Below are positions 1 to 64,000 of a stretch of DNA of 64,000 bases, piece after piece. Both the position numbers and the translations under genes were made by a program. The notes beneath the pieces are model-generated. The model was not told where the DNA came from, ran no database searches, and worked only from the letters and a program-made list of their open reading frames with translations. Source of the stretch: a virus; the IMG/VR virus record IMGVR_UViG_3300032282_002092, positions 9,458 to 73,457 of that record. One strand, written 5' to 3'. How positions within the stretch are numbered: position 1 is the stretch's first letter; every line of letters begins with the position of its first letter.

Positions 1-2066
1 GCCACAGCAACATTTTCTGGATCCTCTAACTGCCACGCATTAATCAATGCTCCGTACCCGGTAACTACTGCTTCCGCAGTAACAGGGTCCTCTGGACCAA
101 GATACGCAGCCAGCGGAATGCCTAACCATGACGGTGGTGACACCGACTTATTAGTCACCATTTGTGATGCATCAAGACCAGCATTAATCTTTGACAAACT
201 GTTGGCTGTATATCCATTGTTGCGCTCAACATACAGGATGCACTCAGATGTAATGGTTTCATCCCAATAAAACGTAACGTAATTCAACACATCTTCTGCG
301 TAAAGATCATCCATAGAACTTACATCACGACTAATCAATAATACAGATATTTTTTCTGAACTACTGGGGTTCCAGATAACAGCATTTGATATCGGGTAAT
401 AGTCTTCTCGGCTAAACGGAATCGTGATGCTGTTGTTGCTGTGGTCCACTGTCACCAGTGATTCACCGTTGATCCCAGTGAGCATTGCTCTGAAAGGGAT
501 GCTAAGTTCTGCGTAATTGACTTGATCACCGTTGTCGTCAAACATGAGATCGACATACCGGTTTCCATCGATTGTGGATTCAACCCTAGGAATCTGTCGC
601 AGGTCACCGGGTTTGAGTACGTCAAACTGTGGTATCACAGTACTGCCAGCGGGAACCCAACTGTAGACAAGACCATCGTCCTTCTCGGAATCTGATGAGT
701 AGTTATTGGGATTGTCCAGCGTCCTGCCGAACAAGCGGCCAGCGGAAACGGCTTTGTTGTTGTACCAAAGGCTGTACGACTTGCCCTGCTTATCGGCAAG
801 GTCACCGGCCCCGTACCAGCAGAAGTCACTGGTATTGGCATCAGTCTTGATTCCCATCCCATAGGTGGAGTCGCCGTCGAAGTACGGCCAACCCATGAGC
901 GTTCCCGGTTCGATAAGAACCTCGTCTAACAGTAACTGTGGGTAGTGCCAACTATCGTCGGCGTAATAGCCGCGGACCTCAAATACAAGACGCAGACTTT
1001 CCGTGTGCTGTACTGATCGGATACCGTAGATGTGCTGAAGCACTACGGGTGGAGAAATGTTGTCTACATCATCTGTAACACTGTTTCTCAAATCCCATTC
1101 TTCACAAAGCCCTAAATCTTGAAGACCCCAGTCAATCTCATACATTTCCGTGTATGGGTCATACCACATGACCCCAGCACGTAAGATGCCGTGACCAGCG
1201 ACCTTAGCCTGAAACGTGAAATGCTCTTGCGCCAGCATCTCTGGGTTAAAAGAATTGGAATATACATAGAGCCTGTGGTATGGGTCGTACTCAGGTAGTG
1301 ACGAACTTCCACTGGGTCCATAAAAGTACCCTACAAATGGACTGCTGTATGTATCTACACCATTACCAATATAGTCGTTACTAGCGCTATTAGTGATCCA
1401 GTGATCTGTATTGGATGCCTCAAATGAAGGATTAGCAATAAAGTTCACTCGCTGTGGAGTTATCCACAGGTTGTGTACATGAGCACCCTCAAATGGCCTA
1501 GTACCGAAAAGAAAGAGGGTTGGACCCTCGTCAGGACTTACCGCTTCAGGAGTGGTAACCCCGGTGCTCCACCGGAACAACCAGTTACCGGAAACTGTTG
1601 AGTCATATCGTGTGGTGAATACATCTCCAGCACGAACGATTCCCGTCAGGCACGGAGTGGTCGTGATCATAAGCACGATGTTGTAATGATCTGATTCCTC
1701 AATGCCGAGATCGACGGAGTCAGCGAATAGCACTACCGCACGGGCCTCACACGGCTGCATATCAGCGTATCCAAAAGTAAATTCGGAGGGGATAGTGAGG
1801 TATGTGTGCTGCCCAACGACTTGCAGCGCAGATGTGACAGCCAACGATGGAGCAAATCCTCGGGCCGAATCGATTTCTCTCCACCCATCAACCGTGATTA
1901 GGTGGTCTAGATGTTCACCATCTTCCCCAACCGGCAGGGTTCCGATCTCACCATCGAAACGCAGACGCACTTGATCAAGGATTGTGATGCGTACATCCAA
2001 ACCGTCAAGCACCTCAGGGGTGCTGGCAATGCAGTTCTTCAGGGCATTTGAGAAGTAAACGGCCAT
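1..2066 (-). CDS. Large baseplate/tail-associated structural protein, partial (runs off the left edge)
   Basis: Not in the ORF track. ATG at 2066 follows the TGA of the upstream gene (2068). Manual translation gives MAVYFSNALKNCIASTPEV...RVNFIANPSFE...PYFDGDS. The frame stayed open where I checked (to about 320); NPSFE and YFDG motifs are typical of tail/baseplate proteins. Confidence 0.7.
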   Translation of the reverse strand, partial: MAVYFSNALKNCIASTPEVLDGLDVRITILDQVRLRFDGEIGTLPVGEDGEHLDHLITVDGWREIDSARGFAPSLAVTSALQVVGQHTYLTIPSEFTFGYADMQPCEARAVVLFADSVDLGIEESDHYNIVLMITTTPCLTGIVRAGDVFTTRYDSTVSGNWLFRWSTGVTTPEAVSPDEGPTLFLFGTRPFEGAHVHNLWITPQRVNFIANPSFEASNTDHWITNSASNDYIGNGVDTYSSPFVGYFYGPSGSSSLPEYDPYHRLYVYSNSFNPEMLAQEHFTFQAKVAGHGILRAGVMWYDPYTEMYEIDWGLQDLGLCEEWDLRNSVTDDVDNISPPVVLQHIYGIRSVQHTESLRLVFEVRGYYADDSWHYPQLLLDEVLIEPGTLMGWPYFDGDSTYGMGIKTDANTSDFCWYGAGDLADKQGKSYSLWYNNKAVSAGRLFGRTLDNPNNYSSDSEKDDGLVYSWVPAGSTVIPQFDVLKPGDLRQIPRVESTIDGNRYVDLMFDDNGDQVNYAELSIPFRAMLTGINGESLVTVDHSNNSITIPFSREDYYPISNAVIWNPSSSEKISVLLISRDVSSMDDLYAEDVLNYVTFYWDETITSECILYVERNNGYTANSLSKINAGLDASQMVTNKSVSPPSWLGIPLAAYLGPEDPVTAEAVVTGYGALINAWQLEDPENVAV

Positions 2067-2067
2067 G

Positions 2068-3891
2068 TCAGGAACCTATGGTCTTAAGGGATTCAGGGTT
2101 AAAGCCTTCAGGAAGCGGTCCAGCACTATCTCCGATGTATTCGTAATCATCGCTAAGGGTAATGACAAAGTCAGGAGCGTAACTACCGACTGTTGTCGGT
2201 TCCCCAACGTAGTAAACCATTGCCCCCATCATATAAAAGTATGGAGCGGAATCTTCCGCAGGAGTAGCCTGTCGATTCTGGACAATAACGAGCGGGATTG
2301 CGTATTGAGCGGTGGCCGGTGATTCGGCCTGCACAAATACCTGCCTCCAACCATCGACCCATGGGTTAGGTGTACCGGGACCAAAGTTGACCCCATGCGA
2401 TACGCCAACCATTTGACCTTGGGTTGAGAACCATGCGAAGGCTCCACGTACATATTGCGGCACCGGCCCAGAGTATTGGAACTGGAACCCGTATACCCGG
2501 TTACCAATTACTGGGATGCCATTTGACTCGGGGACCATTGTCGTGTACTGCGGAATCCCATTTACAAGACCGTCATATCGGGAGCCATATCCACACGACA
2601 GAATGATGTGCGCAGTTTCCTGACCCTTAGTGGTGGAAACACGCATCACACCTTGGCCCGCATTTTCGGCCCGTGTCGGAGCGTCATAGGGTGCTTCCAA
2701 GATGAGTTCACTGGCATACGTCCAGATGTCTGCGGTAGTGATAGCGCTCGTGGCACTGGCAACGCCAGCGTAGAAAGTGGTTGCTCCGAAATCCGTTTCT
2801 GCCGAATCAAACACAGTAGAACCCGTGGCAGTGGCAGCGGTCGCTGTAAATAGTGCGTGGAGGGCAGGGTAACCGTCTACATCCACCGTGGCGTTGAACG
2901 CCTCACCTGTAACGGTGGCATCACCCGATGGTTCAATGACTATGCCTGTGGCGACATCTCGTCCACCGGGAAAGGCAACCCAGTTGCCAGAACTATGAGC
3001 GAATTCACTGTCGTCATTCAGCAACATCAAGTTCTCACCGACAGACAGGTGCGACCGGTACTTGGTAGCAGCCTCTACCAGTAGACGTAGTCCCTCAGGA
3101 GTTCCACGCTCGCTGTGGAGTTCTGCCAACCTTGCAACCATATGTCGATATCGGATGTCACCAAGGCCTGCCTCGTACGGCAGCCCGAGGTTCTCGCCAA
3201 TGTGGCGAAGCAGTGCGATAGGGACTGTATCAATGTGATACATGTCCAGCCAAGAATCAACATACCCACGGATGCCGTCCAGTTCTGCACCAAACACCGA
3301 TAAGAACTGTCGCAGGTATCCGTTATCGGGCCGGTAGAAATCATCACGCTGCCGGTAGTACGGAGGCAGCGACTGCCAGAGTTTGTCCGTGTGTCCCAGA
3401 TCAGCAGGAAGAAACACACTGGACTGGACTGCCGCCACCCACTCCAACCCACGGTTGAAGAACAGTGTGTAGTAGTACCACTTGCCAGATTGCAAGGGCG
3501 TGTCCTTGACCACAATAGTAATCGGTGTCCCGTTCAAATCCAGTGTCCAACTGTCTTTGTAAGCGTGCTGGACGGTCACACCATCGTTAACGGTTACCGG
3601 GTAACCAAAGCAGGAACGGACAATCACCAGTTCCCACGAGGCCCACTCCTTGATATCGGGAGGCCAGCCCCACGAGATATCAATCGTGTCATAGCCGTTT
3701 ATCTCCGTTACCAGCGAGTAGTTGGCAATCGTGTCAGCAATCGTTACGGTTTCGCCACCGTAACGGAGTGCCGCTTTCTTGTCAGAAGAATCGGCCCGTA
3801 CGTAATCTCCACCAGTAACGTCTCCGTACTGATTTCGCTGAACGGTAAACGCAGGAGCACCGTCGGTATACGGAATCCAGTTATCACTCAT
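2068..3891 (-). CDS. Baseplate wedge / phage tail protein (P2 gpI-like domain)
   Basis: LPPYY..D..L.QFL..FG.ELD...LL.HIG..LG...RGTPEGL pattern; lies directly after baseplate J. Confidence 0.75.
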   Translation of the reverse strand: MSDNWIPYTDGAPAFTVQRNQYGDVTGGDYVRADSSDKKAALRYGGETVTIADTIANYSLVTEINGYDTIDISWGWPPDIKEWASWELVIVRSCFGYPVTVNDGVTVQHAYKDSWTLDLNGTPITIVVKDTPLQSGKWYYYTLFFNRGLEWVAAVQSSVFLPADLGHTDKLWQSLPPYYRQRDDFYRPDNGYLRQFLSVFGAELDGIRGYVDSWLDMYHIDTVPIALLRHIGENLGLPYEAGLGDIRYRHMVARLAELHSERGTPEGLRLLVEAATKYRSHLSVGENLMLLNDDSEFAHSSGNWVAFPGGRDVATGIVIEPSGDATVTGEAFNATVDVDGYPALHALFTATAATATGSTVFDSAETDFGATTFYAGVASATSAITTADIWTYASELILEAPYDAPTRAENAGQGVMRVSTTKGQETAHIILSCGYGSRYDGLVNGIPQYTTMVPESNGIPVIGNRVYGFQFQYSGPVPQYVRGAFAWFSTQGQMVGVSHGVNFGPGTPNPWVDGWRQVFVQAESPATAQYAIPLVIVQNRQATPAEDSAPYFYMMGAMVYYVGEPTTVGSYAPDFVITLSDDYEYIGDSAGPLPEGFNPESLKTIGS

Positions 3892-5549
3892 GTGTTAGGC
3901 ATGCCCCCAACAGCCTGAACCCAAAGCCCGTTATGCGTGCGCTCTGCGAGCGTCAGGGTCGGGAACGACACCTCAGGTTCCACTACCTCGTCAGCACTGA
4001 GCCTGAGAATAGTACGAGTGGTAGGAATTACGTTAGTAATAGAACGGTTGTCATCACGCTGGAAGATGTCCACCTCTACTGCCGTATTTGACGGCGCAGC
4101 GGTATCAAGCCAGAACACGTCGGCCCACTCAACGCCGGGAATCGCCAAAATCTTTCGGTACACCTGACCGATAGTGATCTTGTAGTCAAAGTCCACATTG
4201 TCAAATGCGAATAGTGCCTTAAGTGCTGTTTCGACATCCGTCTTGACCTTGGTCCGGTTATATGTGGATTCAACATGAAGGTTGACACGAACCCACACGT
4301 CAGTCCAGAGATCAGCGAACGACCGAGGCTCCGCAACCACGGTTGTTCCTACAAGGATCTTGTCGGCCAAGAAGTGCTCCACACCGGTACAGATTCGGTC
4401 CATGTAATCGTCCGAGGCATTTCCACCAACGGGAGCCACACGGACGAAGATCACCGAATAGATAGTCCCATATGCAACCGCCTTGGCTACGCCGGGAACC
4501 TGCAACGCCAGATCGGAATAGTCCGACAGCGTGATGGCACGCTTCTTCAGACGACCAGCAGCCGTGGGAATTGAGTATCGCATCGATTCAATGCTCTCAA
4601 TATCAGAACCGCCTACAGGAACATCAGTGCTGGTAACTGTCACCCCTGCAAGGTCCACGCCAACTACCGGGGCAATCGATGTAACCGCACCGATGGGCAG
4701 AGAGTTTGCGGCCGCACCCTTACCCGTCCGGTAAGAGACAAACAGGTCCGTGTTGATCGGAGGGATTCGACCGCTGGCGTTATCACCGAACAGAATGTGG
4801 GTCACGTCAGAATCGTCAACGTACGAGGTGAAGACGGACTGTGTTGGTGTTGCGGCCGCAATGTCATCGACGTAAGTCCAGTCGATAAGCCGCCCACCTT
4901 CTCGTGAGTACACGGTAAGCGTTCCAAAGATCACGCCAGTGTCAATCGGGATACTCCAGTTTGGGTACCCCTTGCTGAAGCCAAGCGGTCGGTTAGATAC
5001 CGACACACCCTCGGTAGCCGTAGCAACGGCGGTAACTGTCGTACCCGTAGTCAATGGACCAAGCGTTACGTCGCTATCAACTTCAAAGGTGTACGCATTG
5101 CCTGACCCGTTGTCCGACGTACGTACTTGCGTCCTTGCCGGGATCGTGACTGTATAAGTTGCCGGATCCACGTTGATCAACTTGGTGTAGTCCAGAGTGA
5201 ACTCCAGTGTGACCGTAGCCGCCTGCTGGCCGATAGGCGTATATCCAAGCATGTCTGCGATATACAAAATGCTCTGGCGACGCTGTGCGGTACTCAGGAA
5301 CGATTCCCCGGCAGCACGGTCGATGTAAAAGTGCAGCACGTCACCCATGTACGCAAACAGTTCAAGGAGCAGCGTTCCAAAATCTCCCGCCTCGCCCGCT
5401 GTGCTCCAGTCAGGCATAAGGCCTTTAGCAAGTCCTACTAACTGGGACCTAATTGCGGCGAAGTCGCGATTCGTGTAATCAAGTACCACACGGTTGTGCG
5501 AGGTAAGAAAGTCTGACGATGTGATCGGGATTCCAATGTCAGCCATCAC
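3888..5549 (-). CDS. Baseplate J / gp6-like wedge protein
   Basis: DYTNRDF, DFGTLLLELFAYMGDVLHFYID, FGDNASGRIP, GGSDIES and RAITLSDY motifs. Confidence 0.9.
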   Translation of the reverse strand: MMADIGIPITSSDFLTSHNRVVLDYTNRDFAAIRSQLVGLAKGLMPDWSTAGEAGDFGTLLLELFAYMGDVLHFYIDRAAGESFLSTAQRRQSILYIADMLGYTPIGQQAATVTLEFTLDYTKLINVDPATYTVTIPARTQVRTSDNGSGNAYTFEVDSDVTLGPLTTGTTVTAVATATEGVSVSNRPLGFSKGYPNWSIPIDTGVIFGTLTVYSREGGRLIDWTYVDDIAAATPTQSVFTSYVDDSDVTHILFGDNASGRIPPINTDLFVSYRTGKGAAANSLPIGAVTSIAPVVGVDLAGVTVTSTDVPVGGSDIESIESMRYSIPTAAGRLKKRAITLSDYSDLALQVPGVAKAVAYGTIYSVIFVRVAPVGGNASDDYMDRICTGVEHFLADKILVGTTVVAEPRSFADLWTDVWVRVNLHVESTYNRTKVKTDVETALKALFAFDNVDFDYKITIGQVYRKILAIPGVEWADVFWLDTAAPSNTAVEVDIFQRDDNRSITNVIPTTRTILRLSADEVVEPEVSFPTLTLAERTHNGLWVQAVGGMPNT

Positions 5550-5944
5550 GCACCAACTTGTTTCTGACTCAATGAGTCACTCATAAGGGGAATTGTCAGG
5601 ATCTGGGAGTCCTGAATAAGGGACGGCCTGTATTGTATATCAACATTGAGCACGCCGTTATCCCGTTCGGGATTTGAGAACCTTACGTACTCAACAATAA
5701 CTCTACTAGACAAACTCTGGATACGTTCCTTGATTCGGTTTGCCGCATCAGAGCGTACCATTGCATCGTTTGGATTGAACAGTGCCGATTGTAAGTCACT
5801 TCCGTAGGTTGCCCTGAACGTCCGCTCACCTTGATTGGTCATCAGAGCATCAACGATCTGGCCGCGAATAATGGCATTGTAATCAGTCGTGGTCGATATC
5901 CGACCAGTACTTGACACGGTAAACGGTACCGTTAATCCAATCAT
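5546..5944 (-). CDS. GPW/gp25-like baseplate protein
   Basis: LMTNQGER.FR..YGSDL...LF motif; 132 aa; synteny. Confidence 0.9.
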   Translation of the reverse strand: MIGLTVPFTVSSTGRISTTTDYNAIIRGQIVDALMTNQGERTFRATYGSDLQSALFNPNDAMVRSDAANRIKERIQSLSSRVIVEYVRFSNPERDNGVLNVDIQYRPSLIQDSQILTIPLMSDSLSQKQVGA

Positions 5945-5946
5945 TT

Positions 5947-7167
5947 CTATACGCCCTTAATAGAAGTTTTGTATTGCGTTGACCAACTATGATTAAAAAT
6001 ACTACCCGATAAAAGCCGTGCTGTTGGAATGCCAATCTCAAACTCGTCCCAGAACGGTCGATACACACCACTGTCTTTTACGGTGGGAACCGGTACCGGT
6101 CGCCCCAGAGTAAGGTTGCTGTTGAAGGTAGTTCTAGTCATGGAGTGTTCAACTCCTATAACTAACCAGCGGCCGTTATATCGGGCCGATGCGGAGGCCT
6201 GTCCGGTGTTGATGGTTACCGTCATGCCGGGATAGATACTCGCATCACCTTTGATGCGTGCCTCTGCTTGCTGAGTCCAGCGTTCGATGTTCCGGTCTAC
6301 ACCAGCAATCACTTCACGACCCTGCTCCACCGACAGGATCGGGAACGTCACGGGGATGTAATTCTTGGCCCCAGTGCCACCCTTTTGGATAGTCACATCA
6401 CCATTGCTGCTCAGGATTGAGGTGATCAGTCCCTGCTTGTTGTACAACTGGGGGCTTGTTTCTGTCGGCTGAAAATCCATGAGCGAACGCTGCGGATCCT
6501 CCAGCACATCGGAAGTTGTCGTGAGAATCCTGTAGGGGGTCTTTTCCATAAGTTTCAGCGGGTCGCATACACGGATTACAGGACCCCAAGTGAAGACAAT
6601 GTAGCCAATAAGTAGGCACGTATTACAGATGAATTCCCAATCCGTCTCCGTGGACTGCCCCCGTGCCTGCCACCGATAGTTGCTACCGTGTGACAGCAGC
6701 GTCAGTCCAGCGGCTTCAGTACGTAACTGAATCAGTTCTGGGATTGTCTTGTTGGTGTCCATGCGGCGAGTTACCTGTTGCAGAATGAACGATGCGCCGG
6801 TCATATCGATCTGGAAATCGATGCTCTGCTTGAACCGCTGATTGGGAGTGACAGCAGTGACGTACCCGGTAAATGTCTCCGTAACACCATTGATCCCGTA
6901 AGTGAACTTGATGGGTTGATCGACCATCTGCTCAACTACAACGGTCTGAGACGCACCAGTGGGGTCCGTCTCATCAATAGGAATCTGATATGAACCGTCC
7001 ATCTGGAGTGTCCCATTGAGCACTACGGATAGGGTGGCAACATCATGCTCGTTTGCGTAACGAGTAATGCTGCACTCACGAACCACTAACGGATACTTAA
7101 TCTCACCGATGTATACGTCCGATATCGGTATGTTTAGAAATGACGGATCAATAGAAATAGTGGGCAT
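5947..7167 (-). CDS. Baseplate hub protein (gpD/VgrG-like)
   Basis: FTGYV, QSTETDWEF, G...IYPGMTV and YNGRWLVIGVEH motifs. Confidence 0.8.
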   Translation of the reverse strand: MPTISIDPSFLNIPISDVYIGEIKYPLVVRECSITRYANEHDVATLSVVLNGTLQMDGSYQIPIDETDPTGASQTVVVEQMVDQPIKFTYGINGVTETFTGYVTAVTPNQRFKQSIDFQIDMTGASFILQQVTRRMDTNKTIPELIQLRTEAAGLTLLSHGSNYRWQARGQSTETDWEFICNTCLLIGYIVFTWGPVIRVCDPLKLMEKTPYRILTTTSDVLEDPQRSLMDFQPTETSPQLYNKQGLITSILSSNGDVTIQKGGTGAKNYIPVTFPILSVEQGREVIAGVDRNIERWTQQAEARIKGDASIYPGMTVTINTGQASASARYNGRWLVIGVEHSMTRTTFNSNLTLGRPVPVPTVKDSGVYRPFWDEFEIGIPTARLLSGSIFNHSWSTQYKTSIKGV

Positions 7168-7169
7168 AC

Positions 7170-7505
7170 TTACACCGGAATCTTTATAACCGTTCCCGGC
7201 TCTAGATCAAGTGGATACCAAATGTGTGGATTAAAATCAGCAATAGTCCACCACAAGTTGTGGTTCTGAAGAAACGTGTATGCCAGAAGTTGAAGACTGT
7301 CGCCCTCTTTTGCAATGTACTCCAAGTAGTTCTGAGAGGTTGACGGTGAGTCCGGTAACCGGTACAGGATCGTGTTGTTCTGGAGCATCGGCTCGGTTGA
7401 ACTTGGGTCATCACCATCAATCAGTACACGCCGGTACTTGTCATACGAGTGACCGGTCGCATACATCTTGGAAGAATCGGCATATCGGGAGTTACCGGTA
7501 ATCAT
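7170..7505 (-). CDS. LysM/tail-X-like baseplate protein
   Basis: SRY N-terminus; GDSLQLLAY...LWWTIADFNP...LEPGTVIKIP. Confidence 0.85.
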   Translation of the reverse strand: MITGNSRYADSSKMYATGHSYDKYRRVLIDGDDPSSTEPMLQNNTILYRLPDSPSTSQNYLEYIAKEGDSLQLLAYTFLQNHNLWWTIADFNPHIWYPLDLEPGTVIKIPV

Positions 7506-9226
7506 CAGACGTAGTTCCTACCAGTCGTCTCAAAGTTGTTGGTAGTGCCGACATTAGCGGTGATGACATCGTTGCCCAGAGGATTGGGGCGAACGATCAT
7601 ATGGAATAAGTCCATGAAGTGGGAGATCGTCATTACCTGCTCCAGTACACCCGCCTGCCCACCAGCGGCATGCAGTACTGTGATGTACTTATCATCAACC
7701 CTAGTGATAATTCCTACGTGACCTGTTGGGCGACCCGGTTGCCACGCTTTGTAAGCAAAGGCCAGATCCCCCGGCATGATTGATTTACGGTTCGTGGCTG
7801 ACGAGAACCACTTCTTTGCTTGGTCGTAAGTTGCGGCACCAGCACTCTGTGCGATGGATATACCGATAGCAGCGTCAGCAGACGCATGATCGTTGTGTGA
7901 CCATGCGTAGATCAGTTCCCCATTGTGACCCTTTTTGCCTGCCGTAAATTTGCCGAAGTTAAAGCCGTTGATCATGGAGGTGGAGTTGCCAGAGCCATAA
8001 CCCCAACCACGGAGATTGCGTGTACCACAGGTCTTTGTGTAGCCGGTAATTACGAACGGGCTGCATGCGGTGTAGTGCAGATATCCAGTAGAGTCCACCC
8101 CTTGCCAGATTTTTGACCAGTCAGATGAGTACTGGGTGTATCCATTCCGCATGTGGGCACGGAGCCAGTTGATCACTGCCACACGGGCAGTGGCGTTGTT
8201 GTTTGCAACCCTAGTGGTTGTATCGACATATGTATTAACCACCGGACTGGCAGACTTTACGGTGATCTCTACAGTGCTGGGGAGTGCTGCGTCACCTTCA
8301 GGGGTTGCGGGGGTGGTGACTACCGATTCTGAGATGCGGTTAAACCCATAGAGATCAGCAACGGTCCTCGGAGAAACATCACTATCTGTAGGAAGGGTGG
8401 TCGCCGTTGTGGAGTCCTGAATACCAATGCTGTTGCCAAAATCACCGCCAGCACCGCTGAGTGGTCCGATGTATGTAACACGCATCTCCAGAGCGATGCG
8501 CATACGTGTCGGGATCATCCGGTGGCTGAACTTCTCAAATGTGACCTGAGCGTTGATCGGACGGCCGGTTACCGTAATGTAATCGCTGAAGATAACTGTG
8601 ATGTCCCGTGGGTTGACCATCATCACGCCGTTATCGGGAACTGAGTTATTGGTGGCACCAGAAGTGTTTGGTACCACATTTCGTACCACTAGATCGAAAT
8701 ATTCGTAGTCAACGAGTACCCCACGATGGTTGGGGGTTGCTGCGACCTCATCACCACGGTCGAACAGAAGTTCAAAGTTGAAGTTCATAAAACTTGGCGG
8801 GGCTACCAAGTTATTGGAGTTGTACACCGTATTGAACGGGTCAATTGTTGCTTGATCCAGATACGACACGTAGTCACGAACGATCTGCTCAGGGTTGTAC
8901 ATGAAGTTGAACTTGGCTGACGATGATGCGTCACCAATCTCCGTATTGGCACGACGGATATATCCGCGCTTGATCGGCTCCTGCTCTACCGCTGGATGCA
9001 TCCGACCCAACGTACCGGGGGAGAATGGGGGGTTGGATGACACGCCAGAGGAAGTCTTGTTGACGGCCAGCCAATCCTTGATCAAGCGCTGCCGTAACTG
9101 CTCACGAGCATAATTAGAATTACCCTGTGACGTGTCAAGGGCGCTTACATTAGTCCCGTTAACATTGTATGCAGGACTACTCTTCTGACCATTTACGTTT
9201 GTATTTACAGGTGAATAACTTCTCAT
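7505..9226 (-). CDS. Tail-tube initiator-like protein fused to an NlpC/P60-like hydrolase domain
   Basis: N-half F.FMYNPEQI...FELLFDR; C-half ACSPFV...PGDL...GHVGI...LHAAG (Cys-His-His). Confidence 0.65.
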   Translation of the reverse strand: MRSYSPVNTNVNGQKSSPAYNVNGTNVSALDTSQGNSNYAREQLRQRLIKDWLAVNKTSSGVSSNPPFSPGTLGRMHPAVEQEPIKRGYIRRANTEIGDASSSAKFNFMYNPEQIVRDYVSYLDQATIDPFNTVYNSNNLVAPPSFMNFNFELLFDRGDEVAATPNHRGVLVDYEYFDLVVRNVVPNTSGATNNSVPDNGVMMVNPRDITVIFSDYITVTGRPINAQVTFEKFSHRMIPTRMRIALEMRVTYIGPLSGAGGDFGNSIGIQDSTTATTLPTDSDVSPRTVADLYGFNRISESVVTTPATPEGDAALPSTVEITVKSASPVVNTYVDTTTRVANNNATARVAVINWLRAHMRNGYTQYSSDWSKIWQGVDSTGYLHYTACSPFVITGYTKTCGTRNLRGWGYGSGNSTSMINGFNFGKFTAGKKGHNGELIYAWSHNDHASADAAIGISIAQSAGAATYDQAKKWFSSATNRKSIMPGDLAFAYKAWQPGRPTGHVGIITRVDDKYITVLHAAGGQAGVLEQVMTISHFMDLFHMIVRPNPLGNDVITANVGTTNNFETTGRNYV

Positions 9227-11745
9227 CTAGACCTCGCCAACCGCTTCTTCATCTCAGATTCTAGTTGGTCAGCAAGTTGTGAGGTCACACGCTTCAGGTC
9301 GATAGTCGAAGTCGGCCCAACAGAAGAAACTGGGATTGTGATGTTGTTGTGGAAGTGAACTGTCGTATCGCCATACCGGGAAGACGACTGGGCATATCCG
9401 TAATCACCAATATCACCAGTGGGTCCCTGAATGCCGGGGCTGGTGGCAGCAGTGCTATCCATAGCACTGCTGATGTCAATCGATTGATCACTGCGACCCT
9501 CACCACCGAGCGGTCCAAGGGTGGCTCCGAGGAAGGCTGGGATGATCTTGTCGAACTTGCTCTGGACATCCCCACCACCACTGAGCAGTGACGTGAATGC
9601 AGAAAACGCATCGCCAACTGTTGAGAACATCTTAAAAATGCCCATGAACAATTTAGCCATCATCTTCAAGTCCTTGATAATGCTGCCGACACCGGGAAGT
9701 CCGAGGAAGCCCACATCACCGTGGCTTGAATCTCCACCCATATCACCGATATCGCCTGCGCTATATCCCGGTAAGCGGCTGGGGGACATGGTTCCTGCGA
9801 CCTGTACGTGCCAAGGTTCCCCGTACTTTGAGCCGTGATCAAGACCGAACTTTCTGGCGTTCGCCTGAATCCACTTGTACTGCGAACGTGGACCAATGTC
9901 AGCAGCCCAACCGCCGACATGCTGTGACGTGCCCTGAGCATTGAAGTGCCCTATCCCCTTACCCTTAAGTTTTGACTGAGTAAAGGAATCACGCAATCCG
10001 CTGGTGACGCGCAGTTTGGGGTTGGCTTTGAGCATTGCATCGACCTTGGGCCGAAGATCGGGAGCAAGCCCAGCAGTGCTCTGAGCACCGTATGCCCCAT
10101 AACCGGGATCACCAATGTCGCCAGCAGCAACACCACCGTCACGACCAGCATTTCCACCGAGGCTGGTTGCTGTGCCAAGCCAACCAGCCGCATCGAACCC
10201 AAGGCCACCAAGGATCTGTCCAACAGGACCGGATTGTTGAATAAGACTGTATAAGAAGTTTGCAATAGGATCTGGAAGGTAAGAAAGTGCCCCTAATGGA
10301 GTACGTGGCCCAGCGATGGCTGGCAGCACGTTATTGGTGATCGTATTCATAAGGCTGTTGAAGCCTTGATTGGCCTTTTCCCTCGTGTTGTACACGGGAG
10401 ACATCTTTGAGCCAAGCGTCAACTGTCCAGCCGAAGCCAGTGAATCGGCCTTGGCCTTGTTATACGCCAAGTTGTTCTTCATATTTCCGAACAGTTCAGT
10501 GCCAGACTCTGTCGCACTTACCTTGGCTAGAGCGTATGTCCAGAAGTAGTTCTTCATCTCTGGGGTTACACCCATAGAGTCAAACCACGCATTGAAGTTT
10601 GAGCCGGGGAAGTTCTGGGACAGCAGTTCTCCATGCGTAAACGCTTTACCGCGCTTGTCACCGGGACGCTGTGTCTCCATCCACTTGAGGATGGACGCTG
10701 CCCACTCCTCAACTGACTTCATACCGCCGCCCTGTTTCACCATTGAAAATGCGCCGCTGGTATAGAAGGCACCACGCTGTGTACTGCTCGTATTGGTGTA
10801 TTGACCCGTGAGCATTCCACCAACAGCACCAGCACCGAGGCCGGGGGTCATCTTCTGAAGAAGGCCAATATTCTTGAAGTAGTTCTCTGAAGAGTTGGCA
10901 CCGGTACCGTTGTTGTACATACCGGCAACACCGCCCTGAGACATGGCAGTGAGATAGTCACCAATATTGCCCATCATGCCACCGGGTCGCGTCCCGAGAT
11001 ACTTCATCAGCCTCTGGTTTGACTGCCCTGTAGCAAACGCATATGGTGTTAATTCTTGTGACGCACCGATTGTGTTAGCACGATTAGTCTCCATCGTGGT
11101 CCGCACAAAATTCATCGGCATCACTGCCAAGTTGCCTGCTAGCGTCAGCAGGCCACTGAGTGTTCCCGAAGGATCATAGGCATTTGCTGCCCCATAAGTA
11201 GCACCGCTGATTGCACCACCGATAGCACCGCTAATTGATGATGAGCCTTCAGCAGCGCCAGTGATAGCACCCCCGAGTGCCGCCTGCCTCAGGCCAGATT
11301 TAGAGATAGCAGCCTTACCACCGTCACTGTTACCGTTGCCAGTTTCAATTGGGGCGATGTCTTTAGAGCCACCGCCGCCGCCTTTGCCAGCCTTGCCCTT
11401 GCCGCCAGAAACGCCGTTCATGGCGTCGCTCATGTCGGTAATGGCAGCGGTCGTCTTCTTTGCTTGGTTCTGGAGGCTCGTCATCACGGTGGCAATGTTG
11501 TTGCCAAGAATTGACTGTGAGGATGCGAGGCTGTTCAGGGCCGCTTTGAAGTCATTGAGAGCGCCAGTAACAGTCTGGAATTCCTTAGCCAAGTTCGTGA
11601 GGCCGGGAATTTCCATACTGAAATTCATATTTATCTTGGACTCTTTCTGCTTATTGAAAAGGTTGCCCTTCCCACCGGAGGAGATGGTGCCTGAAGCACT
11701 TCCAAAGGCCATTGAAGATCCAGATGCGTCGGGTTCCTTAGCCAA
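9223..11745 (-). CDS. Tape measure protein with an M15-type peptidase domain
   Basis: Gly/Ala-rich, 840 aa, follows the chaperone genes; VTSGLRD...SQH..GWAADIG...EPWHVQ motifs. Confidence 0.8.
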   Translation of the reverse strand: MAKEPDASGSSMAFGSASGTISSGGKGNLFNKQKESKINMNFSMEIPGLTNLAKEFQTVTGALNDFKAALNSLASSQSILGNNIATVMTSLQNQAKKTTAAITDMSDAMNGVSGGKGKAGKGGGGGSKDIAPIETGNGNSDGGKAAISKSGLRQAALGGAITGAAEGSSSISGAIGGAISGATYGAANAYDPSGTLSGLLTLAGNLAVMPMNFVRTTMETNRANTIGASQELTPYAFATGQSNQRLMKYLGTRPGGMMGNIGDYLTAMSQGGVAGMYNNGTGANSSENYFKNIGLLQKMTPGLGAGAVGGMLTGQYTNTSSTQRGAFYTSGAFSMVKQGGGMKSVEEWAASILKWMETQRPGDKRGKAFTHGELLSQNFPGSNFNAWFDSMGVTPEMKNYFWTYALAKVSATESGTELFGNMKNNLAYNKAKADSLASAGQLTLGSKMSPVYNTREKANQGFNSLMNTITNNVLPAIAGPRTPLGALSYLPDPIANFLYSLIQQSGPVGQILGGLGFDAAGWLGTATSLGGNAGRDGGVAAGDIGDPGYGAYGAQSTAGLAPDLRPKVDAMLKANPKLRVTSGLRDSFTQSKLKGKGIGHFNAQGTSQHVGGWAADIGPRSQYKWIQANARKFGLDHGSKYGEPWHVQVAGTMSPSRLPGYSAGDIGDMGGDSSHGDVGFLGLPGVGSIIKDLKMMAKLFMGIFKMFSTVGDAFSAFTSLLSGGGDVQSKFDKIIPAFLGATLGPLGGEGRSDQSIDISSAMDSTAATSPGIQGPTGDIGDYGYAQSSSRYGDTTVHFHNNITIPVSSVGPTSTIDLKRVTSQLADQLESEMKKRLARSR

Positions 11746-11938
11746 GGTTGCTCTTCTCCTTTCTCCAGCGTTGCAGATTCAAGAAATAATTACGCTCACG
11801 ATTCGTCAGACTTCTTAGATCGGTTAGTGTCCATCCTGTATACATCGATGCCAAAGCATCGTACATTAGATACAGAGTTTGTATATCAAGGTTGAAACAA
11901 ATCCATCCAACCAAGGGCCAGATGTTGTTCACCCCCAC
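11738..11938 (-). CDS. Small tail assembly chaperone partner (possible frameshift extension of the upstream gene)
   Basis: GWTLTDLRSLTNRERNYF motif; overlaps the upstream gene end in the +1 frame; no clear start of its own. Confidence 0.6.
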   Translation of the reverse strand: MGVNNIWPLVGWICFNLDIQTLYLMYDALASMYTGWTLTDLRSLTNRERNYFLNLQRWRKEKSNLG

Positions 11939-12716
11939 AGCCCAAACACACGGTATCCAGCGTCAGATCAACATTCGGCTGGTTGTCTACGAGGGCGTTC
12001 AGGATGATTGAACGGTCCTTCATCGACAGGCTGCGTGCGTAACGGAGTGGATCGACAACCAGTCCACCGTTAAACGATGTGATGCAACGTGACAGAATGA
12101 TCGTGTTCTGCTCAGGGACCGTGATCCCCTTCTTGCGCACGGCTTCAGTCTGATCATTTCCTGTAGCAAGGCGGTACTCAATGGTGTCACCCTTGGACGT
12201 AACGTGGCTATACGTCAACTGATAAGGGTTATCCATCGGCTTTGCCTTGAAATCCTCGGACAGGATCAAGTCAATCTCCTGCTCGTGTGCGCAGGTGTCG
12301 CAAGTCGTCTTGATTGTCTTGTTATCCCCATATGTCTGCTGGACAATCGCCAGCAGGATCTGGGTCCGCTCTCCCAGCAGGAGTTCACCAAGGATTCCCT
12401 GCCGTTCGGAAAGTGGCTTACCGGTTAGGTCAACCTCACCAACTCGCGAGGTACCTGAGGCCAGAATGGCATCAAGCAACTCCAACCCATCCTTTACACG
12501 GGCCAGTGCTTCCTCGTCTGCTCCCGTAAGTTCCTTGACATGAACTGTCGTGTACCACTCACCGTTCCGATACAGACCACGGGAAACCGTGATCTGATCG
12601 GAAATCGGTGTAGAGATAAGAGGGACAGACCCAGCAATTACAGCCTTTGCTCGCTCTAACTGCTGTACCTTTGACTCTTCAAGTGCGTCGTTCTGTTCTA
12701 CGTTATTGGACACCAA
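11886..12716 (-). CDS. Tail/baseplate assembly chaperone (T4 gp26/gp51-like, two CxxC)
   Basis: VKELTGADEEAL, CDTC, RLATGNDQ and CLGC motifs; lies between tube and tape measure. Confidence 0.7.
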   Translation of the reverse strand: MVSNNVEQNDALEESKVQQLERAKAVIAGSVPLISTPISDQITVSRGLYRNGEWYTTVHVKELTGADEEALARVKDGLELLDAILASGTSRVGEVDLTGKPLSERQGILGELLLGERTQILLAIVQQTYGDNKTIKTTCDTCAHEQEIDLILSEDFKAKPMDNPYQLTYSHVTSKGDTIEYRLATGNDQTEAVRKKGITVPEQNTIILSRCITSFNGGLVVDPLRYARSLSMKDRSIILNALVDNQPNVDLTLDTVCLGCGGEQHLALGWMDLFQP

Positions 12717-12751
12717 TGTGTTACTCCTATATGTTTAACTTTTAATGACTA

Positions 12752-13357
12752 TCAGAGGGTACCGGGAAGTACGTTCTCTCCGCTATGCGTGAGGTTAACA
12801 GAATCCACGTTACCAAAGAAGACATCAAAGCCTTCGTGGTGTACCTGCATCTGGTGAATGAAGATGTCGTTGGACATTGAGTTCAGGCCACCGAAACCGA
12901 TAGCGGCGGTCCAGCAGTTGTAGAACCAGAACGCCATAACTGCGCCCTGAATACCACCTGCAACACCGGATGCGGGACCCTGCGTAACAGGGTGATCAAG
13001 GATACGGATGACCATGTCATAGCGGAATTCCGCACCAGTGCCGAGCGTTCCCGCACCCCACTGGGTAGAGAACATCTGCTTTGCCAGATCCCACATACCG
13101 GGCTTCGTATAGAAGACACCAGCATTGAGCGAGAGCGGTGCAAAGTCCGACTGTCCCGGCAACTTGTGGGGATTGGTGTTCCAGCCGCCCTCACGATACG
13201 GAACCATGTCAGTGGTCATGCTCAGACCCTCAACGGTCTGGAAGCCAATCGTGGCAAACGAATCATGCAGCGTTGGGTGCAACAGTTCCACTTGGAACTT
13301 AAAGTTACGCACCGGATCGGACTGTGACCGAGTGCGCTCATACAGGGTGGGCGGCAT
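12752..13357 (-). CDS. Tail tube protein (T4 gp19-like)
   Basis: DPVRNFKFQV, GFQTVEGL, YREGG...HKLPG and HEG motifs. Confidence 0.92.
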   Translation of the reverse strand: MPPTLYERTRSQSDPVRNFKFQVELLHPTLHDSFATIGFQTVEGLSMTTDMVPYREGGWNTNPHKLPGQSDFAPLSLNAGVFYTKPGMWDLAKQMFSTQWGAGTLGTGAEFRYDMVIRILDHPVTQGPASGVAGGIQGAVMAFWFYNCWTAAIGFGGLNSMSNDIFIHQMQVHHEGFDVFFGNVDSVNLTHSGENVLPGTL

Positions 13358-13369
13358 TATATCTCCTTA

Positions 13370-15019
13370 TTAGATGCTGGTAGAGGTAGTGATTTCACGG
13401 GTGGACGTTGTCTGATCGAACTGGGTCAGACGAATGACAATGAATTCTGCCGGGTACTCAAGAGCAACGCCGATTTCCACACGAGCCTCGCCCGTGGAGA
13501 TAACAGCGGGGCTGTTGATGGCAGCATCGCAGTTGATGTAATACGCTTGGTTGGCGCTGTTACCGCTCAGACCACCAGCGAGCCACACGTTCCGCAGCAC
13601 ACGGTCGGCCGTAATCCGCATTGCGGACCACAGACGCTCGTCATTGTTCTGGAACACTGCGAACTGCATCGACCGACGGAGCGATTCCCGCAGGTAGATC
13701 AGCGTGCGTCGTGCGGAGACGTAACGGTCAACACCGTACTTCTTCTTCGTACGGGCACCCATGATTGCGATACCGGAACCGGTGACGCTGCGGATGACGT
13801 TGATGTTCTGATCAGAGTTCAGTGTTCCGAGGACGGCCTCGCTGAACTTTGCCTGCACACCAACGGCGTTCGTGATGCCTGCGATAGCACCAGCCGGTGC
13901 CCTGAACGGGCTGACCGTTGCATCGGTGCGTGCGTACACGCCGACGACTGCGCCACCCGGCGGGACTGCCTTGACCTGACCAACCTTCTGGGGATCTGAA
14001 ATGAGAATCCAAGGACCGTACGCAGCGACGTAAGAGTCACCGGAGTTGGCGTTCAGGCTTGTGCCACTCGTCATCGTCGTTACATACGACGAAACACTCT
14101 GGCTGGGTTCACGAGGAGGACAGTTGTCGTTGACAATAAAAATGTCATTGCGATCCGAAAAGTCAGCAGCGGACACCGTCGCTCCAACCCAACCGTTAGC
14201 CCAGTTATCAGTGTTCTCCTTGGTGTAGTCATCGATATAACCAGCGATGTTCAACACAATCGGACCATCGATCTTCGATAACGGGCTATCGTCACCGTCA
14301 GGGATAACAGCCTCCTTCAGAGCAAGCGCAGTGGGAAGACTGGGAGTGGTTCCCCCAGTGAGTGACCCGCTGCTATCTAAAGAAAACACAAGGGTATGGT
14401 CAGTCGCTACGGACACATACTGCGAACCGGAAACAGCATCGTTGATGCGTGCCTCAACCTGAAAGGTTCCAGCAATCGTTCCCCAAAGGGACAGATTGCT
14501 GAAGGTTTCCACAATTTCTCCCTTGTACAGGATCTGAAGCGTAAAAATCTGCTCCGTAACACCAGAGCCGAGCGTGCCCTTAGTCTCCTGAATGATGAGA
14601 GAGTAAGACAGGTCGTTGCCCCACTTACCGGGTGACTTAGCGGTAATGGTCATAACCGTGCCGGTAGTAGCACCGTTCTTGAACTGTCCGGTAATCCCCT
14701 TGGATGCCGCCGAACCGTCGTCATCTCCGACCGCACGGACGATGTACGCCACACGGCCACCGTTCTGGAAGTACGAGTACACAGAATAGGGCAGGTACGA
14801 AAGAGCGGAAACATTAGCATTAGCAGTAGGAACATAGTTGAAACCACCAAAGATGGTGACGTACTGGCTCCATGACTGGATGAGGACGGGGTCGCCAACG
14901 GGACCACTGGGTGCTGCTCCAACAAAGCATGCAACGGAAGTGGCGTTAGCAATCTGGCCCGAGTTTACGAGAAGACTCTCTTCAAGATAAACACCGGGAC
15001 TACGGTATGAGAGGGGCAT
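13370..15019 (-). CDS. Contractile tail sheath protein
   Basis: PGVYLEE, VPPGGAVVG..ARTD, RAPAG, GART, RYVSARR and PAEFIVIR motifs. Confidence 0.95.
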   Translation of the reverse strand: MPLSYRSPGVYLEESLLVNSGQIANATSVACFVGAAPSGPVGDPVLIQSWSQYVTIFGGFNYVPTANANVSALSYLPYSVYSYFQNGGRVAYIVRAVGDDDGSAASKGITGQFKNGATTGTVMTITAKSPGKWGNDLSYSLIIQETKGTLGSGVTEQIFTLQILYKGEIVETFSNLSLWGTIAGTFQVEARINDAVSGSQYVSVATDHTLVFSLDSSGSLTGGTTPSLPTALALKEAVIPDGDDSPLSKIDGPIVLNIAGYIDDYTKENTDNWANGWVGATVSAADFSDRNDIFIVNDNCPPREPSQSVSSYVTTMTSGTSLNANSGDSYVAAYGPWILISDPQKVGQVKAVPPGGAVVGVYARTDATVSPFRAPAGAIAGITNAVGVQAKFSEAVLGTLNSDQNINVIRSVTGSGIAIMGARTKKKYGVDRYVSARRTLIYLRESLRRSMQFAVFQNNDERLWSAMRITADRVLRNVWLAGGLSGNSANQAYYINCDAAINSPAVISTGEARVEIGVALEYPAEFIVIRLTQFDQTTSTREITTSTSI

Positions 15020-15088
15020 AAGAACTCCTTAGATAGACGTGTGTACGACTAAGTGGTTCAGCATGTATGACGAGCCTGTTGGCAAATA

Positions 15089-15901
15089 CTAGGTTTCTGG
15101 ATAAGTATATAGGTAAAACATCTCACCGTGTGCAGCCCGCTCCTCATCGGAGAACGTCTCCACTGGTGTTAACTCTGCCTCACCATCTGGGTTAAGGACG
15201 GTGTTGAAATATTCCTCAACGTAGTTGCGGTCAGTTACCGGCATGAAGACACGCAGTACCTGCCAAGCCTGAGGAATGAGTCCCTGACGCAGTGGCTCCT
15301 GCGGAACCTCTGCCTGCACAGTCACGGTGTACATCTTTCGGAACAGACGCTTGTCACCGGACTCCGGTGTCTCCAGACTGTCTGACTGCGCAAAATCAAT
15401 AAATTCACAGCGCCGCCAAGTGTTATCGGCATCAACACCGATCCAGAACGGTCGGGGCGGCAGGATATCCGTCATAAAAAGACTGTTCAGATAACGGTCA
15501 TGCAGTGTGGATCGGCAGTGGACCGTAATCTGATATGCAATCCTGAAAGCCAGATATGGGGTCAGAACTAGGTTCTTGTTCGCATCAGGTGCTGGAAGGC
15601 CGGGAGAAACTGACGGGCTGTACATGCCGGTGGGGTCCACGTAATGCTGACTGGTCCACAAGTCATATGCCGGTTTCACATCGACCATGTCAATAGTAAT
15701 AAAAGGAAACTTCTTGTTGCGCTCGCTCTGCGGATACCGGAACCACACGCCGACTTCCGTAACCTCATTGCTGCCGGGACGAGTCGGCACGGTGATACCT
15801 GACAGGTACTTGTGGAGTGCGGCATCTTCAGCCAGCAGGAAGCCGGTATGTCCGGTATCCGAGATATCGGGGGCACCGATCATGGGAGTACGCAGCGTCA
15901 T
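15089..15901 (-). CDS. Tail terminator / neck protein (putative)
   Basis: Upstream of the sheath gene; VWFRYP...FPFITID...YQIT motif. Confidence 0.55.
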   Translation of the reverse strand: MTLRTPMIGAPDISDTGHTGFLLAEDAALHKYLSGITVPTRPGSNEVTEVGVWFRYPQSERNKKFPFITIDMVDVKPAYDLWTSQHYVDPTGMYSPSVSPGLPAPDANKNLVLTPYLAFRIAYQITVHCRSTLHDRYLNSLFMTDILPPRPFWIGVDADNTWRRCEFIDFAQSDSLETPESGDKRLFRKMYTVTVQAEVPQEPLRQGLIPQAWQVLRVFMPVTDRNYVEEYFNTVLNPDGEAELTPVETFSDEERAAHGEMFYLYTYPET

Positions 15902-16281
15902 AGCGGCTTGCCCCGCTTGACTGCGTCATAGCCACGGCGATAGATCATCCGGTCACGGGCAAACTTTTCGATACTGGACATGCTCTCCGCACTCCTGAAA
16001 AGCGGGGCGGGGGGAGCACTCTCGTCACCGTACTCCAAAGCAAACGCCTCAGATACATACTCAGGGTTCTGGATGCCAATCGCCAAGTGGCCGTTTTCGT
16101 CCCACGACTCAATGCGGTCGGCGTACTCATTCCACTTGGGATGATTTCGGGCACGATCAACAATCCGCTCATGGAGTTCATCTGCGACTTCTGCGTACAC
16201 GGAGAGGATGTCGTCATACATGCCGTTGACGTGACGATCCAAAGCGTCAAGCCAACTGGCATCGATGCGGATCGAAGCCAT
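15898..16281 (-). CDS. Hypothetical neck-associated protein
   Basis: Translationally coupled; LEYG...PP.PLFR motif resembles neck proteins. Confidence 0.5.
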   Translation of the reverse strand: MASIRIDASWLDALDRHVNGMYDDILSVYAEVADELHERIVDRARNHPKWNEYADRIESWDENGHLAIGIQNPEYVSEAFALEYGDESAPPAPLFRSAESMSSIEKFARDRMIYRRGYDAVKRGKPL

Positions 16282-16368
16282 AAGCCCTCCAGTATCTAAG
16301 CAGTTGAGCGGCCCCCACGCTCATGGGAACCTACGTCAATAGTACACCATAAAGAGACATTAAGTCTC

Positions 16369-17565
16369 CTACCACGGTGAGTTAGGGACCGTTGCTGAAT
16401 ACACATCAACATCCTTGGAATGGTACATCAATTTCAGGTCGTAGATACCTGCATGGAATGTACCGGCGGCACCAGTTGCGTCACTAAACAGTTTACATAT
16501 AGTGATGTTCAACTTAGTAATATTACTGAATGTAATAGCGTTACTATTGTTAGTAGTGTATGTGTCCGAATAGTAATCGCTAATAAAGTCTTTTACATAA
16601 AGTGTATATGTAGCCGTTGAGGGGGGCCAATGCATGCTGCTTGCAACATATCCGTTATCCTGCATCATCGTGTAGTTGTGGTAGATGATGTCAAAATACC
16701 GAGTAGCGGATAGCCCGGTGGGATAACCGCTGGATGCAATCTTCAACACAGATGGGGTGTATGTAGTGCCAACGGTATTGGAAATCCATCCACCGCTGTT
16801 AGCGATTCCTACGAGAATCCTGTGGTACTTGGGAACAGTGATCTTGATTCCTACCAGCCGCTTATCAGTGGTGTCAGGAACCTTAACCGTTATTCCCTCA
16901 ATGTATGTAGTGTTTGAGGACAGATCGGTTCCCGAATAGGTACGGTTTGCCGACATCCACATATCAGTAGTAGAAGCATTGAACGCCTTTGAGTAGGCGT
17001 ATGTCGATGACTCCTGTGATGTGTATTGCAATGCGGTATTAGCCGTATACGAAACAGGTGACACTTCTGTTGGAGTAGCAGTATTGCTATATGTAGTTCC
17101 TATTACGTACGGTGCTAGGCCAGTTTTGAACCTAAATACCGGGCTGGCGTCCGATGACACGGAACCCAGATATGAGTACGCAACCGCTTGATACTTGGTG
17201 TTTGGAGTCAATCCTGAGAGTGTTGCTACCATGTTCACCGAGTTGACATCGAATGTATTTATTAATTCAGTTCCATTTTCATTATATACCTTTACCTTGT
17301 ACACAGTTCCAGAGGGTACGTATGCAGGCGGTGTAATGGTGACATTCAACGTGGTGAAATCAGTAACTGACGTAGCGTCCCAGCCAATAGTCCCAGTCAG
17401 ATTGGCGGGAGCGTTAGGTGCGCCGCTATAGCCGATATCCACCCAGCCGGTACCGTTATTAACCTTGATGGATGTGGGGTATACCCAAGAACTGCCATTA
17501 GATACGGCAATTTTTCCGGTACCGGGAGTACTCCACGTACCACCATTTTTATATTGAATACTCAC
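16369..17565 (-). CDS. Fibre/adhesin-like protein with a fibronectin type III-like domain
   Basis: PNAPANL...LSGLTPNTKY...Y pattern; Ser/Thr-rich; AT-richer DNA. Confidence 0.6.
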   Translation of the reverse strand: MSIQYKNGGTWSTPGTGKIAVSNGSSWVYPTSIKVNNGTGWVDIGYSGAPNAPANLTGTIGWDATSVTDFTTLNVTITPPAYVPSGTVYKVKVYNENGTELINTFDVNSVNMVATLSGLTPNTKYQAVAYSYLGSVSSDASPVFRFKTGLAPYVIGTTYSNTATPTEVSPVSYTANTALQYTSQESSTYAYSKAFNASTTDMWMSANRTYSGTDLSSNTTYIEGITVKVPDTTDKRLVGIKITVPKYHRILVGIANSGGWISNTVGTTYTPSVLKIASSGYPTGLSATRYFDIIYHNYTMMQDNGYVASSMHWPPSTATYTLYVKDFISDYYSDTYTTNNSNAITFSNITKLNITICKLFSDATGAAGTFHAGIYDLKLMYHSKDVDVYSATVPNSPW

Positions 17566-18422
17566 GTCTGAATCCAGAGTGTCCCAGCGGGATACAGAGA
17601 GGCATTCAAACCGGTTCCACCAATGACGACTCCCGCCACGCTTACAGCGACAGCACCAGCGCCATTTGTCTTGATGGTGAACGTGTCGGCAACTAATGCC
17701 AATGCACTGGCGATACTGATTGATGCGGCAGAGCCATTAGAAATCGTGCTTGAAGCAAGGCCGAGATTTCCTACAGTTAAAGTGGTCCCGGCTATAGCAC
17801 CGGTTGAACCAGTTAAAGAGATGTTACTGCCGACAGAAATGGTGCCACTGGAAAGACTGGTTGCAGTGGCGGCACCTAGGATGGAAGTGTTGCCAGAAAG
17901 AGTAGTAGTAGTTACCGTACTAGCACTAACAATATTAGCGTTAGTTGTACCGGTAAAGTTAACGGTACCGGAGGTAGAAAACCCTGTTGCTGTTACTGAC
18001 TTGTCCACAATAAGTGCAGTACTACTGGTTGTTAAAGTAACTGCTCCTCCAGTATTGATCTGTACGTCTGCACCAACAGTAAGCACCGGGCCACTTCCCA
18101 GTGTCACGGTAGATCCCGTCATGCTGATAACAGTTGAACCGTCGTATCCCAATGCAACGGTAGATCCACCGGTATCCACAACATTGAACTTGATTGGTGA
18201 GATCAGAGCGTGAGACGTTCCGGTCTTGTCCTTCCAGTACAAAGCGCCGTTGTCGCCAGAGGCGATGTAATAGATAGAGCCGTTCTCCACATCTGTTGAG
18301 CCGGGAGTACTGGTAAAGCGCTGAACGGTGCGATTCTCCAGCCATTTGGCATCAGCGGCACGCCAGTTGTCTTGGTAGTCAGTCCATGTCGCTTTTCCGG
18401 TGATCGGAAGAATGCTAGTCAT
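17562..18422 (-). CDS. Fibre-like structural protein
   Basis: Gly/Thr/Ser-rich beta-repeat composition; C-terminal GTLWIQT. Confidence 0.55.
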   Translation of the reverse strand: MTSILPITGKATWTDYQDNWRAADAKWLENRTVQRFTSTPGSTDVENGSIYYIASGDNGALYWKDKTGTSHALISPIKFNVVDTGGSTVALGYDGSTVISMTGSTVTLGSGPVLTVGADVQINTGGAVTLTTSSTALIVDKSVTATGFSTSGTVNFTGTTNANIVSASTVTTTTLSGNTSILGAATATSLSSGTISVGSNISLTGSTGAIAGTTLTVGNLGLASSTISNGSAASISIASALALVADTFTIKTNGAGAVAVSVAGVVIGGTGLNASLYPAGTLWIQT

Positions 18423-18431
18423 ACTTACTCC

Positions 18432-19544
18432 CTAGATGAGACTGATTAGTTCAGGCCACAGTCTTCTCGTAATTATACCAGTCTGCTTTAGTCCGGTGTC
18501 AGCCTGTATCTGCTTAACCGCTGCCTTTGTAGCAGCATCGAATATTCCGGTAATAGGTACCGAGTAACCGTTGGCAACTAATTTGGTTTGTGCGTAACTT
18601 ACCCTATCACTTTGCATACCGTATTTAAGAAGTGGGTAAGGATTATTATACATTGACGGGGGAGGCTGTATCAACGGGGATCCCGCAACCCACGCGTCCA
18701 GTACGGACTGCTTAACGAGATTGACATCTAGGTCGTAGGACTTAGCGCCGTACTCACGCCCGATTCTTGGGCCGTTAGAGGCGAACTGCCAAGCAGCCCA
18801 TTTACCGTCATTAGCGGTCCACCCCTTAGGTACGAGTTGGTTAAGAGTATTATCCCTCTGTTCCGTAACAAGGTTATGCCACGTAGTGGAATCGTGCAGG
18901 TTGACAGAACCACCGGGCTTTAGCAGGTAGTCCCAACCCGGTCCACCGTTATATGGCCCTAAGCACCAGTATGGAATAATGATATCACATCGACCGGGTC
19001 CCCTATTCTGGCCCAAGTTCGATCCATCGGCCTTGGCTACAACCTTGTGACCATACTTGTCGTCTGGAAGACGGCAGTACTTGTTCCACGCAGCCGTGCT
19101 GGTGTAGATGATTGGTGTCCGCTGAAGACCTTCCTCAACGGTGTTGATGAAATCATCAAACCAGAAGTACATATCCTTACCGTAAAGCGCTGGATATTTT
19201 CTGGTGTATTTGTTTGACTTTTCATAGTTCTCAAAGTCAACCATTAACGGAAGGTCGCCAAGTCCGAGGTCCTGAGATCGCTTTACGGCGATCTCTCCCT
19301 GACGCTTGGCATTACTGTCATCCATAGGATTTATGAACCAATAATGGCTGTACTTAATGCCTGCTGCGCGAGCCTTACTACAATATTCAGTAGTAAATGG
19401 TAATTTGGTATTATTACCAATACCTATCTCTATGAACATGTAGTCAATGCCTTTTGACTTCATCTTTTCAAAGTCAACACGGCCTTGCCACTGAGCGATG
19501 TCTGCTAGCGGAACATACGTCTCTGTCACCCAAGCGCCGCCCAC
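18432..19544 (-). CDS. Endolysin: GH25 muramidase plus peptidoglycan-binding domain
   Basis: DIAQWQG.VDF, YWF, MVDFE, IIYT, WQF and DLDVN motifs; C-terminal L.YG...GIFD.AT..AVK. The true start may be the GTG at 19529. Confidence 0.85.
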   Translation of the reverse strand: MGGAWVTETYVPLADIAQWQGRVDFEKMKSKGIDYMFIEIGIGNNTKLPFTTEYCSKARAAGIKYSHYWFINPMDDSNAKRQGEIAVKRSQDLGLGDLPLMVDFENYEKSNKYTRKYPALYGKDMYFWFDDFINTVEEGLQRTPIIYTSTAAWNKYCRLPDDKYGHKVVAKADGSNLGQNRGPGRCDIIIPYWCLGPYNGGPGWDYLLKPGGSVNLHDSTTWHNLVTEQRDNTLNQLVPKGWTANDGKWAAWQFASNGPRIGREYGAKSYDLDVNLVKQSVLDAWVAGSPLIQPPPSMYNNPYPLLKYGMQSDRVSYAQTKLVANGYSVPITGIFDAATKAAVKQIQADTGLKQTGIITRRLWPELISLI

Positions 19545-20323
19545 GTCGCTGCGTCAACGATGCCGGTTTCTGGCAGTGCGCTGTGCAACTGGAACGCCTT
19601 GACTGCTGTCTGAGTACGGGGACCAAACTGCCCATCCGCAAGGAGTGTGTAGCCCTTCTTGGTCAACTTCTCCTGAAGAATCTTTACGTCAGCACCGGAG
19701 TCACCAACCTGAAGCACCGGCTGTGTCGGCGGCGCTGCGGGATCTGGGTAATGACCTTCCTCTGCAATAACAGCGGGCGGCATAGGCCCATCGCCAAGTA
19801 CCCAACACCAATGCCAATTCTCGCTTTTTGTAGTATTAAAAAAGCCAAAATCTGGGGCGTTGTTTGCTAGCCACGCCAACGTACGGTCATCAAGATTGAC
19901 TGTAATACCAAGTGAGTTCTTGCGCGCCCAGTCAATTGCACAGCCTTTGCCATGATTAGAAGTGCCCGGTTTCGCTGCTCCAGCAACAGGATTACCGTAG
20001 CGATTCTTCTTTAGGTACCACCATGTGCCCTGCCAGAATTCCTTGCGCCACGGAGCGGGCTTGGGGATCTTGTCATAGCGCTTATTGAATAGTGTGACCT
20101 GACCGGCGAAACTACGATATGGACTCCCACTGGTCCACAGTTTGATGCCGTCCCGCTTGGCACGCTGCATGAGAGCACGGTGTGCTCTAGCCGCCTCACG
20201 GACCATGACAAAATTACCAATACCGCACTTCTCCAAGATGCTGCTTGGCAACTGACCGTTGTCATAGCCCTTGGCGCAAGTGGGGGTAGTTACTGCGGAT
20301 TCTGGCTTGTAGGGAAGGTCCAT
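19526..20323 (-). CDS. Endolysin: M15 peptidase plus peptidoglycan-binding domain
   Basis: NGQLP, YRS, AKPGTSNHG.G.AID and ENWHW motifs; C-terminal DGQFGPRT..AVKAFQ. Confidence 0.88.
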   Translation of the reverse strand: MDLPYKPESAVTTPTCAKGYDNGQLPSSILEKCGIGNFVMVREAARAHRALMQRAKRDGIKLWTSGSPYRSFAGQVTLFNKRYDKIPKPAPWRKEFWQGTWWYLKKNRYGNPVAGAAKPGTSNHGKGCAIDWARKNSLGITVNLDDRTLAWLANNAPDFGFFNTTKSENWHWCWVLGDGPMPPAVIAEEGHYPDPAAPPTQPVLQVGDSGADVKILQEKLTKKGYTLLADGQFGPRTQTAVKAFQLHSALPETGIVDAATWAALG

Positions 20324-20328
20324 GTCTC

Positions 20329-21426
20329 CTACTTTCTGGGGGCGTACCACCCATTGCTTCCGTCCCTCAGGGACTCAAGACGTGTTAACCAATTATCGTA
20401 CATATCAGCGCATTTGTCTATGCCACATAAGTTTATGGCCCGGTTACGCCAATGGTTTCCACGAGTCAACTGGGCTAGTTCTACGGACTCAATGGCCTGC
20501 TCCATATTCCGGTACCGGTATGGGGGAGGAAGCGTTTCGGTAAACACTCCATAATCGGGAGCGACTACACCGACACCTGACATCATGGCCTCTGCGTGGA
20601 CACCTTCCCACGGCCCGATATACAAAGTGGGACAAATAAATACTTCGGCTTCCGCAAATAACTTCTTGCGTGCCTCACCGGTAACACCGCCAATGTGCTC
20701 AATATCCCCAGTAATGACAGTGCCATCGGTAGCCACTACCTTGCCCGGTTCTTGGTGAGCCACCCCACCACCAGCCATGATCAGTTTCAGTCCCGCTGCA
20801 TTGGCGATCTGTGCAGCAACATGCGGCCCCTTGCGGTGTATAAGACGGCCCACAAACAGTGCGTACCCCTGTGACTCTGCCTTGTACCACTCGTTGGGAT
20901 CAACAGCATTGGGGATCACCACATCGAACGCACGGCCATCACCGATTCCATATGCCCCATATCGGTTGTGCATCCACGCATATGACTCATAACAGGCAAA
21001 TGTGTCCTTGGAAATGCCCTCGTAGCCGACCCCCGGTTCGATGACCGTGTACTGGTCCTTGTACTTGGCAATCAGTTCGTGGCTGATAGAACCGCCAATA
21101 AAGCCGATGATGTCGCCGGGTTTCAGGGCGTTATCCAAGTGAGTAACAGCACGCTCATGGAACAGTTGCCAGTACGGAAGGCTGGACACCCACTCAATCT
21201 TGGGCAGTTCGGAAGGTTCCCAGACCCCGAAAAACTGTTCCTGTTCATCCCTTGACAGGCAGGAGACATCACCTTTGTCACCGCCCCAATAGACTGTTAC
21301 GTCCCAGTTCTTAGAGCGCAGCATTCTGGCAAGTCTTACGGCCTTTGCCGTGAAAGCACAGTATGAGAATTCGTTGTCGTCAAACTGTGTGTGGGGGAGG
21401 CCGACTAGGTGAATAGTGGGTCGCAT
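20329..21426 (-). CDS. Glycosyltransferase, GT-B / GT4-like
   Basis: HLVGLPHT, VIPN.VD, FVGRL..RKG and EAMMSG motifs. Start moved to MRPTIHLV, which has a -10 TAAAGT seven nt upstream. Confidence 0.88.
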   Translation of the reverse strand: MRPTIHLVGLPHTQFDDNEFSYCAFTAKAVRLARMLRSKNWDVTVYWGGDKGDVSCLSRDEQEQFFGVWEPSELPKIEWVSSLPYWQLFHERAVTHLDNALKPGDIIGFIGGSISHELIAKYKDQYTVIEPGVGYEGISKDTFACYESYAWMHNRYGAYGIGDGRAFDVVIPNAVDPNEWYKAESQGYALFVGRLIHRKGPHVAAQIANAAGLKLIMAGGGVAHQEPGKVVATDGTVITGDIEHIGGVTGEARKKLFAEAEVFICPTLYIGPWEGVHAEAMMSGVGVVAPDYGVFTETLPPPYRYRNMEQAIESVELAQLTRGNHWRNRAINLCGIDKCADMYDNWLTRLESLRDGSNGWYAPRK

Positions 21427-21455
21427 GTCGCTCACTTTATCGTATACTTTCGCAC
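21427..21455. promoter_or_regulatory. Back-to-back leaderless promoters for the glycosyltransferase and methyltransferase
   Basis: Plus strand: TATACT-TTCGCAC-ATG(21456). Minus strand: TAAAGT-GAGCGAC-ATG(21426). Confidence 0.65.
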
Positions 21456-22035
21456 ATGACTTGGAACCAAGAGCAGGAGTGGGAACGTCAGTGGTGGGGA
21501 GACTGCACCAACACATTTGCCGAGGAAACCAAGCAGATCACCTACGCACACCGCATGGGACTCCAGAACTTGTCAGATGGAGCGCATTGGCCGCTTTACC
21601 ACCTGAATGGGAAGTCAATACTTGACATTGGAGGTGGCCCGGTTTCCATGCTCCTCAAGACTGATGGTGGTGGTTACCGCAAGGTGGTTGACCCGTGCCG
21701 TTACCCGGCTTGGGTTTACGCACGTTACGAGATTGCTGGCATCAACTGGGACATCGCACCGGGGGAGAACTTCGACCTGTCACAGACATACGACGAGGTT
21801 TGGATATACAACGTCTTGCAGCACACCGATGACCCTGAGGTGATCATCGCAAACGCCCGAGAGGTTGCCCATACGATCCGCATCTTTGAGTGGATCGACA
21901 TCCCGGCACACCCCGGCCATCCGCAGATGTTGACCAAGGTCAAGTTGGACGAGTGGCTACAGGGTGATGGGACTGTCGAAGACTTCCGTTGGAAACCTGA
22001 GAACGGATGCAACCAAGTCGCTTACTACGGTGTAT

Positions 22036-22052
<17 letters not shown>
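21456..22052 (+). CDS. Class I SAM-dependent methyltransferase
   Basis: ILDIGGGP motif I, VVDP and [16 protein letters not shown]. Confidence 0.85.
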
Positions 22053-24780
<2,728 letters not shown>

Positions 24781-24782
24781 AC

Positions 24783-25292
24783 TCAGACCGTAATACGGAA
24801 CAACCCATTAACGTGCCAAACAATGGTGAGCGTGCCGTTAGAGACACTATTCGGGCCACCGAAATAATTGAAGCACACACCTTGGTTCTGGGCAGCAACT
24901 TCCGTGCAGTACAGCAGGCTTCCGTAGACATCGGTAAGCGTGGTGTCACTAGCAGTACTGGAAGTGTCATCAATATCAAACATGATGACCCCGGTAGCAG
25001 GGCTGGTTAAGGACATACCTTCAGCGACAATACCACCCTGTGCCCACTTACCGGCTTGGTATTTCTCGTTAGCGGTCACCCACGCACTATCGGCACCGTC
25101 GTATTTGGTCAGCGTGGTACGAGCAGCGTCGTTAGCACCGGTCGGATCGACCTCAGGAAGTGCGCTGTTGCCATACAGTGCAACACTTAAACCATCATTG
25201 AGAAGGTCAATACCCTTGACAGCCCCATTGAAAGCAAGGTTGTGCTCAATGAACGTACGGAAGATACCGGAACCAGCAGAAGACCAAGACAT
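24783..25292 (-). CDS. Hypothetical virion protein
   Basis: IDLLND.L.VALY...F.GP.SV.NGT.TIVW...G.F pattern; AGGAG ribosome-binding site before MSWSSAG. Confidence 0.6.
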
Positions 25293-25294
25293 GA

Positions 25295-25639
25295 CTAACT
25301 CCTTAGATTGAGATTTGTGGACGGTGCAAGGATAACGCAATCCTCACCATCGTTACGCTTTACAGACACAGATTGAATGATATTACCATCACCATCGGTA
25401 ACCGCGATATCCTTCTTAATATAGTCCTCACGATAGTTTACCTGAAGACGGCCCTGCACACCGGCCTCAACGAAGGGCACCCACGCCCCACGCAGACTGG
25501 CACACTGGTGCATCTGGGTATGGGGATCAGACATCTTTGTGACGTGGGTCTTGCCACATTCGGGGCAGTACCAGTTCTTGGGGGGGCTGTTCAGGATCAC
25601 TCCACCGAACGCTGACGCTTTGCCGTTTGCCATGCTCAT
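25295..25639 (-). CDS. Hypothetical protein with CxxC
   Basis: WYCPECG...H.C; sits within the operon. Confidence 0.6.
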   Translation of the reverse strand: MSMANGKASAFGGVILNSPPKNWYCPECGKTHVTKMSDPHTQMHQCASLRGAWVPFVEAGVQGRLQVNYREDYIKKDIAVTDGDGNIIQSVSVKRNDGEDCVILAPSTNLNLRS

Positions 25640-25644
25640 AGTCT

Positions 25645-26214
25645 CTACTCCTCAGTATCCCTAGGTGGAAACCACGCTAGCGGAGTGGAGTCCAGATTTA
25701 GTTCATCTGAATGGTGTATTTCTATTCCACCAACACCGATGATGATGTCCTCGCCCTGTAACCGGCCCCTAATCTGGAAGTTGCTAATCCCATAAAAACG
25801 GCCATCATAAAAGATGATGTCATTCAGACGATCATCGTGCCAGACCTCTGAAGCGGAATGATCCCAGACACGCCCACCGTGCGCTTCCGTAACAGAAATT
25901 CCACATTCCCAGAGTGACCGGGCACCTACGGCAAACCGCACGTTTTGGGTCGCACGACGGCCCTCAGCCGTGAGATATTCGGAGTCTTCCTGCTGGTCAA
26001 TCCAGAGGACTGGCACTTTCACGGGCGGCAGATACTGGCGGTAACCCTCGTCGTAAATGGAGTCGTACTGACTGGTAACGGTATCAAACTGATACCACGC
26101 AACCGATTCACCGAAGTTTTTCTGGTAACGCTGGAACTGCTTATGGATATGTGCGGCCTCACGGCGCGCATCGACGGCCATCAGCCGGTTCCTGACGTAC
26201 CGAGCGTCTGCCAC
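25645..26214 (-). CDS. Head closure / head-tail connector (putative)
   Basis: Synteny after the adaptor-like gene; YDSIYDEG and D.I.YDGRFY.I motifs. Confidence 0.6.
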   Translation of the reverse strand: MADARYVRNRLMAVDARREAAHIHKQFQRYQKNFGESVAWYQFDTVTSQYDSIYDEGYRQYLPPVKVPVLWIDQQEDSEYLTAEGRRATQNVRFAVGARSLWECGISVTEAHGGRVWDHSASEVWHDDRLNDIIFYDGRFYGISNFQIRGRLQGEDIIIGVGGIEIHHSDELNLDSTPLAWFPPRDTEE

Positions 26215-27065
26215 TCACCAAAGCCAAAGTCAACAGAGGCACGCCCGATCTCCTCAACATCCGCAACCTCTACGCCAGAGCCGTCAGCAGGACCGGGGGC
26301 CGAGGTAAGCCCAACGGGAATTTCGGGCCTAATGCGCACGGGAGCATTGTGGTCGTCGTATTCCTGCGAACGATAAATAGGCACATACCGGTTAGTCATG
26401 TAAGCCACCCGACGTAGGGAGAAGATATCGATGTTTCCAAGACCCACGTTGAGGATCTTGGTCCTGTCTGAGTAAATGCCCTCCCAATGCTGGAGCATCT
26501 GCCACAACTGCTGGAATCGCTGGTGTGCTGGAATTGACATACCCTCAGGAGATGCGACATCGATATCCGTGGAGAATTCCGTCATCAGCGACCATATCGC
26601 TTTTACGATGGCACCGATAGCAATAACGTCCAATTCTACTGGCGATATCTGATCAAGGTTTCCGTCCCCTGCCGGGAAACGGTTGTGCATGTGCTCATCG
26701 ACAACGAGGCCAACGTAGAACGCCAGATCACTGTCGATGAACCACTGGAAGTGATATCCAGATATAAAGATCCGCTTACCCATGTACGTGTTGTCCACGA
26801 ACTTGAGAAGACCATTGCGCTCATCAACGGCCCACTTATTGGTGGGTACTGCGCTCAGGGACACCGTTTCCGTAGATACGGTGTCAGGACCGGGCTGCAC
26901 GGCTGCATATACCTGAAGCGTCCGTGCATCAACATTGGGGTGCGGCAACCGAATGGTGGACACATTGACTGGACCAAGATCAGTCTCAAAGAAGATCGGG
27001 AAATCTCGCAGCATGTTGCGGGTGCTGCTGACGATGCCGTCTACGGTGGGTGCGGTAATAGCCAT
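26181..27065 (-). CDS. Head-tail adaptor (putative)
   Basis: WFIDSDL...DIDVASPEGMSIP..QRFQQL; position in the neck module. Confidence 0.6.
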   Translation of the reverse strand: MAITAPTVDGIVSSTRNMLRDFPIFFETDLGPVNVSTIRLPHPNVDARTLQVYAAVQPGPDTVSTETVSLSAVPTNKWAVDERNGLLKFVDNTYMGKRIFISGYHFQWFIDSDLAFYVGLVVDEHMHNRFPAGDGNLDQISPVELDVIAIGAIVKAIWSLMTEFSTDIDVASPEGMSIPAHQRFQQLWQMLQHWEGIYSDRTKILNVGLGNIDIFSLRRVAYMTNRYVPIYRSQEYDDHNAPVRIRPEIPVGLTSAPGPADGSGVEVADVEEIGRASVDFGFGEWQTLGTSGTG

Positions 27066-27460
27066 TAGAACTGGAACCATTCGCCAACGGTGTCGATATC
27101 GGTTGCACCGAACGGATACACGGTTACACCAGTGGTCACTTCGCCAGAATCGAACTGAGCGTTGAAGAACACCAGCGGCTTGTTGGTGGAGTCCGTAAGG
27201 ATAATGTCATAGATGCCCATAGGAACATCTGGGATAACTACCGGAAGGCTGGACGCTACGCCGGTAGACGACAGCGTCCCACCAGTGAGTTCCCCATACG
27301 AAACGGTAGTACCACCAGCCGCCTCAATATCGGGAATTGAGGCATGGTCGCTACTGAAGGTATAACCACTCACGGCATGAAGCCGAAACGTGCCGTTCTC
27401 CCAGTCAAGACCGGTCGTACCGGACAGGTACCGGAGATAGTCGTACTTAGCGTCAGCCAT
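27065..27460 (-). CDS. Hypothetical virion protein
   Basis: Coupled ORF; GLDW N-terminal and WFQF C-terminal, as in small structural proteins. Confidence 0.55.
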   Translation of the reverse strand: MADAKYDYLRYLSGTTGLDWENGTFRLHAVSGYTFSSDHASIPDIEAAGGTTVSYGELTGGTLSSTGVASSLPVVIPDVPMGIYDIILTDSTNKPLVFFNAQFDSGEVTTGVTVYPFGATDIDTVGEWFQF

Positions 27461-28370
27461 GTGTCACGTCCTTGGAAAACTTGAACACACCATACCGCAG
27501 CGTACTAATCACGCCGTCGCTATCAGTTTCCTGAATGTCGTAGTAGTAACGACCCTGCTCGGCCCCGGCGGTTTCAAGTCGAACCTTAATCACTCCAGTG
27601 GCTGCGCTTGACGTATCAAACGTGGCGCTAAATGCAGGAGAAACGTCATCCTTCAGGCGGCGCAACTGCATCTCGTAGGTGCAGTCCGACTTATTGATAA
27701 CCCCATTAGAAGCGGTACGGAACGTCAGGGTACGGGTCCAAGTGTCCCCAGTGAACATTGCGTAGTTAGCACGTACCGGATTAACACGGTTATCGCCGTA
27801 CAAATACTCGTCGGATAGGTGTGAGACACCCTGTCGAACCGTCACACGGCTTTCGGGAATGACGGTAAACGAGTCACCAGAGTTGGTCGTGATTTCCAAG
27901 TCCCACACTCCCTGCGTGATCTGTGATGCCATCCAATGCGTTTCGTCTGGGGAAAGCGTTAAGCGCAGCGATCCCGTAGGACCGTCCAGAACCTCATAAT
28001 CGAAATCTCCCAGAACGGTGGTGGCTTTTCGATTGGCCTTGATCTGTGCCGTAAAACTGGCGTTAGTGATGTCCTGAACCTCATCGTTCAAGGTCACGAT
28101 GATATCTAGGATAAAGGTTCTACCACCAATAATGCCTAAAGGCATAGCATCACCATAATAATTAGGTGATGTAAACAGAGGAATTGCATCGTACCTAGGC
28201 TGACCTAACAAGATGTCACTTCCTTCCGAAAAAACCGACGTAGTTGTGGCAATACGATTATACCCGTCAACTCCACTACGGAAAGCCACACGAATCCCGG
28301 TCTGGGCAAGCACTGCTGCCCCAAACCCTTCGGCGGTAACATCCGCTAATTCACCGTCTACATCAGCCAC
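27453..28370 (-). CDS. Structural protein with two BppU-N-like beta domains
   Basis: Repeated G.TF...F.AQI...G.L.L.L....T...WDLE and GDTW...MQLR...YYDIQ patterns. Confidence 0.55.
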   Translation of the reverse strand: MADVDGELADVTAEGFGAAVLAQTGIRVAFRSGVDGYNRIATTTSVFSEGSDILLGQPRYDAIPLFTSPNYYGDAMPLGIIGGRTFILDIIVTLNDEVQDITNASFTAQIKANRKATTVLGDFDYEVLDGPTGSLRLTLSPDETHWMASQITQGVWDLEITTNSGDSFTVIPESRVTVRQGVSHLSDEYLYGDNRVNPVRANYAMFTGDTWTRTLTFRTASNGVINKSDCTYEMQLRRLKDDVSPAFSATFDTSSAATGVIKVRLETAGAEQGRYYYDIQETDSDGVISTLRYGVFKFSKDVTHG

Positions 28371-29985
28371 GGATATAAGTGTACACCGTCAGATACGGCG
28401 GCATCACACTAAAACTCTGTCCTTTACCAACACTAACCTCTGTAATAGAGTGTTTATGGGCACTATTTACAATGTTATCATCCGTAAATGAAATAGTGTG
28501 ACTATGCGCACCATCTGTACTAATTGTATGCGAATGATTTGAGAGGTTAGAGTCGTTGACCTTAAGATTGGTCTTGTTAGAGGCAGTGGATTGCGCAGTC
28601 CACGTATAGTGGCTGTGGCCGGTATCGGTCTTCCACGGATCAAGTCGTGAATCCCACCACCTCGCACCCTCTTCGTTGTACTGAGGTGTGTACTCACCAA
28701 CAATGAACTGAGGAGGATTGTTGTTGGAAGAGTAATTGGTGGCGTTATGAAAGTGAGGATTCTCAGTTACATCGTGTGCATGCTTACCGGTGCCAGCCAC
28801 AGTGCTGCCGCCGTGATTGTGTGAACCCTGAGTCGCTGCGGCCACGCTGTGCGTGTGCTTGCCGTCCGTTGTAGACGTGACATTGTGTGCATGCGCAGGA
28901 ATGTTGTCTGTCGTCAAGGTAATGGTTCCATTGGGAACGCCGCCCAACGTGGCAGCGTTTGCACCAACACCGAGCAGCATACGGTTCCTTGCATCGGGAA
29001 GGACCATCGACACTGGGTTATCGTCCACAAACGTAATAGCAGATTGCAGAGCAGCAATGCTGAACAGTTGAGCATAACCAGCGCTATACGCCAGCGTCTG
29101 ACCGACGAGGGGAATCCACGAACCGGATATTAATGCCATCTCAGATGGCGCAAGCATGGACTGGATAACGGTGCCAACCGGGGTGATGTCATTTGGAGTG
29201 ACGATCTCTTCCCAACTGTTATTGCGGCCCAGATAAACCTTTTCGCCCACACGCACGATCACGCCGTTAGTAACGGTTCCCGGTAATGCACTGAGGACTT
29301 TCAGGTTACTACCAGTTACCGTTCCTGTGGCCGCAATATTGCCGGTAGCCGTAATGGTGGTTGTGGAGGACAGTGCCTTTGCGGCCAGCGAACTGTTCGT
29401 CGTAAGCGCCATATCACCGCTTCGATACAGCGTGGCATTGTCGTCGGACCAGCCCAACTTTCCGTCAGCGTAGATCCTGAAACTGTCAGAACCATTGGTG
29501 CTGTTGGTGTTCTTGAAGATGATCTTGCTGGTATCCGTCTCACTGCTGACGAATACCGGAGCGAGCATGTTCCGCTTGTCAATAACGTAGTTTGCGAGAT
29601 TGGATTCAGAACTGGGACAGTACACAGACGCAAGCGCCACATGTTCCGAACTGATATCGGGGAATACCGGGTTAGCGCTTGACAGTCCCGCCACACCTTC
29701 TGCCTGCCCCGTGTTCTTTACACAGATGAGATAGAAACGGGCAGGGTCACCGACGTTCAAGGTGACTGATCCACCGGCCGTATACACCACAAGACCATCG
29801 ACCAGCACGATGCCGGGGGCCACACTTGCGGTGGTCCCCGACACCGTTACTGCGCAACCACGAATCACACCATAGCGGTTGTTACCGAGCGTATTGAAAT
29901 CAATAGCGTCCGGTTCCGACATTACGGGCGCAACAACGTCCGTAGCGTTAGGGATAAAGAAACCGCTGTGGTTGAGACTAGACAT
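28363..29985 (-). CDS. Tail fibre with collar domain and HxH-rich tip
   Basis: PVGTVI...W....GQ...LF...LPD.R.R..LG collar motif; many HxH motifs; C-terminal MPPYLTVYTYIR. Confidence 0.8.
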   Translation of the reverse strand: MSSLNHSGFFIPNATDVVAPVMSEPDAIDFNTLGNNRYGVIRGCAVTVSGTTASVAPGIVLVDGLVVYTAGGSVTLNVGDPARFYLICVKNTGQAEGVAGLSSANPVFPDISSEHVALASVYCPSSESNLANYVIDKRNMLAPVFVSSETDTSKIIFKNTNSTNGSDSFRIYADGKLGWSDDNATLYRSGDMALTTNSSLAAKALSSTTTITATGNIAATGTVTGSNLKVLSALPGTVTNGVIVRVGEKVYLGRNNSWEEIVTPNDITPVGTVIQSMLAPSEMALISGSWIPLVGQTLAYSAGYAQLFSIAALQSAITFVDDNPVSMVLPDARNRMLLGVGANAATLGGVPNGTITLTTDNIPAHAHNVTSTTDGKHTHSVAAATQGSHNHGGSTVAGTGKHAHDVTENPHFHNATNYSSNNNPPQFIVGEYTPQYNEEGARWWDSRLDPWKTDTGHSHYTWTAQSTASNKTNLKVNDSNLSNHSHTISTDGAHSHTISFTDDNIVNSAHKHSITEVSVGKGQSFSVMPPYLTVYTYIRG

Positions 29986-29995
29986 GGGTTATTCC

Positions 29996-30268
29996 TCAGT
30001 GCCAGACGTAGCCGAGGCCATCCAGATACTTGGCGATATGGATCGGCATGCTGTAGCGCTTACCGGCTTCCAGTTTGTAATGGGTATTCGGGTCACCATA
30101 GGTGAAATCGTCAAGGGTAGTATTCATGCGAATCGTCACCTTGCTGTTCTTGTTGCCCTTAAGGTTCAGGGGCTGGACGGGATCGACCTCAATCTCCCGG
30201 TGTCCACCCATGAGATCAGCGGTAGTCGTGACCTCACCTGCGTCCTCAGTCTTCTGTCGCTGTGCCAC
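29996..30268 (-). CDS. Small hypothetical head-associated protein
   Basis: AAAGGAG ribosome-binding site; located in the head module. Confidence 0.6.
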   Translation of the reverse strand: MAQRQKTEDAGEVTTTADLMGGHREIEVDPVQPLNLKGNKNSKVTIRMNTTLDDFTYGDPNTHYKLEAGKRYSMPIHIAKYLDGLGYVWH

Positions 30269-30306
30269 TTTTTGTGCTCCTTTGTTAGTGGTTCGATAGG
30301 ACTATA

Positions 30307-30825
30307 TCAGTCATTCCAATGCGTGCCGTCCCAAAAGATCGTATACGTGCTTGTTGGAATACTGGAATCATCTCCAGTAGTCCAAGCGCCACGGCCACCT
30401 ACGCCGGGACCGCCTACAATTGGAAGCGATGGTTTGCCCTCAACGTCGTAGTTGGCCTCAACGTACTGACCTGACGGGATGACATCTGCGTATAGGTTGG
30501 TCGAACGGGGACCGGTTCCGTGGGCAAAGCGTGAGTTTCCGTTTCCTGCTACATACTTGACACGATCATACGAGTCCCAAGGTGCGTAACCGGACTGCCA
30601 ATCAGAACCGTCCCAATATGCCCTGCTGGCGTTACCGAGCACGATGTAGGAATCGTTAGCCCAACGCTGTGAACCAACGGGCAGTACCTTGGCCCGAAGT
30701 TCGGTCAGGTTTGCGGGATTCACTTCCGTAGGGCCACCGACAAAGTAACCGGGCCAACCCTCTACGGCACCATGCTCGTCATCATCGAACATGGTATTCG
30801 GACCATGAATAGTAATGATGCTCAT
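30307..30825 (-). CDS. MSIxxxHG-motif protein 1 (putative capsid decoration protein)
   Basis: N-terminus MSIITIHGPNTM; repeated aromatic-WDG..W motif. Confidence 0.65.
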   Translation of the reverse strand: MSIITIHGPNTMFDDDEHGAVEGWPGYFVGGPTEVNPANLTELRAKVLPVGSQRWANDSYIVLGNASRAYWDGSDWQSGYAPWDSYDRVKYVAGNGNSRFAHGTGPRSTNLYADVIPSGQYVEANYDVEGKPSLPIVGGPGVGGRGAWTTGDDSSIPTSTYTIFWDGTHWND

Positions 30826-30834
30826 CTTGACTCC

Positions 30835-31362
30835 TTAAACATCAAGTCTAATGACTTGTAGTGTTTGATAAACTTCTGTATCGGCAATGTCAGAGGGTCC
30901 AAATTTATATGCAGAAAATTGTAGTTTACAATCACTTGTCCCGTCATCAATCAACTGAACGGTACCTGAAAGACCAATTTCCATAAAAGAGAATTCAGAA
31001 TAAGCCGTATTTATAAACTCTACATAGTTACCCGTTCCAGTTTGCTGCGTGTTGGGAATCAATGCAGAAATACTAGGGGTTGTGTAGGCAAACAGTGCTA
31101 CGTCTTTAGCGGTGTCTGTATACAAGTACCAATTAAAAGTATACATTCCCGGTGGAACTATTAAATTTCCACTATCTATATACCATCCGTTTGGAATATA
31201 CATAGCATCAGGATTATAATCATCAAGTGGATTATACAAACTCGTATTGGCTGACCATACATCTGGATGGTAGTCACCGTCATAAAAACATTCAGTGTCG
31301 TAAACAAAGGTGGGGTAGCGGTTGTTCCCCATTGTTGCTCCATGTACTGACACGATACTCAT
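30835..31362 (-). CDS. MSIxxxHG-motif protein 2
   Basis: Start re-called at MSIVSVHGATM, which makes an ATGA overlap with the upstream stop. Confidence 0.65.
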   Translation of the reverse strand: MSIVSVHGATMGNNRYPTFVYDTECFYDGDYHPDVWSANTSLYNPLDDYNPDAMYIPNGWYIDSGNLIVPPGMYTFNWYLYTDTAKDVALFAYTTPSISALIPNTQQTGTGNYVEFINTAYSEFSFMEIGLSGTVQLIDDGTSDCKLQFSAYKFGPSDIADTEVYQTLQVIRLDV

Positions 31363-31727
31363 GCTGTCGGACGGGGGCCACGACCACGGCCACGGTGAAC
31401 CACCGGGCTGGGAGCGCCTGCCTCTGCTGCTGCCCACGCCTGTGCCTCTGCAATGAGTTGTGCAGTGTCACAACCTGCGATATTTGCGGCATCGGCGAGG
31501 GGCAACGTACCGTTGACCACGAGCAAGGTCGCCAGAGCGCCCGTCTGATCAAGGGCCGGGTAACCCCGATATACCGTGGTATCGGGCGGTGCGGTAGTGA
31601 TCTCAACACCATCGGGAAGTTCTACAAGAACAAAGCCCTTCTTTGGCGTAACCACTGCACCGGCAGGAAGCCATGCGTACCCGTTGTTACGGGGATTGGG
31701 GCGCTGGATAACGGAATAGATGTTCAT
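31359..31727 (-). CDS. Hypothetical protein
   Basis: 4-nt overlaps with both neighbours. Confidence 0.6.
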   Translation of the reverse strand: MNIYSVIQRPNPRNNGYAWLPAGAVVTPKKGFVLVELPDGVEITTAPPDTTVYRGYPALDQTGALATLLVVNGTLPLADAANIAGCDTAQLIAEAQAWAAAEAGAPSPVVHRGRGRGPRPTA

Positions 31728-32221
31728 CGGTCAATCCTTGTAACTGTCAGGTCGTGGTACACATCGGTACCGTTTTCGGTAAGGAACTCAAAGTAAGGGT
31801 TATCCCAATCAAGGCCCGGTTTTGCTGGAGCGTCAAACTTTACAACAACAGTAAGAGTGGAATCACTGTAAGAGTTGTTGTTTTGCTGCTGTGAAGTGAG
31901 CCATTGGTTAGTGTACTCGTCATATTCAGCAAAGTACTCAACATTATTTGCGTATATGTACTGGGTAAATTCGGTATCACCACCCCAGTGAGTGCAGTTC
32001 CACGTAACGGCGTACGTGCCCGGTTCTACAAAGAGCGTCTCCGGTTCCTCTTCATACACCCTGAATCCGCTTGGAATACTGAGAAGTTCGTACTCTGGAT
32101 CCCGATCAAGCAGGTCTAACCAACCGTCATCCCTAGAATAACCGTCCCACCAAGAGTTAAAAATAAACCTAGGGTTACGGGTGTCGTACATTGACGGGCC
32201 GTGTACAGAAATAATGCTCAT
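31724..32221 (-). CDS. MSIxxxHG-motif protein 3
   Basis: Start re-called at MSIISVHGPSM, preceded by TGC-TATACT-N7-ATG. Shares V.PG.Y...W and the C-terminal L.V.R.D with protein 2. Confidence 0.65.
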   Translation of the reverse strand: MSIISVHGPSMYDTRNPRFIFNSWWDGYSRDDGWLDLLDRDPEYELLSIPSGFRVYEEEPETLFVEPGTYAVTWNCTHWGGDTEFTQYIYANNVEYFAEYDEYTNQWLTSQQQNNNSYSDSTLTVVVKFDAPAKPGLDWDNPYFEFLTENGTDVYHDLTVTRIDR

Positions 32222-32236
32222 AGGTATGAGTATAGC

Positions 32237-32276
32237 AAAAAAGGGCCGTGGGATGTATGTAATCCCACGGCCCTTT
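32237..32276 (-). terminator. Rho-independent terminator after the major capsid gene
   Basis: Stem AAAGGGCCGTGGGAT/ATCCCACGGCCCTTT followed by a T-run on the minus strand. Confidence 0.85.
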
Positions 32277-32294
32277 CTGATTGATATGGCTATA

Positions 32295-33581
32295 TCAGTT
32301 GGTGACCATCTTGCAGACGGCCGACTCCGTGATAAGACCCCAACCCCAGATGGCGTACCAAGCGAGGGCGTGCTCACGACCGAAGTCAAGAACACCACCA
32401 TCACGCAGTTCCACCGGGAGGCTGATGGCCTGACCGAAGGCGTTGTCACCGATCATCAGAGCCTCGTAGGCGTTGCCCTGCGGCACCCACGGCTGGCCCC
32501 ACGCCGGGGTAGCGATACCGTCAACACCGGTCTGACCGTCCGCACGACCGTCCTCGTAGGCCGCTGGAACACCGTCGGGCGTGATGAGATCCTCACGGAA
32601 ATCGGCCGAGTACTGACTCGGCTCCACGGTACGTCCACCGGGAACACCGTCCTGCGGATCATCCATCGTGGACGAAAGCGGTGCGCCGATCTGGGTCGTC
32701 TCAATGAAGACAACGTCGTTCAGACGGCCAATTTCGCCAAGCATGAAGTTACCGGGGGCGGCGTACTTGGTGACCTCAATCCACTCAGGAGTGTCACGCA
32801 GACGGCGTGACTGGTGCGGGTGGATGAAGGCTACGTACGTCTCGCCAAGGCGAGGGATGTTCTTGGAGGCCAGAACCTCAACTGCGTCCTTCACCGTGTG
32901 CGGGTGGAGGAAGTAGTCGTCACCAGCAACAACCGCAGCAACGTCCGAGGCCGGAGTACCGGCCTCGTAGATGCCGTAGCCGGTGTTGATAGCGGACGGC
33001 TTCTGACGGCCGAACACCACCGAAGCGGCACGCTGGAGGGTCTGACGAGCCTGCGTGTCCATGTAGAGCGCCATGTTGCGACCAAGGAGACGCGAGGCCG
33101 AAGCCATAACGTCATCGAACGAAGCGTTCAGGAGCAACTCCGAAACGGCAACGCCGAAGCCCTGCTCTGCAACCGTGATGCTGTACTGGTTGGCCGTGAT
33201 TGCGTTGGTACGCATACGGACACCTTCAACCAGCGGACCCGCCGGGATGGGGAGGTTGTTGTAACGCATGAAGTTGACGACCAGACCCGGCATAACGCCA
33301 AGTTCCGTCTTCTTCACGGCGAACTGCTCAAACCGCAGGACCGGCATGGACTGGAACAGGATCTCCTTAGACCAAATGGTCTGGATAGCCGGTCCCATCA
33401 TGGAGGTACCAGTGGTAATGCCAGCAGCGTTACCGACACCCGTGTTGTTGAAGCCGGTGGAGGCATCATAGCCAACCGCCGACGTGTACTGACTGTTTGC
33501 ACCACCGGTACCGACTCGCGTCGTACCCGTGATACCGGACGAAACGGGCAACTGCCCGCCGAGGCCATCTCCTACGGCCAT
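32295..33581 (-). CDS. Major capsid protein (HK97 fold, N4 gp56-like family)
   Basis: PVLRFEQFA, PLVEG, YVAFIHP, GEIGRL..V.FIET and DFGR...LAWYAIWG motifs; follows portal and scaffold. Confidence 0.9.
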   Translation of the reverse strand: MAVGDGLGGQLPVSSGITGTTRVGTGGANSQYTSAVGYDASTGFNNTGVGNAAGITTGTSMMGPAIQTIWSKEILFQSMPVLRFEQFAVKKTELGVMPGLVVNFMRYNNLPIPAGPLVEGVRMRTNAITANQYSITVAEQGFGVAVSELLLNASFDDVMASASRLLGRNMALYMDTQARQTLQRAASVVFGRQKPSAINTGYGIYEAGTPASDVAAVVAGDDYFLHPHTVKDAVEVLASKNIPRLGETYVAFIHPHQSRRLRDTPEWIEVTKYAAPGNFMLGEIGRLNDVVFIETTQIGAPLSSTMDDPQDGVPGGRTVEPSQYSADFREDLITPDGVPAAYEDGRADGQTGVDGIATPAWGQPWVPQGNAYEALMIGDNAFGQAISLPVELRDGGVLDFGREHALAWYAIWGWGLITESAVCKMVTN

Positions 33582-33618
33582 AATTTTACTCCTTGTTAGA
33601 GGTTAAGTTGATAACGGC

Positions 33619-34443
33619 CTATCGGCCCCTGTACTGGTTCCTTGCCTGAGCGAGGAGACTGTCTCGGTAGCGTTTGTACGTTTCGATGTCCATTGACCGG
33701 ATGTCCTCCGGTGTCAACGATTGGTATGTCTGCATTTGCTCCAAAGGACCGACTGGCGGGGCTGTCGGAGACGCACCCCGTGGCATCGGCATTTGCTGCT
33801 GATATGTTACAGCAGATATGTTTCCAACAATTGCATTCGTACGCGCTTTTGCGTCTTCAATTGATTGGTCGATTTCCTCAATCGTGTTTCCACGAATATA
33901 GTCTCGCAGTTCGGGCAGAATTTCTTCTGCATCCTGCTGAATGCGCTCACTGCGATAGCGCTCCAGTTCGCCAAGGCGCTTCTCCATCTCGTAGACGGCC
34001 CGATCATTCTCGGACTTCTTCTCAAGTTGCTGGAAGCGATCATTCCACTCCTGCTCCTTGCGAGAAAGGAGATCCCGAACTTCAAGTTCGGCCTCTTCCT
34101 TGCGCTTGGCTTCTGCCGAAAGACGAAGTGCCTCCTCGTCCTTCTGACGCGCGAGTTCCTCACGCTCCTTCTGCATGGCCTTGAGTTGCTCCTCCATCTG
34201 GTTCAGACGGGGGTACAACTTGTCCTTCTCCTGCTGGCGTGCCTTCTCAATATCCTCTTCAGAGAAGAATCGGCTATTGGTCGTGACCCCATTAGGAACA
34301 TTTCCGTTAGTAACAACAGCCTGAATCGGCTGACTCACTGACTGTGCCGCATTCTGCGTCGGCCAGTCCATTGCATTTCGGGGCTGTGCAGGCTCCACGC
34401 CTGCGATAAATCCCGTACCAGTGTCAACTGCATTTTGACCCAT
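33619..34443 (-). CDS. Capsid scaffolding protein
   Basis: Charged coiled-coil between portal and major capsid gene; C-terminal I.SM....Y..YR..L. Confidence 0.75.
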   Translation of the reverse strand: MGQNAVDTGTGFIAGVEPAQPRNAMDWPTQNAAQSVSQPIQAVVTNGNVPNGVTTNSRFFSEEDIEKARQQEKDKLYPRLNQMEEQLKAMQKEREELARQKDEEALRLSAEAKRKEEAELEVRDLLSRKEQEWNDRFQQLEKKSENDRAVYEMEKRLGELERYRSERIQQDAEEILPELRDYIRGNTIEEIDQSIEDAKARTNAIVGNISAVTYQQQMPMPRGASPTAPPVGPLEQMQTYQSLTPEDIRSMDIETYKRYRDSLLAQARNQYRGR

Positions 34444-34517
34444 TTTTCACCTTTTTCTAAACAGTACGTTGTCCGGTAACTCAAATGTATAGCACATTTT
34501 GCGCCATTGCACCGGTA

Positions 34518-36185
34518 TTACGGATTTGAAGAATCAAAATCCACGGTTTCCGGTGGGATAGGCTGATAAGCAAGTGTAAATAGTTCCTGAGCAAGTGCGG
34601 GATCGACAACCGGCGTAGGCCCGACCGGATTGCCATTTTCATCTACTTGACCGGGTACCACGAGTGGTTGACCGTCGGGGGTCATACCGGTTGCCTGCAT
34701 GATGAACTGTGCGATTTGGCTCTGGATAAGTTGCAGGGCACCCTGCTCCTTGGAATCCTCAACCAACTCTTCAAAGATTTCTCGGACCTTCTGATCTGGG
34801 AACTGAACCCCAAGATCACGAAGCGCTCCACGCTTGGACTCCAGACCCATAGCCATCTTTGCCTGAATCTCGTTGATCTTGACGAACACGTCCATCGGGA
34901 GTGGTGAGGGCCAGTCGATGTAGGTCCGGTAACTCGTGGAGTCACGGGGATCAAGTTCGGGATACTGCCCCGGCTTCAGCATGGCCCCAGAAATCATGGG
35001 GTTATAGATCGACTTCTCAGGTGCGTACAGGAAGACGTGCTTCATAATGAGACGGTTGATTGTCTCAAACAACTTTGTATAGACGACCTTCTTGCGCTCC
35101 CATTTCAGCATCAGCGGCTGATACTGCATAGCCAGAGCGGTGCCCGACGTATTGGAGATCGGCTGTGTCTGTCCAAGCGCACCGGTAGGAACGCCGGTGA
35201 ACTCGTGCATGGACTGCTTCAGCAGTTCCATGTAGCCAAGGGGACCGGTGAAGTTGGTCTGCAACTCCAAGTTCTGGATCGTTGCGTCCTTGTTACCGAT
35301 GGCCCAAACCTTCTTGGGACCCTTTTCAAGGTTCGATGCCTTGGCACCGATAATGACGGTAACCGGGCTGGCGTGGTAGTTGATCACGTCAGAGATGTTG
35401 GTGGCACGCTCGTTGTACTCACGGTTCAGGCCAATGATGTCCTGAATATCAGAGAGTCCCCAAGGGCTGGAGGCGACCGGGAAGTTCGGACAGAAGGCGA
35501 CAGGAATCTCGCCAAGGGGATTGGGGCGAGCATCGATCAACTCGTCGTTGATGTACTCCTCAATCGTGTCCTCGGTCATCAGTTCAACGTAAGTGAAGAC
35601 CTGACGGGTGCCGTCCTGTGCGGTGCCCCAAAACTTGTACTTCAACTTGAAACGGATCAAGCGGGTACGGTCGTGAGGGTGGAACTCGGGGAAGCAGAAA
35701 GCCGGGTTCAGTGGAAGGATACGAATCTTGCCGTTATGAGGAATACCGGCAGCATCGACGTACGGGTCTTCCCATGCGACCTTGACGAACGAGTCACCGG
35801 AAACCGAACCCAACTGGCCGATTTCCATGATCACGTCGGCCTTGTGATTGTGGATCTCCCATACCTCTTTGAGGATGTGCGGAACAATCGCAGACGTGGC
35901 CTCGGGGCTGTGGAAGTTAACGCCCTTACCGAACGTGAAGTTGACGAGATAATCGGAGAATGCCTTGACCCAGTTGAAGGTCAACTGCGGTTCGCCAGCC
36001 TCACGGCGATATGCCCAGTGGTGGCCCAGATACCAAGCCCAGTTAGAGGCATATCGGTTTAAGCGGGGACCGTGAACCTCAAACTCTTCATCAGCAAGTT
36101 CCACCAGTCCAAGTGGACTGATTGCGATGGTAAGATCAGACTGCGAAGCCCGGTAGGATGGAGACTGAAACGAGATGCCTGCCAC
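34518..36185 (-). CDS. Portal protein (SPP1-like)
   Basis: W..YLGHHW, VSGD.FVKV, GEIPV...PN, WGLSDI and SGTAL motifs. Confidence 0.9.
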   Translation of the reverse strand: MAGISFQSPSYRASQSDLTIAISPLGLVELADEEFEVHGPRLNRYASNWAWYLGHHWAYRREAGEPQLTFNWVKAFSDYLVNFTFGKGVNFHSPEATSAIVPHILKEVWEIHNHKADVIMEIGQLGSVSGDSFVKVAWEDPYVDAAGIPHNGKIRILPLNPAFCFPEFHPHDRTRLIRFKLKYKFWGTAQDGTRQVFTYVELMTEDTIEEYINDELIDARPNPLGEIPVAFCPNFPVASSPWGLSDIQDIIGLNREYNERATNISDVINYHASPVTVIIGAKASNLEKGPKKVWAIGNKDATIQNLELQTNFTGPLGYMELLKQSMHEFTGVPTGALGQTQPISNTSGTALAMQYQPLMLKWERKKVVYTKLFETINRLIMKHVFLYAPEKSIYNPMISGAMLKPGQYPELDPRDSTSYRTYIDWPSPLPMDVFVKINEIQAKMAMGLESKRGALRDLGVQFPDQKVREIFEELVEDSKEQGALQLIQSQIAQFIMQATGMTPDGQPLVVPGQVDENGNPVGPTPVVDPALAQELFTLAYQPIPPETVDFDSSNP

Positions 36186-36252
36186 TACGCCCTCAAACTA
36201 TCCGTAAATGTTGAACTCATCTTACACCCGATTTAACCACTTGTTGAACTAA

Positions 36253-36483
36253 TTGGAGAATTCTGTGATTGAACTTACTGTTTCAGATGCCGCAGTAGTA
36301 TTTAGTATTGTTGAGGCCTTGTCGGGGCCGCTTGACGATGCTACATATGTGAAAGTGCTTCAGGAAGCACGCTTTGTACTTCCAAAAATTGTTGAGGCAT
36401 TTGACAAGGCAGGCTTAAGTGTCCTTGATGTAGACTTGCCAAAGATCCCGCTCATAGCACCCGGTAGTAAGCACCACTGCTAA
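36253..36483 (+). CDS. Small hypothetical protein
   Basis: Fills an intergenic gap; GGAG before the GTG at 36265; converges on the stop of the next gene. Confidence 0.45.
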   Translation: MENSVIELTVSDAAVVFSIVEALSGPLDDATYVKVLQEARFVLPKIVEAFDKAGLSVLDVDLPKIPLIAPGSKHHC

Positions 36484-37394
36484 CGGTAAAAGCCCTCAGG
36501 GGTTTTTCCAGTGTATGGGTCAAAGTATGCCTGACCCACACGAGTGGGACCGCTTCCTCTAGTTTCGTTTAACTGCTCAATACCGTGCTTCATGTGAACC
36601 CATGAAATCGCTTGGCTTTCTGAAGGAAGTAAGCCCATAGCATTAGCAACAGCAGTGTAGATATTCTGCATGTGCTCATATCTAGTGACTTTTCCTGTCT
36701 TAGTTCTAAACGAGTCAATACCGCGACCCGACTCCCAAGGCCTGAGTCTGTTGGTAGCAACGTCATATGCACGTCCGTCTACCGTCAAGAATCTGGGGTC
36801 AGATGGATCGTGAATGTTATGCATAAAGTTGTACGTCTTAGGTCCGTGCATTACCGCTTCAGGATCTTCACCTTGGATGAGGCGACCGGCTGTAATTAAA
36901 GCGTGCGTTGGAGCACGAGACACGGACAGACCTTTTACATGCTCTCTAGCGCCGGGACGGTTATTAATGATGTCATCCCATTGATGCGGCTTAAGTCTTT
37001 TTAATTCATCCAGAGCGTGAATATTGCTCTCTTCCCAATCCATATTGGGGCTAACCGCTGCAACAAGTCCTGAGCCTGAAAGGTGAGGATCAGATGCATT
37101 CGATAAGAATCCACCGCTAACCGCTTTAGATACAGCGTCGTGAACGCTTGGATACCAAATCTTGCCAGCAGCAACTTCACGGGGAGAAGCGTTTTCTATT
37201 GAGTGGATGACATTCGACATGGCAATATGTCGATTTGCACCGTGATCAAGGTTAACCATTGGAAAACTCCACGACATTTCTGGAGCACCACTTGGGTGGA
37301 ATTTAGGTTCTCCAGCCTTTGTGTGAACTTGGTACTGATGGCCTTGCCCGCCCAATTGAGGAAACAGTAACGTCCCACGAGAAGTTTGCCTCAT
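36480..37394 (-). CDS. HhH-GPD DNA glycosylase-like protein
   Basis: WY...AAVSP...W..N...GPKTYNF..NI...TVDG.A...QAISW pattern. Confidence 0.55.
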   Translation of the reverse strand: MRQTSRGTLLFPQLGGQGHQYQVHTKAGEPKFHPSGAPEMSWSFPMVNLDHGANRHIAMSNVIHSIENASPREVAAGKIWYPSVHDAVSKAVSGGFLSNASDPHLSGSGLVAAVSPNMDWEESNIHALDELKRLKPHQWDDIINNRPGAREHVKGLSVSRAPTHALITAGRLIQGEDPEAVMHGPKTYNFMHNIHDPSDPRFLTVDGRAYDVATNRLRPWESGRGIDSFRTKTGKVTRYEHMQNIYTAVANAMGLLPSESQAISWVHMKHGIEQLNETRGSGPTRVGQAYFDPYTGKTPEGFYR

Positions 37395-37544
37395 CTATAA
37401 ATCCTTTTTAATAGTGTCAACATGTTCGTATCCAAACATATACATGGGGGGCAACGACAGTTCTCCCGTCGCCTCAATCTCAGCGATTGCGGCCTCAAAC
37501 CACTCCATGCGCTTAATTTCCTCGTTTACGAATTCCGGTGTCAA
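37395..37544 (-). CDS. Small hypothetical protein
   Basis: Probable TTG start eight nt after GGAG; the stop abuts the next ATG. Confidence 0.35.
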   Translation of the reverse strand: MTPEFVNEEIKRMEWFEAAIAEIEATGELSLPPMYMFGYEHVDTIKKDL

Positions 37545-37563
37545 TTTATATGCTCCAATTAGT

Positions 37564-38358
37564 TTAACTTGTTGTACCAGTTTTTGCAGCGTTGCGCTTG
37601 TTCTGCTTGTTCTCTCGGTCCTTGCGCTTACGCTCTTCTGCCTGCTCGGGAGTCTCGTTACGCTTCTCGCTCTTGGGATAGTTCTCAAGGTCAGAAACTT
37701 CCCAGTCAGGATTACCTGCAATATATGCACGGGGATCACGTTCTACGCTGCGGCCGAAATACGTGGAGTGGGCAGCGTTGATATCGGCAAAACCGGGGTT
37801 CCCCGACCAATCTTCATACACGAGGTTATCGGCCATATTTGCTGCAATAAAATTGCGCACACGGGAAGCCTGCTTGGACGTTTTGTCATCTGGGTAAATC
37901 TTTTTGCCACTGAAGAAAGTGCCGCTTTCGTCAGGTTCAATGCCATTTTCCCTAAGGAAATCTCGAGCCGTATCAAGATTAGGGTGCCCTGAAACCCCAG
38001 TACGCTGCTGGGAAAGAATGTTATAACGCTCTAACAGACCACGGCGATAGGCGCTCTCACGCTGCGCAGCGTCATCCAAGATCAAGTTCTTGGGGACATG
38101 GGTAGGCAGACCACGTTCAAGCGCAAGTGGCTTATGGATAAGCGCATCCTCATTTGCGCCAAAGGATGTGGGATCAGACCGGTCAACCGATGCGGGCATT
38201 ACGACCCCATTGGTCTTGGGACCGCCCGCAATCTTCTTGGACTTACCGGTGTCCTCGCCGTACATGCTGATTGCATCAAGGCCGCTCTGCCAGTCAACAG
38301 CACTGGGAGCAGGCTGCTGACTAACAAGCCGATAAGGCTGTCGTCTAGAACTAACCAT
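37564..38358 (-). CDS. Hypothetical protein
   Basis: 264 aa, coupled to the upstream ORF; Arg-rich start MVSSRR. Confidence 0.65.
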   Translation of the reverse strand: MVSSRRQPYRLVSQQPAPSAVDWQSGLDAISMYGEDTGKSKKIAGGPKTNGVVMPASVDRSDPTSFGANEDALIHKPLALERGLPTHVPKNLILDDAAQRESAYRRGLLERYNILSQQRTGVSGHPNLDTARDFLRENGIEPDESGTFFSGKKIYPDDKTSKQASRVRNFIAANMADNLVYEDWSGNPGFADINAAHSTYFGRSVERDPRAYIAGNPDWEVSDLENYPKSEKRNETPEQAEERKRKDRENKQNKRNAAKTGTTS

Positions 38359-38677
38359 TGTGGCTCCTCGGCTTCTTGAATCCCTTTGAAATGTTCACCC
38401 GCCGCTTGTTCTCCAGTACGGCAGGCATACTGATATATCTGGGCTGCAATGTGGGCGGTAACTGGTACTTCTTCAGATATTTCGTGTGTACATCAGCAAG
38501 GTGTTTCGGCACCGTGTTGAGATACTCAAATCCTCCCGGCACCCGGTCAGTCGGCTTAATGATAAACGGCTTGACATTCACCTTGGGTCGCCCCGGCATA
38601 GCCGGGGCAATGACCTTAGGGGTGAGCGGTTGGAAGTTAGTCATCAGTCGGTAGTACCGTTTCGTAAATCGATCCAC
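38351..38677 (-). CDS. Basic hypothetical protein
   Basis: Part of a coupled ORF chain. Confidence 0.5.
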   Translation of the reverse strand: MDRFTKRYYRLMTNFQPLTPKVIAPAMPGRPKVNVKPFIIKPTDRVPGGFEYLNTVPKHLADVHTKYLKKYQLPPTLQPRYISMPAVLENKRRVNISKGFKKPRSHNG

Positions 38678-38919
38678 GGGGTGGACTGATAACCTTTCAC
38701 ATTGCCCATGGCAAGGTGATGCATCAGCGCTTTATAGCGGGGTCCTTGGTGCTCAACCTGCCACTCCCACCTACTTTGATCAAGACGACCTTCCGTCGCC
38801 CTGTGTATATCGTAACCAACAGACATACCAATATCTGCAAGTCCGATATGTCGATCTACCTTGCGGTTGGGATCGTTCTCTCGGCGTGGGTGATGGTCTG
38901 GATGATATCCAATTCCCAT
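38644..38919 (-). CDS. Hypothetical protein
   Basis: Part of a coupled ORF chain. Confidence 0.5.
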   Translation of the reverse strand: MGIGYHPDHHPRRENDPNRKVDRHIGLADIGMSVGYDIHRATEGRLDQSRWEWQVEHQGPRYKALMHHLAMGNVKGYQSTPWIDLRNGTTD

Positions 38920-38923
38920 CAGA

Positions 38924-39289
38924 TCAATCCGTGACGTTTGCGATGTTCGGACGGAGCAGACGGTACTCCGACCCTAACTCCAACTCAAACTCGGGCATGC
39001 CCATGCCAGCATGAGCACCGTAGACAAAGTCAGAAAGCATGGCCGGTGCCTCAATCCAAGTGGAGGAACCCATATGCACACGCTCGCGCATCGTCTCCAT
39101 CGGATCCTTGATCACCGTGAACGAACGGCCACGGTTGTCACCAGCGGTGTCGCCATAAGCGCCACGGCCAAACTCAAACGGGACATCGGTATCAGTAGCG
39201 ATGCCCTCCTCAAAGCGAAGGGGACCACGACGGTTGTAGTTAACCGCAAGATCACGCTCGTACTGAACCTCGGGCGGCGGGTATGCCAT
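38924..39289 (-). CDS. Hypothetical protein (possibly head-associated)
   Basis: Strong AGGAGG ribosome-binding site; codon bias like the capsid genes. Confidence 0.7.
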   Translation of the reverse strand: MAYPPPEVQYERDLAVNYNRRGPLRFEEGIATDTDVPFEFGRGAYGDTAGDNRGRSFTVIKDPMETMRERVHMGSSTWIEAPAMLSDFVYGAHAGMGMPEFELELGSEYRLLRPNIANVTD

Positions 39290-39353
39290 GTTAATTCCTC
39301 CTAGAAAGGACCGGTGTTGTAACTATATCAAACTATGAAGGGTATGTGCAAAA

Positions 39354-39500
39354 CTATTGGTGACTATTGCAAGTCCCCTTGCAGCCACATCCGCATTCCG
39401 TGGATTTGGCATTGGGGAAGTAGTGCGGATATGCAACTTGCGGTGGAGTCTTTCTCTCGCTGGAGAATCGCTGAAACACCGATGTAGGAATTGTAGTCAT
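39354..39500 (-). CDS. 48-aa Cys-tailed peptide (not in the ORF track)
   Basis: ATGA overlap with the upstream stop; MTTIPTSVFQRF...TECGCGCKGTCNSHQ. Confidence 0.45.
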   Translation of the reverse strand: MTTIPTSVFQRFSSERKTPPQVAYPHYFPNAKSTECGCGCKGTCNSHQ

Positions 39501-39781
39501 AATGATGGCTTCTCTACAGGCAACAGTTGGGTAGTTAAAACCTTCTCTATTGATAATACCATATTCATGGGTATACCGATAACGTGGTCAACCGTGTCAT
39601 TTGAGACATCGCAGGACTGTGCCAAAACAATGTGGCCGGGATCCAAGTCTGGAATAGCAAAACCTATGGAAACGATAATCCTCGGCTCTACCTCTAGGTC
39701 ACTTACTTCCGTCCAACTGAAACTTGGATGTATCGCCTGAGCGTCCATCCATCGGACAACGACCATTTGAAAGTCAGTCAT
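39497..39781 (-). CDS. Hypothetical protein (V.V.W.DA motif)
   Basis: VVVRWMDA...SIGF...IVLAQS...IP pattern, common in phages; ATGA overlap with the phosphoesterase stop. Confidence 0.6.
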   Translation of the reverse strand: MTDFQMVVVRWMDAQAIHPSFSWTEVSDLEVEPRIIVSIGFAIPDLDPGHIVLAQSCDVSNDTVDHVIGIPMNMVLSIEKVLTTQLLPVEKPSL

Positions 39782-40938
39782 ATGCTCGCCTTGTACGTTT
39801 GACCTCTCCAAGAGGCTCTACCTTGATGAATCGGAATCACTTCAACATGCCAGAAGCCGTCCTCTTCTTCCGTGACGACTGCCATGCCTTGCTGCCAATT
39901 CTCCCACCTTTTGAACGGTCGGCCGTGCTCATCCTCACCGGATTTGGTGGAGGGGACTGGCCCGTCAATGCGACAGAGGCAACCGGGACTGAAGGCGACG
40001 ACAGTCTCAGGATTGCCCCTGTATTCAAAGGTTTCGGTATGGAGAGCGATCCGGTGGATATGCCCTTGAACGAACGATTGCCTTTCGGACTTGGCTACCT
40101 TGACAACGTCAAGTTTCTCACCGTGGATTGCCCATAAGGGTGTAACACCGTTTCCACCCTCTGTAATCTGGATACGGCCCGCCGGGTACGCACCCATGTA
40201 CTTGACACCAATGTCATCCAGTCGGAGTAAGTACGGGATTGACAGGAGGGGCCATTCCTCGGGAGCGTTCGCACGCCTGAGCCGCATTGCGGCCATAGCG
40301 TTCTTTGCCACAGAGATCCCCAGCCGGTTATCATGATTACCGCCCAGCATGTAAATCTCGGCATCGGGAGCAGCCGCCCGCTGTTTAGCCAAGAACGTAT
40401 GGGCGTAGTCAACGGTCGGCTGTGTCGTGAGGACAAACTCAGGCAGAACGAGGAACTTGGATGACCACTCTGGCAGGTCCAGCGTGTCGCCCAGATTAAC
40501 GATTTTATCTGGTTTGATTTTGCTGGTAATTTGCAGTGCTACATCTATGGCACTTTCATCATGCGTGGCGATCATCTCACCATCAAGCATGCGTCGATAC
40601 CCAATCTGGGGATCGGGAAGGATCACCGTGATCTTTGTAGAACGGTTGATCGGCGCAGCCTTTATGGGCTTGATTACCGTCGGTGCCGCTGGCTGCACTA
40701 CCGGCCACTCTGGCCCGGTTTCCCATGAAGGGCTGAGAACAACACCGGCCATATCGACCGTGTGTGCCTCACCGTCTGCATCTTTGTAGAAGCCCTGCCA
40801 AATTTTGAGGGACTGGACCGCTCCGATGTCATCTACATCGATACCGGAGCGTTCTAACAGAGAGGCTAGTTTGCCCAGACGTTCTTTCGGCGTAACGGAC
40901 TTCGCTGCAAACTCGTCACTTAATTCTCCCACAGGCAC
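39778..40938 (-). CDS. Metallophosphoesterase (calcineurin-like)
   Basis: PDPQIG, LGDTLD, GNHD, HG and GHIH motifs. Confidence 0.85.
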   Translation of the reverse strand: MPVGELSDEFAAKSVTPKERLGKLASLLERSGIDVDDIGAVQSLKIWQGFYKDADGEAHTVDMAGVVLSPSWETGPEWPVVQPAAPTVIKPIKAAPINRSTKITVILPDPQIGYRRMLDGEMIATHDESAIDVALQITSKIKPDKIVNLGDTLDLPEWSSKFLVLPEFVLTTQPTVDYAHTFLAKQRAAAPDAEIYMLGGNHDNRLGISVAKNAMAAMRLRRANAPEEWPLLSIPYLLRLDDIGVKYMGAYPAGRIQITEGGNGVTPLWAIHGEKLDVVKVAKSERQSFVQGHIHRIALHTETFEYRGNPETVVAFSPGCLCRIDGPVPSTKSGEDEHGRPFKRWENWQQGMAVVTEEEDGFWHVEVIPIHQGRASWRGQTYKASI

Positions 40939-41188
40939 ACCTTTTCAGTTTGTGTCGTCGCACGGAGAAGTCCGAAATCACATAACCACGGTTGGTCAAC
41001 ACGGTGGCGATCACCGTGGCCTTGATGTTCGGATTATCCAGTGCGGCTACCAAGTCGTCTTTGTCCTGCTCAGACAGTTCTGACAGAACCAGCCAAACAG
41101 AGCATTTGACCCTATTCGGACCCTTGCTGTTCTCACGGTCGATCTCCTCAAGAAGACCTTCACGCTTCGATGTGTTCGCCATCGTCAT
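40916..41188 (-). CDS. Small HTH-like protein
   Basis: IA.VL...GY.IS..SVRRH; coupled to the phosphoesterase. Confidence 0.55.
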   Translation of the reverse strand: MTMANTSKREGLLEEIDRENSKGPNRVKCSVWLVLSELSEQDKDDLVAALDNPNIKATVIATVLTNRGYVISDFSVRRHKLKRCACGRIK

Positions 41189-42771
41189 CCCCTAAAGAAA
41201 GGACTGTCGTATACTTCAACTGTTGGAACCGTCTCGTGAATTGTACACGCACAGGCTAACGCCAAACTGTCAACATAGTCATCGTGAGCCTCTCGCTCAT
41301 TCTCCGGTGCCTGTACGAGCATATATTGCCCCTTCATCACCTTTTCTACGTCAGTCATCTGCTGCCTGAAACGCCTCCAAACACGCGTTCGACGGGCTTT
41401 GGAATGGCCGGGGTATACGATCAGTCCTCGCTGTAACAGCGCAATAAGGTGCTTCCAGCGCTCCGCTTGGTTCTTGGAGTCACTGTTGTACGGAATGACC
41501 TCGCACCGGCCCGAAAAAAGGCGCTTCAGACGGTCGGCTACTGCGGACCCCATGCCCTGTGCGTCCACGCCGATGTAGAGAATGTTGTACTGATCAAGGA
41601 ATTCCATGATCTGGAAGTACTGCTCCTCCCATTCGGCGTTGTGAATCTCCAGCCAGTTGAGGATGCGGTGCTCACGGAAGCCAGCCGCATCCGTGTAATC
41701 CCAGTCCACCCATAGCACGGTTACAACCGTCGAATCTCGCACACGGGCTGGGTCAATACCGACCACGACCGGCGTTCTCCACCACGACCGGACAAGTTGC
41801 ATGGAGGGGTCACCGAGACGATCAAGGTCGTCTTCGGTGATCAACATTCCTCGCTCAATCATCCATTTGAGGTTGTAGGACATCTGGAATTCTTCCGAGT
41901 CCTCACCTAGACGCAGTTTCTCCTTTTCGATGAACTTTGCGTAGGAGGCGTTGTACTTGCCGACCGTCTTGTAGTCGTACTCAAAGTGATTCTGGCGCTT
42001 TCTGGACTGAGAGCCACGGCGCTTGTTCAACTGGATTGCCTTGTAGAAGTCGCCAGTGTGATATGCCGGGGTCCCGATCTTCACGATGGTGCCTGCATAG
42101 GCGGCAAGCATGGGGTGGACGGACTTACGGATGACTTGGTCATCTGCGGCCTGAGCCTCGTCAACAACGATGATGTGGTACGACGAACCCTCAATCTTGG
42201 CTCTAGGGTTGGCGGTCTGCCGTCGGCACATCGAACCCGATTTGAGACTGATCATCTTGGACCGACCGTCAGGCCGCTCATCGATTTCTGGGTCCTTGAA
42301 GATTTCTACCGCACGGTCTGAGGTCAGGCGCTTGACGATACGACCGAACACGATCTCGCTCTGATCGTCCACTGGCGCAAAAACACCAACCCAGAGGCCA
42401 CGGTTGAACCTTTCCAGCATCGGGAACGACTGCGCCAACTTGGGAAGCACCACCATGCATCCTGCGAGCACCGTGGCGAGCGTCTCGCTCTTACCGGACT
42501 GACGTGCCCAAAGGGCTGTGATCTCTTCAGCGTCATTGATTACCAATGATTCGATAAGGCGATATGCCAGTTGACGCTGATATGGGCGCAGTTCAAAACC
42601 AGCAAGTTCTTCGCAGAAGACGATGATCCGCTTGATCAACTGGTCAACGAAATCCGCATCCTCTTCAGATAGTTCCATTTCCGGTTCGTCATCAAACGGT
42701 TGACTCTCGTCAGGACTCTCGTCCCACACGGAATCTTCTGGATATCCCAAATCTTCGATCATTTCAGACAC
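41185..42771 (-). CDS. terL: Terminase large subunit
   Basis: LRPYQ, Walker A ARQSGKS, Walker B IIVVDEAQ, GTP, nuclease GIDPA and HDDYVDS. Confidence 0.95.
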   Translation of the reverse strand: MSEMIEDLGYPEDSVWDESPDESQPFDDEPEMELSEEDADFVDQLIKRIIVFCEELAGFELRPYQRQLAYRLIESLVINDAEEITALWARQSGKSETLATVLAGCMVVLPKLAQSFPMLERFNRGLWVGVFAPVDDQSEIVFGRIVKRLTSDRAVEIFKDPEIDERPDGRSKMISLKSGSMCRRQTANPRAKIEGSSYHIIVVDEAQAADDQVIRKSVHPMLAAYAGTIVKIGTPAYHTGDFYKAIQLNKRRGSQSRKRQNHFEYDYKTVGKYNASYAKFIEKEKLRLGEDSEEFQMSYNLKWMIERGMLITEDDLDRLGDPSMQLVRSWWRTPVVVGIDPARVRDSTVVTVLWVDWDYTDAAGFREHRILNWLEIHNAEWEEQYFQIMEFLDQYNILYIGVDAQGMGSAVADRLKRLFSGRCEVIPYNSDSKNQAERWKHLIALLQRGLIVYPGHSKARRTRVWRRFRQQMTDVEKVMKGQYMLVQAPENEREAHDDYVDSLALACACTIHETVPTVEVYDSPFFRG

Positions 42772-42793
42772 TGTTGATTATCCTCTATAAAGT

Positions 42794-42988
42794 CTAGGCT
42801 TTCTTTGCCTTTTTGTCTTTTTCTACTGGGGCTTCGCCCTCTTTCAAGACAAACGGCCTGACCGTCAGTGATTTCAGAGAAGGACAGCGATGCACCGGTA
42901 CGCTCGTCAGGCGTACCGGTGACTTGTAAACATTTGAGCACTTAGGACAGTGCCATATGCTGGAGAACTGATCAGTCGCCTTCGACAC
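42794..42988 (-). CDS. Small Zn-ribbon-like protein
   Basis: WHCPKC...H.C. Confidence 0.45.
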   Translation of the reverse strand: MSKATDQFSSIWHCPKCSNVYKSPVRLTSVPVHRCPSLKSLTVRPFVLKEGEAPVEKDKKAKKA

Positions 42989-43271
42989 TGATCGTGACTT
43001 CCATCAGATTCTTCTTGAGTCGGCGCTCGTTCGCACGATAATGCTGATAGTACGTAGCACTCTTCGTACGACAAGCGTCCCCAAGGCACCCCTTCTGCCG
43101 TCGGTAGAGCGATGAACTCGTGCATTCAGCAGAGTCACAGTCTGGGTCCAGACCACAAACGCCAAGTTCCGACACCAAAACCGGCTTGGGTTTGCGTCCC
43201 GGTCGCTCTGTAAGCAGGTGGGCAATGGTTTGTTCAAGTGAAGTAATACGATCTTCTAACCCGTCAGACAT
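42972..43271 (-). CDS. Cys-rich hypothetical protein
   Basis: C..C...C...Y....GC...C; coupled ORF. Confidence 0.55.
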   Translation of the reverse strand: MSDGLEDRITSLEQTIAHLLTERPGRKPKPVLVSELGVCGLDPDCDSAECTSSSLYRRQKGCLGDACRTKSATYYQHYRANERRLKKNLMEVTISVEGD

Positions 43272-43668
43272 TCTGTGTAGTTCCCTTCTTACGTCCCGGC
43301 TTCCGACGCTGCAAATCCAAATCTTTTGCCATGCGACGCGTCGTCGCCAAACTTAACTGCATAGCGCTGGCGATGTCATCAAGAGACATCGTTGATTGCT
43401 GCCACAAAAGTTTAAATCGCTCAATCACCGTCACATCGACGTTCTTGCGGTTAGAGGTGAAAGAGGTATTTGGGGAGGTGCGTCGCTTGGTCTGGACAGA
43501 CTTGACGGGCTGGCACATGCTGAGTACTGCTGCGTCAATGTCTTCCTGAGTCCAACCGGAACGGGTGAGTGCTTCGATTACAACGGGCTTCCACTGGTTA
43601 CCGGCCCGACAGGCCAGAATCCGTTGGTCGTAGGAAATATCCGCTTCAGGATAGTTGTCAATGGTCAT
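43264..43668 (-). CDS. HTH DNA-binding protein
   Basis: MSLDDIASAMQLSLATTRR helix-turn-helix; start re-called after TATCTT-N7-ATG. Confidence 0.6.
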   Translation of the reverse strand: MTIDNYPEADISYDQRILACRAGNQWKPVVIEALTRSGWTQEDIDAAVLSMCQPVKSVQTKRRTSPNTSFTSNRKNVDVTVIERFKLLWQQSTMSLDDIASAMQLSLATTRRMAKDLDLQRRKPGRKKGTTQNV

Positions 43669-43681
43669 GTGTGCAAAGATA

Positions 43682-43939
43682 TCAACGATTTTGCAACAAT
43701 ACAACCCGTCGGCGTAGAAGTGAGCGGATTCCTGCCTGCGCATCTGACAGGGCAGTGTCGCAGTAGTCCAGCATTGCTGGTGCGCTGACGGCGTTTGAGG
43801 TGCGGAAACTATCAAACTGCGCCTGAGCAGTGCCCAATGCCTGTTCAACCAGTAGGTATAACGTCTCCTCGTCCAGCCGGTCGAACCTTGAAGGTTCGGG
43901 GATAGACGGTGCTTTGGGGGTCTTCTTCAGCCGAATCAC
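43682..43939 (-). CDS. Hypothetical protein
   Basis: Coupled ORF. Confidence 0.55.
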   Translation of the reverse strand: MIRLKKTPKAPSIPEPSRFDRLDEETLYLLVEQALGTAQAQFDSFRTSNAVSAPAMLDYCDTALSDAQAGIRSLLRRRVVLLQNR

Positions 43940-44298
43940 TCCAGTTCACCATCCACGATCTCGTATCCGGTACCCCAACAGGCGGGACAGTAATCGTCTG
44001 GCTCCTCACCGCAGTACGGGCAGACCCGTACCTTCTCGCCCCACAGAGAAATCTGCTTCGGACGGTGCTCTAGGTTCCTGCCACCGAGTTGTTCAACAAG
44101 ATCTTTGCTGGGCGTACGCCTACATAAACCAATATGGAATGCCCGGTCCTTGATCCTAATGCGGATTCCAGATCGTCCAAACGACTTCCTGAATGGTGGG
44201 TCTAGTTCGACAAGCCATGCCAGCGAGAAGACCTTCGGATCCGTCGGTTCGTCCTCCTCGCCCCAATAAAGCGGACCAAAACCGTGTACCTCAATCAA
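43936..44298 (-). CDS. Hypothetical protein with a C-terminal CxxC...CxxCxGxG zinc finger
   Basis: CPYCG...CPACWGTG. Confidence 0.6.
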   Translation of the reverse strand: MIEVHGFGPLYWGEEDEPTDPKVFSLAWLVELDPPFRKSFGRSGIRIRIKDRAFHIGLCRRTPSKDLVEQLGGRNLEHRPKQISLWGEKVRVCPYCGEEPDDYCPACWGTGYEIVDGELE

Positions 44299-44311
44299 TT
44301 GTGTGCTCCTA

Positions 44312-44665
44312 TTAGCGGCGGCGGGAACCCGGTGCGCCTGTGTGTGTAGATGCTGCGGTGATCTCGTCCGGTGTCATGCGCTCATATGCATAGTCATTCA
44401 GGACAGCGTTGATTCGCCTACCCTTCGATACCGCACGGACAAAACTTCTGAAGCCCTCATAATCGACCTCACGGTAGATGTAGCCCTCGTCGGTACCACG
44501 GTTGGTCCATCGGACCTGCAAAGCATGGTTCTTGTAGTCATACCGATAATCACGAACACGGGACGACGCTGTAGCGCTGATCCACGGACCACAGTCGGTA
44601 TCAATGCCGAGATAGCCCTGTGAAGACGGCTTAACAATTCCACTGCTAGTACCTACATACGGCAT
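44312..44665 (-). CDS. KTSC-domain protein
   Basis: SSRV....YD.....LQVRW...Y.Y..V.......F..A.SKGR..N. Confidence 0.75.
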   Translation of the reverse strand: MPYVGTSSGIVKPSSQGYLGIDTDCGPWISATASSRVRDYRYDYKNHALQVRWTNRGTDEGYIYREVDYEGFRSFVRAVSKGRRINAVLNDYAYERMTPDEITAASTHTGAPGSRRR

Positions 44666-44688
44666 AAGGTTTCCTCTAAACTAGTGAG

Positions 44689-44940
44689 ATGGAGAGTGAA
44701 CTGCAAATTGGTGTAGCCTACGACGGTGAGACACTTGGGATCATTCTCATTGTACACGACGATGATACTGACTTCTCATGTGCCATGACACCATCTCAGG
44801 CCGGTTATCTAGGGACACGTTTGATTGCACTAGGCAAGGCAATGGGCGGTCTGGAGGATGAGGTCGCTGGTATGCCTCTTGAACGTGCTGAGGCGTATAT
44901 TGACACTTGGGTGAAGCGACTGCTCGCTGAGTACAACTAG
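44689..44940 (+). CDS. Hypothetical protein
   Basis: TAAACT-N6-ATG leaderless start. Confidence 0.55.
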   Translation: MESELQIGVAYDGETLGIILIVHDDDTDFSCAMTPSQAGYLGTRLIALGKAMGGLEDEVAGMPLERAEAYIDTWVKRLLAEYN

Positions 44941-44977
44941 TTGCTTTCCGTTCACAGGAGAGGATACACTGCCCCAC

Positions 44978-45487
44978 ATGGATCCGCAATTTGAAAAGGG
45001 TTTCATAGCCAAGGTTGAGCAGGACGAGGACACCGAGAAGTACCGATTGGTGCTGAACTGGTATGACCACGACGCTGTTGACGAGGTTGTTCTTCCACAG
45101 GAGTTTGACTCTCTGGAGGAAGCGATGGTCAGTGCGAACCACATCAGCAATGACGTGATCCAGAGTTGGGGTGATCTGGAGGACTTTGATAGCCCTGACG
45201 ATGCGGATATTGACGGCATCCCACAGGCGCTCGCAATCCTCCTGAAGTTTGCCAAAGAGTACAAGAACGTCGATATTCAGGGAATCAAACGCACCCATAT
45301 TCCAGAGGAACTACTGGAGGCATTCGGGGACATCTCCGATGACTACATTTCTGGACTCCTGTTCGGCTTACCGATGGCGGTAGCGGCTCTTCCCTATCTA
45401 GACGATACGAATCTGGGCGAACTGAAGTATCTGGGTTGCCTCGCCAGCCTGCTGCAAGGGCTTCTCGCCCTTCGCAAAGCGGGATAA
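44978..45487 (+). CDS. Acidic hypothetical protein
   Basis: TTGCTT-N18-TACACT-N7-ATG; Asp/Glu-rich. Confidence 0.65.
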   Translation: MDPQFEKGFIAKVEQDEDTEKYRLVLNWYDHDAVDEVVLPQEFDSLEEAMVSANHISNDVIQSWGDLEDFDSPDDADIDGIPQALAILLKFAKEYKNVDIQGIKRTHIPEELLEAFGDISDDYISGLLFGLPMAVAALPYLDDTNLGELKYLGCLASLLQGLLALRKAG

Positions 45488-45495
45488 GACTTCCT

Positions 45496-45577
45496 GCCCG
45501 AATGGCGAAATAGGCAAACGCAGGGGACTTAAAATCCCCCGTCTAACGACTTGTGGGTTCGATCCCCACTTCGGGCA
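45496..45577 (+). tRNA. trnL: tRNA-Leu, anticodon UAA (reads TTA)
   Basis: Acceptor stem GCCCGAA/TTCGGGC plus discriminator A; anticodon arm GGGGA-CT-TAA-AA-TCCCC (45523-45539); long variable arm; T arm GTGGG-TTCGATC-CCCAC; CCA not encoded. Confidence 0.93.
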
Positions 45578-45581
45578 CTGA

Positions 45582-46208
45582 CTACCGTGGGTTCAGATCG
45601 TCTGGATAACCAGCGTCTGCCCAGCCCTTGTACAGAATTCCTAAGCGATCTACCTTGTGCTTGTCAAAGATGTACGACAAGTTGCCGGGAGTCTCCAAGT
45701 GATTGACAAACGGGATGACGGCGTTAAGCCTGACGGCATCCATGCGCTGCGCAGGGAGTGCAGAGAATAGATCGTGGTGTTCCTGACCCGGAGGTGGTCC
45801 TACGTGTTCAACCTGACGACCGTATGCCATACTCATATCGTCTGCATACGTAACTGGAAGTATTGAGCGCTTGGGGATCAAGTACTGGTGCCAGTACTTG
45901 CGTTCAGGCCAACTTTCAAGCGTCTTAATATGTGGTGCCGTAAAGATAGTTCGGTGTGAGCCGACGTAGTCGTGAATATGTCCACCTGTGTACTCAAGAC
46001 CCATGTTGGCAGCAATCCGAGGATCGTTTAACGCCTCATGGAACTTTGTGCCCGGTGCCTCGTTCAGACGGCTTTCCTGCTCAATACCAAAGCCTGCGTC
46101 GTATGCTCCTGAATAAGTACTCAGGTGTGGTGCCATTTTGCGATCTGAGGCATGCCAAGTAGTAATCCACTCGTCCCTAGTGGGAGCGGCAACATGTAAG
46201 CGTCTCAT
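45582..46208 (-). CDS. ADP-ribosyltransferase-like protein (putative)
   Basis: TWHAS strand 1 and IPFVNHLETPGNLSYIF (aromatic-x-N-x-x-E...S). Confidence 0.45.
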   Translation of the reverse strand: MRRLHVAAPTRDEWITTWHASDRKMAPHLSTYSGAYDAGFGIEQESRLNEAPGTKFHEALNDPRIAANMGLEYTGGHIHDYVGSHRTIFTAPHIKTLESWPERKYWHQYLIPKRSILPVTYADDMSMAYGRQVEHVGPPPGQEHHDLFSALPAQRMDAVRLNAVIPFVNHLETPGNLSYIFDKHKVDRLGILYKGWADAGYPDDLNPR

Positions 46209-46757
46209 TTACCGATTTCTCTTGAAGTCAAACTGTGGCTTATTTGGATCTCCCAAATCCATCTTGACGACACCTTCGCCGGGATGCATACGGCTGATCA
46301 GCGGTTCTGCGGCGATGTATACCGGAATATGCACTCCTTGACGCATTGCTGCAACTGCTCGGTGGTGTCCGTCAAGAACAAGGTTTCTGTCAAGACCGAT
46401 ACCACCGATATTGTGTTTAGTCTGCGCAGCGATAACAGGCCGTAATACACCGTGCCTAAGCACTGACTGCTCTAAGTCTCTCATCTTGTAATCAATATTG
46501 CCGTTCAGTTGGTCGTCTGTAAGGTTATGCCAGTCAAACTCATGCTGCGTTGGAGCAAAGTGGTTCTTAAATTCTAAGGGATGAAGGATGTTATGAGCAC
46601 GAACCCAAATCTTGTCGCCGTGGTTCCAGAGCGGTGCCACAACTGCGCGACGGTTGTTTTGCAATGAATAGTTAAAACGCTCCATATGCTGGGTATCACG
46701 CTTGGTAAGGCGGCTATCAAGAGGCACACCGCCGCTACGTGTGTTTAAGTAGACCAT
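46209..46757 (-). CDS. ParB/Srx-like domain protein
   Basis: L..SV..HGVLRPV...VLDGHHRAVAA...G..IPV. Confidence 0.75.
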   Translation of the reverse strand: MVYLNTRSGGVPLDSRLTKRDTQHMERFNYSLQNNRRAVVAPLWNHGDKIWVRAHNILHPLEFKNHFAPTQHEFDWHNLTDDQLNGNIDYKMRDLEQSVLRHGVLRPVIAAQTKHNIGGIGLDRNLVLDGHHRAVAAMRQGVHIPVYIAAEPLISRMHPGEGVVKMDLGDPNKPQFDFKRNR

Positions 46758-46768
46758 ATGAGTACCTT

Positions 46769-47305
46769 CTAAACCTTCCTAGAGCGTCGAATAGCATTTC
46801 TTACCCATAATCTAGCATCTTTTAATTCATCTTTAGAAACAGGTTGAGTAGTGTCCATAAGATAACTAACATCTGCAACGCCTCTACCATGTACGTAACT
46901 TGACGGCCACTCTGGATTGTACCCAAGATTATTTTCTTGCCATTCCGATGGGTCCCTATCGGGAAGAATAAGTCCGGCCTTAATGGCTCTTTCCACTAAG
47001 GGTCTACTGTTGCTAGACAGACTACTTGAGTGGGTAATTGGACCTAAATCCTTGTACCTATTAAACAATAGTCCCAAAACCGTAGGGACATGAGTTCCGT
47101 GAGCCAGCGAACGGTCAGCCATGAGATAGTGAACCACAAGAGGATCGTGCTCACTAACACTATTGCCGCTATCGGTTTCTGACTCAAGGTCAATCGTAGG
47201 GTGATACTCACCAACGTAATCAGTATAAACAGGAGTTTTGCTTACTGCGAAAAACTGTGATCCACTCCTGTTGTATAAGTGGCGCTGTCTATACTCAATA
47301 GTCAT
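46769..47305 (-). CDS. Array family A (GNAT-like), divergent member
   Basis: VPTVLGLL...ITHSSSLSSNSRPLVER...GLILP...V...EL..AR...R aligns with the three HPNMR proteins. Confidence 0.55.
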   Translation of the reverse strand: MTIEYRQRHLYNRSGSQFFAVSKTPVYTDYVGEYHPTIDLESETDSGNSVSEHDPLVVHYLMADRSLAHGTHVPTVLGLLFNRYKDLGPITHSSSLSSNSRPLVERAIKAGLILPDRDPSEWQENNLGYNPEWPSSYVHGRGVADVSYLMDTTQPVSKDELKDARLWVRNAIRRSRKV

Positions 47306-47994
47306 TTTTCATCCCAAGGCACTTCAGAAATAGTCCAACCGTCATCTGTAACTTTAGTACTTGTATTCCTATGGCGACGCTGCATCTTACGGATGTGCTT
47401 GGTGTGATCACTCTCATGTACACCAACCCAGTCATTAGGCAACGGTGTAGGTAACGGCTTACGAGCATTAACATGCATCAAGTTAAAAGCAGGCGACGGT
47501 ACCAGCAGCGACAATCGGGAATAGGAACCGGGATGGATCCATTTAGGTACCTCTACATCGTTTTGGTACGCAATGGTCTTGTTAGCGCCCAGTGCCTCTA
47601 CGGCCTCGTCAACCTCTTCGGACTCCCAGTCAGGGATATTTCTACGGTTTGATGACGAAATTGCCGTCTTGGTAGGAACGCTGAATCCGTGGCGTTGAAG
47701 CATTACCTTCTGTGCAGCGTTTGCGGTCCAATCGGTAAACACGTTTGGGTGAACCTCAACGTGGTCAGCAAACTGTAAGGGGTTACTCCGGTACCCCTTT
47801 TCAAGGGAATGCTTCATGTATCGGGAAGTTTCTTCATAGCCAACGTGCAAAAGGGGAGCATGGATGAACGTGCGGTACGGGCGATCAGAGACGTGGTACA
47901 CACGCTCCTTGGGCAGGTACTCAAATTCAGTGTCATCCCAAGGTTCCTTGAAATATTGGAAACTTTCGGCAGTTCGGCGCAGGCTAATAGGCAT
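47302..47994 (-). CDS. ADP-ribosyltransferase-like protein (putative)
   Basis: VYHVS, LHVG and IAYQNDVE...SLLVP motifs; start MPISLRR follows GAGGA. Confidence 0.45.
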   Translation of the reverse strand: MPISLRRTAESFQYFKEPWDDTEFEYLPKERVYHVSDRPYRTFIHAPLLHVGYEETSRYMKHSLEKGYRSNPLQFADHVEVHPNVFTDWTANAAQKVMLQRHGFSVPTKTAISSSNRRNIPDWESEEVDEAVEALGANKTIAYQNDVEVPKWIHPGSYSRLSLLVPSPAFNLMHVNARKPLPTPLPNDWVGVHESDHTKHIRKMQRRHRNTSTKVTDDGWTISEVPWDEK

Positions 47995-48005
47995 ATGAGA
48001 GTCCT

Positions 48006-49490
48006 CTACAGGTTGTGCTTGTCCCAAAGTTTGTCAACGCTGTTGCGCGCCTTTTCTGCGTGCTCTTCCTTCAGACCCTTAGGAAGTTCGGGAGCGGGAC
48101 CCATACCAGCACGGTGACGTGCGTATGCCTCCGCATATACCTTCTTTTCCTTATGAACAAGTTTTCCAAGCCACTCATGGACGACAGGATGTAGTTCTCC
48201 AGATACAGCACGTTCCTGAGCAGTACTTGCCTGCTGATCACGGTTCAGTTTGTCAATGTGAGCCTTGACAAGCCTTCCGTGAAGCGGACTGACACCCCAA
48301 TCCGTAACTGGCCTGTTGTTCCTGCGCTCAGTCCTGAGAATATCCGCTTGATGTTCTCTCCAAATAATAGTGTCTTTATATGACTTTTCTGAATTAATAC
48401 CGGCAGCAAGCGCCTCTCCACGAGGAGAACGCTCCGGTGTGCCTGTGGGGGTACCACCGAACTGATCTGTCTCTGGCACAAGATCGGGGAACATGGACAA
48501 CTGAACACGCTCACCATCAATAGCCTTCATGCGTGTACGCCACTCATCACGGTGTGGGTGTTCGCCAGTCACAGGATCGGGATGAGAAATAGCGTGCATC
48601 AACATCCGCTGCGCTGCACCGATATCTGTGGCGATATCCCGCTTACCGTCAACAAGGTCACTCTTCAAGACACCAGCCAGCCGTGCGGCTCCGTGAGCAG
48701 TTGAGTCAGGAACTACCTTGCCAGAAGAGAAGGTTTCTGCACGAGCCTGCTCAAATAGTTGCGGCCCAAGTGCAGAATGGGTTGAGAAGTATTCAGGACG
48801 GTAAGCCCACTGTCCTTTACCATTGGTGTGAAGTAGACGATAGCCTTCAGCACTACCTTCTGCTACTGGAAGTGACATGTCGTGGATGGGAATAGACTCA
48901 AGTTCTGACAGTCCACCACCGGCCCGATAACGGGCTGCAAGTTGCTTGGATACATCAGAATGCGGATCAAGCGCTACACCCAACCTTGCCGACTTATCAT
49001 TCTCAAGCATTTCGTGGCGGCCAAGGTCGTTCTGGAGCGAGTGCGCTGACTCGTGGACCAAAGCGCCACGCTTGTCATCCATAGAATCAAGCCTGCCAGC
49101 CTTATACCTAATGTTTTTACGGGCTGGATCGTACTGACCACCAGTATTTCTTCCTAATTCATGTGCTCCGTAGAAACGCATATAGTCTGAATCAGACTCA
49201 CTGGCTACACGTACACCGGCTTCCTTGATATCTGCAAGAGGCATAGTGCTGCCAGCAATAGCGTCCCTAACCTCGTTAGTTGGACCCATGCGCCCACTTT
49301 GAGCGTCATGCTTGTCAACCCATTCACCAATTTTTGATCTACCAATAGCAGCGTCATACCCATAGTGACTCTCAACAACACTTTTACGGGTCTGGGACGG
49401 GGTCATCAGCCCCTCTAGGGGCAGCACGTATTGGCCGTTGTCCTCCATATGAGGCTCATCGCCGCCGCCACGCCTTCTGCTAACGACCAT
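48006..49490 (-). CDS. Zincin-like metallopeptidase domain protein
   Basis: GGQY...I...ALVHESAH...PVAEGSAEGY. Confidence 0.65.
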   Translation of the reverse strand: MVVSRRRGGGDEPHMEDNGQYVLPLEGLMTPSQTRKSVVESHYGYDAAIGRSKIGEWVDKHDAQSGRMGPTNEVRDAIAGSTMPLADIKEAGVRVASESDSDYMRFYGAHELGRNTGGQYDPARKNIRYKAGRLDSMDDKRGALVHESAHSLQNDLGRHEMLENDKSARLGVALDPHSDVSKQLAARYRAGGGLSELESIPIHDMSLPVAEGSAEGYRLLHTNGKGQWAYRPEYFSTHSALGPQLFEQARAETFSSGKVVPDSTAHGAARLAGVLKSDLVDGKRDIATDIGAAQRMLMHAISHPDPVTGEHPHRDEWRTRMKAIDGERVQLSMFPDLVPETDQFGGTPTGTPERSPRGEALAAGINSEKSYKDTIIWREHQADILRTERRNNRPVTDWGVSPLHGRLVKAHIDKLNRDQQASTAQERAVSGELHPVVHEWLGKLVHKEKKVYAEAYARHRAGMGPAPELPKGLKEEHAEKARNSVDKLWDKHNL

Positions 49491-49562
49491 TAGAATCTCG
49501 TGTTTCCGGTAGACGAGTGACCTGCTGAGTTGTTACTCGTGTTGGGTAATTCGTATACGACG

Positions 49563-49784
49563 TTAGATCCGTCTACTAATGACGCCACTAAGGAACGACC
49601 TGACACGACCCTTGGGGATCTCGGGTCGGGGGATTCCGTGAGGGGATGCCCAGTCTTCACCTTCCTCCTTGGAAGGGCGCTGACCAGAGCCTTCTGGATA
49701 CGCACCCTTAGGAAATGGGCGAGGAATGGGACCGGCGTGGTCGGCTTCCGTGTAAACATCATCATTGTCCCGATTATTAGTCAT
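49563..49784 (-). CDS. Small Pro-rich protein
   Basis: TATCAT-N7-ATG start; internal repeat IPRP.(.)PKG twice. Confidence 0.45.
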   Translation of the reverse strand: MTNNRDNDDVYTEADHAGPIPRPFPKGAYPEGSGQRPSKEEGEDWASPHGIPRPEIPKGRVRSFLSGVISRRI

Positions 49785-49797
49785 GGTTTATATGATA

Positions 49798-50421
49798 TCA
49801 GTAGTCTGTGTGGCTGTTGTGTGCTCGCCTGAATTGATAGTTACGGCCAGCAAAATGCCCAGATACGGACGAACTTCCGCTCAGATCGTGCCAAATACTC
49901 CGTATAGAGGATGGATCTGTAGTGCGTAATTCTTCTGCATTTGTAGCCTTAGTATCTGGATCTAAGTGAATTTTTCCAGATCTAAGTTGTTCATTAATAT
50001 CACTATGATGCTTAGAAACCAAATCATGTAGGTGCTCTGGACCTTCATACTTAAAGTCGTCAACATCTTTAAGCGAGTTAAAGTTAGTAAGCGGAATACC
50101 ACCCTGCTCTACACCGAAATGAGTGAGTCCCCAACCGTACAGGTTTGAACGATCTCGCTCCCTCTGCATAAGTTCTACATGGGTTAGAGCGCCAGACTCG
50201 TGTGGGAACTGTAATACTAAAGAGTTAGTAATACTGCCGTGCGGACTGTCTGATGTCCAAAAATCGGGACGGTTAGCCCATCGGTCAAAATGGGGTACGG
50301 CAGGCAACCGCTTACCGCCAAGCGCTGCGTACGTCCCCCCCAGTTCAATACCAGCCTTTTCCTGCAAATTCAGGAAATGCTGTCGGAATTGATGAGAATC
50401 AAATGCTTCAGGTGTGGGCAT
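49798..50421 (-). CDS. Array family B member
   Basis: FRQH, LGG..LP, PHESG and GPEHL...H motifs. Confidence 0.65.
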   Translation of the reverse strand: MPTPEAFDSHQFRQHFLNLQEKAGIELGGTYAALGGKRLPAVPHFDRWANRPDFWTSDSPHGSITNSLVLQFPHESGALTHVELMQRERDRSNLYGWGLTHFGVEQGGIPLTNFNSLKDVDDFKYEGPEHLHDLVSKHHSDINEQLRSGKIHLDPDTKATNAEELRTTDPSSIRSIWHDLSGSSSVSGHFAGRNYQFRRAHNSHTDY

Positions 50422-50423
50422 GT

Positions 50424-50570
50424 CTAACTCCTACCACCGGGGCGGTTTCTGGGCGATATTAAAAGCGTTATTGGGTCCACTGATTCTTCCAAATACACGG
50501 CGTACGCCACGGGATCCACCTGACCATGCTGTCTGAACCGGTTAGGGTCAAAATCCTTGTGGACGCTCAT
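50424..50570 (-). CDS. 48-aa ORF carrying the family-B N-terminal motif (not in the ORF track)
   Basis: MSVHKDFDPNRFRQH...; the ATG abuts the upstream stop. Confidence 0.45.
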   Translation of the reverse strand: MSVHKDFDPNRFRQHGQVDPVAYAVYLEESVDPITLLISPRNRPGGRS

Positions 50571-51392
50571 TTACATGCCCTCCAAATCCAGTTTTAACTG
50601 GTTTTCATCTACTCCACGCTTACGCCGTTTACCGGCAGTAGAGGTGAGTGCGTGTTCGATACGGTCATAGTTGGCTAGAGGAATGTTGCCGGTACGGTTG
50701 ACGTGGCTACGAGCGAGAGAGTAAAGCCGTTGCATTTCTGGAGACTTCTCTTTAAACAGTTTCGGATATCCAGAAACGCTCATACCCTTAGGTATTCCGC
50801 TGTAGCGGTCGGCGTAGCCGTCTGCAATCCCTTCCACAATAGGATCAGCCGTTCCACCCTTGAACTCAACACCACGCTGCTTATCGTCGTTTGCGGATTC
50901 CATGTGTTCCCAATACTGGGGATGTGACTGCCAATGCTTGGCATGACCAATTTCGTGAGCCATTGTCCGTTGCCAAATATGGGCTTTATTAGGATTCACT
51001 AAATCTGTGTAGTTGACAACAATGCGCCCAGATAAACCATTACCAATTGTTCCGAACGCAGCGCTTGCGTCGTAATCCTTCTTTAGGGCGATCTTCATAT
51101 CCATATCGTTGAGGTCGGCAAGATGCTGAAGAGGAATTTTCGACGCAATAATCGGCATAGCAGCCCGTGCGTACAACTTCCCTAACGCTTTGCGCATATC
51201 TGGGGAAGCGCTTTCTGGCATCTCGGGGAACAACTTTGCCGTGAGATCAATACGACGATTGGCGCTAATCGGGTCATCGATCATGCCGGTACCGGTATTA
51301 GGGTGGAACAACTGGCCCCTACCCTGCTTATCCCAATAAAAACCGTGCTCGTCCGGTGTGGGTTCCTCGTCGTAATGTGCCTCTTCAGTCAC
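50571..51392 (-). CDS. Zincin-like metallopeptidase
   Basis: RTMAHEIGH...PIVEGIADGY. Confidence 0.7.
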   Translation of the reverse strand: MTEEAHYDEEPTPDEHGFYWDKQGRGQLFHPNTGTGMIDDPISANRRIDLTAKLFPEMPESASPDMRKALGKLYARAAMPIIASKIPLQHLADLNDMDMKIALKKDYDASAAFGTIGNGLSGRIVVNYTDLVNPNKAHIWQRTMAHEIGHAKHWQSHPQYWEHMESANDDKQRGVEFKGGTADPIVEGIADGYADRYSGIPKGMSVSGYPKLFKEKSPEMQRLYSLARSHVNRTGNIPLANYDRIEHALTSTAGKRRKRGVDENQLKLDLEGM

Positions 51393-51426
51393 GATCTATC
51401 TTCTTTCCCATACCGTTCCCTAGCCA

Positions 51427-52095
51427 TTATATATCAAGGTTTTTATCTTCAGTGAACTGGAACCGCTTACGTGGATCGAAATAACCATGCTTGGTATCTG
51501 CTATGTCGTCAATGTGCTTGCCAAGCACTATTCCACTTTTTCCAACACCATACGAGAAGTGGGAGCCAGTAATAATGGGAGGATTACTGCGTATTTGAGC
51601 ACGTTTAAATAAACCAGTTTCAGTTACTTCGGGATCAACCTTTAATGATCCCCCCTTTAATCCTTGCCGTATCAAATTAATATGGTCTTGGATTGCGGCA
51701 CCCAAATGATGTGGACCCTCCATTGGTATACGGTCATCATCGTAGCCCCGGTAAACCTGTTCTCCGTGCCGATCTTGAACGCCCCACGTAAAGGGTGGGG
51801 CCATCGTCCATGAGGGACGATTGGTGCCAATTCCTCTACCCTCCATTAACATTTCCGTAACAAGACCGTTTTTATGGGCGAGATGAAAACCTAGGGTTTC
51901 TTCTTCTGGATTTGTTTCGTCATCTGAAAAATATCCGTAATCACCCGCTTCAATAGGGTAAAGGCGACCTCCCACTCGGACATGCCGTGGGGTACGGAAG
52001 TTTATGCCAGCCTCAACTTGAGCGCGAGTAAACAGGTGAGTCATATTTTCAGGGCTGTATGGCATCCCTCGTCTGGGTCCAAGCATGTGAGTCAC
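51427..52095 (-). CDS. Array family B member
   Basis: VGG...P, AHKNG, GPHHL.....H and G.FD...FQFTE motifs. Confidence 0.6.
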   Translation of the reverse strand: MTHMLGPRRGMPYSPENMTHLFTRAQVEAGINFRTPRHVRVGGRLYPIEAGDYGYFSDDETNPEEETLGFHLAHKNGLVTEMLMEGRGIGTNRPSWTMAPPFTWGVQDRHGEQVYRGYDDDRIPMEGPHHLGAAIQDHINLIRQGLKGGSLKVDPEVTETGLFKRAQIRSNPPIITGSHFSYGVGKSGIVLGKHIDDIADTKHGYFDPRKRFQFTEDKNLDI

Positions 52096-52113
52096 TTCCG
52101 ATCAAATGAGGGA

Positions 52114-52148
52114 ACGGTACCAATCATTATACTGATGATTGGTACCGT
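52114..52148. repeat. Perfect 14-bp inverted repeat enclosing a -10 hexamer
   Basis: ACGGTACCAATCAT-tatactg-ATGATTGGTACCGT; the minus strand reads TATAAT across the loop. Confidence 0.8.
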
Positions 52149-52157
52149 ATGCAGGTA

Positions 52158-52877
52158 TTAGATGCCGGGAAGTCGCTCTCCAAAAAATGGGGCTAAATCG
52201 TGCTCCCTCTCCTTATCCCTGCCCAAAATCCTTCTTAAATGTGACTTAGCAAGGTGAAGATCGTTTTCTGGCACTGTGTGTTTGTCTAAATCAAACTTGA
52301 CACCCATTATACTACCCAAATTATCAGCCGCTCGGTTATTGGTCCAATCCCACCCCGGCATCCAAGTGGTAGATAACGTGTCGCTAAAATCGTGGTTGTT
52401 AATTTGTTCAGCGTGAACATTTCTGGGATTAGGAATAATAAGCCCACTCTGTAATCCACGCTTGGCTAGGCGGGAACTAAAGTGTGAGAGGTTTCGATCT
52501 GCTGTCAGGGGTGACAGTTCACGGTGTGCCATAGCCAACAACATGGGAACAGCATGCCGCATATTAGGGTGTGCGAACGCCGTAACGTAATTACCGGGCT
52601 TTACAGAAAACAATGTTTCTGGATCTGGGTAATCACCGTAACGTTCTTGGGCACCGTGGTCGTCAAACATCCATGAAGGCGATACTTCCATGCCGTGCTT
52701 GTCTCTGTTATAAAAATTAGTCCAGATATCTGGGTGCTCTACAGACACGATTGCTGCATAGTGCCGAGCGAGAGTGTCACCCTCTAGCGGCTTTCCTATA
52801 GCGGCATATTCCGTAGTACCCCTAAGGATGCTTTCAGCATGGGGAGCGGGTTGGACGTTTCTCAAATATTTGATCAT
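52158..52877 (-). CDS. Array family A (GNAT-like)
   Basis: ETLF..PG...AFAHPNMRH...LLAMAH...LS.FSSRLAKRG...GLIIPNP. Confidence 0.65.
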   Translation of the reverse strand: MIKYLRNVQPAPHAESILRGTTEYAAIGKPLEGDTLARHYAAIVSVEHPDIWTNFYNRDKHGMEVSPSWMFDDHGAQERYGDYPDPETLFSVKPGNYVTAFAHPNMRHAVPMLLAMAHRELSPLTADRNLSHFSSRLAKRGLQSGLIIPNPRNVHAEQINNHDFSDTLSTTWMPGWDWTNNRAADNLGSIMGVKFDLDKHTVPENDLHLAKSHLRRILGRDKEREHDLAPFFGERLPGI

Positions 52878-53578
52878 TACTGACCCCTTTTACGGTGTTC
52901 AGAGATAATAGAGCGCAAATGGTGTCGGGCCGCTGCCACTTCTATCGATGGAACACGGTCCTCAATTGGATGGAATGACCTACCGGTAACAACGCCCCTG
53001 CTGGTATCCAACAACCCATGCTCTTTCCGCAGTTCAGGCGGCTCGTAGACGATGTTGCTCCAATTAGAGGCTGCTGTGGTATCTGCATACGGATTCTCTG
53101 GGTTCGGAACGACCAGCCCACGCTCCTGCCCCCACTTGGCTAAACGTGAACTGTGCTTGGAAAGAATTTCGGATGGCTGAAGCATTCGGTGCTCCATATG
53201 GGCCATAGCGAGCAAAGTGGGCATCGTGTGGCGCATATTAGGATGTGCGTATGCGCTAAGAATAGTTCCCGGTATATGCGTAAACAGCGTGTCAGGCTCT
53301 TCAAACTCCAGATCGTCAGGACTGCTCTCAGGAATAAGTCTCCGCAAATGCTCCCGATGTTCCCAAGAGTGAACAACAGACTGGTTCGATGACCAAGTGG
53401 CGTTTTCCCAGTTAGTGATGGAGGTCGGCGCAGATACCTGCAACAGTGCAGCGGGACGGTTACCGGTACCGTATGTGCCATCATGCTGGCGTACCCCACG
53501 ATTACTGACTGCCGCATACCAAGACGAGGCCGTACCGTGCTTGGCGCTACCTGTCCGGTTTCTTAAATACATAGTCAC
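52877..53578 (-). CDS. Array family A (GNAT-like)
   Basis: AYAHPNMRH...LLAMAH...SSRLAKWG; start re-called at the GTG after AAAGGA (MTMYLRNR). Confidence 0.65.
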   Translation of the reverse strand: MTMYLRNRTGSAKHGTASSWYAAVSNRGVRQHDGTYGTGNRPAALLQVSAPTSITNWENATWSSNQSVVHSWEHREHLRRLIPESSPDDLEFEEPDTLFTHIPGTILSAYAHPNMRHTMPTLLAMAHMEHRMLQPSEILSKHSSRLAKWGQERGLVVPNPENPYADTTAASNWSNIVYEPPELRKEHGLLDTSRGVVTGRSFHPIEDRVPSIEVAAARHHLRSIISEHRKRGQ

Positions 53579-53668
53579 GGTATGTCCTTTGCAAAAAAAA
53601 TTTGATACACACACTGAGTGATGAAGCGCACTACTATCAGTCACAAAGAGTGAATATGTATACCCATA

Positions 53669-54238
53669 TTAGTGTATTGAACGCGGATCTACAAGAAACT
53701 CTTCTTCTGGACGACGACTCTTCCCAACAGTACGTGTACGTACACCGTGCTCCAGAAGCGATACCCCCCGTACCGAACCGGGTTCCTGTTTCCATACCCT
53801 GCCGGTAGGACCGCTGTACGACGGCTTTGCAAACGAGCGTGCTACGAACCTGTCGGTAGTAAACGACTGTGGATAATCGGGAGCAAGATCGGCCAGTTCC
53901 AGAGGTGAACGCTTGTCGCCACGGTACAATGGCAAGTCATTGGGCCTGCCGTGTATGCGCATGTTGGCATCAAAGGCAATAATGTTCTTGGCTACAGCAT
54001 TCGGTTGCCCCACAAGGAATGACCGGTGGTCGGAAGCCCATCGCCGTAATTGGCGGTCAAACGGCTCTACCTTCAACTCTTCCATGTTTACGGGTCTATG
54101 CCACTTACCGTAGTACTCAGCAGCCTCGTCCGGTGACAACACTTGCCCCTCAGAATTACGCACATGACCGGTCAGTGCCTGTCCCAAAGACATTCCATGA
54201 AGTCTGGAGAACTGGTGGCTAAGAATAATGGGTTGCAT
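53669..54238 (-). CDS. ADP-ribosyltransferase, R-S-E type
   Basis: LYRG...SFTTD..VA..FA...G.V....EEEFLV. Confidence 0.7.
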   Translation of the reverse strand: MQPIILSHQFSRLHGMSLGQALTGHVRNSEGQVLSPDEAAEYYGKWHRPVNMEELKVEPFDRQLRRWASDHRSFLVGQPNAVAKNIIAFDANMRIHGRPNDLPLYRGDKRSPLELADLAPDYPQSFTTDRFVARSFAKPSYSGPTGRVWKQEPGSVRGVSLLEHGVRTRTVGKSRRPEEEFLVDPRSIH

Positions 54239-54979
54239 TTAGCGCCACCATTCCATACCGGGCAACGGGGTGCCGTGCGGCTTGGACTCCTCCTCAACGG
54301 GCTTGTTCCTGCGCAGCAGGTGCCTGAGGTGGTCCTTTGCGGCAAACACGTCTAGATCGGGCATCTTGTCATCCTCCCAGTCCCAATCGTCATTACCGAT
54401 CATGCCACGAGCATTCGTGGGCTTATCGTTCTCATCATCCCATGACGGCGTCCACACACTGCTTGCCCAAGCGGAATCAAAGTTCAGGCCGTTAGTCGGG
54501 CGGTTGCTGGGGTTTGCCCTGTTTTGAACAATCAGACCCATGTCCATACCACGCTGTGCCAAACGGGAACTGTAGATAGATAGACTGTTGGAAGGTTTGA
54601 GCATTCCAAAATCTCTGTGCGCAGCGGCCAACAGGGTCATAATGTGTGGGCGCATATTGGGATGGGCAAACGCCCTTTCGATAGTGCCCGGTTCGTGCCT
54701 GAACAACACGTCTGGGTCGTCTCGCATCTGATACGCATTGTTATGTGAATGTGCTTCACGCTCCGCATCCTCCCAGAGGGCTGAAGGTCGCTTTCCACCG
54801 CTATCAAATGCGGCATTGATCTTGGGGTGGTACACCTCTATGGTTGCAGCCTCACGGGTCGGAAAACGGTGACCAACCGTGTCCTCTGTGGGGCGACCGA
54901 TAGCGGCATAAACAGTCGCACCGTGCGGATTACCGGCCCAGTCACGGGTTGCCTCTCGCCGACGAAGATAACGGATCAT
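54239..54979 (-). CDS. Array family A (GNAT-like)
   Basis: AFAHPNMR...LLAAAH...PSNSLS.YSSRLAQRG; start re-called at MIRYLRRR (alternative 54994). Confidence 0.65.
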   Translation of the reverse strand: MIRYLRRREATRDWAGNPHGATVYAAIGRPTEDTVGHRFPTREAATIEVYHPKINAAFDSGGKRPSALWEDAEREAHSHNNAYQMRDDPDVLFRHEPGTIERAFAHPNMRPHIMTLLAAAHRDFGMLKPSNSLSIYSSRLAQRGMDMGLIVQNRANPSNRPTNGLNFDSAWASSVWTPSWDDENDKPTNARGMIGNDDWDWEDDKMPDLDVFAAKDHLRHLLRRNKPVEEESKPHGTPLPGMEWWR

Positions 54980-54983
54980 AGTC

Positions 54984-55634
54984 TCAGTTGACATCCTTCC
55001 ATGTATGGTTCTTTTCGGTAAAGCGTGATCCCTTCCCGAGATCGAAGGAGCCATGTGCCAAGTTGGACCATAATCCGTACAAGGATCCATGAATAGTGTT
55101 CGGATTAGCATTTGCGTACTTGGTCTGCATACGTAACTGGAGTTCACCATAATCAATAGGATTTTTATTTTTACGTAAGTGTTCGTCCACTGCATTGAAG
55201 TGCCTGCCTAGCAGCGCCCGTAGATGCACAGGGTTGTCGATAGTGAAGTCCGTAGAATCAATGGCTTGGTCCGTCTCACCCGTCATAGTAAATTTCAACG
55301 GGTTCACAACCGTACGGAGACGTACATGAGCCAGTCCCTCGTTCTCACGAACATGATAAAGGGTCAGATCGGAACGCAGTCCGGTTTCGTGAGGGATCTG
55401 TACATGGAGCATTCCGTGCCGTGCCCCACCCGAGGCATAATCCTCACCGGGGGCGACCACTCTGTTGCGTTCCTGTTCTACGATATAGCGAGAGCCACCG
55501 GGAATGGTTGGGATATGAATACCACCGATATTCATGCGACGAGCGTCCATATCGATGCCCAACTGGTTCCTGAAGGTCAACAGGTGACCCCTGAAACGGT
55601 CAGCAAAGTCACTTCTACGGGGATCAAGCACCAT
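54984..55634 (-). CDS. Array family B member
   Basis: MVLDPRRSDF.DRFR.H, IPHETG, LRALLG.HF and FTEK motifs. Confidence 0.75.
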   Translation of the reverse strand: MVLDPRRSDFADRFRGHLLTFRNQLGIDMDARRMNIGGIHIPTIPGGSRYIVEQERNRVVAPGEDYASGGARHGMLHVQIPHETGLRSDLTLYHVRENEGLAHVRLRTVVNPLKFTMTGETDQAIDSTDFTIDNPVHLRALLGRHFNAVDEHLRKNKNPIDYGELQLRMQTKYANANPNTIHGSLYGLWSNLAHGSFDLGKGSRFTEKNHTWKDVN

Positions 55635-56274
55635 GCTCGTACCTCATTTTTTCAGTGAACTTCATGTTGTTCGTCATGTCAAATGTTCCCGTAACCAACT
55701 CACTGGGACCGAACGTCTTAGCACCTACGTTATGGACTCCCAGCGCCCTGCCACGATGAACACTGTCGGTGCTGAGGTCACGGATTCTTGCAATACGCTC
55801 ATAATCCTCAGGTTCCTCACGGATGCGTTCGTTCAATGACTTGAAGTGTTCTCCCAGCAGCGCTCGCAGTGATTGTGCTGACGAATGAATGTCAAAAGCA
55901 CTGCGATTATGTATAGTCGTGTCGATTGGCTTGACCCTATTACTCAGCGGATAGGTGCTCGTATTCACACTGGCAAGGGCAGTACCCTCCTTGGGACGTA
56001 CATGTCCGATGAGTAGGGCGGTACGGTGCCCCGTCTCGTGCGGAATCTCCACGTTGTATTCCCCGTGATACGGAGTCCCAACCTCAATGCTCAGTGGTGT
56101 CTCTCTCCCACTGTTGTCAACATCGTAGTGGTGAGTACCAGAAATGATGGGAATACGATAATTACCCAGTCCTAGGTGCCGCTCCCCGATGTCCAGATCG
56201 AACATGTTCGTGAAATTGGTAAAATGTTCCCTGAACCTGTCAGGAAAGTCACTCCGACGTGGATCTAGCACCAT
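55624..56274 (-). CDS. Array family B member (tandem paralogue)
   Basis: Same motifs and the same 216-aa length as its neighbour; GGAG ribosome-binding site. Confidence 0.75.
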   Translation of the reverse strand: MVLDPRRSDFPDRFREHFTNFTNMFDLDIGERHLGLGNYRIPIISGTHHYDVDNSGRETPLSIEVGTPYHGEYNVEIPHETGHRTALLIGHVRPKEGTALASVNTSTYPLSNRVKPIDTTIHNRSAFDIHSSAQSLRALLGEHFKSLNERIREEPEDYERIARIRDLSTDSVHRGRALGVHNVGAKTFGPSELVTGTFDMTNNMKFTEKMRYEHGA

Positions 56275-56279
56275 TTGTG

Positions 56280-57240
56280 TCTCCCAAAGCGGTATGCACG
56301 TATATCACCATATTAGCCGACCGACCATTCCCGCAGACAGGAAAGTTGCCGAAATTACCCTAAAAACACCCGGCATAGCCAAATATGGCTCAAAAACACC
56401 CGAAAATGCCCGAATATGCAAAAATCATAGGCTCTAAGGCACTATTTCTAGGATTTTCATAGAAATTGCTCATAGGGCACTACTTTGGTGCATTTTTCAT
56501 ATCGCCTATACACGTCCCCTAGGGCATCTGCGGGAATGGTCGGATCTTAATGGTGGGGGGTGTCTGCGGGAGGGGTCGGGCCACCGGGGACGCCGGTGCG
56601 CTGCGGCGCTCGCCCACGGGGCATGTCGCCGTATGGGAACGGCACATGGGGCACGAAACCGGGCTATGGGTGGCTCCTACTCACCAGAGAGAGGACACAC
56701 ACCAGAGGCCCACGTTTCGGTGGCATGTGGAATACCTATGCACTCGCATGCATGGCATGTTGCATATCCATACAGACCTATGCATTGGTCACTGCACTAC
56801 TCAGAATGCAACCTCGTGCGAGACTTTCTGCACACATGCGTAGGGCAACATGGGTGGTTCGACCTGTGTGAGTTGCTACTGGGCTGTGGCTCTGTGTGCT
56901 CTCGCTGCTGCTGCTGCTGCTGTGTGCCTGTCTCCTGTCTGTCTCTCTCTCCTGTCTCGTGGGTCATCCCCCCGGCCCCGGTTTCGGGGACCAGTGGGAA
57001 TCCCACACGGTGGAATGTGTGCTCAAATATGGATTTGCCACGAGAGGTGTCTGTGTGGCTTTCTCACATGCCGTTCTGGATCGTCGGCTGTACGCATGCT
57101 TCCCCTCCATGTGCTCCTCCATATGGGGCTTACAGAGGCCTCTCATGGGATTTCCATATCTCCCTTAGCCCCGAATTCGGTGGCCCAGAAATGCGAAAGC
57201 CCCCGGCCCTGTGTGGACCGGGGGCTTTGGGGCTGTGGGG
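56280..57240. other. Long non-coding, low-complexity junction with a compositional shift
   Basis: No credible ORF; short repeats (AAAAACACCCG twice, GGCACTA twice), a (CTG)n run and a CT-rich tract; GC content rises visibly from about 56520. Confidence 0.6.
57196..57228 (-). terminator. Terminator hairpin
   Basis: AAAGCCCCCGG...CCGGGGGCTTT downstream of the 57245 stop. Confidence 0.75.
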
Positions 57241-57244
57241 CTGG

Positions 57245-58105
57245 TCAGTCCTTGCTGGCCGTCTTCACCATCTTGGCGGTGACGGCATCGGGAGTCTCAC
57301 CGGTCTTGGCAGCGAGCGCCAGTGCGACGGTGGCGACACTGGCGTGCAGTGCGACCATCTGCTCTGCGGTGATGCGGTCGCCGTAGTAGCGAGCGTCACG
57401 CAGTTCGCTGATCGCCCAGTTGCGAGCGGCGACTGCGGTCTTGAAGTACTCCTTGCGGCCGTACTTGTCGGTGACCACGAGTTCACTGCCATCGACCGTT
57501 GCCGCCTTTGCGATGCGCTTGGCCTCACGCTCTGCCTTGGCTGCTGCACGCTCCTCTGCGGCGATCTTGGAAGCCTTGGAGGTGCCGTTCGTCCACTCCA
57601 CGGGAGCAGACGGGAAGCAGACCGAACAGAGGATTTCGCCGTGCGCTTCGACCGCATCGGCCTCCGTCATTCCCGACAGTTCGGGGAGCCATGCGAACGT
57701 GGTGGACGACAGGCAGGTGTGGCAACCCATGTGGCTGTGGACGTGACCGGCCGACGAGGTGACGAGGAAGAAGCGCGACCAGCGGTGCTCCACGAACAGG
57801 GCGGCGAGCGGCTGCATGTCCTCACGGATGCGAGCGATCTCCGCGTCGGCTGCATCAGCGGCGGCGCGGGCCTCCTGCTGGCGGTGGAGGTTGTACGACT
57901 CAGGGGCGACGTACGCACGGGCCGCGTTACGGGTGCCGCTCCACGCTCCACGGCGGTCCTGCGTGTGACCGGCAATGCGGTGGAGGGTGGCGTAGGCGTT
58001 GGCCCACTTGCGGTTGGCGTTGAATGCCTCACTCTCCAGCGCAGCGAGGGCCGTGTCGGTGGCGAGGGCGAGGGTGTGGATGTCGGTGGTGGTGGTGTGT
58101 GTCAT
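57245..58105 (-). CDS. Hypothetical protein with a His/Cys metal-binding motif
   Basis: WSRFFLV...GHVH...CHTC...LCSVCFPSAP; leaderless start MTHTTTT. Confidence 0.7.
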   Translation of the reverse strand: MTHTTTTDIHTLALATDTALAALESEAFNANRKWANAYATLHRIAGHTQDRRGAWSGTRNAARAYVAPESYNLHRQQEARAAADAADAEIARIREDMQPLAALFVEHRWSRFFLVTSSAGHVHSHMGCHTCLSSTTFAWLPELSGMTEADAVEAHGEILCSVCFPSAPVEWTNGTSKASKIAAEERAAAKAEREAKRIAKAATVDGSELVVTDKYGRKEYFKTAVAARNWAISELRDARYYGDRITAEQMVALHASVATVALALAAKTGETPDAVTAKMVKTASKD

Positions 58106-58161
58106 GCCGGGGAGCGTATCGGGCAATGCGCTCACCACAACCTCAGTGCGCAGATTTCTGG
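58106..58161 (-). promoter_or_regulatory. Cassette promoter P1
   Basis: CCAGAAATCTGCGCACTGAGG-TTGTGG-N16-TACGCT-N7-ATG. Confidence 0.7.
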
Positions 58162-58264
58162 CTCGAGACTCAGCAGGCGCTGTGTTGGCCTGTGGGCATA
58201 TCGGGCTATCAGCAGAGCGTGAGCACGTTTGCGTGGCTCTGAGCGCATTCTGGAGGCCTCTCCG

Positions 58265-58390
58265 TCAGGCCTTGCCCTTGTCCTTGTCCTTGCGGACCTG
58301 CTCCCCGGCGGCCGTCAATTTGGCGGCGAACGCATCGACCGGGCTGGTCCGCTTGGTCTTCTTCTTGGGTGTCTTCTTGGGTTCAGTCAT
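58265..58390 (-). CDS. 41-aa Lys-rich peptide (not in the ORF track)
   Basis: TAATTT-N7-ATG; MTEPKKTPKKKTKRTSPVDAFAAKLTAAGEQVRKDKDKGKA; high-GC codon bias. Confidence 0.55.
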   Translation of the reverse strand: MTEPKKTPKKKTKRTSPVDAFAAKLTAAGEQVRKDKDKGKA

Positions 58391-58406
58391 GGCCCCGAAA
58401 TTACAA

Positions 58407-58437
58407 CAGCCCCACCCCCGTGCTGGGGATGGGGCTG
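58407..58437 (-). terminator. Terminator-like hairpin
   Basis: CAGCCCCA.CCC...GGG.TGGGGCTG after the 58453 stop. Confidence 0.65.
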
Positions 58438-58452
58438 CGGTGCCGGGATGGC

Positions 58453-59283
58453 TCAGGCGCTGCGCTTGGCGACCTTGGCCTCTGCGAGCAGGGCGAGCGT
58501 CTCAGGGCTGTCTACCCAGCCCTCCACCTTGCGCACGCACACCGGGCCGACACCACGAGACACGCTGACTGCGTCCTCCAGCGCCTTGCGGCAGAGGCCA
58601 CACTCGCCCGTGATCGAAGCGTACGCAGCGAGCGCTGCCTGAGGGTCGGCGGCGATGACGGCGAGCGCCTCGCTGATCTTGCCCACGTACCGCTGGCCGG
58701 GCCGCTGCGAGCCGTACTTGGTCTGCTGGCCGTAGGCAGCGCCGTCGGACACGAACACCCAGCCAGCCCACTTGCCGGTGGTCACGTTGCGCACGGACAC
58801 CTTCAGACGGGTGTCGCCGTTCGGCACTGCGTAGTGGCCGGTGGGCAGGTTGCTGATGTCGATTCCGGTCGGTGCCGGGGCTGCGACCGTCTCGCCGGTC
58901 ACGGTGGCGACGAGGGTGGTGAGCGCAGCGGTGGTGGCGGCGGCGAGGTCACGGTTGCCCTCGTTGCAGACGGCCGTCACGTCGGCCATGAGCGCACCAG
59001 CGGTGGCGAGCACGTCAGCGGTGAACGCTGCCGGGTTGGCATCGTGCAGGTCGTTCAGGCGGTTGGCGAGGTCGGCCACGGGCTGGGCGAACTTGGACAC
59101 GCACTTCACGAACATGTTGGTGGCGCTGGTGATCTGCCCATCGGACAGGCGGCGGTTGGGCTTGGCCTGACGGGCGAGCGACACGGCGAAGTCGGACCAG
59201 CCCTGCTGGGCGAGCCATGCGACGAGCGCCTCGTACGAGGCAGGGGCGACGACGGTGGACGGGGAGGTGGTGGTGGTGGTCAT
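58453..59283 (-). CDS. DUF6011-like protein
   Basis: C-terminal CGLCRKALED..S..RGVGPVC; leaderless start MTTTTT. Confidence 0.7.
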   Translation of the reverse strand: MTTTTTSPSTVVAPASYEALVAWLAQQGWSDFAVSLARQAKPNRRLSDGQITSATNMFVKCVSKFAQPVADLANRLNDLHDANPAAFTADVLATAGALMADVTAVCNEGNRDLAAATTAALTTLVATVTGETVAAPAPTGIDISNLPTGHYAVPNGDTRLKVSVRNVTTGKWAGWVFVSDGAAYGQQTKYGSQRPGQRYVGKISEALAVIAADPQAALAAYASITGECGLCRKALEDAVSVSRGVGPVCVRKVEGWVDSPETLALLAEAKVAKRSA

Positions 59284-59340
59284 GCCCACGAGTCTGGCAG
59301 CGAGGTGAGCGCATACCAACCTCAGTGCGCAGATTTCTGG
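59284..59340 (-). promoter_or_regulatory. Cassette promoter P2
   Basis: CCAGAAATCTGCGCACTGAGG-TTGGTA-N17-CAGACT-N7-ATG; upstream block identical to P1. Confidence 0.7.
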
Positions 59341-59355
59341 GCGTACCGGGATATG

Positions 59356-59388
59356 AAACGGGCCACCCCCGATATGGGAGTGGCCCGT
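59356..59388 (-). terminator. Terminator hairpin after the SNF2 gene
   Basis: ACGGGCCAC.CCC...GGG.GTGGCCCGT. Confidence 0.7.
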
Positions 59389-59410
59389 CGCTGGTATGGC
59401 ACTCAGCGAA

Positions 59411-61051
59411 TCACGAGACGAACCTGCGGAGCACGGCCTCCATGACCGACTCGCTGGGGACCGTCACGTCGGGGTTGCCGATGTTGATGGCATCGGTGAT
59501 CTGGGCCTTGGTCTGGAGCACGTCCCAGAGGTCCATGTCGAACGACGGCTCGCCGTCTGCGTAGGCGGTCTGGAGGACGTGGTAGTTGACCGTCTCGCCC
59601 CGGTCAGCACGGGCCTTGCTGAGATCGTCGCAGCGGAGCGTGCGGCCTGCGGCCTGAGCGATGGCACCGGCCGACCATGGCAGTTGCACGAACAGCGTGT
59701 CGCTGGCTGCGGTGAGCGTGACGGCCTGCGAGGCTGCGGCCAGTTGGGCGAGGATGACGTTGTACCGGCCAGTCTGGAAGCCTTCCTCTGCGTCACGGCG
59801 GCTGGCGGCGGTGGACGAACCGTTGATCTCGCACACACGAGCGCCAGCGTTGAGGAACGCAGCGGCGAGGGCCGTGTACACGGAGCGGTGCTCGTAGAAC
59901 ACGACGATGCTCTTGCCCTCGTCCAGCAGGGGCTGGGCCAGTTCGACGGCCGCATCGACCTTGGCGAGGCCTGCGTACTCACGGAGGCGCATCAGTTCAA
60001 GGATGACCTGCGCACGCTCTGCACGCCACGCTGCGTCCACGCCCTTCTGCTCACGCACCCAGTCAAGGAAGTTTCGCTTGATGCGGTCGTACGTGCGCAT
60101 TGCATCGTTGGCGACGGCGAGGGGCTGCACGAGCCAGCCGAAGCCGGGGAGCATGCCGGGGTCCATCTCGCGCTTCTCACGGCGCACGTAGCAGGTGCTG
60201 CGCAGGTTGTGGTGGAGGTCAAGCAGGTTGGCGAAGCCGTCGAACGAGTAGCCGTAGCCGTTGTTGACCGGGTTGCAGTACCGCCACTTGAAGGCGCTCA
60301 GGGTGCGAGCAGCAACGCCGTCCTTGGCGGCAACGGCCTTCACGAGGTCGTCCCCCCCGGCGATGCGAATCTGCATGAGCGCCTCAATCGGGCGGTTGCT
60401 GGTGAGCGTGCCGGTGGCGACCACGACGGCACCGCCACGGCTGCGCACGTCCTCTGCCACGGTGAGCATGACGTGACCACGGAGGTTCGGCTCGCCTGCG
60501 TTGCCCTTGTCACGGTGCGACTCGTCACGCACCACGAAGTCGATGGTCTGGGTGAGGGCGTTGGCGGTGTAGACCTTCTTGCCGTTCACCTTGGCGGTGT
60601 CGCAGAGCCACGCCTGAAGGGTGCGCGGGTCGTCGCCCATCCACACGATGTTGGCATCGGCCGGGACGGCGGTCGGCTTGTGACCGAAGGCCTTGAACAT
60701 GCGGAGGCCGGGGAACGTGGCGGCGAGTTCACGGACGTAACCGGAGTAGTTGGCGACCGGGGTGACGATCAGCGCACGGGTCTTGCTGTGGATGGCGAGC
60801 AGGGCGAGCAGGACACGGGTCTTGCCCATGCCCATGTCATCTCCCAGCACGAGGCCACGGCGGCGGCTGATCACGTCGATGCCTGCCTTGATGGCTGAGT
60901 ACTGGTGGGGGTAGAGCGAGCCAGCGATGAGGCCGGGGATGTCGAACGGCTCGCAGGCAAGCGACTGCGATGCGGTGACGACTGCTGCGATGTCGTCAGC
61001 GGTCGGCTTGGGCTGGGTGAGGGGCTGCTGTGGTGAGGTGAAGAGTGCCAT
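59411..61051 (-). CDS. SNF2-family (SF2) helicase/translocase
   Basis: LYPHQ, LGDDMGMGKT, DESH, TGT...NRP.E, RREK, LTAA...F.QLPW and QA.GR..R motifs. Confidence 0.9.
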   Translation of the reverse strand: MALFTSPQQPLTQPKPTADDIAAVVTASQSLACEPFDIPGLIAGSLYPHQYSAIKAGIDVISRRRGLVLGDDMGMGKTRVLLALLAIHSKTRALIVTPVANYSGYVRELAATFPGLRMFKAFGHKPTAVPADANIVWMGDDPRTLQAWLCDTAKVNGKKVYTANALTQTIDFVVRDESHRDKGNAGEPNLRGHVMLTVAEDVRSRGGAVVVATGTLTSNRPIEALMQIRIAGGDDLVKAVAAKDGVAARTLSAFKWRYCNPVNNGYGYSFDGFANLLDLHHNLRSTCYVRREKREMDPGMLPGFGWLVQPLAVANDAMRTYDRIKRNFLDWVREQKGVDAAWRAERAQVILELMRLREYAGLAKVDAAVELAQPLLDEGKSIVVFYEHRSVYTALAAAFLNAGARVCEINGSSTAASRRDAEEGFQTGRYNVILAQLAAASQAVTLTAASDTLFVQLPWSAGAIAQAAGRTLRCDDLSKARADRGETVNYHVLQTAYADGEPSFDMDLWDVLQTKAQITDAINIGNPDVTVPSESVMEAVLRRFVS

Positions 61052-61107
61052 GACCCAGAATCTAGCCACGGGCTGGGCCGTTACCCACCCCAGTGAGCCG
61101 ATTTCTT
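61052..61107 (-). promoter_or_regulatory. Cassette promoter P3
   Basis: AAGAAATCGGCTCACTGGGG-TGGGTA-N17-TAGATT-N7-ATG. Confidence 0.65.
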
Positions 61108-61419
61108 GGCCCGATGAGCAGAAATAGCCTCTGACCTGCGGAAACGTGCTCACTATGCGAAAGACCCTGTTGAACACTGGGTTTCTGACGATTTCACCCC
61201 CTCTGAGCAGGGCAAATGCCGATATCAGAGAATCGTCATTTCGCTCAGGATCGACGTGGTGAGCAGAAATGGGTGCGTAGTGCGCAGGATTCGTGCGTGG
61301 CTCTGAGAGCGAAATAGAGGCCTCTCAGGGAGAGATCATCCCGTATCCCCATATGCAACCTGTTTGTGGGATTTCTTTGTCTGCGGGAGGCGTCGGTGCG
61401 ACGAGGCCGGTTAACGGGA

Positions 61420-61447
61420 GAGGCCCACCCCGTTGGGGGTGGGCCTC
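61420..61447 (-). terminator. Terminator-like hairpin
   Basis: GAGGCCCACCCC...GGGGTGGGCCTC. Confidence 0.7.
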
Positions 61448-61493
61448 AGTCACCGCTCCCCACCACAAGGAGCGTGGGTGGTGTAGGTGGGGG

Positions 61494-61700
61494 TCATCTC
61501 CTGAGCAGTCGTTCGGGCTGGAGCGCCGCCTCCCAGCGAGCGCACTCGTCGCAGCGGTGAGAGTCGATGCTCGTCGTATCGTCGGTGATGCCCACCGTGT
61601 GGGACCACCGCCTCGTGTGTGCCTTCAGGGCACGGAGGCTGCGGAACGACTTGGACAGGCGGTCGCAGGAGTCGCACTCCAGTAGGTATCGCATCGTCAT
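61494..61700 (-). CDS. Small Zn-binding protein
   Basis: CDSC...H.CDEC; GGAGG ribosome-binding site. Confidence 0.55.
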   Translation of the reverse strand: MTMRYLLECDSCDRLSKSFRSLRALKAHTRRWSHTVGITDDTTSIDSHRCDECARWEAALQPERLLRR

Positions 61701-61924
61701 AGCGGCACCTCCTGCTGAGAGAGCGAGACACGCATACCCCGGTATCGATTGCCCAAGGCCCGAATCACGGCGAGCAGGAGGTCGTCGTTGTCAGGGTGGC
61801 GAATCGTCAGGGTGCTGTCCCCGAACAGGCGCATGTCCTGCGTGACGAGGCTGAACTGGCCGCTGTGCTCGTCCCAGTACGAGGACAGGACATCGGCTGG
61901 CCCGGTGAGCGTGAGGTCGATCAT
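61697..61924 (-). CDS. Hypothetical protein
   Basis: ATGA overlaps at both ends (start MIDLTLTG). Confidence 0.5.
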   Translation of the reverse strand: MIDLTLTGPADVLSSYWDEHSGQFSLVTQDMRLFGDSTLTIRHPDNDDLLLAVIRALGNRYRGMRVSLSQQEVPL

Positions 61925-62526
61925 GCCGCCACCGCCACCGTGCCGTCGCCGTCGCAACGCTCGCAACGCTCCCCGTTTTCAATGCCGTCTACGTCCGGTT
62001 GGCCGTCAGGGTGGTAGCCCAGCCCCTTGCAGGACGGGCACTCCTGCGGTGCGTCCGACACCTCCAGACCCACGAGGTTCATTGCGACGAACGGGTCCAG
62101 ACTGATGCGCACGTAGCCGTCGTACGAGAAATATACGAGGTCGGGGTCGCAGCCCAGCATGGCGACGAGGGCGGCGGTGAGCGCCTCGTGGTTGCCCTCC
62201 AGTGCCGCACGTCGAACATCCGATGCCTTGCGCTGCTCATCGAACAGCGCACGGTCAGCGATGCGCTGGGCCTCTTGCGCCGCTGCCTGTGCTGCTCTCA
62301 CGGCGAGGAATTCGGGGATGCTGTTGGCGATGCAGCACTGGATGTCCCGGTTGAGGAACGTGCGCGACCAGTCGCTGATCTGCCCATCGGGCAGCAATAC
62401 CTGAACCTTCACGGAGTCCGTTCCTGTGCTGGTGATGATGGCATCGTTGGTGTTCCACCGCCTGCCGACGATGAACACCGCCTGAGGGTGCTCAGAGATG
62501 ACCTTGCGGATGTCGTTGCCTTTCAT
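61921..62526 (-). CDS. Hypothetical protein with a DnaJ-type CxxCxGxG zinc finger
   Basis: CPSCKGLG...CERCDGDG. Confidence 0.65.
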   Translation of the reverse strand: MKGNDIRKVISEHPQAVFIVGRRWNTNDAIITSTGTDSVKVQVLLPDGQISDWSRTFLNRDIQCCIANSIPEFLAVRAAQAAAQEAQRIADRALFDEQRKASDVRRAALEGNHEALTAALVAMLGCDPDLVYFSYDGYVRISLDPFVAMNLVGLEVSDAPQECPSCKGLGYHPDGQPDVDGIENGERCERCDGDGTVAVAA

Positions 62527-62831
62527 GCTGTTGCCTCCAGTTGGCGTAGTGTCGAAAGATCGACGGTGGTGTTGAGGTCAGTTCCGAACGTTCCGATGAC
62601 GTAGAAGTTCGTTTCGGGGTCAATTTCGACGGCGTTGAGAGTGGAAGTGCCGGTGGGCTTCCAGTCAACGTTGCTAGCCACCACGGTGACCATGTGGCTG
62701 ATGTGGTACGTCTTCAGCACGCCCTCGTTCGTGAGGGCCGTCCAACGGTTGCCCACCGGGAACGACCACATGACTTGTGTCATGGCAGTCGATTCCATGA
62801 GGCCGGGGATGGTGGTGAGGCCGGTGTTCAT
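62523..62831 (-). CDS. Hypothetical protein
   Basis: ATGA-coupled ORF. Confidence 0.55.
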   Translation of the reverse strand: MNTGLTTIPGLMESTAMTQVMWSFPVGNRWTALTNEGVLKTYHISHMVTVVASNVDWKPTGTSTLNAVEIDPETNFYVIGTFGTDLNTTVDLSTLRQLEATA

Positions 62832-63028
62832 TCGCCTGCCTTCCAGTTGAGCACGGTCCCGAATGCGACCTGCTCCATAGCCTCGTCAAAGCCGCAGTCG
62901 GAGCAGATTTCCGTGGTGTTGTCCAACCGGGACAGGGCACCGGGGTACTGACCGGCGTAGACGCTGTTGGGGATGAGGCCGTTGCAGCGAGGGCAGATCG
63001 GCTTTGTGTCTTTGGTGTTGGTGTCCAA
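62828..63028 (-). CDS. Small Zn-finger protein
   Basis: ICPRC...YPGALSR.DN.TEICSDCG..EA; TTG start after GAAAGGAA. Confidence 0.65.
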   Translation of the reverse strand: MDTNTKDTKPICPRCNGLIPNSVYAGQYPGALSRLDNTTEICSDCGFDEAMEQVAFGTVLNWKAGE

Positions 63029-63055
63029 CGGGGTTCCTTTCGGTGGTGGGAGGTG

Positions 63056-63104
63056 GACGGTAGCGGCGAGGTGAGCAGATGCCAACCTGCTCACGAGATT
63101 TCTT
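63056..63104 (-). promoter_or_regulatory. Cassette promoter P4
   Basis: AAGAAATCTCGTGAGCAGG-TTGGCA-N17-TACCGT; spacer nearly identical to P2. Confidence 0.7.
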
Positions 63105-63234
63105 CAGGGCGTTCCTGAGGGCGGTGAGTCATGTGAGAATTCCATGAGAGGCCTCCAGAATGCCCCCAGATCGACGCAAACGTGCTCACGGTCCATTGGG
63201 TGCGCAGGTTTCTCTGGAGGCATCTGAGCGCCTC

Positions 63235-63561
63235 TCAGGAGGGCAGCGGAGGTTCGACGGTGATATCGGGGTTAGAGATGCCCGTATGCATCTCCCGAAC
63301 GATGGAGACGGCGTGCTCCTGCACGTCCGTATCTGGCTTGTCGATGGGCCACACGGTGATCGATGCGTCGCACGAGGGCATGTAGTCAGCGAGCATCCCG
63401 GGAACCGGGATAGCCACCACGGGCTTCAGCATCTCGTTCAGTTCGGGGTTCTCGTGGTCCATGTTGTAGACGACGACATTGCGCCCAAGTGCGTCCTTGC
63501 AGGCGATCTTCACGATGTCGCCCATCCACAGGTGGATGATGATGGGGTTGTTGGTGTTCAC
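63235..63561 (-). CDS. Hypothetical protein
   Basis: GAGGAG ribosome-binding site and GTG start. Confidence 0.55.
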   Translation of the reverse strand: MNTNNPIIIHLWMGDIVKIACKDALGRNVVVYNMDHENPELNEMLKPVVAIPVPGMLADYMPSCDASITVWPIDKPDTDVQEHAVSIVREMHTGISNPDITVEPPLPS

Positions 63562-63570
63562 GGTGTCTCC

Positions 63571-63999
63571 TCAGACGGGCCAGTGGTAGGGAATGGTGGG
63601 CGGCACGGTCGGCCACAGTGGGCCGTAGTGCTCTGGGAACTTGCGGACGAGGTTCGACTGGTGCGAGAGCGTGACTTGATCGTCGTCCAGCCACCACGGT
63701 GGGAGAACGTCCCAGCGCTGGACATCGATGTCGGGGAACATCTCACGGACCTTGTCGGCGCACGTATCCCGATATCCGCGATCCGACCACGTCTCGCACA
63801 TGAGGAGCGTGTAGTGGGCGAGGCTGATCTCGTTGCCCCTCCACATGCGGACGGCCGGGTGGTTCTGCCAGCCCGTACTCAGGCCGGACAGTGTGCGCAG
63901 AATCTGGAGGCCTTCGACTCGCTGCTTGCCCAGTCGCTGGCGGTCCAGCAGACCGGCCGTGCTCTGGAAGTCGATGCCGGTGGGCACGAACGTCTGCAT
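63571..63999 (-). CDS. Pyrimidine-dimer DNA glycosylase-like protein (MSMEG_6728 family)
   Basis: MQTF.P...LD..RLGKQRVE..QIL...GW.NHPAV.MWRG...SHQSNL.RK.P.HY...Y.WP. Confidence 0.85.
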   Translation of the reverse strand: MQTFVPTGIDFQSTAGLLDRQRLGKQRVEGLQILRTLSGLSTGWQNHPAVRMWRGNEISLAHYTLLMCETWSDRGYRDTCADKVREMFPDIDVQRWDVLPPWWLDDDQVTLSHQSNLVRKFPEHYGPLWPTVPPTIPYHWPV

Positions 64000-64000
64000 C

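Follow-up and report, generated by a model that had tools for sequence, protein, structure and literature searches.

A lineage-specific gene cassette in a contractile-tailed phage, some of whose proteins carry C-terminal tails resembling sliding-clamp-binding peptides

In the window, a 64,000-nucleotide stretch of a viral genome, positions 45582-56274 hold a block of co-oriented genes that we are inclined to read as a lineage-specific cassette of an uncultured contractile-tailed phage, forming its own transcription unit, in which a subset of the proteins would be addressed to the sliding clamp by a C-terminal tail. This tail, of the form QLxLxL, QLxLF or LPGME, is a new observation of the present analysis. 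As judged from the sequences, the feature shared across unrelated families is the tail and not an N-terminal leader.

ORF calling in 45582-56274 gave 14 minus-strand ORFs of 178-494 aa and one of 91 aa, all in the same orientation, filling 96% of the interval; adjacent ORFs are spaced by -11 to +149 nt, negative values denoting overlap. The tightly packed, co-oriented array reported in the preliminary description is thus borne out, with 15 genes instead of about 16. All-vs-all BLASTP confirmed its two paralogous families of four, A and B. The extra fragment of B listed there was not recovered: HMM searches of all frames of 44.6-57.3 kb returned no further A or B piece at E<=1, and outside the array the 73,457-base genome yielded no additional copy of either family. 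The 14 larger proteins all stayed below the Pfam cut-off and so are not detectable members of the domain families described for polyvalent proteins.

The sheath, baseplate, major head protein, portal and TerL genes all lie on the same strand. The contig is 76% complete according to CheckV, and terminal repeats are present in two relatives, G001 (107 kb) and G002 (117 kb), the two complete members of the phage clade. Upstream, the variable slot is anchored by a minus-strand gene for a 588-aa SNF2-like helicase (59411-61177; phrog_62, E 3.7e-47), which matches the middle of the 1881-position PHROG profile and is 42% identical to its homologue in G001. Small genes upstream of TerL are also conserved in the relatives, up to 23 ORFs, whereas of the array content only the genes of the g07 type and of family A recur. 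The comparison across related phages that had been proposed therefore showed conserved flanks around a mostly non-conserved array, and the block occupies a hypervariable slot between the SNF2-like helicase and the packaging genes. On the minus strand of the upstream intergenic region (56275-57244), directly after the gene at 57245-58138, we read a GC-rich hairpin with a T-run followed by an AT-rich stretch, together with an inverted repeat (56321-56337 / 56527-56543), suggesting that this region is likely to hold a terminator and then the cassette promoter; consensus promoter and terminator scans did not exceed shuffled sequence (10 vs 13.0 +/- 3.6; 12 vs 12.7 +/- 3.4). At the other end, a plus-strand tRNA-Leu(TAA) gene (45496-45578) abuts the 3' end of the array. 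The cassette would then be transcribed alone, from a promoter in 56.3-56.5 kb to the convergent tRNA at 45.58 kb.

Family A consists of g03 (46769-47305), g09 (52158-52877), g10 (52877-53578) and g12 (54239-54979), all on the minus strand like every gene of the array, with pairwise identities of 28-40% (E 1.6e-38 to 3.9e-5). The start of g12, whose longest ORF extends to 55195, was set at 54979 by alignment with g09, which gives a GNAT-like protein of 246 aa beginning MIRYLRRR and ending TPLPGMEWWR. The 239-aa g09 has a degenerate tail, ERLPGI; g10 (233 aa) lacks the tail motif, as does g03 (178 aa), a short divergent member that groups in a quick tree with tail-less copies from relatives (SH-aLRT 91). 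There are four copies in this genome, one each in G001 and G002, and three in the fragment G003. The family comprises 341 representatives at E<=1e-3, 114 of these at E<=1e-10; none of 116 members matched a PHROG and one of 116 gave a marginal Pfam match, so that by these searches it is an unannotated family. An AF2 model of g09 built from 116 sequences had a pLDDT of 84.8 and a pTM of 0.81. Among the matches that VIA listed for it, 50 of 50 fell at Z 4.6-6.3, which is middling on the tool's own scale, and most were titled acetyl- or acyltransferases. Foldseek gave nothing in the PDB at E<=0.001; BFVD gave two uncharacterised proteins of uncultured phages (E 3.8e-9 and 7.3e-8) and weak NAT_SF rows. 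The usual GNAT signature is Q/RxxGxG/A, and it is not visible in the conserved LSxHSSxL loop of the family. The model suggests a GNAT-like fold.

Family B comprises g06 (49798-50421, 207 aa), g08 (51427-52086, 219 aa from MLGPRR), g13 (54984-55634, 216 aa) and g14 (55624-56274, 216 aa, beginning MVLDPRR), with pairwise identities of 23-34% (E 4.5e-31 to 4e-3). The closest pair, g13 and g14, are 34% identical (E 4.5e-31) and overlap by 11 nt; g14 had no match in Pfam or PHROG searches, and we found no relatives of the family outside this genome. The g13 model, built from the four paralogs, is weak (pLDDT 63.1, pTM 0.63), and it gave no clear fold, with nothing from Foldseek at E<=0.001 and a best VIA Z of 5.7. 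It points to an alpha+beta fold, and its matches to chaperone or immunity folds are weak (Z 3.6-5.7) and give no evidence for an antitoxin role.

Both HExxH proteins described previously were found. The 273-aa g07 (50571-51392; HEIGH; tail ENQLKLDLEGM) has three homologues in related phages, and HExxH and a downstream EGxADGxxDRY are invariant in all four. The 494-aa g05 (48006-49490; HESAH) had no library match; it appears to be a distant relative of g07, pairing weakly with a g07-type zincin of relative L021 at HExxH and EGxA[DE]G (pairwise E 0.018), and the two share a zincin-like signature. The 182-aa g02 (46209-46757), which contains DGHHR, is weakly ParB/Srx-like: it matched five PHROG families (best E 2.1e-4), three of which bear the name ParB-like partition protein, and TIGR00180 at E 0.028. 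Its ParB-like assignment thus stood weakly, with a Pfam ParB_N match (E 0.09, 13.3 bits) below the cut-off of 26.3. Three ART-like genes had been proposed, and one, g11 (53669-54238, 189 aa), can be called ART-like by motif. Its R / S-T / ExE pattern (YRG, FTTD, ExE) is invariant in 4/4 homologues of 54-59% identity, and searches of Pfam, PHROGs, NCBIfam and PDB sequences returned nothing. The other two, which we assumed to be g01 (45582-46208, 208 aa, beginning MRRLH; the last gene of the unit) and g04 (47302-47994, 230 aa, beginning MPISLRR), had no match above threshold in profile searches and none to each other, and hhalign of g04 with family A gave a probability of 0.3%. Together with g05b (49490-49765), a 91-aa ORF that we regard as putatively coding from the one-base overlap of its stop with the g05 start, they are the orphans of the cassette.

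The tail motif occurs in the last 20 residues of 126 of 150 family A members, compared with 0/150 and 1/150 when two internal windows of the same length were scanned. Of the 689 ORFs of at least 50 aa in this genome, six carry it: g07, g09, g12 and three short plus-strand frames, so that no more than three tail bearers are present among the 15 genes of the cassette. At 24 loci of relatives, the coding strand had the motif at the C-terminus of 13 and at the N-terminus of 17 of 491 unique ORFs, whereas the opposite strand had it in 1 and 2 of 392 (p=0.005 and 0.002). The bearers are mutually unrelated and include g07-type zincins, family A and a TerL-adjoining protein of relatives L011 and L013 with the motif at both termini; the relatives also encode, upstream of TerL, a protein of about 95 aa whose N-terminus bears QLxLF. 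Within family A one tail position alternates between LPGME, QLxLF and QLxL[DG][IL]. The last two fit the clamp-binding consensus, which passages of PMC3716654 and PMC12867686 give as QL[SD]LF. They also fit the hexapeptide form of the clamp motif. LPG[MILV], the commonest form in family A (78/150), is not documented as a clamp motif in those passages.

When residues 224-273 of g07 were modelled in complex with DPO3B_STRCO, a Streptomyces clamp used as a stand-in for the host's, the score was 0.78, and the best of three controls scored 0.00. For comparison, 51 of 78 solved complexes attain this mark, as do 2 of 108 mismatched pairs. Three runs shared at least 56% of contacts, with a partner pLDDT of at least 45. 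On g07 the interface takes in residues 260-262 and 264-273, the error being lowest for pairs at 264-268 (N-QLKL), and on DnaN it covers 169-174, 244-250, 322, 346-348 and 368-375. By the tool's own figures cross-organism pairs seldom reach the mark and passes can be memory of solved complexes. Because many clamp-peptide complexes have been solved, this pass shows likeness to them, not binding of this copy, and it concerns the QLxLxL-type tail of g07. The g07 tail is thus predicted to bind the sliding clamp. Searches of G000, G001 and G002 turned up no DnaN gene; therefore, any clamp partner would be the host's.

It is possible, and in our judgment unlikely, that the block serves host interaction while its QLxL-type tail binds another hub, such as a phage protein, RNA polymerase or a protease adaptor. 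The dominant LPG[MILV][ED] form does depart from QL[SD]LF, and the family A consensus (PQFxxxxLPG) has a conserved QF ahead of LPG that the known clamp motifs, as presented in parts of PMC3716654 and PMC12867686, do not need; possible memory of solved clamp-peptide structures in the complex model fits such a hub as well. The interchange of LPGME at one position with two clamp-like forms, however, argues against it, as does the placing of the g07 tail on one defined DnaN surface when the controls scored 0.00.

The analysis shows the gene structure, the paralogy, the extent of family A, the motif statistics and the structure models; what the clamp-addressed proteins do as enzymes, when they are expressed, whether they bind the clamp in vivo and what they target is inferred, as follows. 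It would encode stand-alone versions of domain kinds that are fused in polyvalent proteins, namely four GNAT-like A proteins, two zincin-like HExxH proteins, one ParB/Srx-like, one ART-like, four B proteins and three orphans, which may target host proteins, or complexes bound to DNA, within infected cells. The g07 and g12 proteins and, probably, g09, along with the majority of family A members in general, would be addressed to clamp-loaded DNA by a disordered C-terminal beta-clamp-type peptide (QLxLxL, QLxLF or LPG[MILV][ED]) that docks in the hydrophobic pocket of the host DnaN. There they might modify or cleave clamp-associated host factors, or disturb host replication by occupying the pocket.

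Rather than attacking the host, the clamp-addressed GNAT-like and ParB-like enzymes could ride the host clamp behind the replication fork and modify or process new phage DNA, for self-protection or replication-coupled control; we hold this to be quite unlikely. Clamp tethering is the usual way of coupling enzymes to new DNA, and Mom, the DNA-modification enzyme of Mu, is assigned to the acyltransferase fold. The relatives encode a family A DNA polymerase and no clamp, and their TerL-adjoining both-ends protein and ~95-aa protein would suit the same role; MuC of Mu, with N- and C-terminal clamp motifs, acts in late transcription according to portions of PMC12867686. However, a zincin peptidase (g07) would be odd in a DNA-modifying role. 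The presence of four diverged paralogs, and the weak conservation across relatives, are more in keeping with an arms-race cassette than with a core replication function, and this genome contained no recognisable homologue of the small motif-bearing proteins seen in the relatives.

The preliminary description had instead placed the shared signal in short Arg-rich N-termini, proposing that the proteins are possibly loaded into the capsid and co-injected with the DNA as are Alt and the internal proteins of T4, which we consider improbable. The domain repertoire is polyvalent-like, and in parts of PMC5512222 Iyer et al. argue for delivery of polyvalent proteins with the DNA; the cassette also lies near the packaging genes, and a gene between TerL and portal (37564-38358) begins MVSSRRQ, resembling the MVVSRRR of g05. 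RR or RN within residues 2-9 was enriched when any start in the first 75 codons was allowed (10/13 array genes vs 12/75 others, p=2.6e-5) and marginally so at the first start codon (5/13 vs 7/75, p=0.014); these counts are inflated by paralogy because A and B each supply several genes, and a tally of N-termini gave about 6 of 8 independent lineages with the leader. Enrichment over other genes thus held, modestly. In the g09 model the family A leader is strand beta1 (residues 3-10; first 10-residue block pLDDT 96), and M-x(1-3)-[YF]-[YFLVI]?-[RK] opens 82 of 150 relatives, so that it looks like a family-wide feature and not like a detachable tag. In the family B model RR stands just ahead of helix 1, and inspection of the array N-termini showed no shared cleavage-type motif after the leaders. 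Moreover, plus-strand genes and the plus-strand tRNA, convergent on the array 3' end, cut the array off from the terminase operon. The capsid-loading signal is therefore unsupported, given a modestly enriched leader that in family A is a conserved strand of the fold; what remains of the effector cassette first described is a lineage-specific, non-conserved block of small enzyme types.

Among known systems, the internal proteins and Alt of T4 carry an N-terminal capsid targeting sequence that is removed by the prohead protease, and are encoded at a variable locus. The present array likewise is a variable locus of small diverse proteins, an ART-like one included, with a common short terminal peptide; here, however, the family A N-terminus appears to be part of the fold, and the peptide that recurs across families has a clamp-like form and sits at the C-terminus. 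The GNAT, zincin-like metallopeptidase, ART and ParB-like classes are those of the polyvalent proteins and solo domains of Iyer, Burroughs, Anand, de Souza and Aravind (2017, PMC5512222), parts of which also describe a nearby SNF2 helicase and a structural-gene neighbourhood as found here. The solo-domain idea is not new, because that paper already describes solo domains beside phage structural genes, including solo GNATs among mycobacteriophage late genes and loci of several small ORFs encoding such domains. In our array, in contrast to polyvalent proteins, every domain has a gene of its own and two of the families have expanded to four paralogs each; "sliding clamp" has 0 occurrences in the main text of PMC5512222, and those parts of it mention no shared C-terminal tail. 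MuC and Mor of phage Mu (MuC with one motif per end; passages of PMC12867686) and IS transposases (PMC4549789) likewise dock on the host DnaN, through short peptides of the Q-L-x-L-F type placed right at the N- or C-terminal end, and the two motifs of MuC parallel the both-ends protein of L011 and L013. Unlike that transcription factor and those transposases, the bearers here are enzyme-like (GNAT-like, zincin-like) together with many unrelated small proteins, their commonest tail is LPG[MILV][ED], and their clamp binding is a model prediction. Finally, SocB and the toxin of a pneumococcal toxin-antitoxin system (PMC12795458) are likewise small proteins and act through DnaN to disturb replication, but they are chromosomal toxin-antitoxin toxins.

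The window covers bases 9458-73457 of one 73,457-base virus contig, whose completeness was estimated at 76% by CheckV. PHROG scans showed that its minus strand encodes a tail sheath, a baseplate wedge, a collagen-like fibre, a major head protein, a portal and a large terminase; the sheath and baseplate together with the head and packaging genes mark it as a contractile-tailed phage. Streptomyces phages, BRock among them, have terminases 45-47% identical to this one, and that of Bacillus phage BCD7 is 40% identical. We collected 24 IMG/VR loci (L001-L024) with terminases 46-82% identical to that of the window; two belong to genomes that are complete and have terminal repeats, G001 (107,196 bases) and G002 (117,405 bases). 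Both complete genomes encode a DNA polymerase of the family A type that is absent from this contig, so the replication module probably lies in the contig's missing part. No gene for DnaN, the bacterial sliding clamp, was found in genomes G000, G001 or G002.

The terminases of the loci are mostly 70-82% identical to ours, with two loci at 46%, and their G+C content runs from 0.47 to 0.65, a range unusually wide for one clade that suggests hosts of very different composition. Along the contig, G+C rises from about 0.50-0.53 to 0.62-0.72 near 56.6-57.2 kb and stays high through the contig end (56600-64000), the remainder of the genome being at about 0.52. This high-GC part keeps phage genes, a helicase with a homologue in G001 and a protein matching phrog_15500. 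The step may reflect either mosaicism through recombination or a chimeric assembly. Among sequencing runs, one DNA run, possibly the source, was listed as holding this sequence and no RNA run was; two read pieces of about 20 bases could be placed, too little to bear on the G+C step or on expression. Between terminase and portal lies a metallophosphoesterase gene (39778-40938; phrog_20266, E 7.4e-65); in its place the relatives have a different protein, with the ending ..IQDSLFD.

The array lies on the minus strand between 45582 and 56274 and comprises 14 ORFs of 178-494 aa (g01-g14, g14 being the first of the unit) and a 91-aa ORF, g05b, with a stop that shares one base with the g05 start. With gene starts refined using paralog alignments, these ORFs fill 96% of the span; neighbours overlap by up to 11 nt or lie up to 149 nt apart. 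The preliminary description had reported about 16 packed, co-oriented genes; the packing holds, but the count is 15. An all-vs-all BLASTP bore out its interleaved families of four, A (g03, g09, g10 and g12) and B (g06, g08, g13 and g14). Neither further copies of A or B elsewhere in the genome nor hidden fragments of them within 44.6-57.3 kb were found, and the additional family B fragment once counted there is dropped. Because the paralogs are only 23-40% identical and long DNA repeats are lacking, the copies are old and diverged rather than recently duplicated. Alignment of family A with B, g02, g04 and g01 by hhalign gave probabilities of 0.1-0.4%, so that no deep link was seen between them. 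Between g09 and g08, which stand 71 nt apart, is a hairpin with a perfect stem of 14 nt and a loop of 7 nt (52114-52148).

Database searches named little of this array. None of the 14 larger proteins passed the Pfam cut-off, g02 alone had PHROG matches, an NCBIfam scan added nothing, and PDB sequence searches with g11, A2, g07, g05, g02 and A6 returned nothing below E 0.5. Cultured phages had no match to the array by megablast, or to g09 and P0019 by tblastn. When loci were searched family-wide, queries A1 and A2 had no match in viral contigs and query A5 had none in genome contigs or metagenome contigs. One locus matched by P0019 in genome contigs, L033, was discarded as a 52-residue chance match in a low-GC bacterial chromosome.

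In minus-strand order, the gene at 57245-58138 comes first, a GC-rich hairpin and its T-run come next, and an AT-rich stretch then leads to g14. At its 3' end the cassette adjoins plus-strand ORFs and a plus-strand tRNA-Leu (anticodon TAA, 45496-45578), which is convergent with it and lies four bases from the g01 stop. The hairpin and T-run upstream and the convergent genes downstream suggest that the cassette is transcribed independently of the genes on either side; a consensus promoter and terminator scan did not rise above shuffles and neither supports nor refutes this, and Rfam gave nothing besides the tRNA. On either side of the AT-rich stretch before g14 lie the arms of a perfect 17-nt inverted repeat, CCGACCATTCCCGCAGA (56321-56337 and 56527-56543), with a third copy, an 89% match, at 56561-56579. 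This repeat may provide the cassette promoter with a pair of operators.

Conserved in the relatives were a 588-aa helicase (59411-61177, 42% identity) and, directly upstream of the terminase, the small genes. The helicase matches positions 690-1132 of a 1881-position PHROG profile named DNA helicase and, weakly, very long 'methyltransferase' profiles, and we infer that these long profiles represent giant multidomain proteins. For the array genes themselves, recurrence is confined to g07-type zincins and family A. Beyond the variable slot, towards the terminase, conservation begins with a gene for a KTSC-domain protein (44312-44665; Pfam E 3.6e-7) kept in 21 of the relatives' ORFs.

We then considered the individual array genes. 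Three homologues of g07, all from related phages, share with it invariant HExxH and EGxADGxxDRY blocks (4/4). The invariant residues H146, E147 and H150, with E187 inside EGxADGxxDRY, fit HExxH plus a downstream third zinc ligand and make g07 a putative zincin at the level of motifs. The other HExxH protein, g05, carries HESAH and AEGSAEG and pairs weakly with the g07-type zincin at both sites, suggesting that the two are plausibly distant relatives in one zincin-like family. For these HExxH proteins Pfam M48 reached E 0.065, below the cut-off. Both genes had been called zincins at the outset, and the downstream block found in each agrees with that assignment. The g02 protein matched five PHROG families, three of them named ParB-like partition protein (best phrog_2159, E 2.1e-4), and had no match in a PDB sequence search. 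Its earlier ParB-like label keeps weak PHROG support but falls below the cut-offs of Pfam (ParB_N, 13.3 against 26.3 bits) and NCBIfam (TIGR00180, 14.2 against 58.45 bits). The g02 protein starts MVYLNTRSGG, to be compared with MxxYLRNRTGS in family A, and ends ..KPQFDFKRNR, recalling the PQF before the family A tails; hhalign detected no homology between the two (probability 0.4%). Three genes had been described as ART-like. One of these, g11, shares invariant YRG, FTTD and ExE (4/4) with three homologues at 54-59% identity and had no match in profile libraries or PDB sequences; by motif it fits the R-S-E ADP-ribosyltransferases. The other two, which we took to be g01 and g04, matched nothing in Pfam, PHROGs or NCBIfam and did not match each other pairwise, leaving that description to g11.

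Family B had no relatives outside the genome among 5.8 billion proteins, a result of the word-index search alone that does not by itself prove orphan status. A model built from the four paralogs reached a pLDDT of 63.1 and had no Foldseek match; in the VIA search its best row was the Fbxo7 FP domain (Z 5.7), and about 11 rows were type III secretion chaperones (Z 3.6-4.8). Because the pLDDT was only 63, we left the fold unnamed. The ESM Atlas returned DUF932/DUF3871 for g13 at 0.77, under the lead level. A 2H phosphoesterase, guessed from two conserved histidines, found nothing in support.

Family A has relatives well beyond this genome. The word-index search of the 5.8 billion proteins with g09 recovered only the genome's own proteins, and an exhaustive profile search gave 341 representatives at E<=1e-3, 114 of them at E<=1e-10. 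None of ten relatives bore a functional name, and among 116 members none matched a PHROG and one matched Pfam, marginally. The AlphaFold2 model of g09, made from 116 sequences, is a single domain with a disordered tail (pLDDT 84.8, pTM 0.81). It had no Foldseek match in the PDB at E<=0.001, while in the exhaustive VIA search all 50 rows had middling scores (Z 4.6-6.3 at rmsd 2.6-4.6 over 82-117 aligned residues), the majority being acetyl- or acyltransferases by title. In BFVD two uncharacterised proteins of uncultured phages were matched (E 3.8e-9 and 7.3e-8), and the NAT_SF rows were weak (E 0.13-1.5). Two ESM Atlas models were poor (pLDDT 0.32 and 0.39), and the best feature match of g09 was an unnamed cluster at 0.91. 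GNAT enzymes carry the acetyl-CoA pyrophosphate-binding signature Q/RxxGxG/A before helix 3. The conserved loop of family A reads L-S-x-H-S-S-x-L, with S134 invariant across the 116 sequences, and the Gly-rich signature was not visible in it. From its model and the structural matches, we read family A as a GNAT-like fold of uncertain catalytic competence. G001 and G002 have one copy each, one fragment has three and this genome has four; a quick tree of weak support, with two of 37 branches starred, groups g09, g12 and g10 and places g03 with the relatives' tail-less copies.

The same model bears on the Arg-rich leader, which had been proposed to load the proteins into the capsid. RR or RN within residues 2-9 occurred in 5/13 array genes vs 7/75 others with first-start models and in 10/13 vs 12/75 with alternative starts allowed, so that an enrichment is present in the counts, both of which are inflated by paralogy. 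A leader motif, M-x-x-Y-[FYL]-[RK], is found family-wide, in 82 of 150 family A members. Residues 3-10 form the first strand of the modelled fold, and the first 10-residue block has a pLDDT of 96, which argues against a detachable targeting peptide in one third of the leader-bearing genes; a detachable N-terminal peptide like those of T4-type internal proteins did not appear in the family A model. With the leader of family A a conserved strand of the modelled fold, a capsid-loading signal is unsupported. A 264-aa gene between terminase and portal (37564-38358) starts MVSSRRQ, close to the MVVSRRR of g05, and is the sole leader-like N-terminus near the head genes.

The most interesting feature was instead a terminal peptide shared across families, which resembles a clamp-binding motif and makes of the cassette and family A a testable hypothesis. 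The conserved C-terminal ends of the family A relatives read ..QFxQxxLPGME, ..QLSLFQFGD, ..EQLRLF or ..EQLRLDI. Of 150 members, 126 had the tail motif within their final 20 residues, and internal control windows had it in 0/150 and 1/150. In this genome it ends g07 (..NQLKLDLEGM) and g12 (..LPGMEWWR) and, in degenerate form, g09 (..ERLPGI); the only other carriers among the 689 ORFs were three short plus-strand frames. Among the relatives' proteins, g07-type zincins (..QPQLPGMED) finish with the tail, as do several unrelated ones, and N-terminal versions occur in others (..EQLSLF.., ..EQLQLF.. and MDQLQLKL..). A conserved protein of about 95 aa upstream of the relatives' terminase opens with a QLxLF-type motif, and one of about 290 aa just after it carries the motif at both ends; such motif-bearing proteins beside the terminase are found at L011:2755-3624, L013 (293-aa ORF), L006:8961-9239, L016:7749-8036 and L020:9092-9397. 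Ten motif-bearing proteins of the relatives, including these two kinds, had no match in this genome (tblastn, E<=0.01). Over the 24 loci, the motif was C-terminal in 13 and N-terminal in 17 of 491 unique coding-strand ORFs, and on the opposite strand in 1 and 2 of 392, respectively. A tally of motif bearers in the high-GC genome G001 was left out, since the greedy gene set there had missed known genes.

The form QLxLxL is a hexapeptide variant of the beta-clamp-binding motif. The pentapeptide forms of the tail fit the bacterial consensus QL[SD]LF, as given in the available text of two reports (PMC3716654, PMC12867686). The g07 terminus and the family A tails, which lie in blocks of low pLDDT (60-66), are thus candidate terminal clamp motifs by sequence. 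We modelled g07 residues 224-273 in complex with DnaN of Streptomyces coelicolor (DPO3B_STRCO), a stand-in for the clamp of the phage's host. The complex scored 0.78 over three runs vs 0.00 for the best of three controls. Among solved complexes 51 of 78 attained that mark, as did 2 of 108 mismatched pairs; since many clamp-peptide complexes have already been solved, this score shows likeness rather than binding. The runs agreed in at least 56% of contacts, with a partner pLDDT of at least 45. The lowest-error contacts joined g07 264-268 (N-QLKL) to DnaN 169-174, 244-250, 322, 346-348 and 368-375, which we take to be the region of the canonical peptide pocket.

These data raise the possibility, which we hold to be somewhat short of an even chance, that the phage clade uses clamp-binding terminal peptides (QLxLF, QLxLxL or LPGME) as a general address label, bringing many unrelated proteins onto the host clamp. 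The tagged set would then include the 341-member GNAT-like family and the zincin peptidases, and on that reading it would be a so far undescribed class of replisome-targeted effectors. Should DnaN be bound by the tails, phage enzymes of many kinds would have the sliding clamp as a landing pad, and its part would go beyond that of a target for single phage inhibitors or a cofactor of one transcription factor. Family A, 341 representative clusters unannotated in Pfam and PHROGs, would gain a fold, a partner and an assay, and with them would come a testable route to the roles of large unannotated phage gene families. Binders of the clamp pocket also attract practical interest as starting points for antibacterials. 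Failing such binding by the tails, the block would be an ordinary hypervariable accessory cassette of solo polyvalent-type domains.

Polyvalent proteins combine 2-15 domains in one polypeptide, according to the available text of Iyer et al. 2017 (PMC5512222), whereas the cassette consists of fifteen ORFs of 91-494 aa; its genes encode, at best, solo counterparts of polyvalent-protein domains. The same text describes solo GNATs among mycobacteriophage late genes and loci of small ORFs with such domains. A disassembled polyvalent protein, as the array had been called, is a fair description of its solo-type domains but, judged by that text, not new in kind; the original observation was largely right, and its capsid-leader mechanism is the unsupported part. 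The term 'sliding clamp' is absent from the main text of Iyer et al., as available. A literature search combining clamp-binding motif, acetyltransferase and phage found nothing, and one on DnaN and phage showed, by title, no effector families; as far as those searches reach, no clamp-tagged enzyme-like phage families have been published. Clamp-targeting toxins (PMC12795458) and clamp motifs on IS transposases (PMC4549789) are known from the parts of those reports available. Clamp motifs on proteins of mobile elements are likewise known from MuC/Mor of phage Mu (PMC12867686, available text), and MuC carries them at both ends, like the relatives' protein of about 290 aa.
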